From Bacteroidales bacterium UBA3696 (GTDB lineage Bacteria; Bacteroidota; Bacteroidia; Bacteroidales; Paludibacteraceae), in the NCBI GenBank assembly GCA_002372135.1, contig DFIN01000001.1, positions 478 to 64,477 of the forward strand: DNA of 64,000 nt. Direction: 5' to 3'. Below, piece after piece: positions 1 through 64,000 of the stretch (its first letter is position 1; each line of letters opens with the position of its first letter). The translations under genes and the position numbers were made by a program. The notes beneath the pieces are model-generated. The model was not told where the DNA came from. It saw only the letters and a list, made by a program, of their open reading frames with translations, and searched no databases.

Positions 1-127
1 CAAACGGCTTGATGAAGAACAATATCCCGTCTTCCAAAATACGTGATACATACCGTTCTTCCAGTTTTTGGGCATTCACACCGGCTATCGATAGGGTGAA
101 TGCAAGTAATAGAATTGATTTTTTCAT
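1..127 (-). CDS. secreted protein, N-terminal fragment (gene runs off the window start)
   Basis: Own minus-strand translation from ATG (plus-strand CAT at 125-127): MKKSILLLAFTLSIAGVNAQKLEERYVSRILEDGILFFIKPF..., a Sec-type signal peptide. It is open to the window edge, so it is absent from the ORF track. Confidence 0.5.
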   Translation of the reverse strand, partial: MKKSILLLAFTLSIAGVNAQKLEERYVSRILEDGILFFIKPF

Positions 128-188
128 CTTGTTGTTCCTGTTTACAGAAAGGAAACACCCGAACGGTGGTGTTTCCTCTTGTTATTGG

Positions 189-500
189 TTACTCGCCGTA
201 AACGATATATTCAAATGAAGAGTAGATACCGAGAACGCTGAAAGTCTTGCGGTCAATATGGCTGATTTTGGTGATACCGCCGTTCTTGGCGGCAGCATTG
301 ATACCGGCATCGCCATAGGCAGCAATACCCAATACACTAGCGCATTTAGCCGTTCCGACTTTCTTTCCCAATACATTTGATGTTACTGCAACAGGTTGTG
401 TGTCCCCCGTATAGATGGCACCTATCATTCCCACAGTCTCGCAACTGGTCATTGCTAATGCCACTACGGCAGCGCACACCATCATTTTAATTTTTTTCAT
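189..500 (-). CDS. TRL-like family lipoprotein
   Basis: 103-aa ORF. Lipoprotein signal MKKIKMMVCAAVVALAMTSC. C-terminal GDAGINAAAKNGGITKISHID...VYGE resembles the Bacteroides TRL-like small lipoprotein family. Confidence 0.75.
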   Translation of the reverse strand: MKKIKMMVCAAVVALAMTSCETVGMIGAIYTGDTQPVAVTSNVLGKKVGTAKCASVLGIAAYGDAGINAAAKNGGITKISHIDRKTFSVLGIYSSFEYIVYGE

Positions 501-1129
501 ATTCTTAATTTGTTAATGTGATAGCTCCCCATCTATCGTTTTACTCCATGATTATCAGCAGAGGAGATGTTGTATTGTCTTGTGAATTTGAAAAGCTTCC
601 TCTCATGTGCAATCTGTCATTCTTTCAGCCGTTTTTTCGGCTTAAAAATGCCGTTCGTACGGATTGCTGTTGATAAAAGAGTAATGCGATTCGTATCAAA
701 GAAGTACAACTTACTGATTGTTTGCTTATATATGGCTTTGTAGCATACAAAAAAAACGTGGATTCGACTTTTGCCAATTCCACGATTTGAGGCTCTCGCA
801 TTGCCCTTAAGATTAGAACCGGCAACGCGAAACCCACGCCGAATAGGATTGTACCTCCAATACCAGTACACACAATTACCCAATTGTGCATAACCCGTAG
901 ATGAGAAACATCCTTATCCCCGTAGAGCATCAATCGTTGCGTTGTCCTGAATCTTAATGAGAAATTTGCGAGATTTCAAATCGTCAGAACAAGCGTTGAT
1001 AAACGCTTACATTATGTCTGCCAACCCGCCTTTAAGAATGCCAACCAGACATCCCATGGCGCGGGTTTTGCGCCGCAAAGGTAGTGCAAACTTGTTATTC
1101 GACAAATAAAAAATGCGCGGCGATGTTTT

Positions 1130-1158
1130 TTTGAATCAGTAATATAGAATTATCTTTG
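1130..1158 (+). promoter_or_regulatory. candidate Bacteroidetes sigma-A promoter (-33 TTTG / -7 TAnnTTTG)
   Basis: TTTG at 1130-1133 and TATCTTTG at 1151-1158, 17-nt spacer, 24 nt upstream of the ATG at 1182. Confidence 0.4.
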
Positions 1159-1181
1159 CCCGCCAATCAAAAGGTATCATT

Positions 1182-1598
1182 ATGCTGACACAAACAGAAA
1201 TAGAGCAGCGCATACAACAAGCGCGAGAACTTCACAGAGCCGGTTTTAATTGTGCACAAGCCGTTTTTGCTGCCTGTGCGGACTTGTATGGTATAGATAA
1301 AGAGCAAGCTCTTCGGCTCGCAGCCTCGTTCGGAGGCGGCATAGGTGGTACACGTAGCGTGTGCGGTGCCGTCCTCGCTATGTGTATGGTAGAAGGACTG
1401 AACAGCGGTTCAGCGATTCAGGGTGATATCATCGGCAAGAAAGCCAACTACGCGCGTGTGCAGCAACTGCTTGAACAATTTAAGCAGCAGCACGGCGGCT
1501 CTGTTATCTGTGCCGAACTGCTGCAAAATCCCAATAATCCGTCCTGCAACGACAAAGTAGCCAATGCTACCCGTATCGCTCTGCAGGCGATGGATTAA
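1182..1598 (+). CDS. C_GCAxxG_C_C family putative redox protein
   Basis: 138-aa ORF with GFNCAQAV (C-GCAxxG-like), SVCGAV and ICAELL cysteine motifs typical of the family. Confidence 0.85.
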   Translation: MLTQTEIEQRIQQARELHRAGFNCAQAVFAACADLYGIDKEQALRLAASFGGGIGGTRSVCGAVLAMCMVEGLNSGSAIQGDIIGKKANYARVQQLLEQFKQQHGGSVICAELLQNPNNPSCNDKVANATRIALQAMD

Positions 1599-1608
1599 CT
1601 TTTTTTAA

Positions 1609-3063
1609 TTAGTGGGACTTGACCACTTTGCTGGCACCTTTGACTCCAGCTACCCGCACCATATAAACTCCTATGGGTAATTGTCGAAGGTTGAATGTGC
1701 TTGTGGTTGAACCTACTAACTTGCCGGCAGCATCGAATATGTTCATTCGCCCTTTGCCTTGATTGATGAGCATTGTTCCCTGCTGAATAACCGGTACATT
1801 ATCTTTATTGATGGTGCTGACTTCGGTGGGCAAATCGTGTTCTCCTTCGTTGAGGTAGAAAGACTCAATCGGTTCATAGCCTTTGGCTTGTGTCAGTTCG
1901 TTCCAGTCGGACGGCACCTGTACTTTAACGGTAGAATAGCCTCCGCCGGGCATGACTTGCACTTTGTTGCGTGCCGTATCGCCGGTGATGATGAATACGG
2001 TTTCCCCCTTTTTCATAGTGGCTATGGTCTGTATGGTGCTTTCTGAGCGGTCGTACCAAGGGGCGGTTGCCGTGTATTCGCCTCCTTCTTCTTGGGCTAT
2101 ATATCGTGTGTATTGGTTCATGTTGTAGCGGTCGTCCTTAGGTCCGCCCGTATTGGCGTAGAGATTGGCAAATGCACGTTCTTTAACAGGGCGACGCGAA
2201 CGAACAATCAGACTGTCTTCCAAGATGTCTAATGAGCTGTATGCTTGTGCCAGATTGCGTGCTAAGGGTTCGGTGATGAGGATGGTACGAGGTGTGGTTT
2301 GCTTGCCGCCGCTTCCTAGTGCCTGCTGTCCTCGTTCTGCACAGTCCCATGCAATGAGTTCCATCATCTTTTGGGGATTTTGGGTCGAAATAGCCATATT
2401 ATTCCCCCACAGCAATGCAGAGGTCACGGTAACGGCACTCTCGTTGATACCCATACCTTGTTGTACATGTCTCGGTTCCCAGCCTATGCGTTGGCAAGCG
2501 GCATCGTCTTCCAACAGGCACCATGCCATCGGGTATCCGAAGGTGCCCATACGGTTGGTTTTGATATATAGCCCCATCATATTGATGATGGCAAGGTTCA
2601 TGAATCGTCCGATTCGCATGTTGGCTGTTTCGTTGATTTGGCCCTGTCCGTTGTCTATCCCTAACTGACGCGCCATCGGTCCGTTGATAATGCAATAGGG
2701 AACCCAACCGTGGGTGGAGAGCAGCGGTGTGCGAAAATCCGTTCCGTTCATGGTCTTGACCATGGCAATGAGCAGGGGCATATATTCCGGTTTGCAGCCT
2801 GCCATAACCGCATTGACAGCCACATTCCAAGCTGTAATATGTCGCGAACTGGACTGCATGGTTACCACTGTTTCGTACCAAGCCATGTCGGTATATTACC
2901 TCCGTTGCCCGCGATGACAGCATCTACATGGTGCTCAATGAGTTTTTGCTTGAAGGCTTCGGCTTGCGGGCGGTCAATGCCCATACCGGGATAGGGGATC
3001 GGCATACCCCATCTCGTCGGTTAGCAGTACGGTTACTTCATTAAAAAAGTGCAAAAGTGTCAT
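1609..3063 (-). pseudogene. T9SS C-terminal-sorting-domain protein, frame-disrupted and without signal peptide
   Basis: 425-aa ORF 1609-2886 ends in a Por-secretion tail (LPIGVYMVRVAGVKGASKVVKSH). Hand translation shows the upstream continuation in two other frames: MPIPYPGMGIDRPQAEAFKQKLIEHHVDAVIAGNGGNIP, then MTLLHFFNEVTVLLTDEMG from ATG at 3063. Confidence 0.55.
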
Positions 3064-3218
3064 TATGGCAGGCGCAACTGCCGTTTTGGCGTACAAAAAT
3101 GCTATTTTTGAAGTTCGGCACGCATGTTGCATAGAGATAAGTGAACGACGAAAGTCGGGAAGTAAAACTAAAAAATGAAGTAATTATGTTGAACAACTTA
3201 AATATAGGAGGATTGATT

Positions 3219-3647
3219 ATGACACCTATGATGTATCGCAGAAACGGATGGTTTCCGACCGTATTTGACGAGTTTTTGAACTCTGACATTATGAATAGTG
3301 CAAGCACAACTGCTCCGTCAGTCAATGTGAAAGAGACAGAACATGCTTACATCGTTGAGTTGGCTGCTCCTGGCGTGAAGAAAGAGTATTGCCGCGTACA
3401 TATTGACGAGGATCACAACCTTTGTGTAGACATTGAGAACAAATTTGAGCACAAGGAGGAAGACAAACATGCCCACTACCTGCGCCGTGAGTTCTCCTAC
3501 ACCAACTATGAGCAGAAATACACTCTGCCTGAGGATGTGAACGAAGAGGCGATTAACGCCAAAGTGGAAGACGGTATATTGACCATTGAACTGCCCAAAG
3601 TGCAGAAGGTGGAAGGTAAAACCGCAAGGCAGATTAACATCCAATAA
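3219..3647 (+). CDS. Hsp20/alpha-crystallin family small heat-shock protein
   Basis: Alpha-crystallin domain (VNVKETEHAYIVELAAPGVKKE...AKVEDGILTIELPK). Start placed at ATG 3219, preceded by AGGAGG. Confidence 0.9.
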   Translation: MTPMMYRRNGWFPTVFDEFLNSDIMNSASTTAPSVNVKETEHAYIVELAAPGVKKEYCRVHIDEDHNLCVDIENKFEHKEEDKHAHYLRREFSYTNYEQKYTLPEDVNEEAINAKVEDGILTIELPKVQKVEGKTARQINIQ

Positions 3648-3668
3648 GCCTGCTTGAACAACCAATGT

Positions 3669-3705
3669 AAAAGAGAGTGTGTCGTAATCGGCACACTCTC
3701 TTTTT
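3669..3705. terminator. bidirectional intrinsic terminator between convergent genes
   Basis: AAAA-GAGAGTGTG...CACACTCTC-TTTTT hairpin between the hsp20 stop (3647) and the minus-strand stop at 3727. Confidence 0.6.
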
Positions 3706-3726
3706 ATCTGCTTAATGCGGAACGCC

Positions 3727-5170
3727 TTAGCGCACTTGCATGCCTTGGGCGTTGTATATCTTTCCGTCAGGGCGGATGATAAACAGCTGCCCGTTATAGA
3801 TCACTTTGCGTGTTTGATCCGTATTGATATCTCGAATCACGTTCTCTATTCCGTCCATGATATCTTCGGGGATAGGTTCAAACTCAGCGGTAAAGCCGAT
3901 GATATTATCATCGACGGCGGGAACATTGAGAAAGGCGTCGTCGGCATACTCGCTGTCGTTCCACGATTTCCAGCCGGCGAAGATGTAGCCTTCTAACTCG
4001 GGGGCGTCGGGTATGGTCACCTTGTCACCGCAGTTGATCACTTCAGCGTAGTAGCCGTTCACCTTGTAGAAACCTTGTGTGGTGAAGTCAAGAGGCTTGG
4101 GATAACCATTGCCATACACACCGTCAAAGACCACGAGTTTTTTGCTGACAGTAATATTGATAGTTTCCGTTTCTCCCGGGCAGATAAACCAAGCATTGCC
4201 GTTGTCGTCTATGCCGCTTTCTAATGCAAATACGACATTAGATGTGTCGCGCAGCCCGGTCTTGACATCTTGCACCAATAGTCGATAATGGATTTTGGCA
4301 GGCAGACCATTGTAGGTGAATGAATAGTGAAATTCCATTCCGTAATGATTCCTGACCATTGCTGTTGACATAGCACCTGATTCGAGTGTTTGCCACGAGA
4401 CACTATCCATACTCTGCTGCAACGCATAAGTAGTCTGTCCTGTTCCATATACCATCATCAATATCGGCATATCCTGCCCGTAACGAATTTCTTTGTTGGC
4501 GGAAAGTGATACTTTGGTAAATCCGCTGACTTCAATAACCAGCAGAGGGAGGCGTGGCAGAATTGCAGGTTAGTTCTTTGAGAAGAGTAGCTTTACTGAA
4601 AGCGTTGAATTCAATATATTTAATTTCGTCCGGGAAGACATACGAGGTGCGTGTATTTCCGGCGGGATAGCAGACTAAAGTATTCTTGTTTTTACTGAGC
4701 AACACATCATCAACAACAGTGAATTCTTCGTTTTCGGCGTCCACGTTGAAAGAAGTAAGACTTGGCATTTGGGCGAATGCGCTCATGCCTATTTCAGTTA
4801 CGGCAGCAGGTATTTGCATTGTTGTCATCGCCGAGCAACCATAAAATGCACCATCACCAATGCGGACAATAGTACTTGGCAAAGATATGGACGGCAGAGT
4901 ACTGCAGCCCGAAAAAGCTTGGTTGCCGATAGTGGTAATGTTACCGCTGAATGTTACAGAGGTGATTTTTTTGTGTGTATTTGCGCCATGGGATATTGTT
5001 TTGCTTAAAATCAGTCATATCTCCCGAGCCGGAGATAGTGAGTACTCCCGTTTGGGTGTCAAAGGTCCAAGTCATTGTTTCGCCGCAGGAGCCGTTGACT
5101 GTCTCGGCGTGGAGGGCGGTTGCTGTCGTCATACCTACGATGAGAGCAAATAGGAAGTAAAGTTTTTCAT
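3727..5170 (-). pseudogene. BspA-type leucine-rich-repeat / InlB-B-repeat surface protein, three frame disruptions
   Basis: Track ORFs 4941-5132, 4532-4882 and 3727-4470 are consecutive pieces. They give LRR motifs (ITSVTFSGNITTIGNQAFSGC, VRIGDGAFYGCS), a Listeria-Bacteroides repeat (GYIFAGW) and the tail RKVIYNGQLFIIRPDGKIYNAQGMQVR. ATG 5168-5170 is out of frame with the signal peptide KLYFLFALIVGMTTATALHA. Confidence 0.7.
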
Positions 5171-5206
5171 AAGCGTATAGTTTTTATGGTTGTGTATTGT
5201 GTGTGC

Positions 5207-5250
5207 AAAAAAAGCGGTAGCCCGTTTGTGTATATTGGATTACCGCTTTT
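5207..5250 (-). promoter_or_regulatory. terminator-like hairpin in the 5' leader of the 3727-5170 gene
   Basis: Minus strand reads AAAAGCGGTA-(21 nt)-TACCGCTTTTTTT, 36 nt before the ATG. It shares the 16-mer AAAGCGGTAATCCAAT with the leader of the giant gene (47951-47966). Confidence 0.45.
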
Positions 5251-5273
5251 AGGTCGTTTTGTACTTTCGATTG

Positions 5274-5705
5274 TTATGCTTCGGTAAACAAATCGTCTAA
5301 TGTGACTTGTTGTACCACATCGTTGGCGTACTCATTAGTCTGTAAACCGAAGGGGGTAACAAACGTTAGTTGCATGCTTTTATTCATGCCGGTCTCCGCC
5401 TGAAACGAGAACACACGATTTTTCAGTTTCTCATATTCACTTTTTTTAATAAGATAGGGTGTTGACGCGAACTTCATTTCGCAGATGTTAATTATTCCGT
5501 CCGCTCTATCTAAGATGAGGTCAATTTGCGCAGCGGGAGAGGAATAAGTGCTTCTCCATTGGTAGTGATTACGAAAATGCTCTGTTATTAAATAGGTTTT
5601 ACCTACGCGTCGCCTTCCATATACAGCTATGAACTCCGCTTTCGAGCTTTTCGCCAAAAGATTCAATTGCCGTTGTTCCTCCGATCTTCCGATAATAGCA
5701 GTCAT
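5274..5705 (-). pseudogene. AAA-ATPase (DUF234-type) remnant with internal deletion
   Basis: 143 aa. The Walker A N-terminus (FIAVYGRRRVGKTYLITEHF) is fused directly to the C-terminal module (QIDLILDRADGIINICEMKF...VTLDDLF). Family members I recall are about 400 aa. Confidence 0.55.
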
Positions 5706-5772
5706 ATTTATGACTCTTCTAAAATCCTATGCAAAGGTACAGCCTTTTTCCCTATATGCAAGAAAAATTTAC

Positions 5773-5873
5773 GAGTTTAAGCCAAAATAGATGATTTTTG
5801 TACAACTTTGGCTGAAACTGTTTTATGAGTTTAAGCCAAAACAAATGAATTTTATACTACTTTGGCTGAAACT
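5773..5873. repeat. two tandem 47-bp units (54-bp period), each an imperfect 13-bp inverted repeat
   Basis: GAGTTTAAGCCAAAATAGATGATTTTTGTACAACTTTGGCTGAAACT (5773-5819) and GAGTTTAAGCCAAAACAAATGAATTTTATACTACTTTGGCTGAAACT (5827-5873). Confidence 0.85.
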
Positions 5874-5944
5874 CATGCTTCTTTTAAGGTAATCCAATAT
5901 GTCAAAGGTCGTTTTGGGTGCTGTTTGCAACCCGTCTTTTGTAC

Positions 5945-5970
5945 CCCTGCGGGAAACCAATCCCGCAGGG
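5945..5970 (-). terminator. hairpin downstream of the 6007 stop (weak terminator candidate)
   Basis: CCCTGCGGGA-aaccaa-TCCCGCAGGG, 10-bp perfect stem. No clear U-run. Confidence 0.3.
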
Positions 5971-6006
5971 CTAATTATATTAGTGCTTAATACACTAACA
6001 TGTGCA

Positions 6007-8076
6007 TTAGCGCAGTTCAGCACCTTGTGCGTTATACAGCGTGCCGTTGCGCTCAATGTACAATACGCCGTTGCGAATGACCTTGCGGCTGTCCGTATCT
6101 GTGCCTGCTTCCACATTCTCCACATCGGTGGGAGTGCCCTCTTCCTCAACGGGTTGGAAAGTGGCGGTGATGACGAGGTCTGACAAAACTATTGAGAACT
6201 CGCGGTCCCAGCCGATGAAGTGATAGCCTTCGATATGAGGAACATCAGGCGGAGTGGCATTCAAGCCTTCTTCAATCTGTTGCGAGGCAAGCAGCGGGTC
6301 GGTGGCTGCCGGTGCACGCTTGGGACTGCCGAGTTGCGTACCGTCTGCGCCATAGAAATTGACGGTGTATTGGGGGGGCAGTGGGCAGTTCTTCAAATAG
6401 AGCGGTGAAACCTATCACATTGTCGCTGATGGCGGGTATGTTGAGATAAGCGGTGTCAGCATAGTCGGTGTTCCATGCTTCCCAACCTTTGAAGATATAG
6501 CCGTCCATAGTGGGGGCTTCGGGCAGCACTTTGCCTCCATAATTAGCAATCTCGGCATAGTATGCGTTGTTGATTTTTGCAAAGCCTTCAGCCGAGAAGT
6601 CAAATGGCTTGGGATAGCCGTTGCCATATACGCCGTCAAAGACGACCATTTTTTGAGCCACATTAATCTCGATAGTTTCTTTCTCGCCCGGGCAAATGAT
6701 GTAGGCAATACCTTTTTCGTCAATGCCGCTATAAAGGTCGCGTGAGGGTTGGTTCACGCGCGCATAGGTTAAGCAAGCACCATTGGCGCCTGACAGTTGG
6801 CTGATACGCACGGTATCATTATATCGTGCAGGGATAATTAACTCACTATCACCCATATTGATGTCGCGGTTGGTGTTCCATGCCATAAGCGATTTTTCCA
6901 TATCGCTTCCCTCAATTTTACTCTTAATGGTCAGGGCATAATACACATCGTATTCAAACGGGTCGCTATACACTCGTTCACCGTTGCAAACGACATAGAA
7001 GCGGAAGGCAAAACCGGGCACGAACGGGCTCTCGTAGTAGTTGCGAAATAGAGCGTAGCGGCTTGTGGCATACGCATTGTGGCTGTGAAGGTCAGCGAGT
7101 CGCCTACCATGGCGCGTGTTTGGCTGTTCTTGAATGCTTTGCTGTATTCAATCGCCATCGGATTGACGCTGTTGGTGTGAACAGTCTGACGGACATTAAA
7201 CTTATAATCACCACCTTGCAGTGTGTAGGTGGCATAGACGCTGAGGTTGCTGTGCACATTGGTGTAGTCGCGACTCCATTTCTTGAACTTCATTCCGTTC
7301 AGCGAAGACGTTTGGGGAGCGGTAGCATCATCGCCACATTCCACTTGTTCGCTCTTCAGCAGTGTGCCGTCCGCATTGACGAAACGCACCGTGTAGGTCT
7401 TTGTCTTGGTGCTAATCCACAGGTTGCAGGCAGGTTGTCTGATGAATCTTCCAAGTCAGTTTGCCCGTCCCCTGAATATGAGCGGTGATGACCATCTGCT
7501 CCCCGTAATTGACAAAGTCGGGGGTAGTAAGCGCAAGGTCAATGAGTGGCATATTAACATCTACATAGTTGTGCAGTCCGGGACGACTAACGCCGGATTG
7601 AATCTCGTATGGAGCCCAAGCCTTGAGCAACTGATCATGGTAATGTGCTTGCACGCAAATGCGAAGGTTCGTATAGCCTTTTTGGTAACACATAGCAATG
7701 GCATCACTGATATTGTCAATGGTAACCGCCCCACCTTTTCGAGTAGATTTATAAAAAGTGTTGACACGCTCAATCAAAGTGTTGGCAAACTGATAGGTTG
7801 ATACGCGTTTGCCATAGTCGTAAGAAACCGTGTCCTTGGAATACTGCGAATTGGACTCAACTTTGAAGAATTGGCTATTGTCGGTACGATATTAGATACG
7901 AACTTCATAATAGCGCTGCAGTTCGACATTCGGATAGAATGTGTCCTCAAAGGTGAGTTGCTTGGTCTTTTCGTCGTACTTGATGCTTTGCAAGTACTTC
8001 GGATAGGGCAGGCTGTTGCCCATGCCGGTGTTTGCCCATAAGCCGACAGCCATGACGGTTGCCGCAATGATACCAT
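6007..8076 (-). pseudogene. paralogous InlB-B-repeat surface protein, at least four frame disruptions
   Basis: Track ORFs 7774-8076, 7412-7777, 6931-7389, 6272-7021 and 6007-6396 tile one gene. 6272-7021 is paralogous to 3727-4470 (VVFDGVYGNGYPKP.DF, GYIFKGW). Tail is RKVIRNGVLYIERNGTLYNAQGAELR. The N-terminal limit is uncertain. Confidence 0.65.
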
Positions 8077-8174
8077 GAATTTCGCCGCAAAGGTAATGAT
8101 ATATTTGGATTAAAATGCAAAAAGTAGAAAGTACTTTGTTTTTAGATTAAGTAATCTATTAGATGTCGGGTTGG

Positions 8175-9059
8175 TTATTCTCTTTGTTGAGTCCGAAACA
8201 ATTTTGGTGTCAACCCGATACGTCGTTTGAAAAAACGGCAGAAGGAAGGTGAGTCGGCATAGCCAAGGAAGTCGGCTATTTGTTGTACAGAAAGGTCAGG
8301 GCGCGTTGAAAGTAGAAACTTAGCTTGCGAGGCAAGGTATTGCTCAATATAGTCGCTGGCAGACAGACCGATTGTGTTTTTGATGATAACAGCGAAATGC
8401 CGTGTCGTCAGGTTGAGCCGGTTTGCATAGAAAGCCACTTCGTGTTGCTCGCGGTAGTGCTTGGCAACAAGAGCGCAGAAATGACTAAATAGTTGGTTGC
8501 TTTTGCTATCTTTATGGTATTGCTCATCTATGTTTGCACGGCAGGCATCCACCATCTCCGCCATGATGTTGGTCTGCATAATGAGCATTTCGTGGCGTTT
8601 AGGGTATTGGGATATAGGTGTGCGACTGATGATATCAATGAGGTCTAACACTTTTGTTATTCGGCTCATGTTGTCTTCATTAATCGTACAGGCAGGAATG
8701 TCGTGAAACTTCGAGTAGTCGTGTGAGAGACGATGTTGCGTCAGTTTGCTGTGAAATGCCGTAGAGTGGACAATGATTGACACATCGTAGTCGGGGCTGC
8801 TCTCTAACGGATGAATGATATGATTGGGGAGTACTACCGCCACTTCGTTGGAAGCAAAGCATATCTCCCGCATATCATATAAGGCTCGTGCCGTACCGCT
8901 ATGGCAGATATAAACCATCAGGTAAGGCGATAGAATATCTTGGTGATAGACAGGGAAACCTTTCACATGCCGCATCACAACCACTTCCGCTGTCCGAATT
9001 GTGCGCTCCATCTCGTCAAATAATTGTTTCGTTTCCATGAAATCGTCATTTTTGAACAC
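8175..9059 (-). CDS. AraC family transcriptional regulator
   Basis: 294 aa with a C-terminal double HTH (LSASDYIEQYLASQAKFLL...IADFLGYADSPSFCRFFKRRIGLTP). Divergent from the 9212 operon. Confidence 0.9.
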   Translation of the reverse strand: MFKNDDFMETKQLFDEMERTIRTAEVVVMRHVKGFPVYHQDILSPYLMVYICHSGTARALYDMREICFASNEVAVVLPNHIIHPLESSPDYDVSIIVHSTAFHSKLTQHRLSHDYSKFHDIPACTINEDNMSRITKVLDLIDIISRTPISQYPKRHEMLIMQTNIMAEMVDACRANIDEQYHKDSKSNQLFSHFCALVAKHYREQHEVAFYANRLNLTTRHFAVIIKNTIGLSASDYIEQYLASQAKFLLSTRPDLSVQQIADFLGYADSPSFCRFFKRRIGLTPKLFRTQQRE

Positions 9060-9211
9060 AAAAGTACTGCTATTTTTGGTTTCTATGCGGTAAAAAGAGA
9101 AAAAATCTTACTTTTGGGTAATAACCTCACACGAATAGTTAATGTTAGTTTGTCGAATAATGTGCATTTTTGCGCCCGATTTTGATAATAATAAGTAAAT
9201 CAAATAATCCT

Positions 9212-9613
9212 ATGAAGAGAAGTCTATTTATTTTGTGGGTAACGGTGTGTGCTTGTGTGATGCAGGCTGTTGATTACCAGTATCTTGTGTTTGTCAACAC
9301 AAACGGCACAACCACTGCACTGTCTGTCAGCGATATGACACTGACGGTGAGTGGTGGCAATCTGGTGGTAGCGAATACTGACGGAACAGAAACGTTCATG
9401 CTGACCGACTTGGCTGCGATGCAATTCTCAAAGGACGGTACTTTTACGGCATTGGACAACGTTATTAACGGCGATGAGCCGGTGGATGTCTATACCATTG
9501 TCGGCACCACGATTGGGCATTTCGACAATTTATTGCAAGCCACTAAGCAACTCCAAGTCGGCGCGTATGTAATCAAACAAGGTCATAACACGCAAAAGAT
9601 TGTGGTAAAATGA
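9212..9613 (+). CDS. small secreted protein with T9SS-like C-terminal tail
   Basis: Signal peptide MKRSLFILWVTVCACVMQA. C-terminus VDVYTIVGTTIGHF...LQVGAYVIKQGHNTQKIVVK resembles a Por-secretion tail. ATGA overlap with the next gene. Confidence 0.7.
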   Translation: MKRSLFILWVTVCACVMQAVDYQYLVFVNTNGTTTALSVSDMTLTVSGGNLVVANTDGTETFMLTDLAAMQFSKDGTFTALDNVINGDEPVDVYTIVGTTIGHFDNLLQATKQLQVGAYVIKQGHNTQKIVVK

Positions 9614-10581
9614 TGAGTAGTAGTAAGTCGAAAGACAATTGTCGTAAGTCAAAAGTCGAGTACATATTATTCTATTGTTTGTTATCCATTGTTCTATGCC
9701 CGACAGCGCTACGCGCGCAAGTGACTATTGCAGATACAACCTATTATGTGTTAATTACATATAGTGGCAATACAGCAACGGTGGAGATGACTGACGATGT
9801 GAAGAGTTACGTTTCGGCAAGTGTAGATGGCGCTCACGTAACTATTACATCTACTGCTTCTGCCGCAGTCAACGAAATCACGTATGGTCTGGCAGGTAGT
9901 ACAACCAACGGCTCGTTCACGTTCAACGGCAGTTACAAGGCTACGGTGGAATTGTTCGGAGTTACCTTGACCAATCCTGCAGGACCGGCTATTGATATTC
10001 AGAACGGCAAGCGTATAGAGATAAGTGCCAAGAAAGAAACTGTTTCTACGCTAACCGACGGCACATCTACCGAAGAGAGTGCATGGAAAGGGGCTCTGTA
10101 TTGCAAAGGACATATTGAGTTTAAGGGAACACTCAATGTCTATGGTAACTATGCTCATGCTATCAAGGCGGGTAAATATATAGAAATGAAAAACTGCACC
10201 ATCAATGTCTATTCGGCGGTGAAGGACGCCATCAACTGCAATCAGTATTTCTTGATGGAGAGTGGTGAAATCAACCTCAGCGGCTTCGGCGACGATGGCA
10301 TACAGGTAGATATGGAGGATAATGACACATCAGCCGAGAACACAGGCAACTTTACGATGACCGGCGGCACGATTAACATCAACATGACCGGTGCTACCGG
10401 AGAGAGCGTCAAAGCCGATGGGAACCAATCCGTGGCGAGTGAAGCCTTGCTGAATCTAACCACAGGAATAGAGGATGTCCAATCCGCCCGCATGCTCGGT
10501 AACAAAGTGCTGCTTGACGGGAAAGTGCTCATCAAGAAAAACAATCAACTTTATACATTAACAGGCTATGAAATCCAATAA
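9610..10581 (+). CDS. Cthe_2159-like carbohydrate-binding beta-helix protein (secreted)
   Basis: Signal peptide. Repeated GG.I.I....DGI(Q/K) beta-helix rungs. N-terminal region is paralogous to 10568-12562 and 15034-16023. Tail is NKVLLDGKVLIKKNNQLYTLTGYEIQ. Confidence 0.75.
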   Translation: MMSSSKSKDNCRKSKVEYILFYCLLSIVLCPTALRAQVTIADTTYYVLITYSGNTATVEMTDDVKSYVSASVDGAHVTITSTASAAVNEITYGLAGSTTNGSFTFNGSYKATVELFGVTLTNPAGPAIDIQNGKRIEISAKKETVSTLTDGTSTEESAWKGALYCKGHIEFKGTLNVYGNYAHAIKAGKYIEMKNCTINVYSAVKDAINCNQYFLMESGEINLSGFGDDGIQVDMEDNDTSAENTGNFTMTGGTININMTGATGESVKADGNQSVASEALLNLTTGIEDVQSARMLGNKVLLDGKVLIKKNNQLYTLTGYEIQ

Positions 10582-12562
10582 TATGAGAAAATCGTTATTA
10601 ACTATTTGTCTCCTTTGGGGTACATTCTGCGGGGTGGCTCAGACCCTGAATATACAAGTAGGCAATGTAACGTATCAGTTCCCCGCTTCCGAAGCAGGCG
10701 TGATGCCTTTTTCGGACGGCACAACCCTTACCGTGATGGGCAAAGCCTTCACGCTGAGCGAAGTGGATGCCATGTATGTGGACGAAACGGAAGTAACAGA
10801 CAACTTGGTTCAGATTACGTATAGTTCGTCGTCTGCTACCATCCTCGTAGCAGGCAATGTGGCGCAGTATGTAACGCCGTCCCTTAACGGTGCGCATGTT
10901 ACCATTGCCCAAAGCAATACTACCGCCGTGAATGATGATGAGATAACCTACCAACTCACCGGCACTACCTCCAATGGTTCATTCTCCCTCTCCGGCTCAT
11001 ACAAGTGTACAGTGTCATTAGCAGGTGTAACGATGACCAATCCGAGCGGCGCAGCCATCAACATAACCAACTCCAAGCGCATCCAACTCAGTGCGAAGAA
11101 AAATACGACCAACACCCTTGCTGACTGTGCTTCCGGCTCGCAGAAAGCCTGTATATACAGCAAAGGACAGTTGCAACTGCAAGGCAACGGTACGCTCAAT
11201 GTGGTAGGTAACACCAAACATGGTATAAAGAGTGCGTCCTACATATCCGTTAAGAACTTGACGCTGAACATTACCTCCACTGTGGGCGATGGCATCAACT
11301 GCGAAGAGTATATGGAAATCAAAAGCGGTATGATTACGCTCTCCGGCATAGGGGACGATGGTATCCAGTGTGACCTTGGAGGCACCACCTCCACAGGCAT
11401 CACCACCGACCACGAAGACGAGGACACCGGCAATGTCTATATATCCGGCGGAAATATTACGATTACAGTTACGGCTACCGCAGCCAAGGGAATAAAGTGT
11501 GAAGGTGATCTGTATGTTACCGACGGAACGCTCAATGTTACGACCTCAGGCGCGGGCGAGTGGGATAGCGACGATAGTGAAACAAAAGCCGCCGCCGGAC
11601 TGAGTGCGGACGGCAATATGGCTATTTCCGGCGGTACGCTGACCCTCAGAGCAACCGGCTCCGGCGGAAAAGGACTGAAGTGTGACGGCACACTGGCAGT
11701 GAGCGATAGTGCCGTAATCATAGTTACCACGACGGGCGGACTTTATTACAACAATGGTTCCACCGAGAATACCAACTATACCGGCAATACCGATAACATC
11801 AGCAGTAACTATTATTCGTCGCCCAAAGGAATCAAAGCCGCAGGAGCGATTACTATTTCCGGGGGTAAGATATATGTTACCACTTCCGGTCGTAATGGTG
11901 AAGGTATTGAGTCCAAATCAACGCTTGATATAACCGGCGGTGAGGTGGCTGTAACAGCGTATGATGATGCCATCAACGCTGCCTCGCATCTTACCATCAG
12001 CGGCGGCTATGTCTATGCCTACGCCACCAACAACGACGGAATAGACGCCAACGGCAACTGCTACATCAAAGGCGGTCTTATTTATGCCATAGGTGCGTCT
12101 TCGCCTGAAGTAGCCATTGATGCCAACACGGAAGGTGGTTACAAACTGTATGTACAAGGCGGCACGCTCGTGGCTATTGGCGGTTTGGAGAATAATGCAA
12201 GTATCACGCAAACGTGCTATTCGGTAGGTTCTTCTTCCGGCGGTGGCGGCAGATGGTTCGCTCCGGCAGCAGGCCCCGGTGGTGGAGGCCCCGGTGGCAA
12301 TGGCGGTAGTTCATGGACTGCCAATACTTGGTATGCCCTCACCGTAGGAAGCACCACTTTCGCCTTCAAAACACCGAGCAGCGGCGGTACCGCCATGGTC
12401 GTTTCCGGCAGTACCACACCTACGCTCCAATCGGGCGTAACAGCTTCCGGCACAAGCATTTTTAACGGGGTAGGCTATTATCCCGCTACCGTTTCCGGTG
12501 GCTCAAGTGTAAGTTTGAGTTCCTATTCCGGCGGCGGCATGGGTGGTGGCTTTGGTTGGTAA
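10568..12562 (+). CDS. Cthe_2159-like carbohydrate-binding beta-helix protein with Gly/Ser/Pro-rich C-terminus
   Basis: 664 aa, signal peptide, many beta-helix rungs (ISGGNITITV...AKGIKCEGDL, ISGGKIYVTT...GEGIES). C-terminus is GGGGRWFAPAAGPGGGGPGGNGG...YSGGGMGGGFGW. Confidence 0.8.
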   Translation: MKSNNMRKSLLTICLLWGTFCGVAQTLNIQVGNVTYQFPASEAGVMPFSDGTTLTVMGKAFTLSEVDAMYVDETEVTDNLVQITYSSSSATILVAGNVAQYVTPSLNGAHVTIAQSNTTAVNDDEITYQLTGTTSNGSFSLSGSYKCTVSLAGVTMTNPSGAAINITNSKRIQLSAKKNTTNTLADCASGSQKACIYSKGQLQLQGNGTLNVVGNTKHGIKSASYISVKNLTLNITSTVGDGINCEEYMEIKSGMITLSGIGDDGIQCDLGGTTSTGITTDHEDEDTGNVYISGGNITITVTATAAKGIKCEGDLYVTDGTLNVTTSGAGEWDSDDSETKAAAGLSADGNMAISGGTLTLRATGSGGKGLKCDGTLAVSDSAVIIVTTTGGLYYNNGSTENTNYTGNTDNISSNYYSSPKGIKAAGAITISGGKIYVTTSGRNGEGIESKSTLDITGGEVAVTAYDDAINAASHLTISGGYVYAYATNNDGIDANGNCYIKGGLIYAIGASSPEVAIDANTEGGYKLYVQGGTLVAIGGLENNASITQTCYSVGSSSGGGGRWFAPAAGPGGGGPGGNGGSSWTANTWYALTVGSTTFAFKTPSSGGTAMVVSGSTTPTLQSGVTASGTSIFNGVGYYPATVSGGSSVSLSSYSGGGMGGGFGW

Positions 12563-12564
12563 GT

Positions 12565-13362
12565 ATGCAAACCATAGAAGATATCATTCGCCTGTTTGAG
12601 CCGATTGGTTTGTCGCAAATGGAAAGCGTCAAACTCATGAACCGTATCGACACAAAGTATGTGGTTTCGCTGTCGTCTCTCCCGCTTATTCTGCAAGCAG
12701 CCCAAGCGGATTATTACGCACAGGAGATTGATGGTAAGCGGATTGCGACCTATGACACCATGTATTACGATACGGACTCTTTGGACATGTACATCCGGCA
12801 CCATGACCGCCAACTGGCACGCCAGAAAATTCGCGTCCGTCAGTATGTGGATAGTAACCTCACGTTCTTGGAAATAAAACGTAAAAACAACAAAGGGCGT
12901 ACCAACAAGAAGCGGATTGTGGTACCCGGGTTTGACCTCACTGCCGAAACTCCTTCCGTCCTCAAACACAAGAAAAAAGAGGATGAGGCAGTAACGGTAG
13001 AGAGTTTTATTGACCTCAAAAGCCGGTACCATTGGAGCGACATTACTCCCCACTTATGGACCAAGTTCCACCGCATTACTTTGGTGAACAAGGCGAAAAC
13101 CGAACGCCTGACCATCGATTTGGATTTGCTGTGGGAGAACGTGGTTAGCAAGGAGTCGAAAATCTATCCCGACTTGGTCATCATCGAACTCAAGCGGGAT
13201 GGAAATGTGCCCAGCCGTATGACGGATATAATGCTTTCCTACCGAATCAAACCGCTGAAAATAAGCAAATATTGTATTGGTACGGCATTGACAACTCCCG
13301 GACTGAAACGAAACCGGTTCAAAAAGAAAATTCGTTCCATCGAAAAATTATTGAATCATTAA
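12565..13362 (+). CDS. VTC-domain (polyphosphate polymerase domain) protein
   Basis: RIDTKYVV, YDTMYYDTDSLDMY, RQKIRVRQY, FLEIKRKNNKGRTNKKR, RLTIDLDL, IIELKRDG and ISKYCIG match the bacterial VTC/CYTH-like tunnel family pattern. No signal peptide. Confidence 0.8.
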   Translation: MQTIEDIIRLFEPIGLSQMESVKLMNRIDTKYVVSLSSLPLILQAAQADYYAQEIDGKRIATYDTMYYDTDSLDMYIRHHDRQLARQKIRVRQYVDSNLTFLEIKRKNNKGRTNKKRIVVPGFDLTAETPSVLKHKKKEDEAVTVESFIDLKSRYHWSDITPHLWTKFHRITLVNKAKTERLTIDLDLLWENVVSKESKIYPDLVIIELKRDGNVPSRMTDIMLSYRIKPLKISKYCIGTALTTPGLKRNRFKKKIRSIEKLLNH

Positions 13363-13387
13363 ATCTTTGAATCATTAAATCACCAAT

Positions 13388-14143
13388 ATGTTATTTCAAG
13401 TTGATTTAGCCAATCCTACATTGGAGTTTTTGGAGAATGACCCGAGTATAGCTGCCCGTTTTGGTACGAGCGATAGTATTTCCTATATCATGCACTCGTT
13501 TGCCGACTGGTTGGGCGTAAGTGAAAACCTCATTACCATGCCGTTGATGTTCCTCTTCAACCTGTTGGTTTCTTGGGTTCTCATCTATTGCATCTATTAT
13601 CGTTATAGTCGCCGCCGCGATTACTATGTGCAGTTTATGCTGTTTTCAAGCGGTATGTTCTTGTTGCTGTGGCTGATGCAGATACTGGATATTCAAACAG
13701 GTTTTGTGCTCGGTCTGTTTGCCATCTTCGGCATGATTCGTTACCGCACGGAAACAGTGCCTATTCGCGAGATGAACTATATGTTCCTCATTATCGCTCT
13801 GTCGGTAATTAACTCGCTTAGTCTCAAGGCAGACGGTTTGGCGTGGTATTTGTTGCTTTTTGCAAATATACTGATGTTGGCTTTGGCATGGGGCTTTGAA
13901 CTATGGAACGGACGCAAACGCCAATCCACCAAGATTGTTCTCTATGAGAAAATCGAGAATATCAAACCCGAGAACCGTGAGGCACTAATTGCTGATTTGC
14001 AGGATCGTACAGGGCTGAAAGTGATAGATATAGAAATCGGGCATATTGATTTTCTGCGCGATGTGGCATACATCAAAATGACCTACCCCTTGGAAAAAGG
14101 CAAAACGGTCAATAGTATTGATTTGATAACGAAATTCAAATAA
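13388..14143 (+). CDS. DUF4956 family membrane protein
   Basis: Four to five predicted TM helices plus a soluble C-terminal domain. IFGMIRYRTETVPIREMNYMFLIIALSVIN resembles the DUF4956 core. The family commonly neighbours VTC-domain genes. Confidence 0.7.
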   Translation: MLFQVDLANPTLEFLENDPSIAARFGTSDSISYIMHSFADWLGVSENLITMPLMFLFNLLVSWVLIYCIYYRYSRRRDYYVQFMLFSSGMFLLLWLMQILDIQTGFVLGLFAIFGMIRYRTETVPIREMNYMFLIIALSVINSLSLKADGLAWYLLLFANILMLALAWGFELWNGRKRQSTKIVLYEKIENIKPENREALIADLQDRTGLKVIDIEIGHIDFLRDVAYIKMTYPLEKGKTVNSIDLITKFK

Positions 14144-14991
14144 TGAGTATCTCTAACAGCATAAGCGGTCGAGCAGCGAAGTGTTCTAATAGGTCGCTTT
14201 CAGCCGTTCTAATAGCGATAGCAGTCTTATTGGTTCTGCCCGCAAAGGCTTGGGACTATGACAGCGAGGCAGAAACAACCTCCCGTAGTGCTCAATGGCG
14301 TATGGAAGCCGATTTTACCAAGAAGTGGAAAAACGGTCTTCGGTTGGGCATCAACGAGGAGTTGCGTTTTGACCTCTACAATTCGGCAAATGGGGCTGCT
14401 TTCCGCAAGTCTTATACCACCCTGTCTTTTGGGTATGCGCCCATTCAGTATGTCAAGTTGGATGTCGGCTACTCGCTCAAAGTCCTCGGACCGGACAGCA
14501 CTTGGTCTGCCACCAAGAGAGCCGATATCAACGAATATCTGCGCCACCGCGTCTTTTTCACCGTTACCGCTTCCTATAAGTTTGACTATGCCAAACTCTA
14601 TCTTCGCGAGCGCGTGCTGATGGAAGCGCGTACCGATAGTGTCAATCCGCTGGAGAAAAATCAAGTAGATTGGCAGTTGCGCTCTCGTTTAGGTGCAGAC
14701 TTTTTAGTGCCCGGCAAACCCTATAAACCCTATCTGTGGGGGGAGATTGCCAATACACTTAATGCCCCTGAATATCAGCAGAAAAACGGACATCAGTTCA
14801 TCTGTAATGTCCGCGCACAAGCCGGAATAAAGTGGCGCGTGTCAAAACTCAGTTCACTGGATTTCTACTATCGATTCACATACGGATACGACCGAGATAT
14901 CAATATCACCAAGAAAAAAGGATATATCCAACTGACCGAAGAAAAACTGTATCAACATTCTATCGGCGTGGCGTATAATTTGGATTGGTAA
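14143..14991 (+). CDS. putative outer-membrane beta-barrel protein (DUF2490-like)
   Basis: Signal peptide (LIAIAVLLVLPAKA), alternating-hydrophobic strands, terminal aromatic (...IGVAYNLDW). TAATG overlap with the upstream gene. Confidence 0.6.
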   Translation: MSISNSISGRAAKCSNRSLSAVLIAIAVLLVLPAKAWDYDSEAETTSRSAQWRMEADFTKKWKNGLRLGINEELRFDLYNSANGAAFRKSYTTLSFGYAPIQYVKLDVGYSLKVLGPDSTWSATKRADINEYLRHRVFFTVTASYKFDYAKLYLRERVLMEARTDSVNPLEKNQVDWQLRSRLGADFLVPGKPYKPYLWGEIANTLNAPEYQQKNGHQFICNVRAQAGIKWRVSKLSSLDFYYRFTYGYDRDINITKKKGYIQLTEEKLYQHSIGVAYNLDW

Positions 14992-15033
14992 TGGGTGAAT
15001 AGTAAATTATGAACTTTGAAAAAGAAGTGAAAA

Positions 15034-16023
15034 ATGAACAAAATTTGGAAAATACTACCGTTGCTATTTCTCTCGGTGTTATTTATAGGTTGTGAGAACA
15101 AGAGCGAAGGTTCAGCAGCGTCTGATGTGACCAATAACGGGGACGATGCGTCCGACTTGGTGGAAAACGAGATGTGGAATAAGACGATAGACATCGTATG
15201 GAATGGAACAGACGTAACCGTAACAGGGAGTGCGGACGGCGTAAAGGTATCCCATTCAAACGGCTATGTGACCATCAACTCCAAGGCGGAGAAAGTGGAA
15301 TACATAGTTAGCGGAGCAGGAACAGGGCAACTCAGTATTTACGGCAACTACAAATACAAACTGCTCTTGGACGGACTCACGCTCGCTTGTCCTGACGGAC
15401 CGGCTATCAACAGTCAGTGCCCCAGAACGTGTTATGCCGTCTTACAAGGTACAAATATACTATCGGATGGTTCCTCCTATGCCGAATCAGAGGAAGACCG
15501 GAAAGCCGCCTTCTTCAGCGAAGGGAGGATTTGTTTCTCCGGTTCCGGTTCGTTGGAAGTTATCGGCAATTGCAAGCATGCCATCGCCAGCGATTATTAC
15601 ATTCGCTTGTGTTCCGGTACGGGGACGCTTAACCTGACGGCGAAAGCGAGCGATGGACTTCATACCAACCATGGCGTGATAATCAATGACGGTACACTAA
15701 CCATTAATGCCGCTGACGATGGCATCCAATGCGAAGCATCCGGCGTAGTGATTACAGGCGGAATAATCAATATTAACAGCAAATACAAATGTATCAAGAC
15801 GGAGGGTAACCTATCAATCTCCGGCGGAACGATTACGGCTGTTGCAAGCGCGACATCCTCATCCGACGGAACACCCGAAGGTATTGAAGCCAAAGGACAA
15901 ATCACTATTTCCGGCGGTTCGTCCGTTTCATTGTCTGCTTATAGTGGCGGCAATGCGGGAGGTGGATTCCCCGGTGGAAATAATCCTGGTGGGGGACATA
16001 AACCGGGCGGAGGTCCTAAGTAA
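15034..16023 (+). CDS. Cthe_2159-like beta-helix lipoprotein with Gly-rich C-terminus
   Basis: Lipobox LSVLFIGC. Paralogous to the 9610 and 10568 genes. C-terminus SLSAYSGGNAGGGFPGGNNPGGGHKPGGGPK. Confidence 0.75.
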   Translation: MNKIWKILPLLFLSVLFIGCENKSEGSAASDVTNNGDDASDLVENEMWNKTIDIVWNGTDVTVTGSADGVKVSHSNGYVTINSKAEKVEYIVSGAGTGQLSIYGNYKYKLLLDGLTLACPDGPAINSQCPRTCYAVLQGTNILSDGSSYAESEEDRKAAFFSEGRICFSGSGSLEVIGNCKHAIASDYYIRLCSGTGTLNLTAKASDGLHTNHGVIINDGTLTINAADDGIQCEASGVVITGGIININSKYKCIKTEGNLSISGGTITAVASATSSSDGTPEGIEAKGQITISGGSSVSLSAYSGGNAGGGFPGGNNPGGGHKPGGGPK

Positions 16024-16061
16024 TGGGGTAAAATCAAATCATTAAAAACAGTAAACAGACG

Positions 16062-16490
16062 ATGAAAAAATATCTTTTTCTTGTACTAACTACATTGCTC
16101 GCTGTGCCGGCTGTGGCTCAAAGTCTGCTGACACGCGAGCAACTCGCCAAACGCGAGAAACGCAAGAACCTGACGGTCAAAGAATGGAACACAGACGATA
16201 AGACAAAGACCCGTTGGTTAGACCGTATCAAGGTGTATGACAGCCAAGGCAGGTGCGTGGAGGAAATAGAGTATGCTACCTATGGTCAGAAATGGCGCGT
16301 TACCAGCACGTATGATGACGTAACGGGCAAAGTGGTGGAAGAAGTGGAATACAATGACCGCAATCGACCGGTCCGTATCCGCAAGTATGAATGGAACGAA
16401 GACGGCACGAAAGCCAAACAGTACAACTACCTACCGAACGGCAAACTCTTTTCCGTGAAAGTGTTTGAGTATATTTTCTCTGAGAAATAG
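16062..16490 (+). CDS. small secreted repeat protein (hypothetical)
   Basis: Signal peptide MKKYLFLVLTTLLAVPAVAQ. Repeated hairpin-like units (VEEIEY, VEEVEY, IRKYEW, VKVFEY). Confidence 0.6.
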   Translation: MKKYLFLVLTTLLAVPAVAQSLLTREQLAKREKRKNLTVKEWNTDDKTKTRWLDRIKVYDSQGRCVEEIEYATYGQKWRVTSTYDDVTGKVVEEVEYNDRNRPVRIRKYEWNEDGTKAKQYNYLPNGKLFSVKVFEYIFSEK

Positions 16491-16518
16491 GCTTTTTTTC
16501 CGTACCTATTGCGTGATT

Positions 16519-16545
16519 GCGGGGCAAATTCTACTTTTGCCCCGC
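16519..16545 (+). promoter_or_regulatory. 10-bp inverted repeat enclosing a TAnnTTTG -7 box upstream of the TonB-dependent receptor
   Basis: GCGGGGCAAA (16519-16528) / TTTGCCCCGC (16536-16545). TACTTTTG at 16532-16539, 36 nt before ATG 16575. Confidence 0.4.
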
Positions 16546-16574
16546 ATATTTTTATTCATAGATACACAACGGAT

Positions 16575-18968
16575 ATGGAAAAGTATGTTACGTTACTTAT
16601 CTTTGGTTGCATTTGTATCTCCCTTTCGGCGCAGAACAAAAAGTTGCTATCACCCGCTTCATACGTTGTCAGTGGCTATGTGTCCGATATCGAATCCGGC
16701 GAACGACTGATAGGGGCAGCCGTATATGATACGGTTTCGCACCAAGGTGCCGTAACCAATACGGCGGGTTTTTATACACTCACTATTCCTGCCGGTCAAT
16801 CGTGTGTATTGGTGGCTACGTATGTGGGGTATCAGCCTGCTGAATGGTGTGCACCTGCCGATACCAACCAAACTCACCATTTTGTGTTACATAGTGCGGC
16901 TTCCTTACAGGAAGTGGTCGTCAAAGGGCATAGGTCGTTGTCCGCACCCGATAATGTGCAAATGAGTGCCGTGGAAGTGCCGGTGAGCCAGATCCTCTCC
17001 ATTCCTGCCATAGGCGGCGAAGTGGATGTGCTCAAAGCCATACAATTGCTGCCCGGTGTGCAAAACGGCGGGGAAGGCAGTGCCGGTATCTATGTGCGCG
17101 GTGGAGGACCCGATGAGAATTTAATGATATTGGATGGCGCACCGCTCTACAATATCAACCATGCGCTGGGGATGTTCTCCGTCTTTAACGCCGATGCCAT
17201 CAAGAGCGTTACACTCTATAAGGGCAATTTTCCTGCCCGATTCGGCTCACGGCTCAGTTCGGTGGTGGACGTATGGCAGAAAGACGGCAATAAGTCATTT
17301 TGGCATGGCAGTGTATCTGCCGGACTTATCTCTGCCAAAGCCTATGTGGAAGGACCTATCTTGTCCAAAACAACATTTCATATCTCGGCACGTCGTACTT
17401 ATTTTGACTTGTTTACCGCTCCGATGATTGCTGCCGTGGCTGCCTCGCGTAATGATTTATCCCTTTGGGCAGGCTATTATTTCTACGATGTGAACGCCAA
17501 AGTCAGTCATACCTTCTCGGACGCGGATAGATTGACCGTAGGCGTATATACCGGTTCGGATGTGGAATATATGCGGGTAGGCAGAAAGAACCCTGCCAAA
17601 GACAGCAATAATACCTACAAGATGGGCATGCGCTACACGTGGGGGAACACCTTAGCCGTTGCCGATTGGCAGCATTGCTTCAATCATCGTCTGTTTCTCC
17701 ATACCCGTGCCTATTACAGCGGCTACCGCAGTGTACTCAAGCAGACACTCAATGTCGTTTCTGCCGATAATCAACAAGCAATCTTTGACCAAGGTATGGG
17801 CTACAACAGTCAGATTAACGATGTGTCGCTTTCGTCCCACTTGGAATATACCCCCGGCAGCAGGCATCAAGTACGAGCCGGATTGGAATATGTGTATCAC
17901 CATTTTCGACCGGCGGTACAAAGTACGTTTTTGATGGCTGTGGGCGACTCGACGAATGTGCTTTTGGATATGGATACCACGATTCATAACCATTCCTTAC
18001 ACGGGCATGAAGCGTCGGCGTATGTAGAAGATACATGGACACCCTGTTCATGGTACAGGCTCAACTACGGAGCACGCGTGGGAATGTACGGGATTCGCGG
18101 TAAAGTCTATCCCTCTTTTGAACCGCGTATAGGGATGCGTTTCCTCTTGCATCGTGATGTGGCGTTCAAACTCAGTTATTCCTATATGTCGCAGTATGTC
18201 CATCTGTTGAGCAACAGTTCGCTCTCGTTGCCAAGCGATATGTGGGTGCCCGTAACGCGTTCCGTACCGCCTATGCGCTCTATGCAGGTTGCGGCAGGAA
18301 TGAGTTATAACCTGCTTGACCAAGTCGAACTGAGCGTGGAAGGGTACTACAAGCGAAGTCTTAATCTCATTGAGTATAAGGATGGGGCTTCGTATTGGGG
18401 CTATACGGAAGATTGGGAGAAACAGATTTCTATCGGCAATGGCAATAGTTATGGGGTCGAAGTGCTTGCCCAGCGCACGGTAGGACCCGTTACAGGCTGG
18501 ATTGGCTATACATGGAGTCGGACCATGCGACAATTTGACGACATCAACTATGGCAAACCGTTTCATGCGAAATACGACCGCGAACACGACATCAGTATCA
18601 CGCTCCAATACCAAATCACTCCGCGTATTGATATTGCTGCCACGTGGGTCTATGCCACAGGCAATCGAGGTACTATCGTTACGCAAACCTATTTAGACCC
18701 CGTTGCAGGAGTCGTGGAGTATTTCAACGAACGGAACGGTTATGTTCTCCCCGATTATCACAGGTTAGATTTGGCTGCCAATTTTCATTTCCCGTTGAAA
18801 CATTTGCTCAACGGGCAGAAGGCGGAGCATGTACTCAACGTCAGTTGCTACAACGTCTATTGCCACCTCAATCCGATGTTTGTCCATACCGACCCCTATA
18901 CCGGCAAAATGTATCAAATCACACTTTTCCCTATTTTGCCCAGTATCAGTTATCAATTCTCATTCTAA
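16575..18968 (+). CDS. TonB-dependent receptor (CarboxypepD_reg-like N-terminal domain, plug, barrel)
   Basis: VVSGYVSDIESGERLIGAAVY (carboxypeptidase regulatory-like), plug motifs (LPGVQNGGEGSAGIYVRGGGPDENLMILDGAPLYN), terminal ...ISYQFSF. Confidence 0.9.
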   Translation: MEKYVTLLIFGCICISLSAQNKKLLSPASYVVSGYVSDIESGERLIGAAVYDTVSHQGAVTNTAGFYTLTIPAGQSCVLVATYVGYQPAEWCAPADTNQTHHFVLHSAASLQEVVVKGHRSLSAPDNVQMSAVEVPVSQILSIPAIGGEVDVLKAIQLLPGVQNGGEGSAGIYVRGGGPDENLMILDGAPLYNINHALGMFSVFNADAIKSVTLYKGNFPARFGSRLSSVVDVWQKDGNKSFWHGSVSAGLISAKAYVEGPILSKTTFHISARRTYFDLFTAPMIAAVAASRNDLSLWAGYYFYDVNAKVSHTFSDADRLTVGVYTGSDVEYMRVGRKNPAKDSNNTYKMGMRYTWGNTLAVADWQHCFNHRLFLHTRAYYSGYRSVLKQTLNVVSADNQQAIFDQGMGYNSQINDVSLSSHLEYTPGSRHQVRAGLEYVYHHFRPAVQSTFLMAVGDSTNVLLDMDTTIHNHSLHGHEASAYVEDTWTPCSWYRLNYGARVGMYGIRGKVYPSFEPRIGMRFLLHRDVAFKLSYSYMSQYVHLLSNSSLSLPSDMWVPVTRSVPPMRSMQVAAGMSYNLLDQVELSVEGYYKRSLNLIEYKDGASYWGYTEDWEKQISIGNGNSYGVEVLAQRTVGPVTGWIGYTWSRTMRQFDDINYGKPFHAKYDREHDISITLQYQITPRIDIAATWVYATGNRGTIVTQTYLDPVAGVVEYFNERNGYVLPDYHRLDLAANFHFPLKHLLNGQKAEHVLNVSCYNVYCHLNPMFVHTDPYTGKMYQITLFPILPSISYQFSF

Positions 18969-18980
18969 TACTTGTCTTCT

Positions 18981-19991
18981 ATGTCTCTTTTGCATAAACT
19001 ATTCTGCTTGGAAATCGTTGCTGTCGCTCTTTGCGCGTGTGAGGAGATGTTTTACCACGAAGTGGATTTTCGCGTGGAAGGCGGTCAGCCTAAGTTGGTG
19101 CTTCTGGCTGAGAGCAGGGTAGGGAATATACCCGCTTATCAGGTTACTCATACCAAACTGCTGGATGAAAATACCGGCTCGCAACCGTATTATTTATTGA
19201 TGGATGCCGATGTGCGCTTTCGCCGTAACGGCGGTGAATGGATTCGGCTTTATACGCTGAATGATACGAGTATCTATTGCCTGACCGAAAACGGCGCATT
19301 GCCCCCCGCTATTGGTCCGTTGGATACCATCGAGTTGAAAGTGTCTCATCCCGATTATCCTTCGCTCTACGCAAGGCAAGTGATGCCCGATTATGCCTAT
19401 GCCACTCTCACGCAATACGAAAAGCAGGACAACAATTCGGTACTTCTAACCCTGCATATTGAACCCTATCGTGGCAATGCGGACGATATGATTGCCATTC
19501 GTTCGCAGATGTGGAATGTGTATTCCGTGGACTCCGTATTCGCCAAGGCGCAAAACATGCAAGCCGGTGCCTACTACGGCGCTGACGAAACGTACAGCCT
19601 CTTTTTTCCGGCGGCGTTGTTGTCTCGTTCGTTGGATATACAACTCTTTGCAGATGGAGGAAAGCCCTTTTATACAGAAACGGATACAATCTTCCTGACT
19701 CCGAGAAATCTGAGTCTGACCTGCTCGGTTCTTACTCGCGACGGGTACTTGAATGAACTTTTCCGGCGCACTTATACCCAAACCGAATTGGATGTGCCGA
19801 GTTGGGTACCTCGGCAGAGTGGCAACTGGATGCAAATCATCTTGGAAGGGGTTACCGAAACTTTAGGACAACAGGAATTGCTGTCCGTCTATACCAACGT
19901 TGAGGGCGGGTTAGGCTATCTGTTCGGATGGAGTTCAATGCCTGTCGGCTGTCCGAATACGTTGTACCATGTACCTTCACGCAGGATGTAA
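18981..19991 (+). CDS. DUF4249-like lipoprotein (receptor partner)
   Basis: Lipobox VALCAC. The position immediately after a CarboxypepD_reg-type TonB receptor is typical of DUF4249. C-terminal EGGLGYLFGW. Confidence 0.65.
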   Translation: MSLLHKLFCLEIVAVALCACEEMFYHEVDFRVEGGQPKLVLLAESRVGNIPAYQVTHTKLLDENTGSQPYYLLMDADVRFRRNGGEWIRLYTLNDTSIYCLTENGALPPAIGPLDTIELKVSHPDYPSLYARQVMPDYAYATLTQYEKQDNNSVLLTLHIEPYRGNADDMIAIRSQMWNVYSVDSVFAKAQNMQAGAYYGADETYSLFFPAALLSRSLDIQLFADGGKPFYTETDTIFLTPRNLSLTCSVLTRDGYLNELFRRTYTQTELDVPSWVPRQSGNWMQIILEGVTETLGQQELLSVYTNVEGGLGYLFGWSSMPVGCPNTLYHVPSRRM

Positions 19992-22900
19992 AGCATACCG
20001 TTTTCCATCACTTTACGTACTGACCGATCGTCGGTTGACACAGCCTCGTGATCGGTAGGCGTCTGCGGACGGAATACCAATCTGGCAGGCGTACCACGAC
20101 GAACACTCATATAGCCGGTCTTAGGCACTTGGAAGTAGGCACGGAAACCACGGAGCGGATTGGTCGTATTGGGCCATAACAAGGTGTTGCCATCGCTCAC
20201 AAAGAGGTTGTCATGGTCATAATAAGCCATCTGAACGCGGCATACGTTGCCCACAAACTGAATTCCATCACCTATCGATTGACCGGCATCCGTGGTAATG
20301 GTCACGTTGTTGAATACTAAGTCGGTTAGCACTTCGCCCGTATTGTCCCATTTAATCAGATAGGGTACACCTGCTTCGATGGCGGTAACGGGAGTCATAT
20401 AGATGTCCAACTGCTTGTCCCCCAACTTGACTGCGCCATCGTAGGCGAATAACTGACATCCTGCCAACGGAGAGACGGCTATCTCAGCCTCCGACATACT
20501 GAATGGCAGACACAGCGTATTGAAACTACCGTCCTTGTAGAGCGTGCGCTCTATATGAAGGTTCGGCACGGTCACATTCAGCAGCGGAGTGAAGAACTCA
20601 GTAATCTGCATACTGGTCTCGCTGATGGTGAGCGTACTCTTAGAGCCGGTGGCTGTTCCGCCGTCGGTGTCCAAACGCTTGGCGCGAGGTGCTATGCGGA
20701 TATAAGCAGGGCGGACGGGAGCACCTGCGGGAGAAACCACCATGGCAGACGACACATGGAGGGTCAGTTGCTCACCAGCCTTTTTGCCTTCTAATAATAT
20801 ACCGCGAAAAGGAGGCAGCAGTATAGGCTCGGCATCGGTGGTTACATCGTGGTTAAAACTCGTCTCTGTCCATTTGGACGGAGCGGTAGCCGTTCCGTCA
20901 GGCTCGTAGTAGTACTTGCCTGTGAGTTGATCCGTATTGTCCGCCACCAAGCGGGCTATGTCTATGTAGCCGAAAGTGGGATTGCCAAATAGATAGACAC
21001 CCTCATACTGCTCGTTGAGCGTGAAGGTCGTGTTGCCCGTGAATGCCGGTTTGCCGTAGTCTTCGTCGCGAACGATGAACTCGCTTTCATCCAACCATTG
21101 GGCTGCCAAGCCGTCGTAGTAGTTATACATGTTGTCCACCTGGCAAACGAATCACGGGGGCAGGCGAACCGGCGGCACAATCTATTCCAATCATGCTGGC
21201 ATCACCCGGATGCATGGGACGGGTCAGCGTATTGGTGGCGCGAAGCCACAAGTCATTGGCAGCGTCGTATTCGGAGTTATACACCTCATAGGTATAGCGG
21301 TCGTCAGCATCAGTGCCAGCAATCTGGCGAATAGTCGCCACGGTGAACGGGTCGCTGCCCTCCCACTGCGAGGCAAACACATCGCCGCTGACTATCCCCT
21401 TCAAGGGAACGGATGCCAGAGTCCAACGCTCTGCATTTAGCGGCATATCCACAAAGGCCTGTCCATTGATATTCACCTGTTCTTGCCCTGCCATAGACGC
21501 TCCTGCGGGCAGGTATAGGTGGTGGCACTTGTTCTTAGTATAGTTGAAGTCATACGACTCAACAGCATCGTTCACAAACGTAACCGCATAGTCCTTAGGA
21601 AGCATCACCACATCGGTTTCTTCCATAGGAATAAACGAACTCCAGTTGGCATCTTGATTCCATTCGCCCCCCAACCATGTTACCACATCGGGGACGATGC
21701 GCAAAGTGAAATAGGTATAACCTCTATCGCACTTATCGTCTGCGCTTTCGCCGATGAAAGCGATGTGGAAAGTATAGTCGTATCCGGCAGCCAGGGAGGC
21801 GAGTCTCGCGCCGGAGAGAGTGATGGTATCCACTACATCGATGATTGCCTTGTTAGAGTTCAAGCGTATGGAACGCCATCTCGGGCAGGTAGAGGAAACG
21901 ATATAGATACTGTCCACTTCGTAGTGTTCGCCCGGATCGCCTTTGAGATAAAGGGGCAGGTCGAACGAGCCTCTGCGTTTCTGCGCGTCCGATATACGGA
22001 CGATACGCGGGCGACCGGCTACCACTTCGGGCAGCACTTCTGTTTTGTTGCCGACCGCCATCATATTAGACATCGGTACAGCGGGTTTGATATGCAGGAA
22101 TCGCGGCGAGGTACAAACCTGCTTGCTGCCTGCCGAGCCTGCCAAGGGGAAGGCGGTATAACTGAGTGAGACGGCGGCTTGCATACTGATGGACGCAGTG
22201 TCCAAAGTCAATAGCCCCTGACGAACAAGCGAATTGACGCTCTCAATGGCTGAGGGCACATTGTCGCGGTAGAAAATAAGCAGTCGCTGAATCTCGTCGA
22301 AGGTATGGTGATAGACTTCGGGGTGTTCGTTCACATAGACCGAGTCGCCAATCAGCCAGTCGGCACGGCAGTGGGTGGTGTCTATCTTCAAAGGATCATA
22401 CGGGTCAGTCTCATCACGGATGATCTGCGTTAGCACGATGTTGAGTGTATAGGAACGGTGTCCGCAGACGCTGACTACTGAGTCGCCAAGAGTGATGTCG
22501 TCGTTGATGGTGATGCGCGTACCGCCTGCCACCAGCATGTCGGAAAAGGTGCCGCACCCTTCCCGCTTGCCGAGTTCATCGTGCTGCTGCGATACGAAGC
22601 CGGTATAAGCGTAGTTAGTACGCACTTCCATCGGTTGGGCAATGTAGATGACGTAGCGTTCGGTAGTGGCATCAACCCGCTCTTTGACATAGCGATACAG
22701 AGGCACTTTTGTTTCGCGGTATGCGGCATCAAAAGCCAAAAGAGATGCACTTGTCAGCCCGCTTGCCTCAATCGCTTCGTCGGTGGTGAGAATGGGTACG
22801 CAACCGAACACGGTGGAAGCACTATCCTTGTTGAAGTATTTTGACCTGATGATATTTTCACCCTCGCGCCACTGGTAGAATAGTGGTTGCCCTTCGTGTT

Positions 22901-24728
22901 CGATGGCTTGATAGTCCACGCGCAGATAGGCACGTATGGTATCGCGGGCTTTGTCAATACAGTCGGATGTCGAAGCCTGCAAGGGCATAACCGGCGGCTT
23001 CTGCACATAGATACGTATGTCGTCAAGTGCAAAGTCATTGCCTTGCGAAGAACGCGCCTTGTTCACAATCTTCAAGCGATAGGTATGGTAGTCATTGGTC
23101 TTGTCTATTTCAACAGGAAAGATTACCTGAAACCACTCTCCTGTTTTCATTATCTTTCCTCTCTGACCGGTACTATTTTTCACATTAAAACCAAACTCAC
23201 CGGTGGTAAATCGCGTGAGACGATGCTCCACACCTTCATCATCAATACCGATAACAATAAAATCCATATTCGGTGCAGAACCATCGTTTGAAGAACCTGA
23301 CAAATCAACTAACCATGCAGAGAAGTACATTTTTGACCCAGGGCATAGGTCGGTATTTACTTTTAGGCTGAAAACCTCACCCGGGATCTCCGATCCATCG
23401 CAATAAAGCATATAACCTGACTTTGCGTTGTTCTCATCGGTTTCAGCGGCCAAATCATTGTGATTATACACCCATTTGGATGTATTTGCCCAAGATGTGC
23501 GTTGGTTACAAATGCCGTATTCACCCCAATAGACATCATGCGGGTTATATGCTCTGTAAGTTTTATCATTCTTGTCTTTTGTAGAAAACTCTTTGAAATA
23601 ATAGCCGTAAGTGGATTCTTCTGGGTGTAAATGACCTGCCCACCAACTTATAACTTTGCTTTCAAATTCAGGCTTATCAAAGTTGAAGGTCTGTTCATAG
23701 AGCAGTTCCATTCCGGCAAATGTATTGTCTGTAAGGTTTGCAAGCGGACCAACCTTGTTTACATCCATATACGTTACAACAAACTGGGCTATATTGTATA
23801 TCATTGTGCCGGTATTATATTGAAGCGTATAAGTGCGTACCCCCTCAACATCACTTTTTACACCTATGTACTGCCCCGAAGCAAATAGTTCAACATTAGA
23901 CAAAGTAACAGCACTCGCACCATTATCAGACCATTGCCATTTCGACCAATCACACATCTGAACAGGGGAGTTTTTGTCATAGTAGTAACTGCTGCGTGTA
24001 GCAAACCTGTACGATTGGTTATAATTGTAGATAGTGGAATCCACTATGGCGAACTCGGGTCCGAGATATAGCTGCCTTCCTGTAGGAGCAATGATGTGGT
24101 ACGTTTCCAAATAATTTTCCGTACAGGTGTCCACACGAGCAGCAATTTCTGATGCAGGATGGAATTCATATATTAAACGATTTGACAATGTCGGTTCTAC
24201 ATAAATGATATCGTTCACATAATCTTTATAGACTGACTGGTCACATGCAAGACGGAAAACACTGTCCTGCATAGTGTATGTAACTTCCCAAAAATAAGAA
24301 GATCCGCCCTCAAACCGATAATATCCGGCAGCAGTAGAATACCTAAACCCGTATGTACTGGTATTATACTCATGGGTTGTAGTATTATAAATAGGAGCCT
24401 TTCCAACCACTTCCGTTTCTTCATAACTCAATCTGTCCGTATCATAGTTGTATCAACGTATCCAACTCTGATAGGTTCGAAAATTCGGGCGATACAGACG
24501 AATCACTTCCCCCGGCGCGGCATAAACTATACTCGTCTTGGTATGTGTTGCCTGCATGCCGTTTTCCATCAACCCGTGCGGACCGGCTTTATGCTGAAAA
24601 CTCGCTTGCGCCTGTGCCATCAAAGGGCAAAACGCAAAGACCAGCACACATACAGCCCACCGCGTCAGCCACAGCCCGATACGCGTATTATTTCCTGTGT
24701 TCACTCCTTTCATACTCCTCAAATGCAT
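19916..24728 (-). pseudogene. large (about 1600 aa) surface protein interrupted by an in-frame TGA and a 1-nt frameshift
   Basis: Track ORFs 24453-24728 (signal peptide IGLWLTRWAVCVLVFAFCPLMAQA), 21123-24431 (1102 aa, GNDFALDDIRIY lectin/MAM-like motif) and 19916-21139 (407 aa, no signal peptide, C-terminal tail). The first two share one frame, separated by TGA at 24453-24455. Confidence 0.6.
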
Positions 24729-24890
24729 GGGATTATAATAAACGATTTGTTTTTAGCGAAAAAAACGCCGCGACAGTACGGCATAACCGACAATTGCACA
24801 AACAAAAACGTCTGTTTGATAACTTTTTTATTTTCAATCCCTACGAAAGTATTACTTTTGCCACCGCAATTCCATAATGCGTCGGATATT

Positions 24891-25952
24891 TTGAAAACGG
24901 AGTACACCATACGAATTAATAGCCATATTGACCGCTTGCAGTGGACGCAATTAGTCCAGACTTCCCCTACCGGATCGTGGTTTCAGACCCCCGATGCGTA
25001 TGACTTCTTTGCATCTCTTCCGCACCTATTCCTGCCGTTTGCCGTGGCTCTGTATGCGTGTTCCGAGAACCAAAAAGACACGTTGCGCGCCGTGTGTGTC
25101 GGCTTTGTAACAATGGACAGAAACAGCCTTATGCAATTCTTCACGCGCCGTGCTATCATCAACGGCGGACCGGCTCTGGCGAGCGACTGTACCGACGAAG
25201 AAGTGGTTCTCCTCATGCAGGCCGTTCGTAATCACTTTTCCCCTTCTGCATTTAGCAGCTCTTTAGCCCGTTCTCCTATTTATATCGAAACACGCAATTT
25301 TAACGACTTTGGTCGCTGGAAAACGGCATTTGAAAAAGCGGCGTTTCAATATATGCCTCATCTCAACTTCCATGTGGACTGTTCCGACAGCGATACAGTA
25401 TGGAATAACTTGAGTGAGAACAGAAGAAGACAAATTCGGAAAGCGCAGAAAAACGGCGTGCAGATCGTGGAACCCCACAGCGAACAGGAAATTGCCGACT
25501 GGTATCATATCCTACACGACTTGTATCGCACCAAAGTAAAAACACCATTATTCCCTGTGGAATTTTTCCATCAGTTCTATCGGCTGCAGGTAGGGCGATT
25601 CTTGTTTGTCAAATACGAAGGGAATGTAGTAGGCGGGATTATGTGCCCCATTTGGGAGGATAAATGTATTTACGAGTGGTACGTCTGCGGTAATGAAGCC
25701 GCTTATCGCCACCTAAACCCTTCGGTTATGGCTACCTATGCCGCTATGCAATATGGCAGTTCGCATGACTTACGGCGTTTTGACCTGATGGGAGCAGGCA
25801 AGCCCGATGAGCCGTATGGCGTGCGCGATTTTAAGTCCGAGTTCGGAGGCCAATTGGTGGAGCAGGGACGCTTCTTGTACATCTCTCACCCCCTGCTATA
25901 CAAAATTGGCACCCTCGGAGTGAAACTATTGAAGAAAAAGAAAATTTTTTAA
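24891..25952 (+). CDS. FemAB-family / GNAT-fold aminoacyl-transferase-like protein
   Basis: C-terminal 350 aa of track ORF 24372-25952 (RRRQIRKAQKNGVQIV, FLFVKYEGNVVGGIM, FDLMGAGKPDEPYGVRDFKSEFGG). Start placed at in-frame TTG 24891, 31 nt after TACTTTTG (24853-24860). The start is uncertain; the first ATG codes MDRNSLMQ. Confidence 0.65.
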   Translation: MKTEYTIRINSHIDRLQWTQLVQTSPTGSWFQTPDAYDFFASLPHLFLPFAVALYACSENQKDTLRAVCVGFVTMDRNSLMQFFTRRAIINGGPALASDCTDEEVVLLMQAVRNHFSPSAFSSSLARSPIYIETRNFNDFGRWKTAFEKAAFQYMPHLNFHVDCSDSDTVWNNLSENRRRQIRKAQKNGVQIVEPHSEQEIADWYHILHDLYRTKVKTPLFPVEFFHQFYRLQVGRFLFVKYEGNVVGGIMCPIWEDKCIYEWYVCGNEAAYRHLNPSVMATYAAMQYGSSHDLRRFDLMGAGKPDEPYGVRDFKSEFGGQLVEQGRFLYISHPLLYKIGTLGVKLLKKKKIF

Positions 25953-25982
25953 GCAATATAATCCTGTTATCAAAATACTTAC

Positions 25983-25990
25983 TACCTTTG
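25983..25990 (+). promoter_or_regulatory. TAnnTTTG -7 box upstream of hipB-like gene
   Basis: TACCTTTG, 75 nt upstream of ATG 26065, in an AT-rich spacer. Confidence 0.35.
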
Positions 25991-26064
25991 CGGCGAAATA
26001 AATATAATTGTAATATGTTTTAAACCTTAAAAATGGACTTAAAATAAAGTATAATTAGTATTAA

Positions 26065-26376
26065 ATGACGGACATTTATAATTATTCGACCACAGAAATA
26101 GTCCGCATGTTAGGGCAACGGGTACGTAAGTATCGTATCCTATCAGGACTTACTCAAAAAGAATTGGCTCAAAGGGCTGATGTGTCCGTTCCTACTTTGC
26201 AGGCTTTTGAGAAAGGACAAAACAAGGACATCTCTTTCTCAACACTATTGCGTTTACTGAGAGGATTGGGACAATTGGATAGGGTGGAGGATATATTATC
26301 TGATTTATGGGAATCACCCTATATGTTACGGAGCGATGGAGAGCAGGTAAAAAGAGTTAGACATAGTAAATCATGA
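26065..26376 (+). CDS. hipB: XRE-family HTH antitoxin (HipB-like)
   Basis: HTH core LTQKELAQRADVSVPTLQAFEKG. ATGA overlap with the downstream HipA-like gene. Confidence 0.8.
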   Translation: MTDIYNYSTTEIVRMLGQRVRKYRILSGLTQKELAQRADVSVPTLQAFEKGQNKDISFSTLLRLLRGLGQLDRVEDILSDLWESPYMLRSDGEQVKRVRHSKS

Positions 26377-27860
26377 GGCAATTTCTGCATATATATCTTT
26401 GGGGCAAGGAGATAGGGCAACTTGAATGGAAAGCGCGAGCCGGTCGGTCTGTTTTTGCGTATAATCCTACTTATCTGTCCGAAGTAGGTATTTCGCCGGC
26501 TCCCCTGATGGCTCCAATTCGTAAAGATGCTCTGTTTCGATCCTTTGTTAGCGAGGATGAACGTATATATCATCGCTTGCCGTCTTTCTTAGCCGATTCG
26601 TTACCCGATGACTGGGGAAATGCGTTGTTTGAGCAATGGAGAATGGAACAGCATTTATCCTCTGCGAACGTAACACCACTTGACAAACTGACTTTCATCG
26701 GTCAGCGAGGAATGGGTGCATTCGAATTTGTGCCGGATGCGCAGTTGGCTCCCCAAGCGGACGAGGTAAATATAGCAGCCTTAGCCCATTTGGCGCAACG
26801 TATATTCTTGGAACGCGAAAAAGTGGTGATTGACCCGTCTGAAACTTTGACGAAGAAATTACTTCTGGCAGTAGGTACTTCGGCAGGTGGACGACAACCC
26901 AAAGCGATTATTGCAATCAATCGGGAAACAGGTGAAATACGTTCCGGACAGATTGCAGGGCTTGACGGGTATGATTACTACATCCTTAAGTTCGGCGATA
27001 AAGACCGATCTTCTGCCGAACTGGAACAAACCTATTATCAGATGGCAATCAATGCAGGAATTGATATGATGCCTTGCCGATTGTTGGAAGCTGATGGAGA
27101 AAAACATTTCTTGACACAGCGTTTTGACCGACCGAACGGAGAAAAACTGCACATGCAAACGCTGGCTGCTATGGATCCCGATGCCAATAGTTATGAACAA
27201 CTGCTGCTGGTTTGCCGCAAACTGCAATTGCAGGAATCCGATACGGCTGAGGTATTCCGCCGTATGGTGTTCAATTACTTGGCGAACAATACCGATGACC
27301 ACCACAAAAACTTTTCGTTCCTCATGAATAAGAAAGGCGAATGGGCATTGGCTCCCGCCTATGATATGACCTATATATTCAACCGTGGTTACCAGCCGGA
27401 TACAGATCATTGTCTTTTGATGCGCGGTAAATATTCTTTGTGGACTAAAGACGATGTGCTGCAATTTGCTATTGATAATGGAATTGCCAACTACGAGAAA
27501 ATCATCCGTAAGGTGGCCGATGCGCTGATGCAGTTCCGTGAGTTAGCCGAAAAAAACGGCGTTAGGCAGGAATGGATAGGGCGCATTGAAAGTACGATTC
27601 AAACTCATTTGCGCGAGTGGGGATTCATTATTGAACATGTGGAAGACGAATGGACTACTCCGGCTGGCACGCATATATCCAAAGTCTATCTTGAGCAGGC
27701 ATACAAAGGGAACTACCATCTGTTCGCAACCGTGGACGGAAAACAAAAAAAATACATCATCCGCAAATCCACACCCGATTATGAACTAATTGAGCAAACC
27801 GGTCTCCATCACCTCAATAGCGAACAACTAAAGGAATTAGTGGAGAGTTGTATTTTATAA
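26373..27860 (+). CDS. hipA: HipA-family serine/threonine kinase toxin with C-terminal extension
   Basis: HipA N-terminal coupling domain. P-loop-like VGTSAGGRQPKA, catalytic NNTDDHHKNFSF, APAYDM. 495 aa, i.e. about 80 aa beyond the usual kinase core. Confidence 0.85.
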   Translation: MRQFLHIYLWGKEIGQLEWKARAGRSVFAYNPTYLSEVGISPAPLMAPIRKDALFRSFVSEDERIYHRLPSFLADSLPDDWGNALFEQWRMEQHLSSANVTPLDKLTFIGQRGMGAFEFVPDAQLAPQADEVNIAALAHLAQRIFLEREKVVIDPSETLTKKLLLAVGTSAGGRQPKAIIAINRETGEIRSGQIAGLDGYDYYILKFGDKDRSSAELEQTYYQMAINAGIDMMPCRLLEADGEKHFLTQRFDRPNGEKLHMQTLAAMDPDANSYEQLLLVCRKLQLQESDTAEVFRRMVFNYLANNTDDHHKNFSFLMNKKGEWALAPAYDMTYIFNRGYQPDTDHCLLMRGKYSLWTKDDVLQFAIDNGIANYEKIIRKVADALMQFRELAEKNGVRQEWIGRIESTIQTHLREWGFIIEHVEDEWTTPAGTHISKVYLEQAYKGNYHLFATVDGKQKKYIIRKSTPDYELIEQTGLHHLNSEQLKELVESCIL

Positions 27861-27891
27861 TAATGTAAGTAGAGAAAGAAAATTATTAAGT

Positions 27892-29400
27892 ATGCAAAAA
27901 TCAGTTGTAGAATATTTAACGAAAACAGTCGCTGCTTTTCCTAATAAAATTGCTGTTCATGATGAGAAAGAGGAAATCGCTTTCTCACAATTGTGGCAGA
28001 ATGCCACGAGCATAGCTAATGCTCTGCAAAACAGAGTAACTCCTCGCCAGCCCATCGGAGTGTATATCCCGAAAGGTTGCAAAATGGTGACCTCTTTTGC
28101 TGCAATCAATATGGCTGCAGATTTCTATGTGCCTTTGGATACCAAATCGCCCGCTCAACGCATAGCATCCATCTTAACCACTCTTGGAGCCAAAGTGGTG
28201 ATAACTGATGTGGCTCATAAAGAGGCATTGTCTGCGTTCTATCAAGGAGAGATATTGGTTTATGAGGAATGTATAAGTTCTGTTAATGAATCACAATTCT
28301 TGCGTTATGAGAGAGAGCAGATAGATACGGATCCTATTTATTCTATCTTTACATCCGGTAGCACCGGAGTTCCAAAAGGTGTTGTGGTCTCTCATCGCGG
28401 AGTAATAGATTATATCGATTGGGCTGTAGATACGTTTAAGATTGACTCCACGGCCGTTATTGGTAATCAGGCACCATTCTATTTCGATAACTCTACATTA
28501 GACATCTATTTGATGTATGCAACCGGTGCTACGCTGAATGTTATCCCCGAAATCAACTTTGCTTTCCCCGCCAAACTCATTGACTATCTCAACGATCAAA
28601 AGATAACCTTTGTATTCTGGGTGCCGTTTGTGTTAGTGAATGTGGCTAACATGGATATTTTGGCTTCAAAGAAGCCGCAATATCTGCGTGATATCTTTTT
28701 TGCCGGAGAAGTGATGCCGAATAAGCATCTAAACTATTGGCGTAAGCATCTGCCTAATTGCCGATATGCAAATCTTTATGGGCCTACAGAGATTACAGTG
28801 GATTGCACTTATTATCTTGTTGATAGAGAGTTCTCTGATGACGAACCATTGCCGATTGGCATTCCCTGCCGCAATAGCGATGTGCTGATACTGGTTGATA
28901 GAAAACGGTTCGCGCAACAAGGAGAGCAAGGAGAATTATGCGTTCGTGGAACCTCATTGGCTTTAGGCTATTACAATAATCCGAAGAAAACGGCAGAGGC
29001 GTTCATTCAAAACCCGCTTAATACACACTATCCTGAGACCATCTATTGTACAGGCGATGTGGTATATGAGAATGAACGAGGTGAGATGATGTATGTCGGA
29101 CGCATCGACTCGCAAATCAAGCACAATGGCTATCGCATCGAATTAGGAGAGATAGAGACTGCTATATTGGGAAGCAATTTAGTGGACAACTGTTGCGTAT
29201 TATACAACAATAAGGAGAAACAAATCGTGCTCGTATATCAGGCTGAACAAGAATTGAATATAGCAGCATTGCGCAAAGCAATTGGAGAAAAAATCCCTAA
29301 ATATATGCTTCCGACAGCATACCACCGAGAATATGTTCTCAAACAAAACAATAGTGGCAAGATAGATAGAGCACATTATAATAGGTATATAAATGGATAA
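27892..29400 (+). CDS. stand-alone amino-acid adenylation enzyme (DltA-like)
   Basis: A-domain core motifs FTSGSTGVPKGV, YGPTE, TGD, GRIDSQIKHNGYRIELGEIE, NSGKIDR. 502 aa, no condensation or thiolation domain. Confidence 0.85.
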   Translation: MQKSVVEYLTKTVAAFPNKIAVHDEKEEIAFSQLWQNATSIANALQNRVTPRQPIGVYIPKGCKMVTSFAAINMAADFYVPLDTKSPAQRIASILTTLGAKVVITDVAHKEALSAFYQGEILVYEECISSVNESQFLRYEREQIDTDPIYSIFTSGSTGVPKGVVVSHRGVIDYIDWAVDTFKIDSTAVIGNQAPFYFDNSTLDIYLMYATGATLNVIPEINFAFPAKLIDYLNDQKITFVFWVPFVLVNVANMDILASKKPQYLRDIFFAGEVMPNKHLNYWRKHLPNCRYANLYGPTEITVDCTYYLVDREFSDDEPLPIGIPCRNSDVLILVDRKRFAQQGEQGELCVRGTSLALGYYNNPKKTAEAFIQNPLNTHYPETIYCTGDVVYENERGEMMYVGRIDSQIKHNGYRIELGEIETAILGSNLVDNCCVLYNNKEKQIVLVYQAEQELNIAALRKAIGEKIPKYMLPTAYHREYVLKQNNSGKIDRAHYNRYING

Positions 29401-30223
29401 AGTAACTTCCATAGAACAACTGAAAGAACTGATATCGGGTATCCGTAATCTGCGTCAGGGTTTCGTAACCAATTTCTATTTGGATGAGGTGAAGCATAGG
29501 GCTTGGATTCAAACCGGCAAATTCTTATATGCTAAGCACGATGATGCCGTATTCCTGTTCTTTGATCATGAAGCCGAGAATATAGAGAACTACTTTACGA
29601 ATTTGTTTTATATGGCAACTTCTGAAGAAGTTATGTTAAAGCACCTAAAAGCGTATCCGGAAATGTATATATATGATTTATACATATTGGATATAGTAGG
29701 ACGTAAAGAGATATGTGAACCGCTGGTAGAAAAACTGAAATCAATAGGTGGTCATGATGACGCGCATGTGTGTAGAATGACACGAATTGGAGAAGTGAAT
29801 GTGGAGTTGGCTGTTCGAGGAACAAATATTCACTATGCAGATGAAGTAGACTTGGAGCAGATAGAGTCGCTATTGCATATACATTTTGATGAACAACTGG
29901 AGCAAATACCACTAAGAGATGAGTTAGCGCAAATGGTAGCGGATAAACATATATTACTATGTCAGCGCGAAGGGAAGAATGCCGGAATATTGCTTTTCGA
30001 GCATAATGCAACGACTCTATATTTGCGGTATTGGTTGGTACTCCCTGAATGTAGAAACAAAGGAGTGGGTAGCGAACTATTGAGACATTTTTTATGGGAA
30101 GGTCGTGAAACCAAAAGGCAGATACTATGGGTGAACCAAGCCAATGAAAATGCGATCGTTCGTTACGAACACTATGGATTTAAACAAGAAAATATGTATG
30201 ACTATATAGTAAAATATTGTTAA
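29393..30223 (+). CDS. GNAT-family acyltransferase (two-lobed)
   Basis: C-terminal lobe with acyl-CoA motif A (VLPECRNKGVGSELL) and ...NENAIVRYEHYGF. Overlaps the upstream stop by 8 nt. Confidence 0.65.
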   Translation: MDKVTSIEQLKELISGIRNLRQGFVTNFYLDEVKHRAWIQTGKFLYAKHDDAVFLFFDHEAENIENYFTNLFYMATSEEVMLKHLKAYPEMYIYDLYILDIVGRKEICEPLVEKLKSIGGHDDAHVCRMTRIGEVNVELAVRGTNIHYADEVDLEQIESLLHIHFDEQLEQIPLRDELAQMVADKHILLCQREGKNAGILLFEHNATTLYLRYWLVLPECRNKGVGSELLRHFLWEGRETKRQILWVNQANENAIVRYEHYGFKQENMYDYIVKYC

Positions 30224-30224
30224 A

Positions 30225-30458
30225 ATGAGAGAAAAAATAATTGAAATTTTGACGGACTTGCGTCCCGAGTTTGACTTCTCGCAAGAAGGCATTAACTTCA
30301 TTGATGAAGGCATGTTAGATAGTTTTGATTTAGTTGCTTTAGTCAGTGATATAGAGACTCAATTCGGCATAAAAATAGATGGAGTAGATGTAGTCCCCGA
30401 AAATTTTTGTTCGATAGATGCCATAGTAAGTTTATTAAGCAAAAATGGAGTAAAATAA
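30225..30458 (+). CDS. carrier protein (DltC/ACP-like)
   Basis: 77 aa. Phosphopantetheine-attachment context EGMLDSFDLVALV. Confidence 0.8.
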   Translation: MREKIIEILTDLRPEFDFSQEGINFIDEGMLDSFDLVALVSDIETQFGIKIDGVDVVPENFCSIDAIVSLLSKNGVK

Positions 30459-31522
30459 TGGATTTCGTATTTCATAATAAGCGTATAGCCGGTATTTTAA
30501 CAGTACTTCCACACCAATCCGTGCCTTTTGAAGACGAGATGGGAAACTATAATTTTTCACCCGTAAAGTGCCAGAAACTGAAATTGGCGATGGGATATCG
30601 CGAACATCGTGTTGCGCAAAAAGGTCAGACATCGTATGACTTCTGTGTATATGGTATGCAGTATTTATTTGATGAAGGATTGCTGAAACCCGAAGAAATA
30701 GATGCTTTGCTATTCGTCAGTCAGAGTCCGGATTATTTTATCCCACCGACAAGTAATTTGATACAAGGATATTTTGGACTCAAAAGCGATATGCTGTGTT
30801 TGGATATCAACCAAGGTTGTGCCGGATTTGAGGTGGGATTGATTCAGGCATTTATGTTGTTGGATCAACCGGCTATCAATAAAGTGGTGTTACTCAATGC
30901 CGATGTGTTAAGTTCGAAAGTGTCTGACTACGACAGAAACAGCAAACCGCTAATCGGAGATGCTGCATCGGTAACTATCGTAGAGAAAGCCAATGAGGAT
31001 AATGCAATCTATGCCAATATAAAAATGGATGGAACCGGAGCGTTGGCCTTGAATATTCCCGCAGGGGGATTTCGTATGCCATCCACACCCCAAACGGCTG
31101 AAATGGAGGAGGACCTATCCGGTAATAAGCGTTCCAAAGATAATTTGGTTATGCGAGGCGATGATGTGTTTAACTTTGTTCAACGTGAAGTACCGCCGAT
31201 GATTGAGCATTTAATGGAGCAAGCCCATATAAGTGGTGATGATATTGATTGGTATATGTTTCACCAGCCTAACAAATTTATGCTCCATAAATTGGCAGAA
31301 AAATTGAATGTTTCCTACGATAAGATGCCTGCTAATATAGTGGAGAATTTTGGGAATGCCAGTGGTGTGACCGTGCCGACGAACATCTCATTTAATCTTG
31401 GTGAGGCGGTAGTGAATGGTTCGGTACGCGTGTGTATGGCAGGGTTTGGAGTCGGATTAACATGGGCAAGTATCTATATGAAACTGGAGAAAATGATGTT
31501 TAACAAAATAATTGAATTTTGA
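30458..31522 (+). CDS. KAS III (FabH-like) 3-oxoacyl-ACP synthase family protein
   Basis: Cys-His-Asn triad contexts NQGCAGF, MFHQPN, FGNASGV. Start ATG 30458 overlaps the upstream TAA (TAATG). Confidence 0.85.
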   Translation: MDFVFHNKRIAGILTVLPHQSVPFEDEMGNYNFSPVKCQKLKLAMGYREHRVAQKGQTSYDFCVYGMQYLFDEGLLKPEEIDALLFVSQSPDYFIPPTSNLIQGYFGLKSDMLCLDINQGCAGFEVGLIQAFMLLDQPAINKVVLLNADVLSSKVSDYDRNSKPLIGDAASVTIVEKANEDNAIYANIKMDGTGALALNIPAGGFRMPSTPQTAEMEEDLSGNKRSKDNLVMRGDDVFNFVQREVPPMIEHLMEQAHISGDDIDWYMFHQPNKFMLHKLAEKLNVSYDKMPANIVENFGNASGVTVPTNISFNLGEAVVNGSVRVCMAGFGVGLTWASIYMKLEKMMFNKIIEF

Positions 31523-31523
31523 T

Positions 31524-31733
31524 ATGGAAGAGTTATTGAATAAGATGGCCGACTTATTAGAAGTAGAGTCAATTGATCCGCAGAAGAAATTTAAGGATTA
31601 TGAAGAGTGGGATTCCTTTACGCGGCTATCCGTATTAGCGATGTTGGATGCTGACTATCATGTGCAGATGACCTACGAGCAATTAGAGGCTTTCCCTTCG
31701 ATAGAAGATTTCTGCAAAAAAGTCTTAGGATAA
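31524..31733 (+). CDS. second acyl carrier protein
   Basis: 69 aa from ATG 31524. Serine context YEEWDSFTRLSVLAML. Confidence 0.7.
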   Translation: MEELLNKMADLLEVESIDPQKKFKDYEEWDSFTRLSVLAMLDADYHVQMTYEQLEAFPSIEDFCKKVLG

Positions 31734-32461
31734 TGGCTACATGCTATACGCTAATCACCGGTGCAAGTTCCGGCATAGGAGCAGCATGCGCTAAGTTGCT
31801 ATCAACCCAATCACGTTTAATATTGTGCGGGTCAAATCGTGAACGCCTTGAACAATCGCTTGCGCAATGCGCCCAACAAGAAAAGCATCTATTATGGGTA
31901 TGCGATTTTGACGCACAATTTGATGAAGTGTTCGATGGGTTAAGTGCGTTTCTGAAGGATAACGATGCGGTAGTGGATAATTATGTTCATTGTGCGGGAT
32001 TAACACGCATATTGCCGCTAAAAGATTTTACTCCTACGTATACGAAAACAGTGTTTCAGGTGAACTTTTTCTCCATCGTAGAGATATTGCGCGTGCTGTT
32101 GAAACGTATGAATCAGAAGGCATTGCGTAATGTGGTCTTGATTTCCGCTTTGGTAAGTCAGCGTGGAGATAGAGGAAATGCTATCTATGCGGCATCCAAA
32201 GGCGCCGTCAATGGAATGGTTTATTCGTTGGCGCAGGAATTGGCTCCGATACGGATAAACGCAGTAATGCCGGGTTTAGTCAATACGCCTATGGCACAAC
32301 GAACACCTGAAGAGTTTCGTGAAAAGATATGGGCAAAAATTCCATTAGGTAAAGGCGAACCGGAAGATATAGCCAACTATGTGGCGTTTCTGCTGAGTGA
32401 TAAAGCACGATGGATAACCGGTCAAACAATATTTGTAGATGGAGGACAGAGCACATTATGA
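31733..32461 (+). CDS. SDR-family oxidoreductase (FabG-like ketoreductase)
   Basis: TGASSGIGAA cofactor motif, YAASKGAV catalytic YxxxK. TAATG overlap upstream. Confidence 0.85.
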   Translation: MATCYTLITGASSGIGAACAKLLSTQSRLILCGSNRERLEQSLAQCAQQEKHLLWVCDFDAQFDEVFDGLSAFLKDNDAVVDNYVHCAGLTRILPLKDFTPTYTKTVFQVNFFSIVEILRVLLKRMNQKALRNVVLISALVSQRGDRGNAIYAASKGAVNGMVYSLAQELAPIRINAVMPGLVNTPMAQRTPEEFREKIWAKIPLGKGEPEDIANYVAFLLSDKARWITGQTIFVDGGQSTL

Positions 32462-32988
32462 GTAATTGTAAGGAGTGGGTAATCCCTAATGAACCGATTA
32501 CGATTGGTTATGGTCATCAGAAACGCAGTTTTCGAGAGAAAGTGCGTAAAGTAAGAAATACATTATTGGCTCGATGGGCATATGCATGTCCGATAAACAA
32601 ACTGCGAGTGCAATTCCATCGTTGGCGGGGTATGCATATCGGAGATAATGTGTATATCGGAATGTATTGTATTTTTGACAACTTGTCCCCTGAGTATATC
32701 TATATTATGGACAATGTTTCAGTCAATGCCAATACAATGATCATCACTCATTTCAATCCGGTTGACCGATTCAATAAGATGTTTGAGGCACAGATTCGAC
32801 CTGTCGTGATAAAAGAAAAGGCTATGGTAGCCGTTCGCTGCACGATCTTGCCCGGTGTAACAATAGGTGAATATTCAATCGTGAGTGCCGGAATGGTAAT
32901 TGACAAAGATGTTCCCGATTATACGATGGTGCGAGAGAAGCAAAAACGACAGGAAGTAGATATGCATTTTATGTTTAGAAGTTTATAA
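32458..32988 (+). CDS. left-handed beta-helix (hexapeptide) acyltransferase
   Basis: Hexapeptide repeats (IGDNVYIGMYCIF, VRCTILPGVTIGEYSIVSAGMVI). ATGA overlap with the SDR stop. Confidence 0.8.
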   Translation: MSNCKEWVIPNEPITIGYGHQKRSFREKVRKVRNTLLARWAYACPINKLRVQFHRWRGMHIGDNVYIGMYCIFDNLSPEYIYIMDNVSVNANTMIITHFNPVDRFNKMFEAQIRPVVIKEKAMVAVRCTILPGVTIGEYSIVSAGMVIDKDVPDYTMVREKQKRQEVDMHFMFRSL

Positions 32989-32990
32989 AG

Positions 32991-34154
32991 ATGAATATAT
33001 TGATTCAACTTTCTCATCCTGCACATTTTCACTTGTATAAGAATGTCGCAAAAAACTTGATAGCAAATGGACACCATGTGCTATTTGTAATTAAGACGAA
33101 GGATATATTGGAGCAACTATTGAAAAATGCAGGGTTGCCCTATGAAAATATCAATCAATATGCCCACAGAGGTTCCAAATTAGGTGTCTTGTGGGATATG
33201 TTGGTGAGAGAATGGCGGATTGTGCGCCTGTGCAGAAAACATCACATTGATTTATTGACCGGTTCCACCCCGGATGTTGCGCATGTCGGGTGGCTACTTA
33301 GAAAAATGAGAGTTAATATCGGTGAAGATGATTTGAATGTTGTTCCTGCATTTGATATTATCGCTTCTTATTTTGTACAGACATTAGTTGCACCATCCAC
33401 CTGTGGCTTGGGACATATTGAGTATAAGGCTGTTCATTACCCCGGCTATCACGAGTTGGCGTATTTGCATCCGAACCATTTTACGCCTTCGCGCGAGGTG
33501 GTAGAAGGGTATGGAATGCCTTATCCATTGGCTCCATATTTTATTTTACGTTTTGCGTCTTTGAACGCCCACCACGATACTGGCATTAAAGGTATCAATG
33601 CAGAAGTGGCACAACGGCTGATTGATATTCTTTCCCCATACGGACGGATATATATCACCTCAGAGCGACCTTTAGAACCACAATTTGAGCAGTATAGAAT
33701 CCATATCAACCCATTGGATATGCACCATGTGATGGCTTTCGCATCGCTTTATATTGGGGATAGTCAGACTATGGCTGCTGAAGCAGGTGTGCTTGGTGTA
33801 CCTTTTGTTCGGTTCAACGACTTCGTAGGGCGCATAGGTTATCTCCGTGAGTTGGAAGGTGTGTATGAATTGGGTTACGGCATCCACGCAACGCCCCTTG
33901 CTGCGGATAGTCCTATTCGTCGTACCGATGGCTCTGTGCAGCCGAGTGGAGTAGAGGCTTTGTATCAGACCATGGAACGGCTTGTTGCTATGTCGGCGGA
34001 AGAACGAAGAAGTACTTTCCAAGCAAGGCGTGAGAAAATGCTTTCAGAAAAGATTGATTGTGCCAAGTTCCTGACGTGGTTTATCGAAAATTATCCCGCT
34101 TCGGTAGAGCAGACAAGAATGGCGAATACAGCCTTTTGGGAGTCGTTCAAATAA
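32991..34154 (+). CDS. DUF354 domain protein (GT-B / epimerase-like fold)
   Basis: NILIQLSHPAHFHLYKNVAKNLIANGHHVLFV, YPGYHELAYLHPNHF and IGDSQTMAAEAGVLGVPFVRF match my recollection of the DUF354 pattern. Confidence 0.65.
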   Translation: MNILIQLSHPAHFHLYKNVAKNLIANGHHVLFVIKTKDILEQLLKNAGLPYENINQYAHRGSKLGVLWDMLVREWRIVRLCRKHHIDLLTGSTPDVAHVGWLLRKMRVNIGEDDLNVVPAFDIIASYFVQTLVAPSTCGLGHIEYKAVHYPGYHELAYLHPNHFTPSREVVEGYGMPYPLAPYFILRFASLNAHHDTGIKGINAEVAQRLIDILSPYGRIYITSERPLEPQFEQYRIHINPLDMHHVMAFASLYIGDSQTMAAEAGVLGVPFVRFNDFVGRIGYLRELEGVYELGYGIHATPLAADSPIRRTDGSVQPSGVEALYQTMERLVAMSAEERRSTFQARREKMLSEKIDCAKFLTWFIENYPASVEQTRMANTAFWESFK

Positions 34155-34199
34155 GATACTTCTCGATCATTCCTACGTAAGATACTCTATCATTCCTAC
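34152..34199. repeat. imperfect tandem duplication (25 + 22 bp) at a convergent gene junction
   Basis: TAAGATACTTCTCGATCATTCCTAC (34152-34176) and TAAGATACTCTATCATTCCTAC (34178-34199). The second encodes the last residues (GMIEYL) of the minus-strand chromate transporter. The first contains the DUF354 stop. Confidence 0.8.
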
Positions 34200-34769
34200 A
34201 GCAGCGGCGAGGAGAATAAGATAGATAGGGTGGCTGATTGTATCCAACCACTTGCGGCGGGACGTACCTTGTTTGGCCGGGATAAATACAGGCAACAGCA
34301 TACATACAAACACGACGGCAAAAATGACCCAACTCTGCCCGTCAGGGAAAGTGGCAGGGGACATGAGCGTGTAGGCTGCATGCGCGATAAGCACCACGAC
34401 CATCAGCCGAATGGCGCGCATCGTCCATACAAACACGGGGTTATTCTGCCAGCGGTCGCGTATATGGTCATAAATGTAGCATATAATGCTCATTATGAGT
34501 AGAGAAGGCAGAACGATCGCAGCGGAAGCCAGTAGGCTACCCCCCACACCCCCTACCGTATAACCCACATACGTGGCACAGTTCATTCCAATCGGTCCCG
34601 GGGTAACTTGACTGATTGCCACGATGTCCACAAACTCTTGTTCGGTAACCCAACCATATCGCAGCACGTCTTGCTGTATGAGGGATATGACTGCCATTCC
34701 TCCACCAAAACCGATGAAGCCCACTTTGAGAAACGAGAGGAAGAGTTGCAGATACACCATGTTTACCAA
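34173..34769 (-). CDS. chrA: chromate transporter family protein (half-size, C-terminal partner)
   Basis: FLKVGFIGFGGGMAVISLIQ CHR motif, multi-TM. Confidence 0.85.
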   Translation of the reverse strand: MVNMVYLQLFLSFLKVGFIGFGGGMAVISLIQQDVLRYGWVTEQEFVDIVAISQVTPGPIGMNCATYVGYTVGGVGGSLLASAAIVLPSLLIMSIICYIYDHIRDRWQNNPVFVWTMRAIRLMVVVLIAHAAYTLMSPATFPDGQSWVIFAVVFVCMLLPVFIPAKQGTSRRKWLDTISHPIYLILLAAAVGMIEYLT

Positions 34770-35176
34770 ATGTTTTTAGCCAGTCGTACTACCGTGGCGG
34801 CAATCAAAGCCACAACGGCAGGTCTAACGCACCGAAATACGGCTTCCACGGCGGGAAGCGATTTGTATTGGGAGAAACACATCGCTATGATTAGGATGAT
34901 GCCCACCGAAGGCAATACTGCCCCCACTAATGCCGCTAATACCCCGCGCCAACCGGCTATGCGATGACCGATAAAGATGGCACTATTGACTGCAATCAGC
35001 CCCGGGGCGGCTTGCGCTAATGCCATCATGTTGAGGAACTCTTTCTCGTCCAACCAGTGGCGGCGATCCACTACTTCGCGTTGCACCAACGCCAACATAG
35101 CATACCCTCCACCGATGGTGAAGGTGCCAATCTTAAGGTAGGTAAGGAAAAGTGTGAGCAGTCGGTTATTTTTCAC
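34763..35176 (-). CDS. chrA: chromate transporter family protein (half-size, N-terminal partner)
   Basis: YLKIGTFTIGGGYAMLALVQ CHR motif. Overlaps its partner by 7 nt. Confidence 0.85.
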   Translation of the reverse strand: MKNNRLLTLFLTYLKIGTFTIGGGYAMLALVQREVVDRRHWLDEKEFLNMMALAQAAPGLIAVNSAIFIGHRIAGWRGVLAALVGAVLPSVGIILIIAMCFSQYKSLPAVEAVFRCVRPAVVALIAATVVRLAKNIW

Positions 35177-35780
35177 GCAGTTGTTGTTTGATGAACTTCG
35201 CCATCATGTTGATGGCTGCGTTGTTGTGTCCGCCTTGTGGAATGATGACGTTGGCAAATCGTTTGCAGGGCTCGATGAACTGTTCGTGCATCGGTTTGAG
35301 GACGTGTTGATAGCGTTCGATGACGGCTTCTACGGTGCGCCCGCGCTCTACAATATCGCGTTTGATAACGCGTATGAGGCGGTCGTCGGCATCGGCATCT
35401 ACAAAGACTTTCAGGTCCATTTCTTCGCGCAGCCGAGGGTGGTGTAGAGTCATAATGCCTTCTACTATAATGATCTCGCTGGGCTCCACGTGTATGGTTT
35501 CTTTCAGGCGCGATGAGGTGATGTAGTCGTATTGGGGTTGCTCAACGGCGTGCCCCTCTTTGAGCAGTTGAAGGTGTTGGATGAGCAGTTTCCACTCAAA
35601 GGCATCGGGGTGGTCGAAGTTGATTTTTTGCCTTTCCTCCATGGGAATATGGCTGGAGTCGTTGTAGTAGGAATCCAAGGGGATAACGGTTACTTCGCCT
35701 TTGGGTAGGCGTTCAATCAGTTTTCTTACCACCGTTGTTTTGCCCGAGCCGGTGCCGCCCGCAATACCAATGATGAACAT
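35166..35780 (-). CDS. udk: uridine kinase
   Basis: MFIIGIAGGTGSGKTT P-loop start (internal ATG of track ORF 35166-35909). 204 aa. Confidence 0.9.
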   Translation of the reverse strand: MFIIGIAGGTGSGKTTVVRKLIERLPKGEVTVIPLDSYYNDSSHIPMEERQKINFDHPDAFEWKLLIQHLQLLKEGHAVEQPQYDYITSSRLKETIHVEPSEIIIVEGIMTLHHPRLREEMDLKVFVDADADDRLIRVIKRDIVERGRTVEAVIERYQHVLKPMHEQFIEPCKRFANVIIPQGGHNNAAINMMAKFIKQQLREK

Positions 35781-35869
35781 AATGGAGGGATTTGTTTGAG
35801 CGCACAAAGGTAGAACTTTTTGCATATTGTACAAAAACCTATTATTTTTGCCGCCGAATACGTGATTAG

Positions 35870-36244
35870 ATGCAAATCGGACAGGGACTATATAAGAGCA
35901 AAGGTTCAAAGTTTATTTCTTTTGCAGAGACTGTTTCTTCGGAAACGATAGCGAAGGAGCGCATAGCGTGGTATAAGAAGAAGTACCACGATGCACGCCA
36001 TGTTTGCTATGCCTATCGGCTTAGTGCTGACCTTTGGCGCACGAAGGATGACGGCGAGCCGCACGGTACGGCCGGTCTGCCTATTTTGCGTACGATGGAT
36101 GCGTATCTGACTACACACCCCATGCCGGAAGGTTCGGGGCTATTGATTGTAGTGGTGCGCTATTTTGGGGGTACCCTGCTCGGTACGGGCGGACTGATGG
36201 TCGCTTATCACGAAGCCGCCAAAGACGCTCTAAACAACGGCTAA
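35870..36244 (+). CDS. IMPACT/YigZ family N-terminal-domain protein (short form)
   Basis: KGSKFISFA...ARHVCYAYRL...DDGEPHGTAGLPIL...VVVVRYFGGTLLGTGGL. In-frame TAG immediately upstream. TATTTTTG box at 35843-35850. Confidence 0.75.
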   Translation: MQIGQGLYKSKGSKFISFAETVSSETIAKERIAWYKKKYHDARHVCYAYRLSADLWRTKDDGEPHGTAGLPILRTMDAYLTTHPMPEGSGLLIVVVRYFGGTLLGTGGLMVAYHEAAKDALNNG

Positions 36245-36296
36245 ACTATCGTTAAACTATTGTGAAACTATCGTTAAACAACTGTTAAACTATCGT
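36242..36296. repeat. five tandem 11-bp repeats (TAAACTATCGT consensus)
   Basis: TAAACTATCGT TAAACTATTGT GAAACTATCGT TAAACAACTGT TAAACTATCGT. They span from the yigZ-like stop codon to the GTG start of the acyltransferase. Confidence 0.9.
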
Positions 36297-37311
36297 GAGA
36301 CAATCCTATACCGACATACAAGCCTATCCGGTCAGCGGGTTGCTATGGTTGACCGACCATTTGTTTATGTTTCCTTTTTTGCGCCGGTTAGCCCGCAAAA
36401 AGACGAGTTCGCTGGAGTTCTGTCTGGGCGGTGGCGAATCGCCGTGGCAAAGCGATGCGGACAAGCAGCAAATTGAGCAGGATATACGCAACGGAGCCAC
36501 TTTTTTGACCAACCACCGCGATATAATCATGGATGCTGCGTGGCTTAGTTACCTGCTGCGGACGCGTTATGGTATTCGTCCTTATATGGGGATAGGAAAC
36601 AATCTGTTAGGACTTCATTGGGTAGAGTTTTTGGTGCGTTTTAACCGTTGCTTCGTCGTGGTTCGTGACGGTGGTCCGAAGGAAGTGCTGGCGAATGCAA
36701 AGCATCTGTCAGATTATATTGGTTATCTGCGCGATAAACAGAAAAGTATATGGTTGGCACAGCGTGAGGGGCGAGCCAAGGACGGTAATGACCGCACCCA
36801 ATTGTCGGTGCTCAAGATGCTGACCCTTGGTAGCAACGATTTCTTGGCAGCTGTTCGCAGGCTCAATATATGTCCTGTGAGTATCAGTTATGAGTATGAC
36901 CCGTGCGATTACCTCAAGGCGCGTGAGATGCAGTGCCGCCGCGATAATCCGGCGTGGCATAAAGCCAAGGGGGAAGACGAAAGGTCGATGAAAACAGGGA
37001 TTACGGGTTGGAAAGGACGGGTGGTACATCGGTTGACACCGAGTTTGAACCACTGGTTAGACCGCCATCCTGAATTGGTGCAGATGTCGCGCAACGAGCA
37101 GATCGCCGCTGTGGCTAAGCGGATAGATTATCAGATTCATAGTGCCTACGAAATATACAATAGGGGACATGAGTTTGAGCAGTACCTGCAAAGTCGTCTT
37201 GACTTGATTGATTTACCGAACAAGGACGATGAATTTTTGCGAGATTGTCTGCGGATGATGTACCTGAACCCCGTTCGGAATCACGAAATAGCTCTTCAAA
37301 CCGCGCCGTAA
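36295..37311 (+). CDS. glycerolipid/lysophospholipid acyltransferase family protein
   Basis: HX4D motif NHRDIIMD. WLAQREGRAKDG second acyltransferase block. GTG start from the track is uncertain. Confidence 0.75.
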   Translation: MRQSYTDIQAYPVSGLLWLTDHLFMFPFLRRLARKKTSSLEFCLGGGESPWQSDADKQQIEQDIRNGATFLTNHRDIIMDAAWLSYLLRTRYGIRPYMGIGNNLLGLHWVEFLVRFNRCFVVVRDGGPKEVLANAKHLSDYIGYLRDKQKSIWLAQREGRAKDGNDRTQLSVLKMLTLGSNDFLAAVRRLNICPVSISYEYDPCDYLKAREMQCRRDNPAWHKAKGEDERSMKTGITGWKGRVVHRLTPSLNHWLDRHPELVQMSRNEQIAAVAKRIDYQIHSAYEIYNRGHEFEQYLQSRLDLIDLPNKDDEFLRDCLRMMYLNPVRNHEIALQTAP

Positions 37312-37464
37312 TAAGGCGTATTTTTACCCCATATCTCCGTTTTTTACCCCTTATTTGCCCGCCATGTCCCATAGGGGTGAAATCAGTCGGAAAGGTTTGA
37401 CCGTAGAAAGCGGGTGTTGTATTTTTGCATTCGATTGTTGATAAAAACTAAATGCAAGAGTACG

Positions 37465-39090
37465 ATGAAACACTACATGACCTTTATCCAGGATGCAGTC
37501 CGCATGAATTGGGACGGGGATGCATTGACCGATTTTCAGGGTAAGATCAATTATACCTACGGGCAGATGGCTCAGAAGGTGGAGTGGTTGGGAATTCTTT
37601 ATTCGCAGTTGGGCTTGCGTGCCGGCGACAAGATTGCCATTTGCGGTCGCAATGCCAGCAACTGGGGTGTGGCTTATCTGTCAATAGCCGCCTATCGGGG
37701 CGTGGCTGTCAGCATATTGCCGGAGTTTACGAGCGAGAGTATTCATGAGTTGGTTACCCATTCGGAGGCGAAGGTTCTGTTTGTAGGACCGTGGGTAAAA
37801 GGCAGGATTGATATGGACAGTATGCCTCTGGTTGAAACCTTCATCTCGTTGGAGGATTTCAGTATTCTTCGCAGCCGCAAGCCCGTGCAGCCGGAGCAGA
37901 TTGATGCGTTGTTCAAGGAGCGTCATCCGCAGGGTTATAGACCGCAGGATGTGCACTTCCCGGTGGATAATATGGACGAAGTGGCTCTAATCAACTATAC
38001 CTCGGGCAGTACGGGTTCGCCCAAGGGGGTGATGGTAACGCACAAGAACCTGTCAACCAATGTTGTTTTCGGACAAGCCAATATCCCCAACGACCCGAGC
38101 AAGCGTATCGTGTCTATGTTGCCTTTGGCGCACATGTTCGGCTTGATGTTTGAGTTCCTGTATCAGTTGGCAGGCGGTACGCATGTCTATTTTATTACTA
38201 CCGGCATCACCCCGTCGCTGTTGATGAAGGCGTTTGCGGAGGTCAAACCCTATATGATTCTGACTGTTCCGTTGGTGATAGAAAAGATTTTCAAGAAGAG
38301 TATTTTCCCTGTGATTCATAAGCCGTTGGTGAATCTGCTATGGCATACGCCGATAGTTCGTGTGCCTATTCGCCGCAAGGTATATAAGCAACTGATGAAC
38401 GCTTTTGGCGGTCAGTTGGAAGTACTCATCATTGGCGGTGCGGCTTTGAACAAGGACGTGGAGCGGTGCCTGAGGCAGATTCATTTCCCCTATACTTGCG
38501 GATATGGTATGACCGAATGTGCTCCGTTGCTTTGCTATGCTTCGTGGCAGACCTATAAGGAGGGGTCGTGCGGACGTCCTATCACGCGGCTTGAGATGAA
38601 GGTGGATAGTCCCAATCCGGCTACCATAGAGGGTGAGATTTTGGTTCGGGGCGATGGCGTGATGCGCGGTTACTACAAGAACTTGCAAGCCACCGACAAT
38701 ATATTCACCCGCGACGGATGGATGCGAACGGGCGATGTGGGAATCATTGACAAGCAGCGAAATGTCTTTCTCCGAGGTAGAAGCAAAAATATGATCTTAG
38801 GCGCCAGCGGTCAGAATATCTATCCCGAAGAGATAGAGGATAAACTCAATTCGTTGGACGGTGTGTCGGAGTCGGTTGTGGTGGATCGCAACGGCAAGTT
38901 GGTGGCTTTGGTGTATCCGGAGGATTATTCGCCGGAGCGTTTGCCTCAGATTAAGGAACAGATGCAACTAAACCTGCAGCGTCTGAACGAGATGATGCCC
39001 ACCTATTCGAAGGTGAGCGATATAGAGATTCGGGATCAGGAGTTTGAAAAAACGCCGAAGAAAAGTATCAAACGCTTTATGTACAAATAG
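37465..39090 (+). CDS. AMP-dependent long-chain-fatty-acid--CoA ligase-like enzyme
   Basis: YTSGSTGSPKGV, GYGMTE, TGD. Start at ATG 37465, 38 nt after TATTTTTG (37420-37427). Confidence 0.85.
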   Translation: MKHYMTFIQDAVRMNWDGDALTDFQGKINYTYGQMAQKVEWLGILYSQLGLRAGDKIAICGRNASNWGVAYLSIAAYRGVAVSILPEFTSESIHELVTHSEAKVLFVGPWVKGRIDMDSMPLVETFISLEDFSILRSRKPVQPEQIDALFKERHPQGYRPQDVHFPVDNMDEVALINYTSGSTGSPKGVMVTHKNLSTNVVFGQANIPNDPSKRIVSMLPLAHMFGLMFEFLYQLAGGTHVYFITTGITPSLLMKAFAEVKPYMILTVPLVIEKIFKKSIFPVIHKPLVNLLWHTPIVRVPIRRKVYKQLMNAFGGQLEVLIIGGAALNKDVERCLRQIHFPYTCGYGMTECAPLLCYASWQTYKEGSCGRPITRLEMKVDSPNPATIEGEILVRGDGVMRGYYKNLQATDNIFTRDGWMRTGDVGIIDKQRNVFLRGRSKNMILGASGQNIYPEEIEDKLNSLDGVSESVVVDRNGKLVALVYPEDYSPERLPQIKEQMQLNLQRLNEMMPTYSKVSDIEIRDQEFEKTPKKSIKRFMYK

Positions 39091-39096
39091 CGTCAA

Positions 39097-40239
39097 TTAG
39101 GCGTTTATCAGTTCAATAACGGCTTGCGCTGCGTTTTTAGCAGCAGGTTGCGTACCGAGGATGGCTTGCAGTTGCTGCAAGTCATCTTTTTGTGCCTTGC
39201 GGTAGGCGTTGTCGTCCAAAAGGCGATTCACTTCGTAGGCTATATTTGTTGCCGTAAACCGCTCGGCTATCAGTTCCTGTATCGCCTCTTTGCGTAAGAG
39301 GATATTGACCAAGGTAAAGTAGCCGTCGTGAAAGAGGAAGTGCTTGAAGAGGTTGACTACGTGTTTGCCGAAAAAGCGGCTCGTGGCGATGTGATAGACG
39401 GCTGTGAGCGGACAACCCAATAGGGCAGTTTCGAGGGTGGCGGTGCCCGAATTGACGATGGCTACTTGGGCACGCTGTACTGTGCCATACGTGTCGCGTG
39501 TGAGCAGAATGTCCTCTGTCAGCCATTGGCGGTAGAACGCGTCAGGCATACTTGGGGCGGCTGTAACGGCGATACGATAGTCAGGATGCTGCTCTTGTAC
39601 CATTCGCGCGGCTTGCAGCATAGTCGGCAGACAATTCGTTATTTCGCTTTTGCGGCTTCCGGGTAAAATGGCGATATGAGGGTGGGGCGATGGGACAGCA
39701 TCAGTTGCATTTGGGTGCGTGTCCAGGTAGTCGCGAATGCTGTCCACCGTAGGATTGCCCACATAGCGACAACGATAACCATAGCGGGCGTAATAGGTTT
39801 CCTCAAAGGGAAAGATACCTAATATGAGGTCGGAATAGCGGGCAATCTTATGCACGCGCCATGACTTCCAAGCCCACACCTTCGGGGGAATGTAATAGAC
39901 AATTTTTGTGCGGGGTAAATGCTTGTGGCAAAAGGCTGCTATACGTAGGTTAAAACTCGGATAATCAATGAGGATGAGTACATCCGGCTGCATCTGTATA
40001 AGGGCTTGGCGGGCTATGCGGAAATTGCGGCGCACCTTATTCAGATTGCGTAGTACTGCCACTATGCCCATATAAGCCATCTCGCGGTAGTGTTGCACCA
40101 AGCGGCAACCCGCCTGTTGCATTTTGTCGCCCCCCATACCGGCGAAATCGGCATGCCTGTCTTTTTGCGACAAGGCTTGTATCAGCCTCGAGGCGTGCAA
40201 GTCTCCGGAGGCTTCACCGGCTATGAGGAAGTATTTCAT
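39097..40239 (-). CDS. lpxB: lipid-A-disaccharide synthase
   Basis: MKYFLIAGEASGDLHASRLIQAL N-terminus and GT-B layout typical of LpxB. 380 aa. Confidence 0.9.
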   Translation of the reverse strand: MKYFLIAGEASGDLHASRLIQALSQKDRHADFAGMGGDKMQQAGCRLVQHYREMAYMGIVAVLRNLNKVRRNFRIARQALIQMQPDVLILIDYPSFNLRIAAFCHKHLPRTKIVYYIPPKVWAWKSWRVHKIARYSDLILGIFPFEETYYARYGYRCRYVGNPTVDSIRDYLDTHPNATDAVPSPHPHIAILPGSRKSEITNCLPTMLQAARMVQEQHPDYRIAVTAAPSMPDAFYRQWLTEDILLTRDTYGTVQRAQVAIVNSGTATLETALLGCPLTAVYHIATSRFFGKHVVNLFKHFLFHDGYFTLVNILLRKEAIQELIAERFTATNIAYEVNRLLDDNAYRKAQKDDLQQLQAILGTQPAAKNAAQAVIELINA

Positions 40240-40267
40240 CGTTTGGGTTATTGGGGCACTATCCTTT

Positions 40268-40546
40268 TTATAATATGACCGCTATCGATGCCAGCAGATA
40301 CGGAAAAGCACCGATGAGCAAGCCTTTGCTCACTTTCCACATATCGGCGGCGTAAAACACAAAAATGAATGCCATATCCGGGAATACGCTCACTATCAGT
40401 AGTTTGCTCAGTGTCTTGCCCAACGCCAATCCGAAGGTGGATAGAGCGTAATAAAGGTTGTAGGTATCAATATAGATATATCCTACCACGGCGGGGAGAA
40501 TGAGTCCCACCACGATGCCAATCCAATATTTATCCAATCGTTCCAT
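40268..40546 (-). CDS. small three-TM membrane protein (hypothetical)
   Basis: 92-aa ORF with three hydrophobic helices. Overlaps the surE stop by 17 nt, in the same orientation as lpxB and surE. Confidence 0.55.
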   Translation of the reverse strand: MERLDKYWIGIVVGLILPAVVGYIYIDTYNLYYALSTFGLALGKTLSKLLIVSVFPDMAFIFVFYAADMWKVSKGLLIGAFPYLLASIAVIL

Positions 40547-41276
40547 AGTAGGTCATATCCACGCTGCAGGGTTGTACGGACAGGTATCCGTGAGCCAGTG
40601 CCCATTCGTCGGTATCTTGGGCTTCGGGCTCGTCGTTCACCAAGTAGCCGGTCATCCGATAGGCTGTTTCGCCGTTGTCTAACCGAATAGGGCGCATCTC
40701 TTTTTCCCAGTGACTGACGCATTGACGGGTGTAGCGTATGTCCCGTATCGGTCCTTTGGGGGCATTGACGTTGTAGCAGACGGTGCGGGGCATGCCCTTG
40801 ACGTATAATTCTTTGACGAGTGGTACAATATAAGATTCCATATACGAGAAGTCGGGATTGGCATCCATGTCGTAAATGGAGAAGCCGATGGCGGGAATAC
40901 CTTGTTCGGCTGCCACAAAGCAGGCACCCATCGTCCCTGAGTAGATGATGTTGATGGCGGCGTTGCTGCCGTGGTTGATACCGCTTACTACGAGGTCAAT
41001 GCGGCTGCTGTCTTCTCCAAACAGCACATTAACGGCTAACTTGATGCAGTCGGAAGGGGTGCCGGAGGTGATATAAATATCTGCCCCTTGCAAGTCGGGT
41101 GGGGTAGGGATTTTTTTGAATGTGATATCATCTACGGCAGAAATGGCGTTCGACATTCCGCTTCGTGCTCCATCGGGTGCCACGACGGTTACGTGCCCCA
41201 GAGGCAATAACAGCCGCGTGAGCAGCAATATGCCTTTGCTTCCCCAGCCGTCGTCGTTGGTTATAAGGATTTCCAT
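40530..41276 (-). CDS. surE: 5'/3'-nucleotidase SurE
   Basis: ILITNDDGWGSKGI N-terminal motif, GINHGSN, YSGTMGA. Confidence 0.9.
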   Translation of the reverse strand: MEILITNDDGWGSKGILLLTRLLLPLGHVTVVAPDGARSGMSNAISAVDDITFKKIPTPPDLQGADIYITSGTPSDCIKLAVNVLFGEDSSRIDLVVSGINHGSNAAINIIYSGTMGACFVAAEQGIPAIGFSIYDMDANPDFSYMESYIVPLVKELYVKGMPRTVCYNVNAPKGPIRDIRYTRQCVSHWEKEMRPIRLDNGETAYRMTGYLVNDEPEAQDTDEWALAHGYLSVQPCSVDMTYYGTIG

Positions 41277-42637
41277 TGTTCAATAACTTGTTGTGCCAAG
41301 AGGTTGGCTTGTTCTGAGGTTGCTGCTTCCGAATAGACACGTATGATGGGTTCTGTGTTGCTTTTACGCAGGTGTACCCAGCCTTGCTCAAAGTCAATCT
41401 TAACGCCGTCTATATCGTTGATACGCTCGTTGCGGTAAATCGTTTTCAGTCGATTGAGTTTGGACTCAATGGCTTCGTTGTCCGTGAGGTCAATGCGGTT
41501 CTTCGAGATGGCATATTGAGGTAGCCGGCTTTTCCACTCACAGACCGTGCACCCCTTTTCAGCTAATGCGGACAAGAAAAGGGCTATTCCTACCAATGCA
41601 TCACGACCATAATGACATTCGGGATAGATAACTCCGCCATTGCCTTCCCCCCCTATGATAGCGTGGGTGCGCTTCATCTCAGCCACTACATTGACTTCGC
41701 CCACTGCTGCCGCACTGTATTCGCCTCCGTGCATGCGCGTGATGTCGCTCAATGCGCGGGTGGAACTGAGGTTGCTTACCGTATTGCCCTTCGTGTACGA
41801 CAATACGTAATCTGCCACGCTGACCAGCGTATATTCTTCCACGAACATCTCGCCCGTTTCGCATACGATAGCCAAACGATCCACATCCGGATCGACCACG
41901 AATCCTACATCGGCTTTCCGTTCGCGCACGATACGACTGATGTCGGTCAAGTTTTGCGGAATGGGTTCCGGGTTGTGGGCAAACTGACCGGTCGGGTCGG
42001 TGTTCAGTTCGATGATGTTCTTAACCCCTAACGCTTTCAGCAAAGCCGGAATAGCCAATCCGCCAACCGAATTAACGCAGTCAACGGCAACCGTAAAATC
42101 TTTCCCCGCAATGGCTTCTTTGTGGACGAGCGGCAGTTGCAGCACGCGGTCAATATGGTAGGGGAGGTAGTCCCGGCGCGTTATGTGTCCCAATCGGTCC
42201 ACTTCGGCAAACGTAAAGTCCTCTTTTTCGGCTATTTGCAGAACGGCTTTGCCTTCTTCATCGTTGAGAAACTCGCCCTGCTCGTTGAGCAGTTTGAGGG
42301 CGTTCCACTGTTTGGGATTATGGCTGGCGGTCAGTATGATACCTCCTGCAGCGTGTTCGGCGGTCACAGCCAATTCGGTGGTGGGGGTGGTGGCTAACCC
42401 TATGTTCACCACGTCGTAACCCATGCTGATTAGTGTACCTGTGACCAACAAGTCCACCATCTCTCCGCTTACGCGGGCATCTCTGCCCACTACGATGGTA
42501 TGGTTATTCGGAATGGCTTGCCCGCGTTGTACGCAGTAGGCGGCAGTGAAGCGAACGATGTCCACGCTGCTCAACCCTTCGCCTACACGACCACCTATGG
42601 TGCCGCGTATGCCGGATATGCTTTTGATTAAACTCAT
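41261..42637 (-). CDS. glmM: phosphoglucosamine mutase
   Basis: SISGIRGTIGG start region, active-site TASHNP. Start placed at ATG 42637 inside track ORF 41261-42652. Confidence 0.9.
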   Translation of the reverse strand: MSLIKSISGIRGTIGGRVGEGLSSVDIVRFTAAYCVQRGQAIPNNHTIVVGRDARVSGEMVDLLVTGTLISMGYDVVNIGLATTPTTELAVTAEHAAGGIILTASHNPKQWNALKLLNEQGEFLNDEEGKAVLQIAEKEDFTFAEVDRLGHITRRDYLPYHIDRVLQLPLVHKEAIAGKDFTVAVDCVNSVGGLAIPALLKALGVKNIIELNTDPTGQFAHNPEPIPQNLTDISRIVRERKADVGFVVDPDVDRLAIVCETGEMFVEEYTLVSVADYVLSYTKGNTVSNLSSTRALSDITRMHGGEYSAAAVGEVNVVAEMKRTHAIIGGEGNGGVIYPECHYGRDALVGIALFLSALAEKGCTVCEWKSRLPQYAISKNRIDLTDNEAIESKLNRLKTIYRNERINDIDGVKIDFEQGWVHLRKSNTEPIIRVYSEAATSEQANLLAQQVIEQWKSL

Positions 42638-42664
42638 GTCTATCAGTATCAAGTTGTGTGAATG

Positions 42665-43207
42665 TTATCTTTTCTTTGTGATTCTCAGGTCGTAGCCGTA
42701 TGGGGTTACGGATGCGTTGTCGGCTGACGGACCATAGACGCTCGGGCAGATGATTTTGCACTCGCCCTCATAGCCCATTGCCAAGATGGCGGCTTGCCAG
42801 CCGGTGCAGTTATAGTTGCCTGTGGTAGGACCTACAGTGAGCGTGATGGGGTCACCTGCGTCGTCCGTTGTCCAATAACTGATAGTGTCAGCATTGGCCG
42901 TCAAGGCATACTTGCGAAAACGGATATTGACCTTGTCGCCTGCCACGAGTGAGGTGGTAGAGTCCACAGGGGATGTCAGGTGAAAATAGAGTTGGTCATA
43001 TTCGGGGAGAGCCACATAGATGTTGTCGTCCCATCGTTCGCCTTGACGAACAGCGGGCATGGTGTTCCTTACTTGAATATGTTGTCTTGCTATATAACTA
43101 TCTATCAGTTGTTTCTCTCGGTTGCGCAACTTGGAGTAGGTGTTACCTGAGCAGCCGCTCATAGTCAATAGAATCGTTACGCATGCGATGGATATCAGTT
43201 TTTTCAT
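42665..43207 (-). CDS. lipoprotein (DUF4827-like)
   Basis: Lipobox LTMSGC. 180 aa. Family assignment is from memory of glmM neighbours in Bacteroidales. Confidence 0.6.
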   Translation of the reverse strand: MKKLISIACVTILLTMSGCSGNTYSKLRNREKQLIDSYIARQHIQVRNTMPAVRQGERWDDNIYVALPEYDQLYFHLTSPVDSTTSLVAGDKVNIRFRKYALTANADTISYWTTDDAGDPITLTVGPTTGNYNCTGWQAAILAMGYEGECKIICPSVYGPSADNASVTPYGYDLRITKKR

Positions 43208-43227
43208 GGTTCGTTATTTAGGATTGT

Positions 43228-43767
43228 TTACTGAACGCTCAACTCTATTCGCACATTGGTGTAAGGTGGCACACGGTCGGTTCCCGTAGTGCCGTATGCC
43301 AAGTACCACGGGACGAGCAAACTGACGGTTTGTGGTCGTTCCATTTGCAGCAGTGCATCTTCTACGGCTTGAATCATTTGAGTTTTGCCTACTGTGACTT
43401 GCTCTGTGGTTTCCAGTAGCAATTCGCCGCCGAGGCTATATACTTGTAGTCTTACCGTGGCTTGTTCGCCGGCTTGCAGCGGACGATCAACTGCGTACAT
43501 CCCTTTTGTCCAGTAGCCTAACTCCTGTTGGGCATAGCCCTCGCTGACAAAGGTACTGAGTGCACGGTCTGCCTCTTCTGCGAGGTGTTGGTTCGTCTCA
43601 ATGGCTTGCAGCAGTGAACTATCCGTCTCGCTTGTAGGTTTGCCGCTGCGGTAGGAAGGGGTTTGCGGCTGCGTCTTGTGGCAAGCTGTCAGCGTGCCGA
43701 TAGCGAGTATACACAGCCCGACCAGTAGGTGCTTAGCGCTGTGCCAGTTGTTCAAGGTAGGCTCCAT
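43228..43767 (-). CDS. FKBP-type PPIase-like lipoprotein
   Basis: Lipobox GTLTAC. C-terminal LLVPWYLAYGTTGTDRVPPYTNVRIELSV resembles the FKBP fold signature. Overlaps the rfbA stop by 35 nt. Confidence 0.5.
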   Translation of the reverse strand: MEPTLNNWHSAKHLLVGLCILAIGTLTACHKTQPQTPSYRSGKPTSETDSSLLQAIETNQHLAEEADRALSTFVSEGYAQQELGYWTKGMYAVDRPLQAGEQATVRLQVYSLGGELLLETTEQVTVGKTQMIQAVEDALLQMERPQTVSLLVPWYLAYGTTGTDRVPPYTNVRIELSVQ

Positions 43768-44611
43768 AACGTGTCTTCATCTCTTTGCCCAAGGTGAGCA
43801 GTTGGTCGGTGGTGATCCAACCGTTGCGCCATGCAATCTCTTCGATACAAGCCACATACATGCCCTGCCGGTTCTGTATGGTGGCTACAAAATTGCCGGC
43901 ATCGAGCAGGCTGTCGCAGTTGCCGGTATCCAACCAAGCGAATCCTCTGCCGAAGAGTTGGACATGGAGTGTACCTTCGTTGAGATAGAGGCGGTTGAGG
44001 TCGGTTATCTCGTATTCGCCGCGTGCGGAGGGTTGGAGGGCAGCGGCTTTGTCGCACACGGTATGATCGTAGAAATACAGACCGGGAACGGCATAGCGGC
44101 TCTTCGGGTGTTCCGGCTTTTCTTCCAGACTGAGCACCTTGCCGTCGGCATCAAATTCGACGACTCCGTATGCGCGCGGATCGCTCACTTCGTAGCCGAA
44201 GATGCAGGCACCTCGTTGGTCACTACCCTCTATCATACTGACGGCAGTCTGAAGCATGTTGGTAAAGTTCTGACCATAGAACAGGTTGTCGCCCAAGATG
44301 AGGCATCCCGGCTCGCCTTGCAGGAAGTCGGCTCCTAAGACGAAGGCTTGTGCCAATCCGTTGGGAACGAGTTGCACTTTGTATTCAAGGCGCATACCCA
44401 GGCGTGAACCATCGCCTAAAAGTTCGCGGAACATAGGCAAGTCGCGCGGGGTGGAGATGATGAGAACTTCGCGGATGCCGGCGAGCATCAATGTGGACAA
44501 GGGGTAGTAAATCATCGGCTTGTCATAGACGGGCATGATCTGTTTGCTGATGGCTTTACTGAGCGGGTAAAGGCGTGTCGCACTACCGCCTGCAAGGATA
44601 ATTCCTTTCAT
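43733..44611 (-). CDS. rfbA: glucose-1-phosphate thymidylyltransferase
   Basis: [24 protein letters not shown] start (internal ATG 44611 of track ORF). 292 aa. [18 protein letters not shown]. Confidence 0.9.
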
Positions 44612-44786
44612 AAGGTTATTGTATTGGAAAAATCGTGTTTCGTTTTGCGCCGCAAAGATAAGGCATGTCTGGCATACATACAACAACATTTTTTTGCAAC
44701 CTCCAATGGCAAAAATGAAGATATTTGATTTTATCATTTGCCGAATGTGGGATACGGAATACCTTTGCCGCAAAAACAAATTGAAA

Positions 44787-46364
44787 ATGAAGATAACCAT
44801 GAAAACATTACTTGCTATTCTTGACGGGTGGGGCATCGGCTTGCCGAATGATGCCAATGCTATCTATTCCACCTCTACGCCCCATTGGGACGCATTACTC
44901 AATACTTATCCCCATAGTCAGTTGCAAGCCTCCGGGCTTAACGTAGGGCTGCCCGACGGGCAAATGGGCAACTCTGAAGTGGGACACCTCAATATAGGTG
45001 CCGGACGAGTAGTCTATCAGGACCTTGTTAAGATTAACCGCGCCATTGAGGACGGTTCCATCAAACGTAACCCCGAAATCGTGTCGGCTTTTACCACTGC
45101 GCAAAAACAGGGTGTCCGCCTGCATATCATGGGCTTGACCTCTAACGGCGGCGTTCACTCATCCTTAGAGCACCTCTTTGCCCTCTTGGATATAGCCAAG
45201 GAGTACGGCTTGGAAGGCAAGACGTTTGTTCACTGTTTTATGGACGGACGCGACACTGACCCGCGTTCCGGCATCGGCTTTATTGACCAATTGGAAGCGC
45301 ACATGCAGCAGTCCTGCGGCGAAATAGCCTCCATACAAGGCCGTTTCTATGCCATGGACCGCGATAAACGCTGGGAGCGTATCCAAAAAGCATACGACTG
45401 CCTCGTGCACGGGCAAGGCGACCATTATGAAAGCATGCACCAAGCCATGCAAGCCTCCTACGACAACGAGGTTACCGACGAGTTTATCCTGCCTATCGTT
45501 CATACCCGCAACGGGCAGCCGATTGCCACCATTCAGGAAGGCGATGTGGTCATCTTCTTCAACTACCGCAACGACCGTGCCCGCGAAATCACCGAAGTGC
45601 TCACCCAGAAAGACCATATTGATATGGGCATGCGTACCCTGCCCCTGCATTACTACTGCATGACTCCCTACGAATCCTCATTCACGGGTGTGCATATCCT
45701 ATTCCCCAAAGATAACGTTACCAATACATTGGGCGAGATTCTTGCCCGTCAGGGGATGCGTCAGTTGCGTATTGCCGAAACGGAGAAGTTTGCCCATGTT
45801 ACTTTCTTCTTCTCCGGCGGACGCGACCTGCCCTTTGAGAACGAGGACCGCATACTCATTCCTTCTCCAAAAGTGAAGACCTATGACATGCAACCCGAGA
45901 TGTCTGCTCCCGAAGTGGCGGCTGCCTTGTGCGAGGATATGGATACGCAAAAGCATGAATGTATCATCCTCAATTTTGCCAACGGCGACATGGTAGGTCA
46001 TACGGGTGTGTATGAGGCTATTCGTCAGGCGGTTGTGACTATTGATATCTGCCTTGACCGTGTCGTCAAGTCGGCGCAGAAGAATGGGTATGAGGTTATT
46101 ATTATTGCCGACCACGGCAATGCCGATGTGGCGAAGAACGAGGATGGGTCTAAGAACACCCAACACTCGCTCAATCCCGTGCCCTTCATCTATGTCCCCT
46201 CGCCTCTGAATCATCCCGAGTGGAATGGTCAGACACCTGATTTGCAGTCGCTTTATCGTATAAGTGACGGTATTCTTGCCGATGTGGCACCCTCTATGTG
46301 CGCCTTGCTCGGTATTGACCAACCTGAGGAAATGACCGGTAAGAACCTCATTGCATGCAACTAA
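44787..46364 (+). CDS. gpmI: 2,3-bisphosphoglycerate-independent phosphoglycerate mutase
   Basis: [34 protein letters not shown] box at 44760-44767. ATG 44787 or 44799. Confidence 0.9.
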
Positions 46365-47263
46365 AAGGCAGATACGCCCACTCACGCCCCTTCGTCAAGG
46401 TCTTGCAGTGGATGGCAGTTATCGTCTGCTTAACCTTGCTTTCCGTGCTGCTCATAAACCTATTGCAAAGTCTGACGGGGTGGAGTAGTGCCGATATGGC
46501 TTATTTGAAGACCGTGCAGGCGTTGCAGACGGTCAGTGTTTTTCTCTTGCCCCCCCTGCTGTTGGCTTATGTTTGGTCGGACAAACCTTGGCAATGGTTG
46601 CACCTTGCTAAGGTTCGCCCCGTAGATAGTCTGGTTCAGAAAAAAATCACGGCGGTTTGGTGGTTAGTGCCCATCAGTATCGTGTCGGCGATGCCGGCTA
46701 TTAACCTGCTCGTGTATATCAACGAGCAGATTAGTCTGCCCGCTTTCTTAGCCCCTATGGAGGCGTGGATGCAGCAGATGGAGGAGAATGCGGCTGTGCT
46801 AACCGAGCGTTTCTTGCAGGTGGACAATGGTTGGGGCTTGCTTTTTAATCTGTTCGTAATGGCTTTGCTGCCGGCATTGGGGGAAGAACTGACTTTTCGC
46901 GGCATCCTGCTCAACGGTTTGAACCGGCATCAGCAGCTACACCTTGCCATCTGGGTGGTCGCCGTCCTCTTCTCGGCTATGCACATGCAGTTCTACGGCT
47001 TTATTCCTCGTATGTTGTTAGGGGCATACTTCGGCTATTTGGTGGTATGGAGCGGTTCGCTGTGGTTGCCAGTATTGGCGCACCTAACCAATAATGCGAT
47101 GGCTGTTATCGGCAATTATGTCGTTTTTAAGACCCAATCGGATACCCAATGGCTTGAGTCGTTTGGCACCGGGGATACACTATGGGTCGGAATAGTCAGT
47201 CTGCTCGTTTCGCTGTTCATGATAGCGATTATTTCCCGTCTTATGAATAAACGTTGCTGTTAG
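46355..47263 (+). CDS. CPBP-family intramembrane glutamic endopeptidase
   Basis: EELTFRG, FSAMH and HLTNN motifs in a multi-TM protein. Confidence 0.8.
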
Positions 47264-47293
47264 ATCGCTTCGCTGTTAGAAGTTAGAAATAAT

Positions 47294-47327
47294 TGGCACC
47301 AATCAAACGACCCTTTGATTGGTGCCA
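47294..47327. repeat. perfect palindromic site: 14-bp arm / 6-bp spacer CGACCC / 14-bp arm
   Basis: TGGCACCAATCAAA-CGACCC-TTTGATTGGTGCCA. The palindrome extends to 17 bp per arm (47291-47330). No following U-run, so it is not a canonical terminator. Confidence 0.85.
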
Positions 47328-47478
47328 ATTATTTAAGTTGAAAGAAGATGGCAAGTATGTAAGTGGAAAAATTTGAGAATTATGCAGTATTACTGTATTC
47401 AAATAGTTAGTAAATTCTCCAAAAACACCACTCAAAATGCTTGAATATAAATGAAAAATCAAAAAATGTGCATGAAAA

Positions 47479-47510
47479 TTTGGCTGTTTTTGTTTCATGT
47501 TGTAATTTTG
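47479..47510 (+). promoter_or_regulatory. candidate promoter inside the IR-flanked segment, pointing at the giant gene
   Basis: TTTG (47479-47482), 20-nt spacer, TAATTTTG (47503-47510). I found no equivalent box on the opposite strand of the segment. Confidence 0.45.
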
Positions 47511-47614
47511 CAGCCACATTAGATGTGAAGGATTGCAGTTCTGCAAATCACGAAGTGTGAATTCTTTAATACAAAAAAATGAGGGATAAGAATCCCTCAT
47601 GACCACAAAAACAG

Positions 47615-47648
47615 TGGCACCAATCAAAGGGTCGTTTTTTAGGTGCCA
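47615..47648. repeat. second site: 14-bp arm / inverted spacer GGGTCG / degenerate arm
   Basis: TGGCACCAATCAAA-GGGTCG-TTTTTTAGGTGCCA. 47615-47637 is the exact reverse complement of 47305-47327 (23 bp). The second arm matches 11/14. Confidence 0.85.
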
Positions 47649-47950
47649 CACGGGGTGCGAATATTGCCGGGGATGAATAGTCCTTTGACGTATTGGATTA
47701 CCGTAAAAATTGTATTTTTTCAACGAAAAAGTTGAAAAACGCTTATTATATCATATCGAATGTCGGCGGTCGGAATGTCTCGGGTGTTAGGATTTGGGGA
47801 TAACCAATACCGCCTTTATGAAGACGGTGAGATGTCCTCTGAAGCGATAGGCAAGATGTTATTTTCAATGGCTGCACGAGTTCTTCTCTTTCGGAGGATT
47901 TGTGAATAAAGTGGCGATGTGATAAGACGCTCGTTCAAGAGCAGAAAATG

Positions 47951-47990
47951 AAAGCGGTAATCCAATCAGTGAGCGGATTACCGCTTTTTT
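47951..47990 (+). terminator. intrinsic-terminator-like hairpin in the 5' leader of the giant gene
   Basis: AAAGCGGTAATCC-(11 nt)-GGATTACCGCTTT followed by TTT. Ends 42 nt before ATG 48033. Confidence 0.55.
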
Positions 47991-48032
47991 ATGTGCACGG
48001 TGCACGCTACTAACTCAAAAAACAATATACGT

Positions 48033-51000
48033 ATGAAAAAATTTTTCTCCTTTTGTTTGGTGATTGCCGCCGTGTTTCTGACCCTATCTCCGCAGATAGC
48101 GCGGGCGCAGTTAAATGAGTATTTTTCTATCCGAAGTACGTGGTCGGGGGCAACTACGACCATTACGTTCAACGGGAGTGTCAGTGTGGATTTGTGGTAC
48201 TCTACCGACAAGTCCAACTGGACGCAGATTACCGAGACAACCAATATCCCCACGTACAACAAAACCTATTTCAAGGGAAACAACCCGACCGGTTTCAGCA
48301 CAAGTACAACGGATTTTGTGCAGTTCTTGGCAGGAGGGACAAGTCAGGTTTACTACCTTGAGGGCAACATCATGTCGCTCATTAACGGCAATGATTTTGC
48401 GACTAATTATTCCACAATCCCGTCTGATTATTGCTTTTATTCCTTGTTTACCAATAAAGCGGGGTTGAGTAGTGGATATACAGAAACCAATTGGTATGCC
48501 GGCGATTTACTACTACCGGCGGATTATCTGACTCCGCACTGTTACGAGTCGATGTTTGAGCGAACATACGTCAAGACGCAGCCGCAACTGCCTGCGCAGC
48601 ATTTGGCGGAGTATTGCTATCATAAAATGTACTATACCAGTATGTCATTGGATATGCGTACCTCTTATCCCGCTACGCCGATAGAGTATATCCTTCCGGC
48701 GGAGGAGTTGGTGCCGCACTGCTATGAGCATATGTTCGGCATATACAACAACAATCCGACTATTTACCAATATGTAACCATTATGGCAACCTCTTTGCAA
48801 GACCGCAGAGGTGAAGATATTGAAAATTGCCTGAAAGAGATGTTCTATTATGGTGTCGCTCTTAGCTCTACATCCGGCAAATATACCAAATATTTTGTAC
48901 AACTGTTCTTTACGAATTGGGGGGATGTCAGCAAGACAACTTGTCCGACATACAACTGGTTCGGTGGAAATTATAATTGTTCCGGTAACTATTTCTTCTA
49001 TGACGCAAACCTTTCTTGGTCAGTATCTAATATTAAATTGGGATACAGCGGTATTAAATCTCAATTCCCGAATGGAGCATATAGTTGCGAAACGAACAAT
49101 TGTACGAGCTTCTGGGTGCCTGAAGATTACAACTACCTCACTTTCGACTGTAAGACCAACGGCGGCACATGGGAGGCGGATGACGACTACAACACCGACC
49201 TCCGCCGCGTGGTGCGTGCCGGCTACACTGCCAAGACGGTGCCTGCCGCTCCGCACAAGTTAGGTTGCACCTTCCTCGGCTGGTACACCGCTCCCTCTGG
49301 AGGTACGAAAGTGGATAACGCCACTATCCTCTCACAGACAACGGCGCAAACCTACTACGCGCAGTTCATACCTAACGATGTGGACTACACCATCACCATC
49401 GCCAACGGCGAACACGGACACGTAGTCGTAACGCGCAACAACGAACCGACTGCCACTTACACCACCACCTCTTCGGTGCACAATATGTCCGAACTGACTA
49501 TCACTGCCGTTCCCGATGCAGGCTACCGCTTCAAAGCATGGACAGGCGATGCCGCCACTATCAAAACAGCTGAAGACAATGGCACCACCTACTACCTTGT
49601 TAACGACATCACCGTAGGTGCCACCTTCGAAGCCGACGAATGCACCGTGACGATTAACACCCCTGCATCCAACGGTACGCTGGCTGCATCCGACGGCACG
49701 AACAACTACGCTTCGGGCAATACCTACACTTTCAACCGCCAATTAGACCTCAACAAGGTGCTGACCTTTACTGCCACACCTGCCACACACCGCCTCTTCA
49801 CAGGCTTCACGGTAACGGGTGCGGAATTGAGCAACATTACAGCAGCCCACACCCCGTATCAATATGATGATGTGGTAACGGCTCAATACACCATCACCGC
49901 CTCCACACCGGACGAGGTGACGGTAGACGCGACCTTCGTCAAACCGACCTACACAGTCTCCACGTCCATCACCGGCAAGAACGGCGGTTATGTCACCCTG
50001 ACAGCCGACGGCTATGCTGACCAGACCGGCAGCGGAACGTATGACATCGACACCCGCGTGACCCTGACCGCCACGCCGAACAACGCGATGTTCAAATTCG
50101 TCAAATGGACTGACAATGACAGCGACAACCCCGTGCGTGTCATTACAGCGCTGACTAGTGATATAGCTCTCTCAGCCGAGTTTGACTTGGAGGGCGAACT
50201 CTGGTCCGCTCCCGCTACGGTGGATGTCTATTCGTCAGGTGTCACCCCGACCTGCACTTCTACTATTACAACATCCAACTATCGCATCCTGTATAATTTG
50301 GATCCCGTTAAAGGTAGTGACAACATTACCTATACGCCTGTGGATATGGGTGCAGGTGTCGCTTGGGCGGACAAGAACATCGGTGCCACCGACCCGACCA
50401 AGGCGGGCAGTTACTTCTATTGGGGAGGCACAAAAGCCTACGGGGAAGAAGGTTATACAACGGTATCAAGTTCAAACTACTATAAAGGAGTGGCGGATAT
50501 GACGGCGACCACATCAACAGCTGTCGCCGCGCAGTATCCTTTACCCACTGAAGCTGATGCCGCAACGCAAAAGATGGGCGGGCAATGGCGTATGCCTACT
50601 TACTATGAGATGAATAATCTCATTTCTTCCACTTACACAAGTAGTGCGCAGGTTAATTATAACTATACAGTTACCAACAAGTACTACACAGACGATAAGA
50701 TTTTTATTCCTGCCGGAGGACGATATGAAACCACTTTGTCCAAAGGTGCGGCATACCTTTGGACAAGTACCGTAGCTGGTAAGAACGGAGCCAGCAGCAA
50801 ACCGTGGGTATATTATAATCACGCGATGAGAGGCAATGTTACTACCACTGGAAATTCTGTGGCTTATTATGCTCTGCCTGTCCGTGCCGTCTATGTCCCG
50901 TCGTTCGAGACCTGCACGCTGCAAGTGCTTGTCTATTGGGCATCTACGCTGAAATGGACTTACAACTACATCTGTGAGGTCGGTCAGACCGTCACCATCC

Positions 51001-54000
51001 GTCAGCATCCTGCCGCAAGCGGATACAAGTTGTCGGCTTGGAGGGAGAACACTTACTCGGGTACCGAACTCTCCACGGACAATAGTTATACTGTGACGCT
51101 TACAGGGAACCAGACGATAGCGGCGCATTACATCTCCGCCACCACCTATCAGCTGACCACCAAAGCCTCTCCGCTCAAGGGCGGAACGGTGGATGGCGGT
51201 GGTTATTACCCAACCGGTACAAGCGTTACGCTTACCGCCACACCGAATGCCAACTACCGCTTTGTGCGCTGGTCGGACGGCAATACCGACAATCCGCGTA
51301 CTTACACTACCACAAACGCGGCTGTTACGCTTACGGCGGAGTTTGAAGGCTATGTGACGGGCGTTACATCCTCTACAGCCAACGTGGATGTGTTCGCTTA
51401 CACCGCTAACACCAACTGCTACAAGATTCTCTACGACCTGCCATCAGAGGTGAACGGCTACCGTCCTGTGGATATGGGTAATGGCGTGGCCTGGGCTAAC
51501 AAGAACCTCGGTGCAGCCGATAGTACGGCTTCGGGCAACTACTATGTCTGGGGCACGACCTCTCCGTTCACATCGGTGGCCACAGGCACTTATTATGCAG
51601 GCGCAATGGATATACCGCTGACCACCTCAACGACTCTCAGTGCGCAATATGCTTTGCCTGCCGATTCGGATGCCGCTACGGTGAATATGGGTGAGCGGTG
51701 GCGTATGCCGAATTATGCGGAAATCTATTACCTCGCCAATCCTAACGGAGCCACGGAAGCAGGTGCTGCCGCAACGGGTTTCACATATACCAACAAACTC
51801 AGTGGCGAGAAATTGTTCATTCCGGCAGCAGGTTACCATAACAAAGTTGGGAATACTCCCTCCTCAACACCTACATCCGGAACGTACTTCTGGGGTAGCA
51901 CGGTTGGAAAATTCAATGCCAACGGCTATCAGTGTGTAGCTTCCTGCTATCAAAGCGGTGGGGCGTTGTATAACAATACAACATACGGATATGTGTATTA
52001 CGCCATGCCTGTCCGTGCTGTCTATGTGCCGCCGTTCGAGACCTGCACGCTGAAAGTAACCGTGACAGGTCTTAACCAGGTAGGCAACGGCACAAGCACC
52101 TATTACTATTATTATATCTGCGAAGTAGGTCAGCGCATTCGTATCACCGCGCAACCGCACTCCGTGGGTTCTACGGGCTTTACCTACGCCTTCACGCAGT
52201 GGACCGATGATGACAATAGCAGTGCCGTGGTGGGGACGGACCCGACTCTCGACTTCGTCATCGCGGGCAACACCAACTACACCGCCACTTTTGCTTCCAC
52301 CACCAATTTCTCCACCATTCACGCTTTGCCACAACCCCGCTCCGGCGGATATGTCTATGGCGTAGGGCGTTATAAGAATGGCGTTACTACGCGGCTGCAC
52401 GCTGTGCCGGAAGAGGGCTGGACTTTCGTCCGCTGGGAGGACAACAACTCTACCAACCCCTACCGTGAGATAACCGTCAATGGCGATGCATCCTACAATG
52501 CCGTCTTCACCTCTGCCGTACCCGCTGCGGCTTCGGCACACAAGTACGTCAATGTATGGCACGAAGCAACCACCACCACAACGGAAACACTCTATGACGG
52601 TTCGCCCCTTGAGACTTGCACGCTGACGGTCAAGACTTATCAGTCGAATAGCGCCAAGGCTACCTACAACTTCGTTTGCGAAAAAGGACAAACCGTCACG
52701 GTGAGTGCGTTCACCAACACCGCCAACTACTCGCTCCTGCACTGGACCAATTTGGAGTACGACATAATGAGTTACGACCCGACAGTGGAGTTGGTGGTAA
52801 CGGAAGACATCACCTACATCGCTACGTTCTATACCACGCGTGCAACGACCCGTACACTGACGCTTGACTGTACGCCGCGAGAGGGAGCAATTTTTGATGG
52901 TGCTATTAAGGGGAACACCAACCATATCGGCGTGTATGAGGACGGTCAGGTGACCAAACTTGTCTGCCATCCGAATCCGCACTACCGCTTCCTCTATTGG
53001 GACGATGACCACTCGCTGACTGACACGGCGCGTATCGTCACTGTAACGGAGGATAGGACATATACCGCTGTATTGGAGATGGATTATGACCTCACTACCG
53101 TACATTCCGAGGATGCTTTCGCGCAGGTTTATCAAGGCGGTACTTATCAGGGTACGTACCTGCGTTACGCCCTGCCGGGCTATGATGCCAACGGCTACCG
53201 CCCCGTGGATGTGGGTGTCGGTGTGGCATGGGCGAACAAGAACATCGGAGCCGCTGACAGCACCAAGGCGGGCGACTATTTTGTCTGGGGTCTTACCACT
53301 CCCGCCACTACGGTCAGCAGCAGCGGAACCAACTACTGGACGGGTGTCACCTCAATGTCCTCAACCCTGACTTCAAGCAACACAGCTGTGCAGTATCCGC
53401 TTCCCGCCGCCAATGATGCCGCAACGCAGATTATGGGCGAGCGGTGGCGTATGGCGACTTATCAGGAGATATACAATCTGGCTAATGTGACAGGCAGCGG
53501 TTCCACCGAGGAAGGCCAGGCATCAGCAGGATTCAGATATACCAACAAGGAGGACAATTCGCAGTTCATCTTTATCCCTGCAGCCGGATGCAAGAAGACA
53601 TCGGGTACGGAAACGGTAACAACCGGTACAACCCACTTCTGGGGCAGCACGGTCAAGTCTGTCAGTGCCGCTTCATCCCAGCCTACATACTACTTGAATG
53701 GCGGTTGTTCAGCGGGTTCCACCACTTACTATGCATGGAACGCCATGCCAATCCGCGCCGTCTATGTGCCGCCGTTCCAGACCTGCTCCGTAACGGTGAA
53801 GACTCCTACCAATCAGTATATGTACATCTGCGAGGTAGGTCAGCGCATCACCATCACCGCTTTCTATGGGGCTGCCACGGCAACCAGTCAGAATTATCGT
53901 GTGCGTGACTGGATAGACCAGAACAATGTCATTGTTTCCACCGACCAGACCTATTCCTTCATCGCTCTGTCGAATGTGACACTGACAGTGAATTTTGTCG

Positions 54001-57000
54001 CTCCCACTACGAAACGCACGCTTACCTTCAATGTGTCGCCTGCCGGAACAGGTACAGTGAACAACCTTGCGACTTTTGTCGGCAACTATGAGGACGGTCA
54101 GCATGTGCGTATTCCCGTGAAGGCTGCGGAGAACTACCGCTTCTCGCATTGGTCGGACGATGAAAACAACACCGATCCGAATCGTATCTTCACTGCCACA
54201 GCCAATGCTACTTACACCGCAGTCTTCGAACCCGATGAAGCACAAGCCGCTGACGCACACATAGCACAGGCTGCCACTCGTGACACAACGAAGATTCTCT
54301 ATCCGCTGCCCGTATTGACGAAGAACAATATGTTCTATACGCCGGTGGATATGGGTACGGGTACCGCTTGGTGCGACTACAATGTGGGCGTTACCAATCC
54401 GACCAGTCCTAACGGATATTATTTCCTTTGGGGTGGAAATGCCAACAAGACTTCCACCTATAAGACAACCACTTACACATCAGGAGCAGTTACAAATACC
54501 ACAGAAGGCGGCGATTTGCCATACAACACCACTTACGATGCCGCTTTGTATCAAATGGGTACAGGTTGGCGCGTACCGAGTAAAGAGCAGTGGGATGCCC
54601 TTGTGGATAAGTGCTCAACGGAAACAGAGAACACTTTTGTCAATCCTACGGATGCTACTAAGTCCATCACCTTGCCTAAGGCGGGTTCGTATGCACCGAA
54701 TACCACATCCAATTATAGCACGCTATCCAATAATCCTGCTTTAGCAGCCTATTGGAGTCGCACTTTGGCTCATAAAGACAATACGGCATACAATAGTCAG
54801 CCGTGGTGCTATCTTGACGGAGAAGTGAAGTATGGCGCGGATATACCTATATCAGGTCGTCAAGGTTATGTCAGCTACGGTATGCCTGTCCGTGCCGTCT
54901 ATCAACCTTCGTTCACGCCTTGCACGCTCACCGTGCGTTACACCAACGATGAGGAAGTAACCCGCACCAATACCTATCTCTGCCAGCCCGGACAGCCCGT
55001 CCGCATCACAGCCATTCCGTCAGAAGGCTATGTCTTCAAGAAATGGAACGACAACGATACGCACGCCGAGCGCACTATCTTCATCTCTGAAGATATGACC
55101 CTCACCGCCGAGTTCGAGGAAGCCAATGCAGGTTCCGCTCTGATTATCACGCAGGTGAACAACGGCGAGTGGGGTAGTGTAACCGGCGGCGGCGAATATG
55201 ATAAAGGTGCTGCCGTGACGCTGACCGCACAACCCGAAGAGCATTACCACTTCGTTAAGTGGCAACTCAACGATGCGGACATAGTGGGCGGTGCCACGCT
55301 TAATTTCACCGCGACCGCTATCGCCACCTACAAGGCGTTCTTCGCCATTGACGAGCATACCCTCACCACAACCGCGACGAACGGAACGGTAACAGGCGGC
55401 GGTACCTACGACTACGGCACCACAGGCGTTACGCTAACTGCCACAGCCGACGACCATTACCACTTCGTCAAATGGCAACTCAACGGCGAGGACATACCGG
55501 GCGAAGCCTCCCTCACGGTGGACGTAACTGCCGATGCAACTTATAATGCCGTCTTCGCTATCGACCGCCATACGCTTTCCGTCACCGCTACCAACGGAAC
55601 GGCAACCGGCAGTGGCGAGTATGACTACGGCACCGTGGTAACGCTCGGCGTGACACCCGACGAACACTACCATTTCGTTTCGTGGTCGGACGACGGCGCA
55701 CAGAGCCACAGCGTAACCGTAACCGCTGATGCCGAATACACGGCAACCTGCTCTATTGACCGCTTCACGCTGACCGTCAACGGCTCGAACGCCACTGTCA
55801 CAGGTGCGGGCGAGTACGACTACAACACGCAGGTAACGGTTACCGTCTCGCCCGATATGGGCTATAACTTCGTCCGCTGGACCGACGGTGAGACCAACCC
55901 GTCGCGCATCGTAACAATGACGGAGAACAAGACGCTTGCTTATGAGACCGTTTATGTGCCTTCGTATGCGATTACGACCGTAGCCAACGGCGGTGTTATT
56001 TATCAGACAGCTGACCGCTACGAACAGCAGAACGGTCCGACTACCTATAGTTATATGAACGGTACGGTGCTGACCCTTGAGGTGGCTGCTTCCTTCGGCT
56101 ATGCGTTCACGGGCTGGTCAGATGGCAACAGCGACAACCCGCGTGTCGTAACCGTGACGGAGGCAAAGACCTACACCGCCGAGTTCGACGAGCAGACGCA
56201 TATCGTGTTCCATAAGACCACGGGTGTATTGGACTTCCCGACCTATGCGAAGAACACGTTTGCCGTTATAGGCGAGACAGACGATGTGACGTTCCGTCTG
56301 TACTTCAATACGGCTATCAGCACCAACAAGACCGACTACCTGTCGAACCTCTCGCTCGATGCTTCGCAGTCGTATATTCAACCTACGGTAGGAGCTAAAC
56401 GCACCATCGCTTCCGCGACCGTAGCGAATGTAGAATACTTCGGAAATCAGATTCGTGCGGCACACCTTACGGCAATGCTGACTGACACGGAAGGCAGAAC
56501 ATACGATGTGGATATCTATACCAATGAGATGATTAACTATGCCACCTATCAAGAAGATTATACGTATAAGTATTATTCGTCTTATTTGTCCACAGAGTCA
56601 AGTTGGGTAAGCGGTCGCACGCTATTCAAGGCAGGTGAAGAAAACAACTTCCCGCTGAATATAGTCAATGCCAACTACCATACCTTGGGTTATTGGTACA
56701 GCATTGCAGGTTCGTCCGCATACGATATTATCAATATCAAGTTGCAGTTTATAACGGACGAAAGCAAGCCCGGTGTTGTGCCGACAGGAGTTTATCCTAT
56801 CAATAGCACGCAACAACCCGGTACGGCTTTCATTGGTGTGATACCGTCTAACTACATAGAGCGTCAAACCAATAACAATGCATTGAACTATGGCTGTGTA
56901 GTCTTCCGGGATTACCACGACCAAAGCACCTATGTGCGTACAACAGACAACTGGACGCTGCGCGGCGGATATATTGAGGTAGTCAATGTGGACGAACAGT

Positions 57001-59606
57001 ACTATGTTCACGTTCACGCCACTGCTGACGCTTATCGCACCAACGGAGAAGCCGCCAATACATTGTTAGACTTCACTTTGGGTGGTAGCGGCAATAATGA
57101 CGTGCCGCAACCTGTTGCCATTACGCTTTCCGCACAAACCGTAGGTGGCGAGGCACTGACCGATGCCGTTACGGCTACCCTTGCAGGCGCAAGCAACTGG
57201 ACGGATGTCGAGATAGGTCAAGGCAGTCACACTTTCTTTAGCGGCAATACGCTCAACCTGACCGCCGCCAAACCCGGCTATGTGTTCAGCCATTGGACCG
57301 TAAACGGCATCACCGTGGCGGGCGAGGATTACACCTACGCTTATACGGTAGGCGCAGCCGATGCCGCCATCGTAGCCGTCTTCGAGTTGGATACCCGTCC
57401 GTTCTACACCATCGCTGCCGAGACAGGCGGTCGCGGTACGGCAACGCTCACGGCAGACGGCTACAAGCCGCAGACCGGCAGCGGCTATTATGCCGAGAAC
57501 ACCAACGTAACGATAACCGTTGCAGCCGGTACGGGGGCTACCTTCCTCGGCTGGGACGACAATAACGACGGCACGGTTGACAACACGCAGAACCCGCGCA
57601 CCGTTACCGCTACGGCAGACAAGACCTATACGGCAGTCTTCGGTCTCGAATCGGCTGACCAAGCAGTCAATGTCTATCAGGCGGCTGCGGCAGACACCAC
57701 CAAGATTCTCTATAACCTCGACCCGAAGACAGGTGCTGACGGACTGACCTACCAACCCGTGGATATGGGTTACGGCGTGGCTTGGGCAGACCGCAATGTG
57801 GGTGCAAATCAGCCGACCAATGTAGGTAAGTATTTCTATTGGGGCGATACCGAAGGACATACGTCGTTTAATGCCTATCAGGCTTTGAACACGAGTAGTT
57901 ATACTTCGGGTACGACCTTGACACCTGATTTGGATGCTGCCACGCAACAGATAGGAACGGCTTGGCGTATGCCGACAGATGAAGAGTGGCTCGATTTGAG
58001 AAAAAACACCACCCAATCGGCTGATCACGGTACATTTATGAATAAAACCTATGCAGGAAATACCATTTATTTGCCCGCGAGCGGATTCTATGGTACAACG
58101 TATAGGAATTTGTATCTATATGGCGATGAGGGTCCGTGGACTTCTAAATTATTTACTAACTACCGTTTCTATTGGTCAAGTGTTTATTTCGTGCAGAATG
58201 CTTCTAATGGTCTTGCTTTCCCATATACGTTTGAAGATGTCGAAGCCGATGCTAACAACTACTATCATGTCAATACAAACGTAACGCTCAACAGCACATC
58301 CTACGGCTTCTTCGACTGTTTCGGTATGCCTGTCCGCGCTATCTACGAACCTGAATATCCGACTTATACGCTGACTATCAAGGTTGGCGGGCAGCAGTAC
58401 AAGTACATCTGCCAAGCCGGTCAGAACATCACTGTAACCGCCAATGCCACCACTGAAGGTTATGTCTTCGACGAATGGAAGATGGAAGACGGTACCACCA
58501 CCGATGAGACGGATACCCACCTTGCTACCCGCACGTTCACGATGACCGGTAACATCACCCGCACTGCCACCTTCAAGGAGGGGCAGTCAACCTTCACCGT
58601 TACATGGAAGAACGCAGACGGTACGACCCTCGAAACGGATGAACAGGTAGAAGCAGGTGCTACGCCTGCTTACGATGGCGAAACACCCGCTAAGGTGTCC
58701 GACGAGACGTATTACTACACCTTCGTAGGTTGGACCGATGGAGTTACCGACTATGCCGCTGACGAGGCTCTGCCTGCCGTAACCGGCGATGTTACCTATA
58801 CAGCCCGTTTCCAAGCCTACTTACGTGAACTCCTGCTCTTGGATTCGGAGGATGCAGACTATTACGACAATATCCGTCTGCTGAACGGTCAGCACTTCGA
58901 GCAAATCACCTATCGTCGCTCCGTGGCATACACCAAGGACGACAACGGCAATGCACGTTGGTACACGCTCACCCTGCCTTTCAATGCAGACCAAAGCCAA
59001 TTAGCAACCAACGGGCTGCTCCGCAAGGTCTATGAATACCGCTATGCCGAAGGTTCGGCGGACGAGAACGACCATGTTACCTTCCACTTCCGCGCTGCCA
59101 CCTCTATCATAGCCGGACGTGGTTATCTGGTCAAAGCCACTTCGCTTATGCCTACCGACTATGCCTTCGCGGATGTTACACTCGATACGGGTAAGGATAC
59201 AGAAACGGATGTCAATAAACTCAAATACAATTCCGCTAACGCTTACAAAGAGAGTGGCGATATAGCCATCGTGGGTGTATTGCGCCACGGCACATTGAGT
59301 CAAGACGGACGCAAAGTGATGGGCTTGGCAAACAATAAGATTTGGTATCCGCACACGAATGGTAACCCCATGCCTGCTTACCGCGCGTACTTCTACAACC
59401 CCAATGCTACCAAGAATATACCTCGTGTACGCATTGTAGTAGAGGGTGAAGGAGAGACCGAGTTGGAAGTAGTGGATGGCGAACTCTATGATGCAGGCGG
59501 GGACGACCGCGCTCCCGGCAACAATGTGCGCAAGTACATGGAGAACGGCATTCTTATCATTGAGCGCAACGGCGAACGCTTCAACGCACAAGGAAAGAGG
59601 CTATAG
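48033..59606 (+). CDS. giant (3857 aa) modular surface protein: signal peptide, degenerate LRR region, InlB-B repeats, five FISUMP/DUF1566-like modules, shared C-terminal domain and tail
   Basis: MKKFFSFCLVIAAVFLTLSPQIARAQ. LP..L...CY..MF repeats. Many G/HY.F..W repeats. Five Y.PVDMG.GVAWA.KN.G...WRMP...E...L...FIPAAG...PVRAVY modules. Tail is VRKYMENGILIIERNGERFNAQGKRL. Uninterrupted 11.6-kb ORF. Confidence 0.9.
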   Translation: MKKFFSFCLVIAAVFLTLSPQIARAQLNEYFSIRSTWSGATTTITFNGSVSVDLWYSTDKSNWTQITETTNIPTYNKTYFKGNNPTGFSTSTTDFVQFLAGGTSQVYYLEGNIMSLINGNDFATNYSTIPSDYCFYSLFTNKAGLSSGYTETNWYAGDLLLPADYLTPHCYESMFERTYVKTQPQLPAQHLAEYCYHKMYYTSMSLDMRTSYPATPIEYILPAEELVPHCYEHMFGIYNNNPTIYQYVTIMATSLQDRRGEDIENCLKEMFYYGVALSSTSGKYTKYFVQLFFTNWGDVSKTTCPTYNWFGGNYNCSGNYFFYDANLSWSVSNIKLGYSGIKSQFPNGAYSCETNNCTSFWVPEDYNYLTFDCKTNGGTWEADDDYNTDLRRVVRAGYTAKTVPAAPHKLGCTFLGWYTAPSGGTKVDNATILSQTTAQTYYAQFIPNDVDYTITIANGEHGHVVVTRNNEPTATYTTTSSVHNMSELTITAVPDAGYRFKAWTGDAATIKTAEDNGTTYYLVNDITVGATFEADECTVTINTPASNGTLAASDGTNNYASGNTYTFNRQLDLNKVLTFTATPATHRLFTGFTVTGAELSNITAAHTPYQYDDVVTAQYTITASTPDEVTVDATFVKPTYTVSTSITGKNGGYVTLTADGYADQTGSGTYDIDTRVTLTATPNNAMFKFVKWTDNDSDNPVRVITALTSDIALSAEFDLEGELWSAPATVDVYSSGVTPTCTSTITTSNYRILYNLDPVKGSDNITYTPVDMGAGVAWADKNIGATDPTKAGSYFYWGGTKAYGEEGYTTVSSSNYYKGVADMTATTSTAVAAQYPLPTEADAATQKMGGQWRMPTYYEMNNLISSTYTSSAQVNYNYTVTNKYYTDDKIFIPAGGRYETTLSKGAAYLWTSTVAGKNGASSKPWVYYNHAMRGNVTTTGNSVAYYALPVRAVYVPSFETCTLQVLVYWASTLKWTYNYICEVGQTVTIRQHPAASGYKLSAWRENTYSGTELSTDNSYTVTLTGNQTIAAHYISATTYQLTTKASPLKGGTVDGGGYYPTGTSVTLTATPNANYRFVRWSDGNTDNPRTYTTTNAAVTLTAEFEGYVTGVTSSTANVDVFAYTANTNCYKILYDLPSEVNGYRPVDMGNGVAWANKNLGAADSTASGNYYVWGTTSPFTSVATGTYYAGAMDIPLTTSTTLSAQYALPADSDAATVNMGERWRMPNYAEIYYLANPNGATEAGAAATGFTYTNKLSGEKLFIPAAGYHNKVGNTPSSTPTSGTYFWGSTVGKFNANGYQCVASCYQSGGALYNNTTYGYVYYAMPVRAVYVPPFETCTLKVTVTGLNQVGNGTSTYYYYYICEVGQRIRITAQPHSVGSTGFTYAFTQWTDDDNSSAVVGTDPTLDFVIAGNTNYTATFASTTNFSTIHALPQPRSGGYVYGVGRYKNGVTTRLHAVPEEGWTFVRWEDNNSTNPYREITVNGDASYNAVFTSAVPAAASAHKYVNVWHEATTTTTETLYDGSPLETCTLTVKTYQSNSAKATYNFVCEKGQTVTVSAFTNTANYSLLHWTNLEYDIMSYDPTVELVVTEDITYIATFYTTRATTRTLTLDCTPREGAIFDGAIKGNTNHIGVYEDGQVTKLVCHPNPHYRFLYWDDDHSLTDTARIVTVTEDRTYTAVLEMDYDLTTVHSEDAFAQVYQGGTYQGTYLRYALPGYDANGYRPVDVGVGVAWANKNIGAADSTKAGDYFVWGLTTPATTVSSSGTNYWTGVTSMSSTLTSSNTAVQYPLPAANDAATQIMGERWRMATYQEIYNLANVTGSGSTEEGQASAGFRYTNKEDNSQFIFIPAAGCKKTSGTETVTTGTTHFWGSTVKSVSAASSQPTYYLNGGCSAGSTTYYAWNAMPIRAVYVPPFQTCSVTVKTPTNQYMYICEVGQRITITAFYGAATATSQNYRVRDWIDQNNVIVSTDQTYSFIALSNVTLTVNFVAPTTKRTLTFNVSPAGTGTVNNLATFVGNYEDGQHVRIPVKAAENYRFSHWSDDENNTDPNRIFTATANATYTAVFEPDEAQAADAHIAQAATRDTTKILYPLPVLTKNNMFYTPVDMGTGTAWCDYNVGVTNPTSPNGYYFLWGGNANKTSTYKTTTYTSGAVTNTTEGGDLPYNTTYDAALYQMGTGWRVPSKEQWDALVDKCSTETENTFVNPTDATKSITLPKAGSYAPNTTSNYSTLSNNPALAAYWSRTLAHKDNTAYNSQPWCYLDGEVKYGADIPISGRQGYVSYGMPVRAVYQPSFTPCTLTVRYTNDEEVTRTNTYLCQPGQPVRITAIPSEGYVFKKWNDNDTHAERTIFISEDMTLTAEFEEANAGSALIITQVNNGEWGSVTGGGEYDKGAAVTLTAQPEEHYHFVKWQLNDADIVGGATLNFTATAIATYKAFFAIDEHTLTTTATNGTVTGGGTYDYGTTGVTLTATADDHYHFVKWQLNGEDIPGEASLTVDVTADATYNAVFAIDRHTLSVTATNGTATGSGEYDYGTVVTLGVTPDEHYHFVSWSDDGAQSHSVTVTADAEYTATCSIDRFTLTVNGSNATVTGAGEYDYNTQVTVTVSPDMGYNFVRWTDGETNPSRIVTMTENKTLAYETVYVPSYAITTVANGGVIYQTADRYEQQNGPTTYSYMNGTVLTLEVAASFGYAFTGWSDGNSDNPRVVTVTEAKTYTAEFDEQTHIVFHKTTGVLDFPTYAKNTFAVIGETDDVTFRLYFNTAISTNKTDYLSNLSLDASQSYIQPTVGAKRTIASATVANVEYFGNQIRAAHLTAMLTDTEGRTYDVDIYTNEMINYATYQEDYTYKYYSSYLSTESSWVSGRTLFKAGEENNFPLNIVNANYHTLGYWYSIAGSSAYDIINIKLQFITDESKPGVVPTGVYPINSTQQPGTAFIGVIPSNYIERQTNNNALNYGCVVFRDYHDQSTYVRTTDNWTLRGGYIEVVNVDEQYYVHVHATADAYRTNGEAANTLLDFTLGGSGNNDVPQPVAITLSAQTVGGEALTDAVTATLAGASNWTDVEIGQGSHTFFSGNTLNLTAAKPGYVFSHWTVNGITVAGEDYTYAYTVGAADAAIVAVFELDTRPFYTIAAETGGRGTATLTADGYKPQTGSGYYAENTNVTITVAAGTGATFLGWDDNNDGTVDNTQNPRTVTATADKTYTAVFGLESADQAVNVYQAAAADTTKILYNLDPKTGADGLTYQPVDMGYGVAWADRNVGANQPTNVGKYFYWGDTEGHTSFNAYQALNTSSYTSGTTLTPDLDAATQQIGTAWRMPTDEEWLDLRKNTTQSADHGTFMNKTYAGNTIYLPASGFYGTTYRNLYLYGDEGPWTSKLFTNYRFYWSSVYFVQNASNGLAFPYTFEDVEADANNYYHVNTNVTLNSTSYGFFDCFGMPVRAIYEPEYPTYTLTIKVGGQQYKYICQAGQNITVTANATTEGYVFDEWKMEDGTTTDETDTHLATRTFTMTGNITRTATFKEGQSTFTVTWKNADGTTLETDEQVEAGATPAYDGETPAKVSDETYYYTFVGWTDGVTDYAADEALPAVTGDVTYTARFQAYLRELLLLDSEDADYYDNIRLLNGQHFEQITYRRSVAYTKDDNGNARWYTLTLPFNADQSQLATNGLLRKVYEYRYAEGSADENDHVTFHFRAATSIIAGRGYLVKATSLMPTDYAFADVTLDTGKDTETDVNKLKYNSANAYKESGDIAIVGVLRHGTLSQDGRKVMGLANNKIWYPHTNGNPMPAYRAYFYNPNATKNIPRVRIVVEGEGETELEVVDGELYDAGGDDRAPGNNVRKYMENGILIIERNGERFNAQGKRL

Positions 59607-59675
59607 AAGTAAGAGGTTAGACCACTGCGTTGTTAGAAGTAAGAACCTAACCTCTAACAGCGTAGCGGTCTATCT

Positions 59676-59713
59676 AAAAGGAGAGTGTGCCAAGATTGGC
59701 ACACTCTCTTTTT
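59676..59713. terminator. bidirectional intrinsic terminator after the giant gene
   Basis: AAAAG-GAGAGTGTGCC-aagatt-GGCACACTCTC-TTTTT. Confidence 0.7.
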
Positions 59714-59745
59714 AGATATTCCGTTTTTATTACCCTAATATCTGA

Positions 59746-59883
59746 TTAAAACAAGTCCTCGGTATTTGCCGCGTGATAAACCTTGCCGTTTCTCGCATCT
59801 TCAATGGCTTTCAATGTTTCTGCATTAGGCACATCAACAGCTGTATCATTGATAATCTTTATTTTTTTGATGGAACGAATCAT
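59746..59883 (-). CDS. 45-aa orphan ORF resembling the C-terminal part of RelB/DinJ-type antitoxins
   Basis: MIRSIKKIKIINDTAVDVPNAETLKAIEDARNGKVYHAANTEDLF. The NAET..AIE.AR.G......EDLF pattern is common in small antitoxins. No partner toxin is seen. Confidence 0.3.
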   Translation of the reverse strand: MIRSIKKIKIINDTAVDVPNAETLKAIEDARNGKVYHAANTEDLF

Positions 59884-59913
59884 TTCAACAAGATTAATAT
59901 TTACAAAAAAAAG

Positions 59914-59984
59914 AGCGGCATAAGGGAGTCGAACCCTCCTCCTCAGCTTGGGAAGCTGATGCACTACCGATGTGCTAATGCCGC
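59914..59984 (-). tRNA. tRNA-Gly (anticodon CCC)
   Basis: Hand-folded 71 nt: GCGGCAT/ATGCCGC acceptor, GCAC/GTGC D stem, TCAGC-TTCCCAA-GCTGA anticodon arm, GAGGG-TTCGACT-CCCTT T arm, discriminator T. No encoded CCA. Confidence 0.85.
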
Positions 59985-60078
59985 AATTATTCGTTATCAA
60001 ATACGGCGCAAAAGTAGAGCAATTAGCTGGGTGTAGCAAATTTTTTGCAAAAAACTTGGCATTTTTCTTGCAACCCGC

Positions 60079-60086
60079 TACTTTTG
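60079..60086 (+). promoter_or_regulatory. TAnnTTTG -7 box upstream of the TrmH-family gene
   Basis: TACTTTTG, 28 nt before ATG 60114. Confidence 0.4.
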
Positions 60087-60113
60087 CCCGCGTTTTAATC
60101 GGTTGAATAGCCT

Positions 60114-60902
60114 ATGACACCTTTCTTGCAAGAGATGCCGCTGACCCGCGCGGAAAGCAAATGGATCAGTAGGTTGCGACAGAAGAAATACCGCGACGAA
60201 ACAGGCTGCTTTATGGCGGAGGGACGTAAGTGTATCGAAGAGTTAGCGGCAGGATTTGACGGACGTTTGTTGGTTGTTCGCGACCAAGCCCCCGACTTAG
60301 AAGGATTTGCGTCGCTCAGACAAGTAACCGCCAGGCAGATGGCTGAACTCTCGTTGCTGACCACCCCTACCGACTACCTCGCTGTGTTTCTGTCCGCACC
60401 TGTCCGCCGTGCGGAAAACACGGATTCGCTGATTCTGGCGTTGGATGGGGTGCAAGACCCCGGCAACATGGGCACTATTCTGCGCACTTGCGACTGGATG
60501 GGGGTAAGTCAAGTGCTTTGTTCCCGCCAGACAGCCGACTGTTTTGCTCCCAAAGTGGTGCAAGCCACCATGGGAGCCCTCGCGCACCTTACCGTCACCT
60601 ATACCGACCTGCCCGAAACACTCTGCCAACTTCGCTCCGAACAAGGATATGCTGTGTTGGGTACCACCCTTGAAGGGCACGATATCTACCAATCTGCCGC
60701 CTTGGCAGATGCCGAGAAAGTCGTATTGGTTATGGGTAACGAAGGTAATGGACTGACGCCTGCAGTTCGTCAATGCCTTGACGAGCAACTGTTCCTGCCC
60801 GCCTACGGAGTCAGCCATGTGGAGAGCCTCAATGTAGCCGTGGCTACAGCGTGGGTGTTGGCAGAATATCGCCGAATCCATTCGTCTGCTATCACTCTTT
60901 AG
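60114..60902 (+). CDS. TrmH/SpoU-family RNA 2'-O-methyltransferase
   Basis: GVQDPGNMGTILRTCDWMGV, VLVMGNEGNGL, ESLNVAVATAWVLAEY. Confidence 0.85.
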   Translation: MTPFLQEMPLTRAESKWISRLRQKKYRDETGCFMAEGRKCIEELAAGFDGRLLVVRDQAPDLEGFASLRQVTARQMAELSLLTTPTDYLAVFLSAPVRRAENTDSLILALDGVQDPGNMGTILRTCDWMGVSQVLCSRQTADCFAPKVVQATMGALAHLTVTYTDLPETLCQLRSEQGYAVLGTTLEGHDIYQSAALADAEKVVLVMGNEGNGLTPAVRQCLDEQLFLPAYGVSHVESLNVAVATAWVLAEYRRIHSSAITL

Positions 60903-60911
60903 ACTGCTTGT

Positions 60912-61499
60912 ATGATGAAGATAGGTATTTACGGCGGTTCGTTTAATCCCATTCATTTCGGACACATCGGATTGGCAGTGTGGACCCTGACCCATACTGA
61001 CTTGGACGAACTATGGCTGATGGTTACTCCGTCCAATCCCCTCAAAGATGCCGAGATGTTGCAAGCCAACGAGCAGCAACGCCTCCGTGCAGCACGGCAT
61101 ACCGTTGAGCAAGTAAATGAGCAGTATGCCGGCGAATTGAACGGCAAACGGCTGCGGGTCAGCGATTGGGAGTTCCATCTTCCCCGTCCGTCCTATACGG
61201 CACAAACGCTGCGTACACTCATGCAGCAATTCCCCGAACACGCTTTTACGCTCCTTATCGGCGAAGATAATTGGCAACTCTTCCCACGGTGGCGGGAATG
61301 GCAATGGATCGTGCAGCATGTGCCCATCCTTGTTTATCCCCGCCATACCTCTGCTTTATCTTCTGATAATAATCCCGTTTCTACGGCAGAGTCAAAGGAA
61401 TTTCTTCCTGAAAGCGCCTCCGTGATATTCCTAAAAGATGCACCTTATTTCGATATAAGCAGTACGCAACTACGCGCTGAGGCAGAAAAAACGACTTAA
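60912..61499 (+). CDS. nadD: nicotinate-nucleotide adenylyltransferase
   Basis: IGIYGGSFNPIHFGHIGLA (H/TxGH motif), ISSTQLR. Confidence 0.9.
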   Translation: MMKIGIYGGSFNPIHFGHIGLAVWTLTHTDLDELWLMVTPSNPLKDAEMLQANEQQRLRAARHTVEQVNEQYAGELNGKRLRVSDWEFHLPRPSYTAQTLRTLMQQFPEHAFTLLIGEDNWQLFPRWREWQWIVQHVPILVYPRHTSALSSDNNPVSTAESKEFLPESASVIFLKDAPYFDISSTQLRAEAEKTT

Positions 61500-61590
61500 C
61501 CGAAAATAAATTTGCATACCCGCTGAAAAGACTCTACTTTTGCCGCCGCTTTTCAAAAAGGCATATTAACTTCAAAAGAAACACGTATAA

Positions 61591-61839
61591 ATGACCAGAA
61601 CCACTTTTAATCGTTTGCGGGAGGTGAAAGATGCGCTTCCGCACGGTAGTTCGGCTGTGATTGCTGCCGAACTGGGTATCACAGCCGATGATGTAAGAGA
61701 CTTCTTTCGGGGTACGGCAACGCCCGAAACAGGCTATCACATTGAGTCCGGACCGGACGGAGGCATTGTTGTAATGGAGAATACACGAATCTTAGAGGTC
61801 GCCCTACGCCTTGCATGGGAACAGAAAAATGGATTGTAA
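61591..61839 (+). CDS. small hypothetical protein
   Basis: 82-aa ORF 49 nt after TACTTTTG (61535-61542). No recognisable domain. Confidence 0.4.
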   Translation: MTRTTFNRLREVKDALPHGSSAVIAAELGITADDVRDFFRGTATPETGYHIESGPDGGIVVMENTRILEVALRLAWEQKNGL

Positions 61840-62791
61840 GAAGATGTTTGCGGCAGCCCTTGTGTTAGCAGGACTGTCTTGGGGGCAGAGTGAGATGGTG
61901 GCCCAAAACGGTTCGACCGGCAGTAGCGATATTGAGTTTGCCTACGATGCCGGTGCAGAGGTGGTAAGTGCCTACTTGTGGCGCGGACAATACTTGGGCG
62001 GACTTAGTTTTCAACCCGATGCCGAAGTGGGCTTTAATGCTTTGGGCGGCGATGTTACGTTCCGTGCCGGTTTGTGGGCTAACATAGGTGCTTCGGACTG
62101 GAAATTCCAAAAAGATTTGGCCGAATTGCCAGGGTATAATCCCAATACCTATTTTGTTCCTGAGTTAGACGTGATGCTTACCGCCACCGCCTATGGCGCC
62201 AGCGTAGGTTTCACCCACTATTACTATTGCGACGGCACAAACTTCTTCGCATGGAAGAATGCTACTGACAATGCAATGGACGACAACTCGTCGTCCACCG
62301 AATTCTGGTTCGGCTACAACTTCGACCACTTCTTCGGCGTAGGGGCTTACATCAACTGGTACACCACCATCGCCGGTCGCGACCTGTTGCCTGAAACAGA
62401 CCTGAAGAAATTAGCGAATGGACAGACGCATCGCAATGCCTTTTCCACTTACATCGAACTGGGTTATGACTATGACTTGAGCCAAACGGGCATCCAATGG
62501 ATGGACGGCATTACCGTAGGTGCACAGATGGGCATTTCGCCTTGGGAGAGCGAGGAGATGTACTACAACACCCGCTTTGCCGTGGTCAATTTGGCTCTGT
62601 CGTTGCACAAGGAATGGGAGTTTGACATCTGCACGCTCGACCTATTCGCCGTAGGCAGTCTCAACCCCTACCAAATGAATGACAAGAACGGCTATTGCTA
62701 TAGTTCGGACGCCTTTGTAGATGCTGCCGGTGACGACAAACGCTATATGCAACCGCTCAACGGCACCATCGGTTTGGGCGTGTGGTTCTAA
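61829..62791 (+). CDS. outer-membrane beta-barrel protein (hypothetical)
   Basis: Signal peptide MDCKKMFAAALVLAGLSWGQSEMVAQ, aromatic-rich strands, terminal ...GLGVWF. Confidence 0.65.
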   Translation: MDCKKMFAAALVLAGLSWGQSEMVAQNGSTGSSDIEFAYDAGAEVVSAYLWRGQYLGGLSFQPDAEVGFNALGGDVTFRAGLWANIGASDWKFQKDLAELPGYNPNTYFVPELDVMLTATAYGASVGFTHYYYCDGTNFFAWKNATDNAMDDNSSSTEFWFGYNFDHFFGVGAYINWYTTIAGRDLLPETDLKKLANGQTHRNAFSTYIELGYDYDLSQTGIQWMDGITVGAQMGISPWESEEMYYNTRFAVVNLALSLHKEWEFDICTLDLFAVGSLNPYQMNDKNGYCYSSDAFVDAAGDDKRYMQPLNGTIGLGVWF

Positions 62792-62822
62792 ACACAGTGC
62801 CTAATCCGTTCAAACAAAGACT

Positions 62823-63824
62823 ATGAACCGCCAACGTATGTTGATATCGCTCACGCTGATAGCCCTCACAGTAGGGCTATTGGTGTGGAATCAAACGGCC
62901 GAACAGCCCGCTCGCTATTTCCGCAACGAAGGGCGTATCTTCGGCACGGTGTACAACATACAGTATGAGGCGCATAAAGACCTGCACGATAGTATTCTTG
63001 CCACACTCCGACAAGTTGATTCCACCCTCTCTATGTTCAATAGTCGTTCCTTGATTGCCCGTATCAACCGAGGAGAAGACATCGCCACTACCGCAGACTT
63101 TGAAGCGGTGTTCCAAGAAGCGCAGCGTATATCCGTATTGTCCGACGGGGCATTTGATATCACGGTCGCACCCCTGGTAAACGCATGGGGATTTGGATTT
63201 CAGAACAAGGCTACCATCACGCCGCAGCGTATTGACTCGTTGCGCGAACTGGTGGGCTACGACAAAGTGTCGCTTGTACAGCACCATATCCGCAAAACGG
63301 ACATCCGCGTCCAAATGGATGCGGGAGCGATAGCCAAAGGATTTGCCTGCGACCAAGTAGCCAAACGGTTGCAGCAGTTGGGGTGTCAGAACCTGTTGGT
63401 GGAAATAGGTGGGGAAATAGTGGCTAAAGGCACTAACAGTCAAGGGCAACCATGGACAATCGGTATTTCCAAACCCGTGGATGACCCGGCAGGTATGCAA
63501 CGCCAACTGCAAGACAAACTGACCACTACCGATTTGTGTATGGCAACTTCGGGTAACTACCGCAATTTTTACTACGAAGGAACGGAACGACGAAGCCATA
63601 CCATCGACCCGCGAACCGGCTATCCGGTGCAACACTCGCTCCTATCCGCCTCGGTAACTGCCTCCTCTTGTATGCGCGCTGACGCATTGGCTACGGCTTG
63701 TATGGTCATGGGTGAAGACGATGCTATTCGGTTGATAGACAAAGTGGCAGATGCTGAATGTTACCTTATCATTGCCGAACAGGATAGTCTGCGCATACGA
63801 ACGTCAACTCATTGGCTGAAATAA
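62823..63824 (+). CDS. apbE: FAD:protein FMN transferase
   Basis: FDITVAPLVNAWGFG, IAKGFACD, SGNYRNF, HTIDPRTGYP. Confidence 0.9.
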   Translation: MNRQRMLISLTLIALTVGLLVWNQTAEQPARYFRNEGRIFGTVYNIQYEAHKDLHDSILATLRQVDSTLSMFNSRSLIARINRGEDIATTADFEAVFQEAQRISVLSDGAFDITVAPLVNAWGFGFQNKATITPQRIDSLRELVGYDKVSLVQHHIRKTDIRVQMDAGAIAKGFACDQVAKRLQQLGCQNLLVEIGGEIVAKGTNSQGQPWTIGISKPVDDPAGMQRQLQDKLTTTDLCMATSGNYRNFYYEGTERRSHTIDPRTGYPVQHSLLSASVTASSCMRADALATACMVMGEDDAIRLIDKVADAECYLIIAEQDSLRIRTSTHWLK

Positions 63825-63836
63825 GAAAATCATCGG

Positions 63837-64000
63837 ATGAACCGTATTCACACATATCTGCTCTTGCTCCTTGTATGCTGTTGCACGGCATGCAGTGAGT
63901 ACCAGAAAGTGCTCAAATCCAAAGACCCCGAACTCAAGTACGAGAAGGCTTTGGACTACTTTAACAGCAAAGAGTATGTGCGCTCGCAGACTCTGTTGGA
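63837..64000 (+). CDS. bamD: outer membrane protein assembly factor BamD, N-terminal fragment
   Basis: MNRIHTYLLLLLVCCCTACSEYQKVLKSKDPELKYEKALDYFNSKEYVRSQTLL. Lipobox plus the typical BamD/YfiO opening TPR. Truncated by the window end. Confidence 0.7.
   Translation, partial: MNRIHTYLLLLLVCCCTACSEYQKVLKSKDPELKYEKALDYFNSKEYVRSQTLL

Follow-up and report, generated by a model that had tools for sequence, protein, structure and literature searches.

A very short C-terminal tail on Sec-exported proteins of Paludibacteraceae as a probable motif-permuted T9SS signal

C-terminal signals described for the T9SS

The closest described counterpart of the tail reported here is the class of "short" type A CTDs of Prevotella intermedia (Ye et al., Open Biol 2025, PMC11969387), and that paper credits an earlier study of the same group (its reference 28) with first noticing them. 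In these domains motif B is followed, after a gap of 1–6 residues, by motif D (GxY/GxN-I) and then by motif E with K/R at the end; the PT/GI sortase site of P. intermedia, with Ile at +2, was found experimentally (PMC11969387). Like the tail, the short CTDs stand at the extreme C-terminus of Sec-exported adhesins, LRR and beta-helix proteins and peptidases, have a P-T/G-I motif with I/V at +2, which lies within a disordered linker some 10 residues ahead of the first strand, and are predicted to form a single three-stranded sheet. The tail appears slightly shorter after the motif (mostly 34–41 residues, median 38, among the tails of the genome, just under the published range of 40–55), and it differs in its order, with the D-like motif ahead of the B-like one rather than B, D, E. 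Because all of its turns are tight N/D-G turns, it has no counterpart to the long B–D loop of the P. intermedia short CTD, which is said to enter PorV, and the K-K-x-x-I-K ending is absent. Furthermore, the tail was found here in Paludibacteraceae, from sequence and structure prediction, whereas the short CTDs are those of Prevotella.

The canonical type A CTD (TIGR04183/PF18962) resembles the tail as a terminal cargo signal where the genome encodes a full T9SS and in its motif-B-like Y-x-x-x-G-x-x-V strand; however, it has 70–85 residues in a seven-stranded sandwich, compared with 25 folded residues and three strands in the tail, and the two are mutually exclusive on any single protein. T9SS types B (TIGR04131, with a cognate PorP/SprF carrier) and C (NF033708) are also alternative signals missed by the type A models, but neither model matches the tail. 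For P. gingivalis Hbp35, PMC11969387 cites the last 22 residues (motifs D and E) as the minimal secretion determinant, a case in which a C-terminal stretch of about 20–25 residues can be enough for T9SS export and attachment. This minimal piece consists of the motifs found essential according to that source, whereas the tail ends in a motif-B-like strand and lacks terminal D/E strands in their usual place.

The five tails of the window

Five tails had been described in the window, that is, the whole stretch of 64,000 nucleotides analysed, from an uncultured Paludibacteraceae bacterium; their translations and coordinates proved correct in all five cases. One of them ends a giant surface protein, a 3871-aa adhesin encoded at 47991..59606 (+), which has a Sec signal peptide, InlB-B/Listeria-Bacteroides repeats and a "..AFRAYF.." pre-tail module. 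Its linker and tail occupy 59487..59603 (+; G000:C34:59964-60080, 49.5 bits), with the core RKYMENGILIIERNGERFNAQGKRL at 59526-59603 and the stop codon at 59604-59606 (+), and the adhesin subfamily to which this tail belongs is without the TGI motif. The 323-aa Cthe_2159 beta-helix protein, encoded with its signal peptide at 9610..10581 (+), ends in a T-G-I-E-D-V linker and the tail NKVLLDGKVLIKKNNQLYTLTGYEIQ (10453..10578, +). The remaining three tails lie on the minus strand: a G-I-E-N-V linker with RKVIYNGQLFIIRPDGKIYNAQGMQVR (3730..3855, -) in the 3' fragment of a frameshifted LRR/InlB-repeat gene; a P-T-D-V-E-N-V linker with RKVIRNGVLYIERNGTLYNAQGAELR (6010..6135, -; 64.7 bits) in the 3' fragment of another frameshifted gene; and a P-T-D-H-E-A-V linker with RKVMENGMLYILREGTWYNVFG (19946..20065, -), which is joined to an unannotated pre-tail module (..NTLCLPF..GFRAYF..ARLVF..; 19916..20740, -) and followed by extra residues before the stop codon at 19916-19918.

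The hosts had been said to include LRR proteins, a beta-helix protein and the giant adhesin. Comparison of the translations by eye suggests that the 3727 and 6007 genes are paralogues, so the five tails stand on four architectures rather than five. Of the hosts, those at 9610 and 47991 have signal peptides; 3727-4470, 6007-6396 and 19916-21139 are C-terminal frameshift pieces without a signal peptide of their own. Four of the tails end at a stop codon, whereas the tail at 19916-20065 (-) is followed by 7–10 further residues, a figure that depends on the model used.

The 22–26 residues originally taken as the conserved unit are too few, as a P-T-G-[IV]-[ED] motif is also conserved about 12 residues upstream. 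The folded tail comprises 25 residues, or about 38 with the linker, in which K18, G23 and G38 are invariant and I27 nearly so. The tail opens with a strand that resembles motif D (x-L-Y-I-x-R-x-G); its final strand, adjoining the stop codon, resembles motif B (x-Y-N-A-x-G-x-x-V). In AF2 models of two hosts, a three-stranded sheet is predicted after a disordered linker: in the Cthe_2159 host the pLDDT is below 50 at residues 287-292 and the strands lie at 298-302, 305-310 and 313-315, and in the 19916 host the corresponding positions are 230-238 and 241-246, 249-254 and 257-259. In both, the low-pLDDT linker directly follows the T-G/T-D site, and the three short strands have a pLDDT of about 80–86.

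The window also holds two comparators. A small exported protein (9170..9613, +) has a conventional B-D-E short/medium CTD (TALDNV..VDVYTIVGTTIG..GAYVIKQGHNTQKIVVK), to which no Pfam or NCBIfam model matched, and the gene at 1609..2886 (-) ends in a long type A CTD that scored slightly below the cut-offs of both TIGR04183 (21.9 bits) and PF18962 (20.3 bits).

Occurrence, passengers and known signal models

The C-terminal census and the check for internal occurrences, both suggested with the preliminary description, were carried out. A profile built from the five tails, compared with all 33,284 stop-to-stop frames of the 70%-complete genome, matched 44 frames (E 7e-15 to 0.19), and in all 44 the match ended 0–7 residues before the stop; no internal or tandem tail was present among them. 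At least 44 proteins of this bacterium thus end in the tail. About 33 of the 44 frames begin with a signal peptide of the MKK-hydrophobic-AxA type, the others being contig-edge or frameshift fragments. When a profile made from the window sequence only was compared with 1.84 billion representative proteins, 5,812 cluster representatives matched at E<=0.001; among the best 150 of these, 148 matches ended no more than 5 residues from the C-terminus and 125 exactly at it. The tail was present in 15 of 33 sampled genera of the family. The passengers include C10 and S8 peptidases, a GH13 amylase, LRR proteins, endonuclease I and giant adhesins, which are typical T9SS cargo. The view that Sec-exported proteins carry a conserved tag confined to their C-terminus is therefore upheld, and the tail behaves like a sorting signal, as had been suggested.

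The same data bear on whether the tail recurs merely as an artefact, through recent paralogy or gene conversion within a few surface-protein families. At least nine adhesin paralogues do share their last ~600 nt at 77–88% identity, and the resemblance of the 3727 and 6007 genes points the same way. Yet the tails are just 29–51% identical to one another, unrelated enzymes are found among the hosts, and the tail is terminal in all 120 best C10 peptidase homologues (38–94% identity), that is, it is kept down to 38% passenger identity as well as across 15 of the 33 genera sampled. This explanation is already contradicted by the census results, and we give it almost no credence.

It also appears quite unlikely that the tail is a structural or binding element retained in the mature proteins, such as a lectin-like or oligomerisation hairpin, rather than a signal that is removed. 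An unrelated phage-tail-fibre-like protein (P0274) does contain similar G-x-L-Y-I-x-x-N-G hairpins as internal repeats, and in the adhesin subfamily, which has no TGI motif, the tail belongs to a conserved C-terminal block that is larger, about 200 aa. The tail, by comparison, is strictly terminal across thousands of unrelated proteins, is never tandem or internal in the genome, always has a variable, disordered linker between itself and the passenger, and is interchangeable with a cleavable secretion signal (see below).

No Pfam or NCBIfam model, including those for T9SS types A, B and C, matched the tail. TIGR04183 and PF18962 gave no match in the five host proteins at E<=1 or in 30 isolated tails at E<=10; the earlier statement that the tail fits no defined sorting-domain model is thus confirmed, with none of the 30 tails matching the curated T9SS models at E<=10. 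Several specific assignments were rejected. A canonical type A CTD with B, D, E order is contradicted by a MAFFT alignment of homologues and by hhalign with single and duplicated tails, which put the B-like strand at the end, after the D-like one; a seven-stranded beta-sandwich is contradicted by the three short strands given by AF2 in two hosts, and hhalign probabilities against long CTDs were 14–18%. A type B CTD (TIGR04131) was dismissed on the lack of a model match and on the position of the sole PorP-family gene of the genome, which is not beside a tail gene, and a type C signal (NF033708) on the lack of a match at E<=10 in 30 tails. As the tail is hydrophilic, with predicted beta-strands and no hydrophobic stretch by sequence and AF2, it has no hydrophobic helix of the kind that stands between a signature motif and a basic tail in PEP-CTERM/LPXTG-like tripartite exosortase/sortase signals, and no such NCBIfam model matched.

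Relationship of the tail to short CTDs and the T9SS

The preliminary description set the tail apart from the T9SS and assigned it to no described system. Our analysis ties it to the T9SS instead, because it takes the place of B-D-E type short CTDs in close homologues, has the P-T/G-I motif in common with them and is similar to them in permuted profile comparison. Across 149 representatives, the P-T-G-[IV]-E linker motif has T in 73%, G in 62%, I/V in 80% and E in 84%, and by its sequence it matches the PT/GI sortase site of P. intermedia. Within the genome, 27 of 44 tails have the TGI motif, and about a third, the giant-adhesin subfamily, are without it.

Two unrelated passenger families have members with the tail and close homologues with a B-D-E type short CTD at that position, in either case after the same P-T-G-I motif. 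Among the best 120 homologues of the Cthe_2159 protein, 114 have the tail and six have a B-D-E type CTD in its place (..TALDNI..VEIYSLSG..KGIYI..KKIIIR), with 55–61% full-length identity; TIGR04183 matches four of these six (E 0.003–0.23). Among 120 homologues of the pre-tail module, about 75 end in ..TTGI..WYSLDGVRLSGKPTQRGMYINKGKKILVK and about 35 in the tail, and the TGI motif precedes both endings. The ..TTGI.. set agrees in detail with the published account of short CTDs (PMC11969387), the GxN-I subgroup included; TIGR04183 does not recognise this short-CTD comparison set, which was identified solely by its fit to that description. One conventional-CTD homologue, P0238, has a different gene neighbourhood and is therefore a homologue and not a syntenic orthologue.

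Aligned with 72 short CTDs by hhalign, the tail places its last strand on motif B (probability 85%, E 6e-6, score 22.9). When the tail was duplicated in tandem, 34 of 38 CTD columns were aligned across the junction (probability 91%, score 28.8), whereas 150 column shuffles scored 9.1 +/- 2.8 (maximum 18.6) for the single and 9.2 +/- 2.7 (maximum 18.1) for the duplicated tail. At the level of profiles, the tail is thus significantly similar to short CTDs with the motif order permuted. The homologues with B-D-E order nevertheless differ visibly from the tail, the best alignment of which needs the permutation.

The proposed check for co-occurring T9SS genes showed that the genome encodes PorP, PorK, PorL, PorN, PorM (366 bits), PorU (1017 bits), PorV (440 bits) and PorQ (311 bits), and Sov (~2,700 bits) is present in all five complete genomes of the genus. 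However, since PorU was found in 143 of 151 genomes of the family, the co-occurrence of the tail with the T9SS is uninformative within it. The genome has one PorP-family gene, inside a porPKLMN operon, and one PorU; no PorP-family gene in the genome is next to any tail gene. PF18962 matches number four in the genome and 3–21 in the genus members with at least 47 tails, compared with 18–44 in five tail-free relatives of similar genome size (1.7–2.0 Mb).

These data also allow a sorting or anchoring signal outside the T9SS to be weighed, for instance one that docks into an outer-membrane partner by adding a strand or that binds a surface glycan non-covalently, with its likeness to CTDs due to convergence of small beta-hairpins. 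The failure of every T9SS model, a motif order unlike that of any described CTD, the lack of the D/E strands thought essential in P. gingivalis and the uninformative co-occurrence all agree with such a signal, and the motifs of the tail are indeed short beta-hairpin patterns. It is less easily reconciled with the swaps in two passenger families, the common P-T-G-I linker motif, a permuted profile match far above the shuffled controls, and the existence of tail-rich genomes with a full T9SS yet few canonical CTDs. Moreover, no candidate for another machinery came to light in the genome, which has a single PorP-family gene and a single PorU, and no other Bacteroidota route is known to export proteins as long as 3,800 aa that are not lipoproteins. 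We therefore regard a signal outside the T9SS as improbable.

In conclusion, the tail is probably a motif-permuted miniature T9SS signal, very short and missed by standard domain models, and in sequence it appears related to the three-stranded short type A CTD, with the motifs reordered. We infer that the tail proteins are secreted as follows. The host protein would reach the periplasm via Sec by means of an ordinary type I signal peptide, and its last ~25 residues would fold as a three-stranded beta-meander, which the Sov translocon and the PorV shuttle may bind and recognise as CTD-like. The sortase PorU would then cut the disordered linker at P-T|G-[IV]-[ED], about 38 residues from the end, and attach the mature protein to a surface glycolipid.

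Position, conservation and hosts of the tail

All five translations agreed with the preliminary description, in which one short ending was read on five different proteins of the window. The hosts are two LRR-type proteins (genes at 3727 and 6007), a Cthe_2159 beta-helix protein (9610-10581), the product of the 19916 gene and a giant adhesin of 3871 aa (47991-59606). The stop codon directly follows the tail in four of these hosts, and a few extra residues follow it at 19916-20065 on the minus strand. All five tails are real. Three of the five hosts are 3' fragments of frameshifted genes. The 3727 and 6007 genes look paralogous, and the hosts are thus less diverse than described. The split surface-protein genes (3727-5132, 6007-7389 and 19916-24431, all on the minus strand) consist of two or three overlapping frames each. 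Some of the breaks fall at C-runs according to the first reading of the window sequence, and the splitting could reflect phase variation, decay into pseudogenes or assembly errors in homopolymers.

The genome to which the window belongs (1.48 Mb in 47 contigs, 70% complete, 0.19% contamination) was searched with a profile of the five tails. Among its 33,284 stop-to-stop frames, 44 matched (E 7e-15 to 0.19); the match ended 0-7 residues before the stop in every one of the 44, and none was internal. About 33 of these frames begin with a type I signal peptide, the remainder being contig-edge or frameshift fragments. A profile built solely from window sequence gave 5,812 matches at E<=0.001 against 1.84 billion representative proteins, and in 148 of the best 150 of these representatives the match lay within 5 residues of the C-terminus. 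A motif as frequent inside proteins as at their ends had been named as a finding that would speak against a terminal signal; the genome and public censuses clearly gave no such picture, the tail being strictly C-terminal. The sole internal match among the best 150 representatives is P0274, an unrelated phage-tail-fibre-like repeat protein of 979 aa, whose four internal repeats PT(D/S)xNxEGRxVxxDGxLYIYxNGxW resemble the linker together with strands one and two of the tail.

Across 30 aligned tails, K18, G23 and G38 are invariant and I27 nearly so. Some 12 residues upstream of the tail stands a second conserved element, P-T-G-[IV]-[ED], which 27 of the 44 genome tails carry at a distance of 34-41 residues (median 38) from the C-terminal end. 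The tail falls outside the models of Pfam and NCBIfam: these, including the ones for T9SS types A (TIGR04183, PF18962), B and C (NF033708), matched neither the tails of the five host proteins at E<=1 nor 30 isolated tails at E<=10. A signal of the exosortase or sortase type was ruled out, the tail being hydrophilic and predicted to form beta-strands.

The passengers that precede the tail are mutually unrelated and include a GH13 amylase, C10 and S8 peptidases, BspA-type LRR proteins, endonuclease I, the Cthe_2159 beta-helix protein and giant proteins with InlB-B repeats, the largest of which has 3,877 residues. Among homologues of the C10 peptidase, the best 120 (38-94% identity) carry the tail without exception. 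Despite the kinship of the 3727 and 6007 genes, we consider it extremely improbable that the recurrence of the tail is an artefact of paralogy. The last 600 nt or so of the giant adhesin (58900-59600, plus strand) are 77-88% identical at the nucleotide level to the 3' ends of at least eight other adhesin genes, located on contigs C7, C8, C9, C10, C19, C28 and C38 of the same genome. Several of these copies lie at contig ends, and therefore this paralogue family probably breaks the assembly.

Exchange with conventional sorting domains

The T9SS C-terminal sorting domain (CTD) contains motifs B, D and E in this order and has long, medium and short forms. Two of the passenger families carry either the tail or a CTD-like ending. 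The tail ends 114 of 120 homologues of the beta-helix protein (9610-10581). In the other six, which are 55-61% identical throughout the passenger, the terminal sequence is ..TALDNI..VEIYSLSGxxxG..(15 residues)..KGIYI...KKIIIR, a CTD of the B-D-E type like that of the neighbouring gene 9170-9613; TIGR04183 matches four of the six, below threshold. One of the conventional proteins, P0238, was rejected as a positional orthologue because of its different gene neighbourhood, and the swapped proteins are thus regarded as homologues only.

The second exchange concerns an unannotated module of about 150-190 aa, which directly precedes the tail in about 15 of the 44 tail proteins. It was found in the window at 19916-20740 (minus strand) and at about 58950-59480 (plus strand, within the giant adhesin), as well as in about 13 other tail genes of the genome. 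Its motifs, [LV]C[LV]PF about 200 residues and [KR]AFRAYF about 70 residues from the end, occur together in no tail-free frame of this genome. The module had no match in Pfam or NCBIfam; its AF2 model is confident (pLDDT above 90), and a Foldseek search against the PDB gave nothing significant (best E 0.04, TM-score about 0.1).

Approximately 35 of 120 homologues of the module of the 19916 gene end in the tail (the two named ones are both Paludibacteraceae), and about 75 end in ..TTGI(L/E)xV..(8-12 residues)..WYSLDGVRLSGKPTQRGMYINKGKKILVK (the four named ones are all 'Bacteroidaceae bacterium' MAGs). [quoted passage not shown] We therefore take it as a putative short CTD of this type, identified by the published description alone; TIGR04183 and the curated models do not match this Prevotella-type set. 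P. intermedia is, according to this paper, the sole species for which both kinds of CTD are on record; cleavage was demonstrated there for five short CTDs, and cargo with short CTDs was glycosylated (PMC11969387). Thus, the module that precedes the tail in the window's genome precedes Prevotella-type short CTDs in other lineages. In a further homologue, P0435, a C-terminal dockerin (PF00404) stands in place of any T9SS-type tail, and hence the same passenger seems to have been combined with three different attachment devices.

Motif order, predicted fold and secretion machinery

The last strand of the tail (x-Y-N-A-x-G-x-x-V) corresponds to CTD motif B, both in a MAFFT alignment of homologues and in hhalign comparisons with long CTDs. 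With 17 long CTDs of the genus, hhalign aligned 12-23 columns at a probability of 14-18%, which by itself is too weak for homology, and with seven medium CTDs the probability was 1-3%. Against 72 distinct short CTDs, motif B was aligned with a probability of 85% (E 6e-6, score 22.9). When the tail was duplicated in tandem, 34 of the 38 columns of the short-CTD profile were aligned across the junction (probability 91%, score 28.8), in the order of motif B from the first copy, K-V-x-x-N-G opposite the B-D loop and L-Y-I-x-R-x-G opposite motif D (G-x-Y-I-x-N-G-K-K). The scores of 150 column shuffles were 9.1 +/- 2.8 (maximum 18.6) for the single and 9.2 +/- 2.7 (maximum 18.1) for the duplicated tail; with the tail reversed, scores were near 10 for the single as well as the duplicated form. 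Since the alignment of the duplicated tail crosses the junction and scores above the shuffled and reversed controls, it bears the usual signature of a circular permutation of the motifs (D-like first, B-like last). By its place after the D-like strand the third strand would correspond to motif E, and by its sequence to motif B.

AF2 models, built with family alignments for two unrelated hosts, both show a confidently modelled passenger, followed by a disordered linker and then by three short strands with a pLDDT of about 80-86. In the host 9610-10578 (mean pLDDT 83), the linker falls below 50 at residues 287-292, directly after T285-G286, and the strands span 298-302, 305-310 and 313-315; in the host 19919-20740 (mean pLDDT 82), the corresponding positions are 230-238, 241-246, 249-254 and 257-259. 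The same architecture was described for P. intermedia's short CTDs (PMC11969387). With the tail replaced by CTDs on related passengers, we regard a structural hairpin retained on the mature protein as a very unlikely explanation.

The genome contains a porP-K-L-M-N operon, a porU-porV pair (1017 and 440 bits) and porQ. PorK reached 243 bits against a curated cut-off of 350 because runs of N (masked or withheld bases) interrupt the gene; such runs affect both porM and porK (C19:66811-70187). SprA/Sov was not found with TIGR04189 and PF14349, which is not evidence of absence, since the genome is 70% complete and the genus has five complete genomes, each of which contains Sov (about 2,700 bits). 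No extra PorP paralogues were found in the genome, and a second PorV-like gene adjoining a tail gene, considered as a dedicated carrier, proved to be an ordinary PorQ. Co-occurrence with T9SS is uninformative as evidence, PorU being present in 143 of 151 genomes of the family. PF18962 matches number 4 in the window's genome, 3-21 in members of the genus and 18-44 in five tail-free relatives of 1.7-2.0 Mb; in this small sample of related genomes, a scarcity of canonical CTDs in tail-rich genomes is no more than suggestive. A few proteins on contigs C18 (o10116, o9951) and C22 (o14323) end in B-D-E short or medium CTDs, e.g., ..RMIYTITGMPIGEKMPQERGIYIVKTGSNAEKIIIK, and therefore the predicted long, short and permuted signals coexist in one cell.

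The preliminary description set the tail apart from the T9SS tails of the window and could not assign it to a described system; the presence of the T9SS genes, the swaps with CTDs and the permuted similarity to short CTDs speak for a link to T9SS, and a T9SS-independent anchor, for which the lack of any matching domain model might speak, appears unlikely. The position of the tail, the signal peptides and T9SS genes, the exchange with CTDs, the permuted similarity and the fold prediction were observed or computed, and we consider it likely that the tail is a miniature, motif-permuted T9SS signal with the P-T/G-I linker as the PorU site. PorV and Sov would recognise the tail, which may then be cleaved at this linker, with glycan anchoring of the cargo. 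It is conceivable, though rather doubtful, that the tail forms a distinct class of T9SS signal instead of a trimmed short CTD, i.e., a permuted mini-domain with motif B beside the free C-terminus and without the B-D loop. In that case, engagement by PorV or Sov would need a different geometry, the cargo of the subfamily without the TGI motif might be handled differently (e.g., released and not anchored by PorU), a 25-residue sheet would be enough for T9SS recognition, and the classical motif order would not be essential.

Distribution and significance

The tail was found in all eight genomes of the window's genus, with 31 to at least 48 tails (up to 98 candidates) per genome, and genomes of 14 other genera of the family had 1-14 (151 genomes, 33 genera). 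Within the order (201 genomes, 167 genera), it occurs in the genus itself and as a single match in each of three other genomes; in a phylum sample of 301 genomes, it is absent from all 298 outside the genus. According to these counts, the tail is a feature of Paludibacteraceae, hugely expanded in the window's genus. The literature searched describes short CTDs in P. intermedia only, and searches for a permuted, rumen or Paludibacteraceae T9SS tail yielded only Ye et al. (PMC11969387).

As a miniature permuted T9SS signal, the tail of 25 residues would narrowly constrain what can be recognised by PorV and Sov, and would cast doubt on the notion that motifs D and E, the final two strands, need to stand at the terminus. 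It would also serve as a very small secretion tag in the engineering of Bacteroidota. The prediction of T9SS cargo relies almost everywhere on TIGR04183, PF18962 and TIGR04131. In this genus, a genome of 2 Mb contains at least 47 tails, in comparison to the handful of proteins found by standard T9SS models. In these rumen and gut Bacteroidales, the secreted peptidases, amylases, LRR proteins and giant adhesins are therefore for the most part annotated without an export signal at present, and with a model of the tail, 5,800 or more protein clusters (50% identity level) would be recovered.
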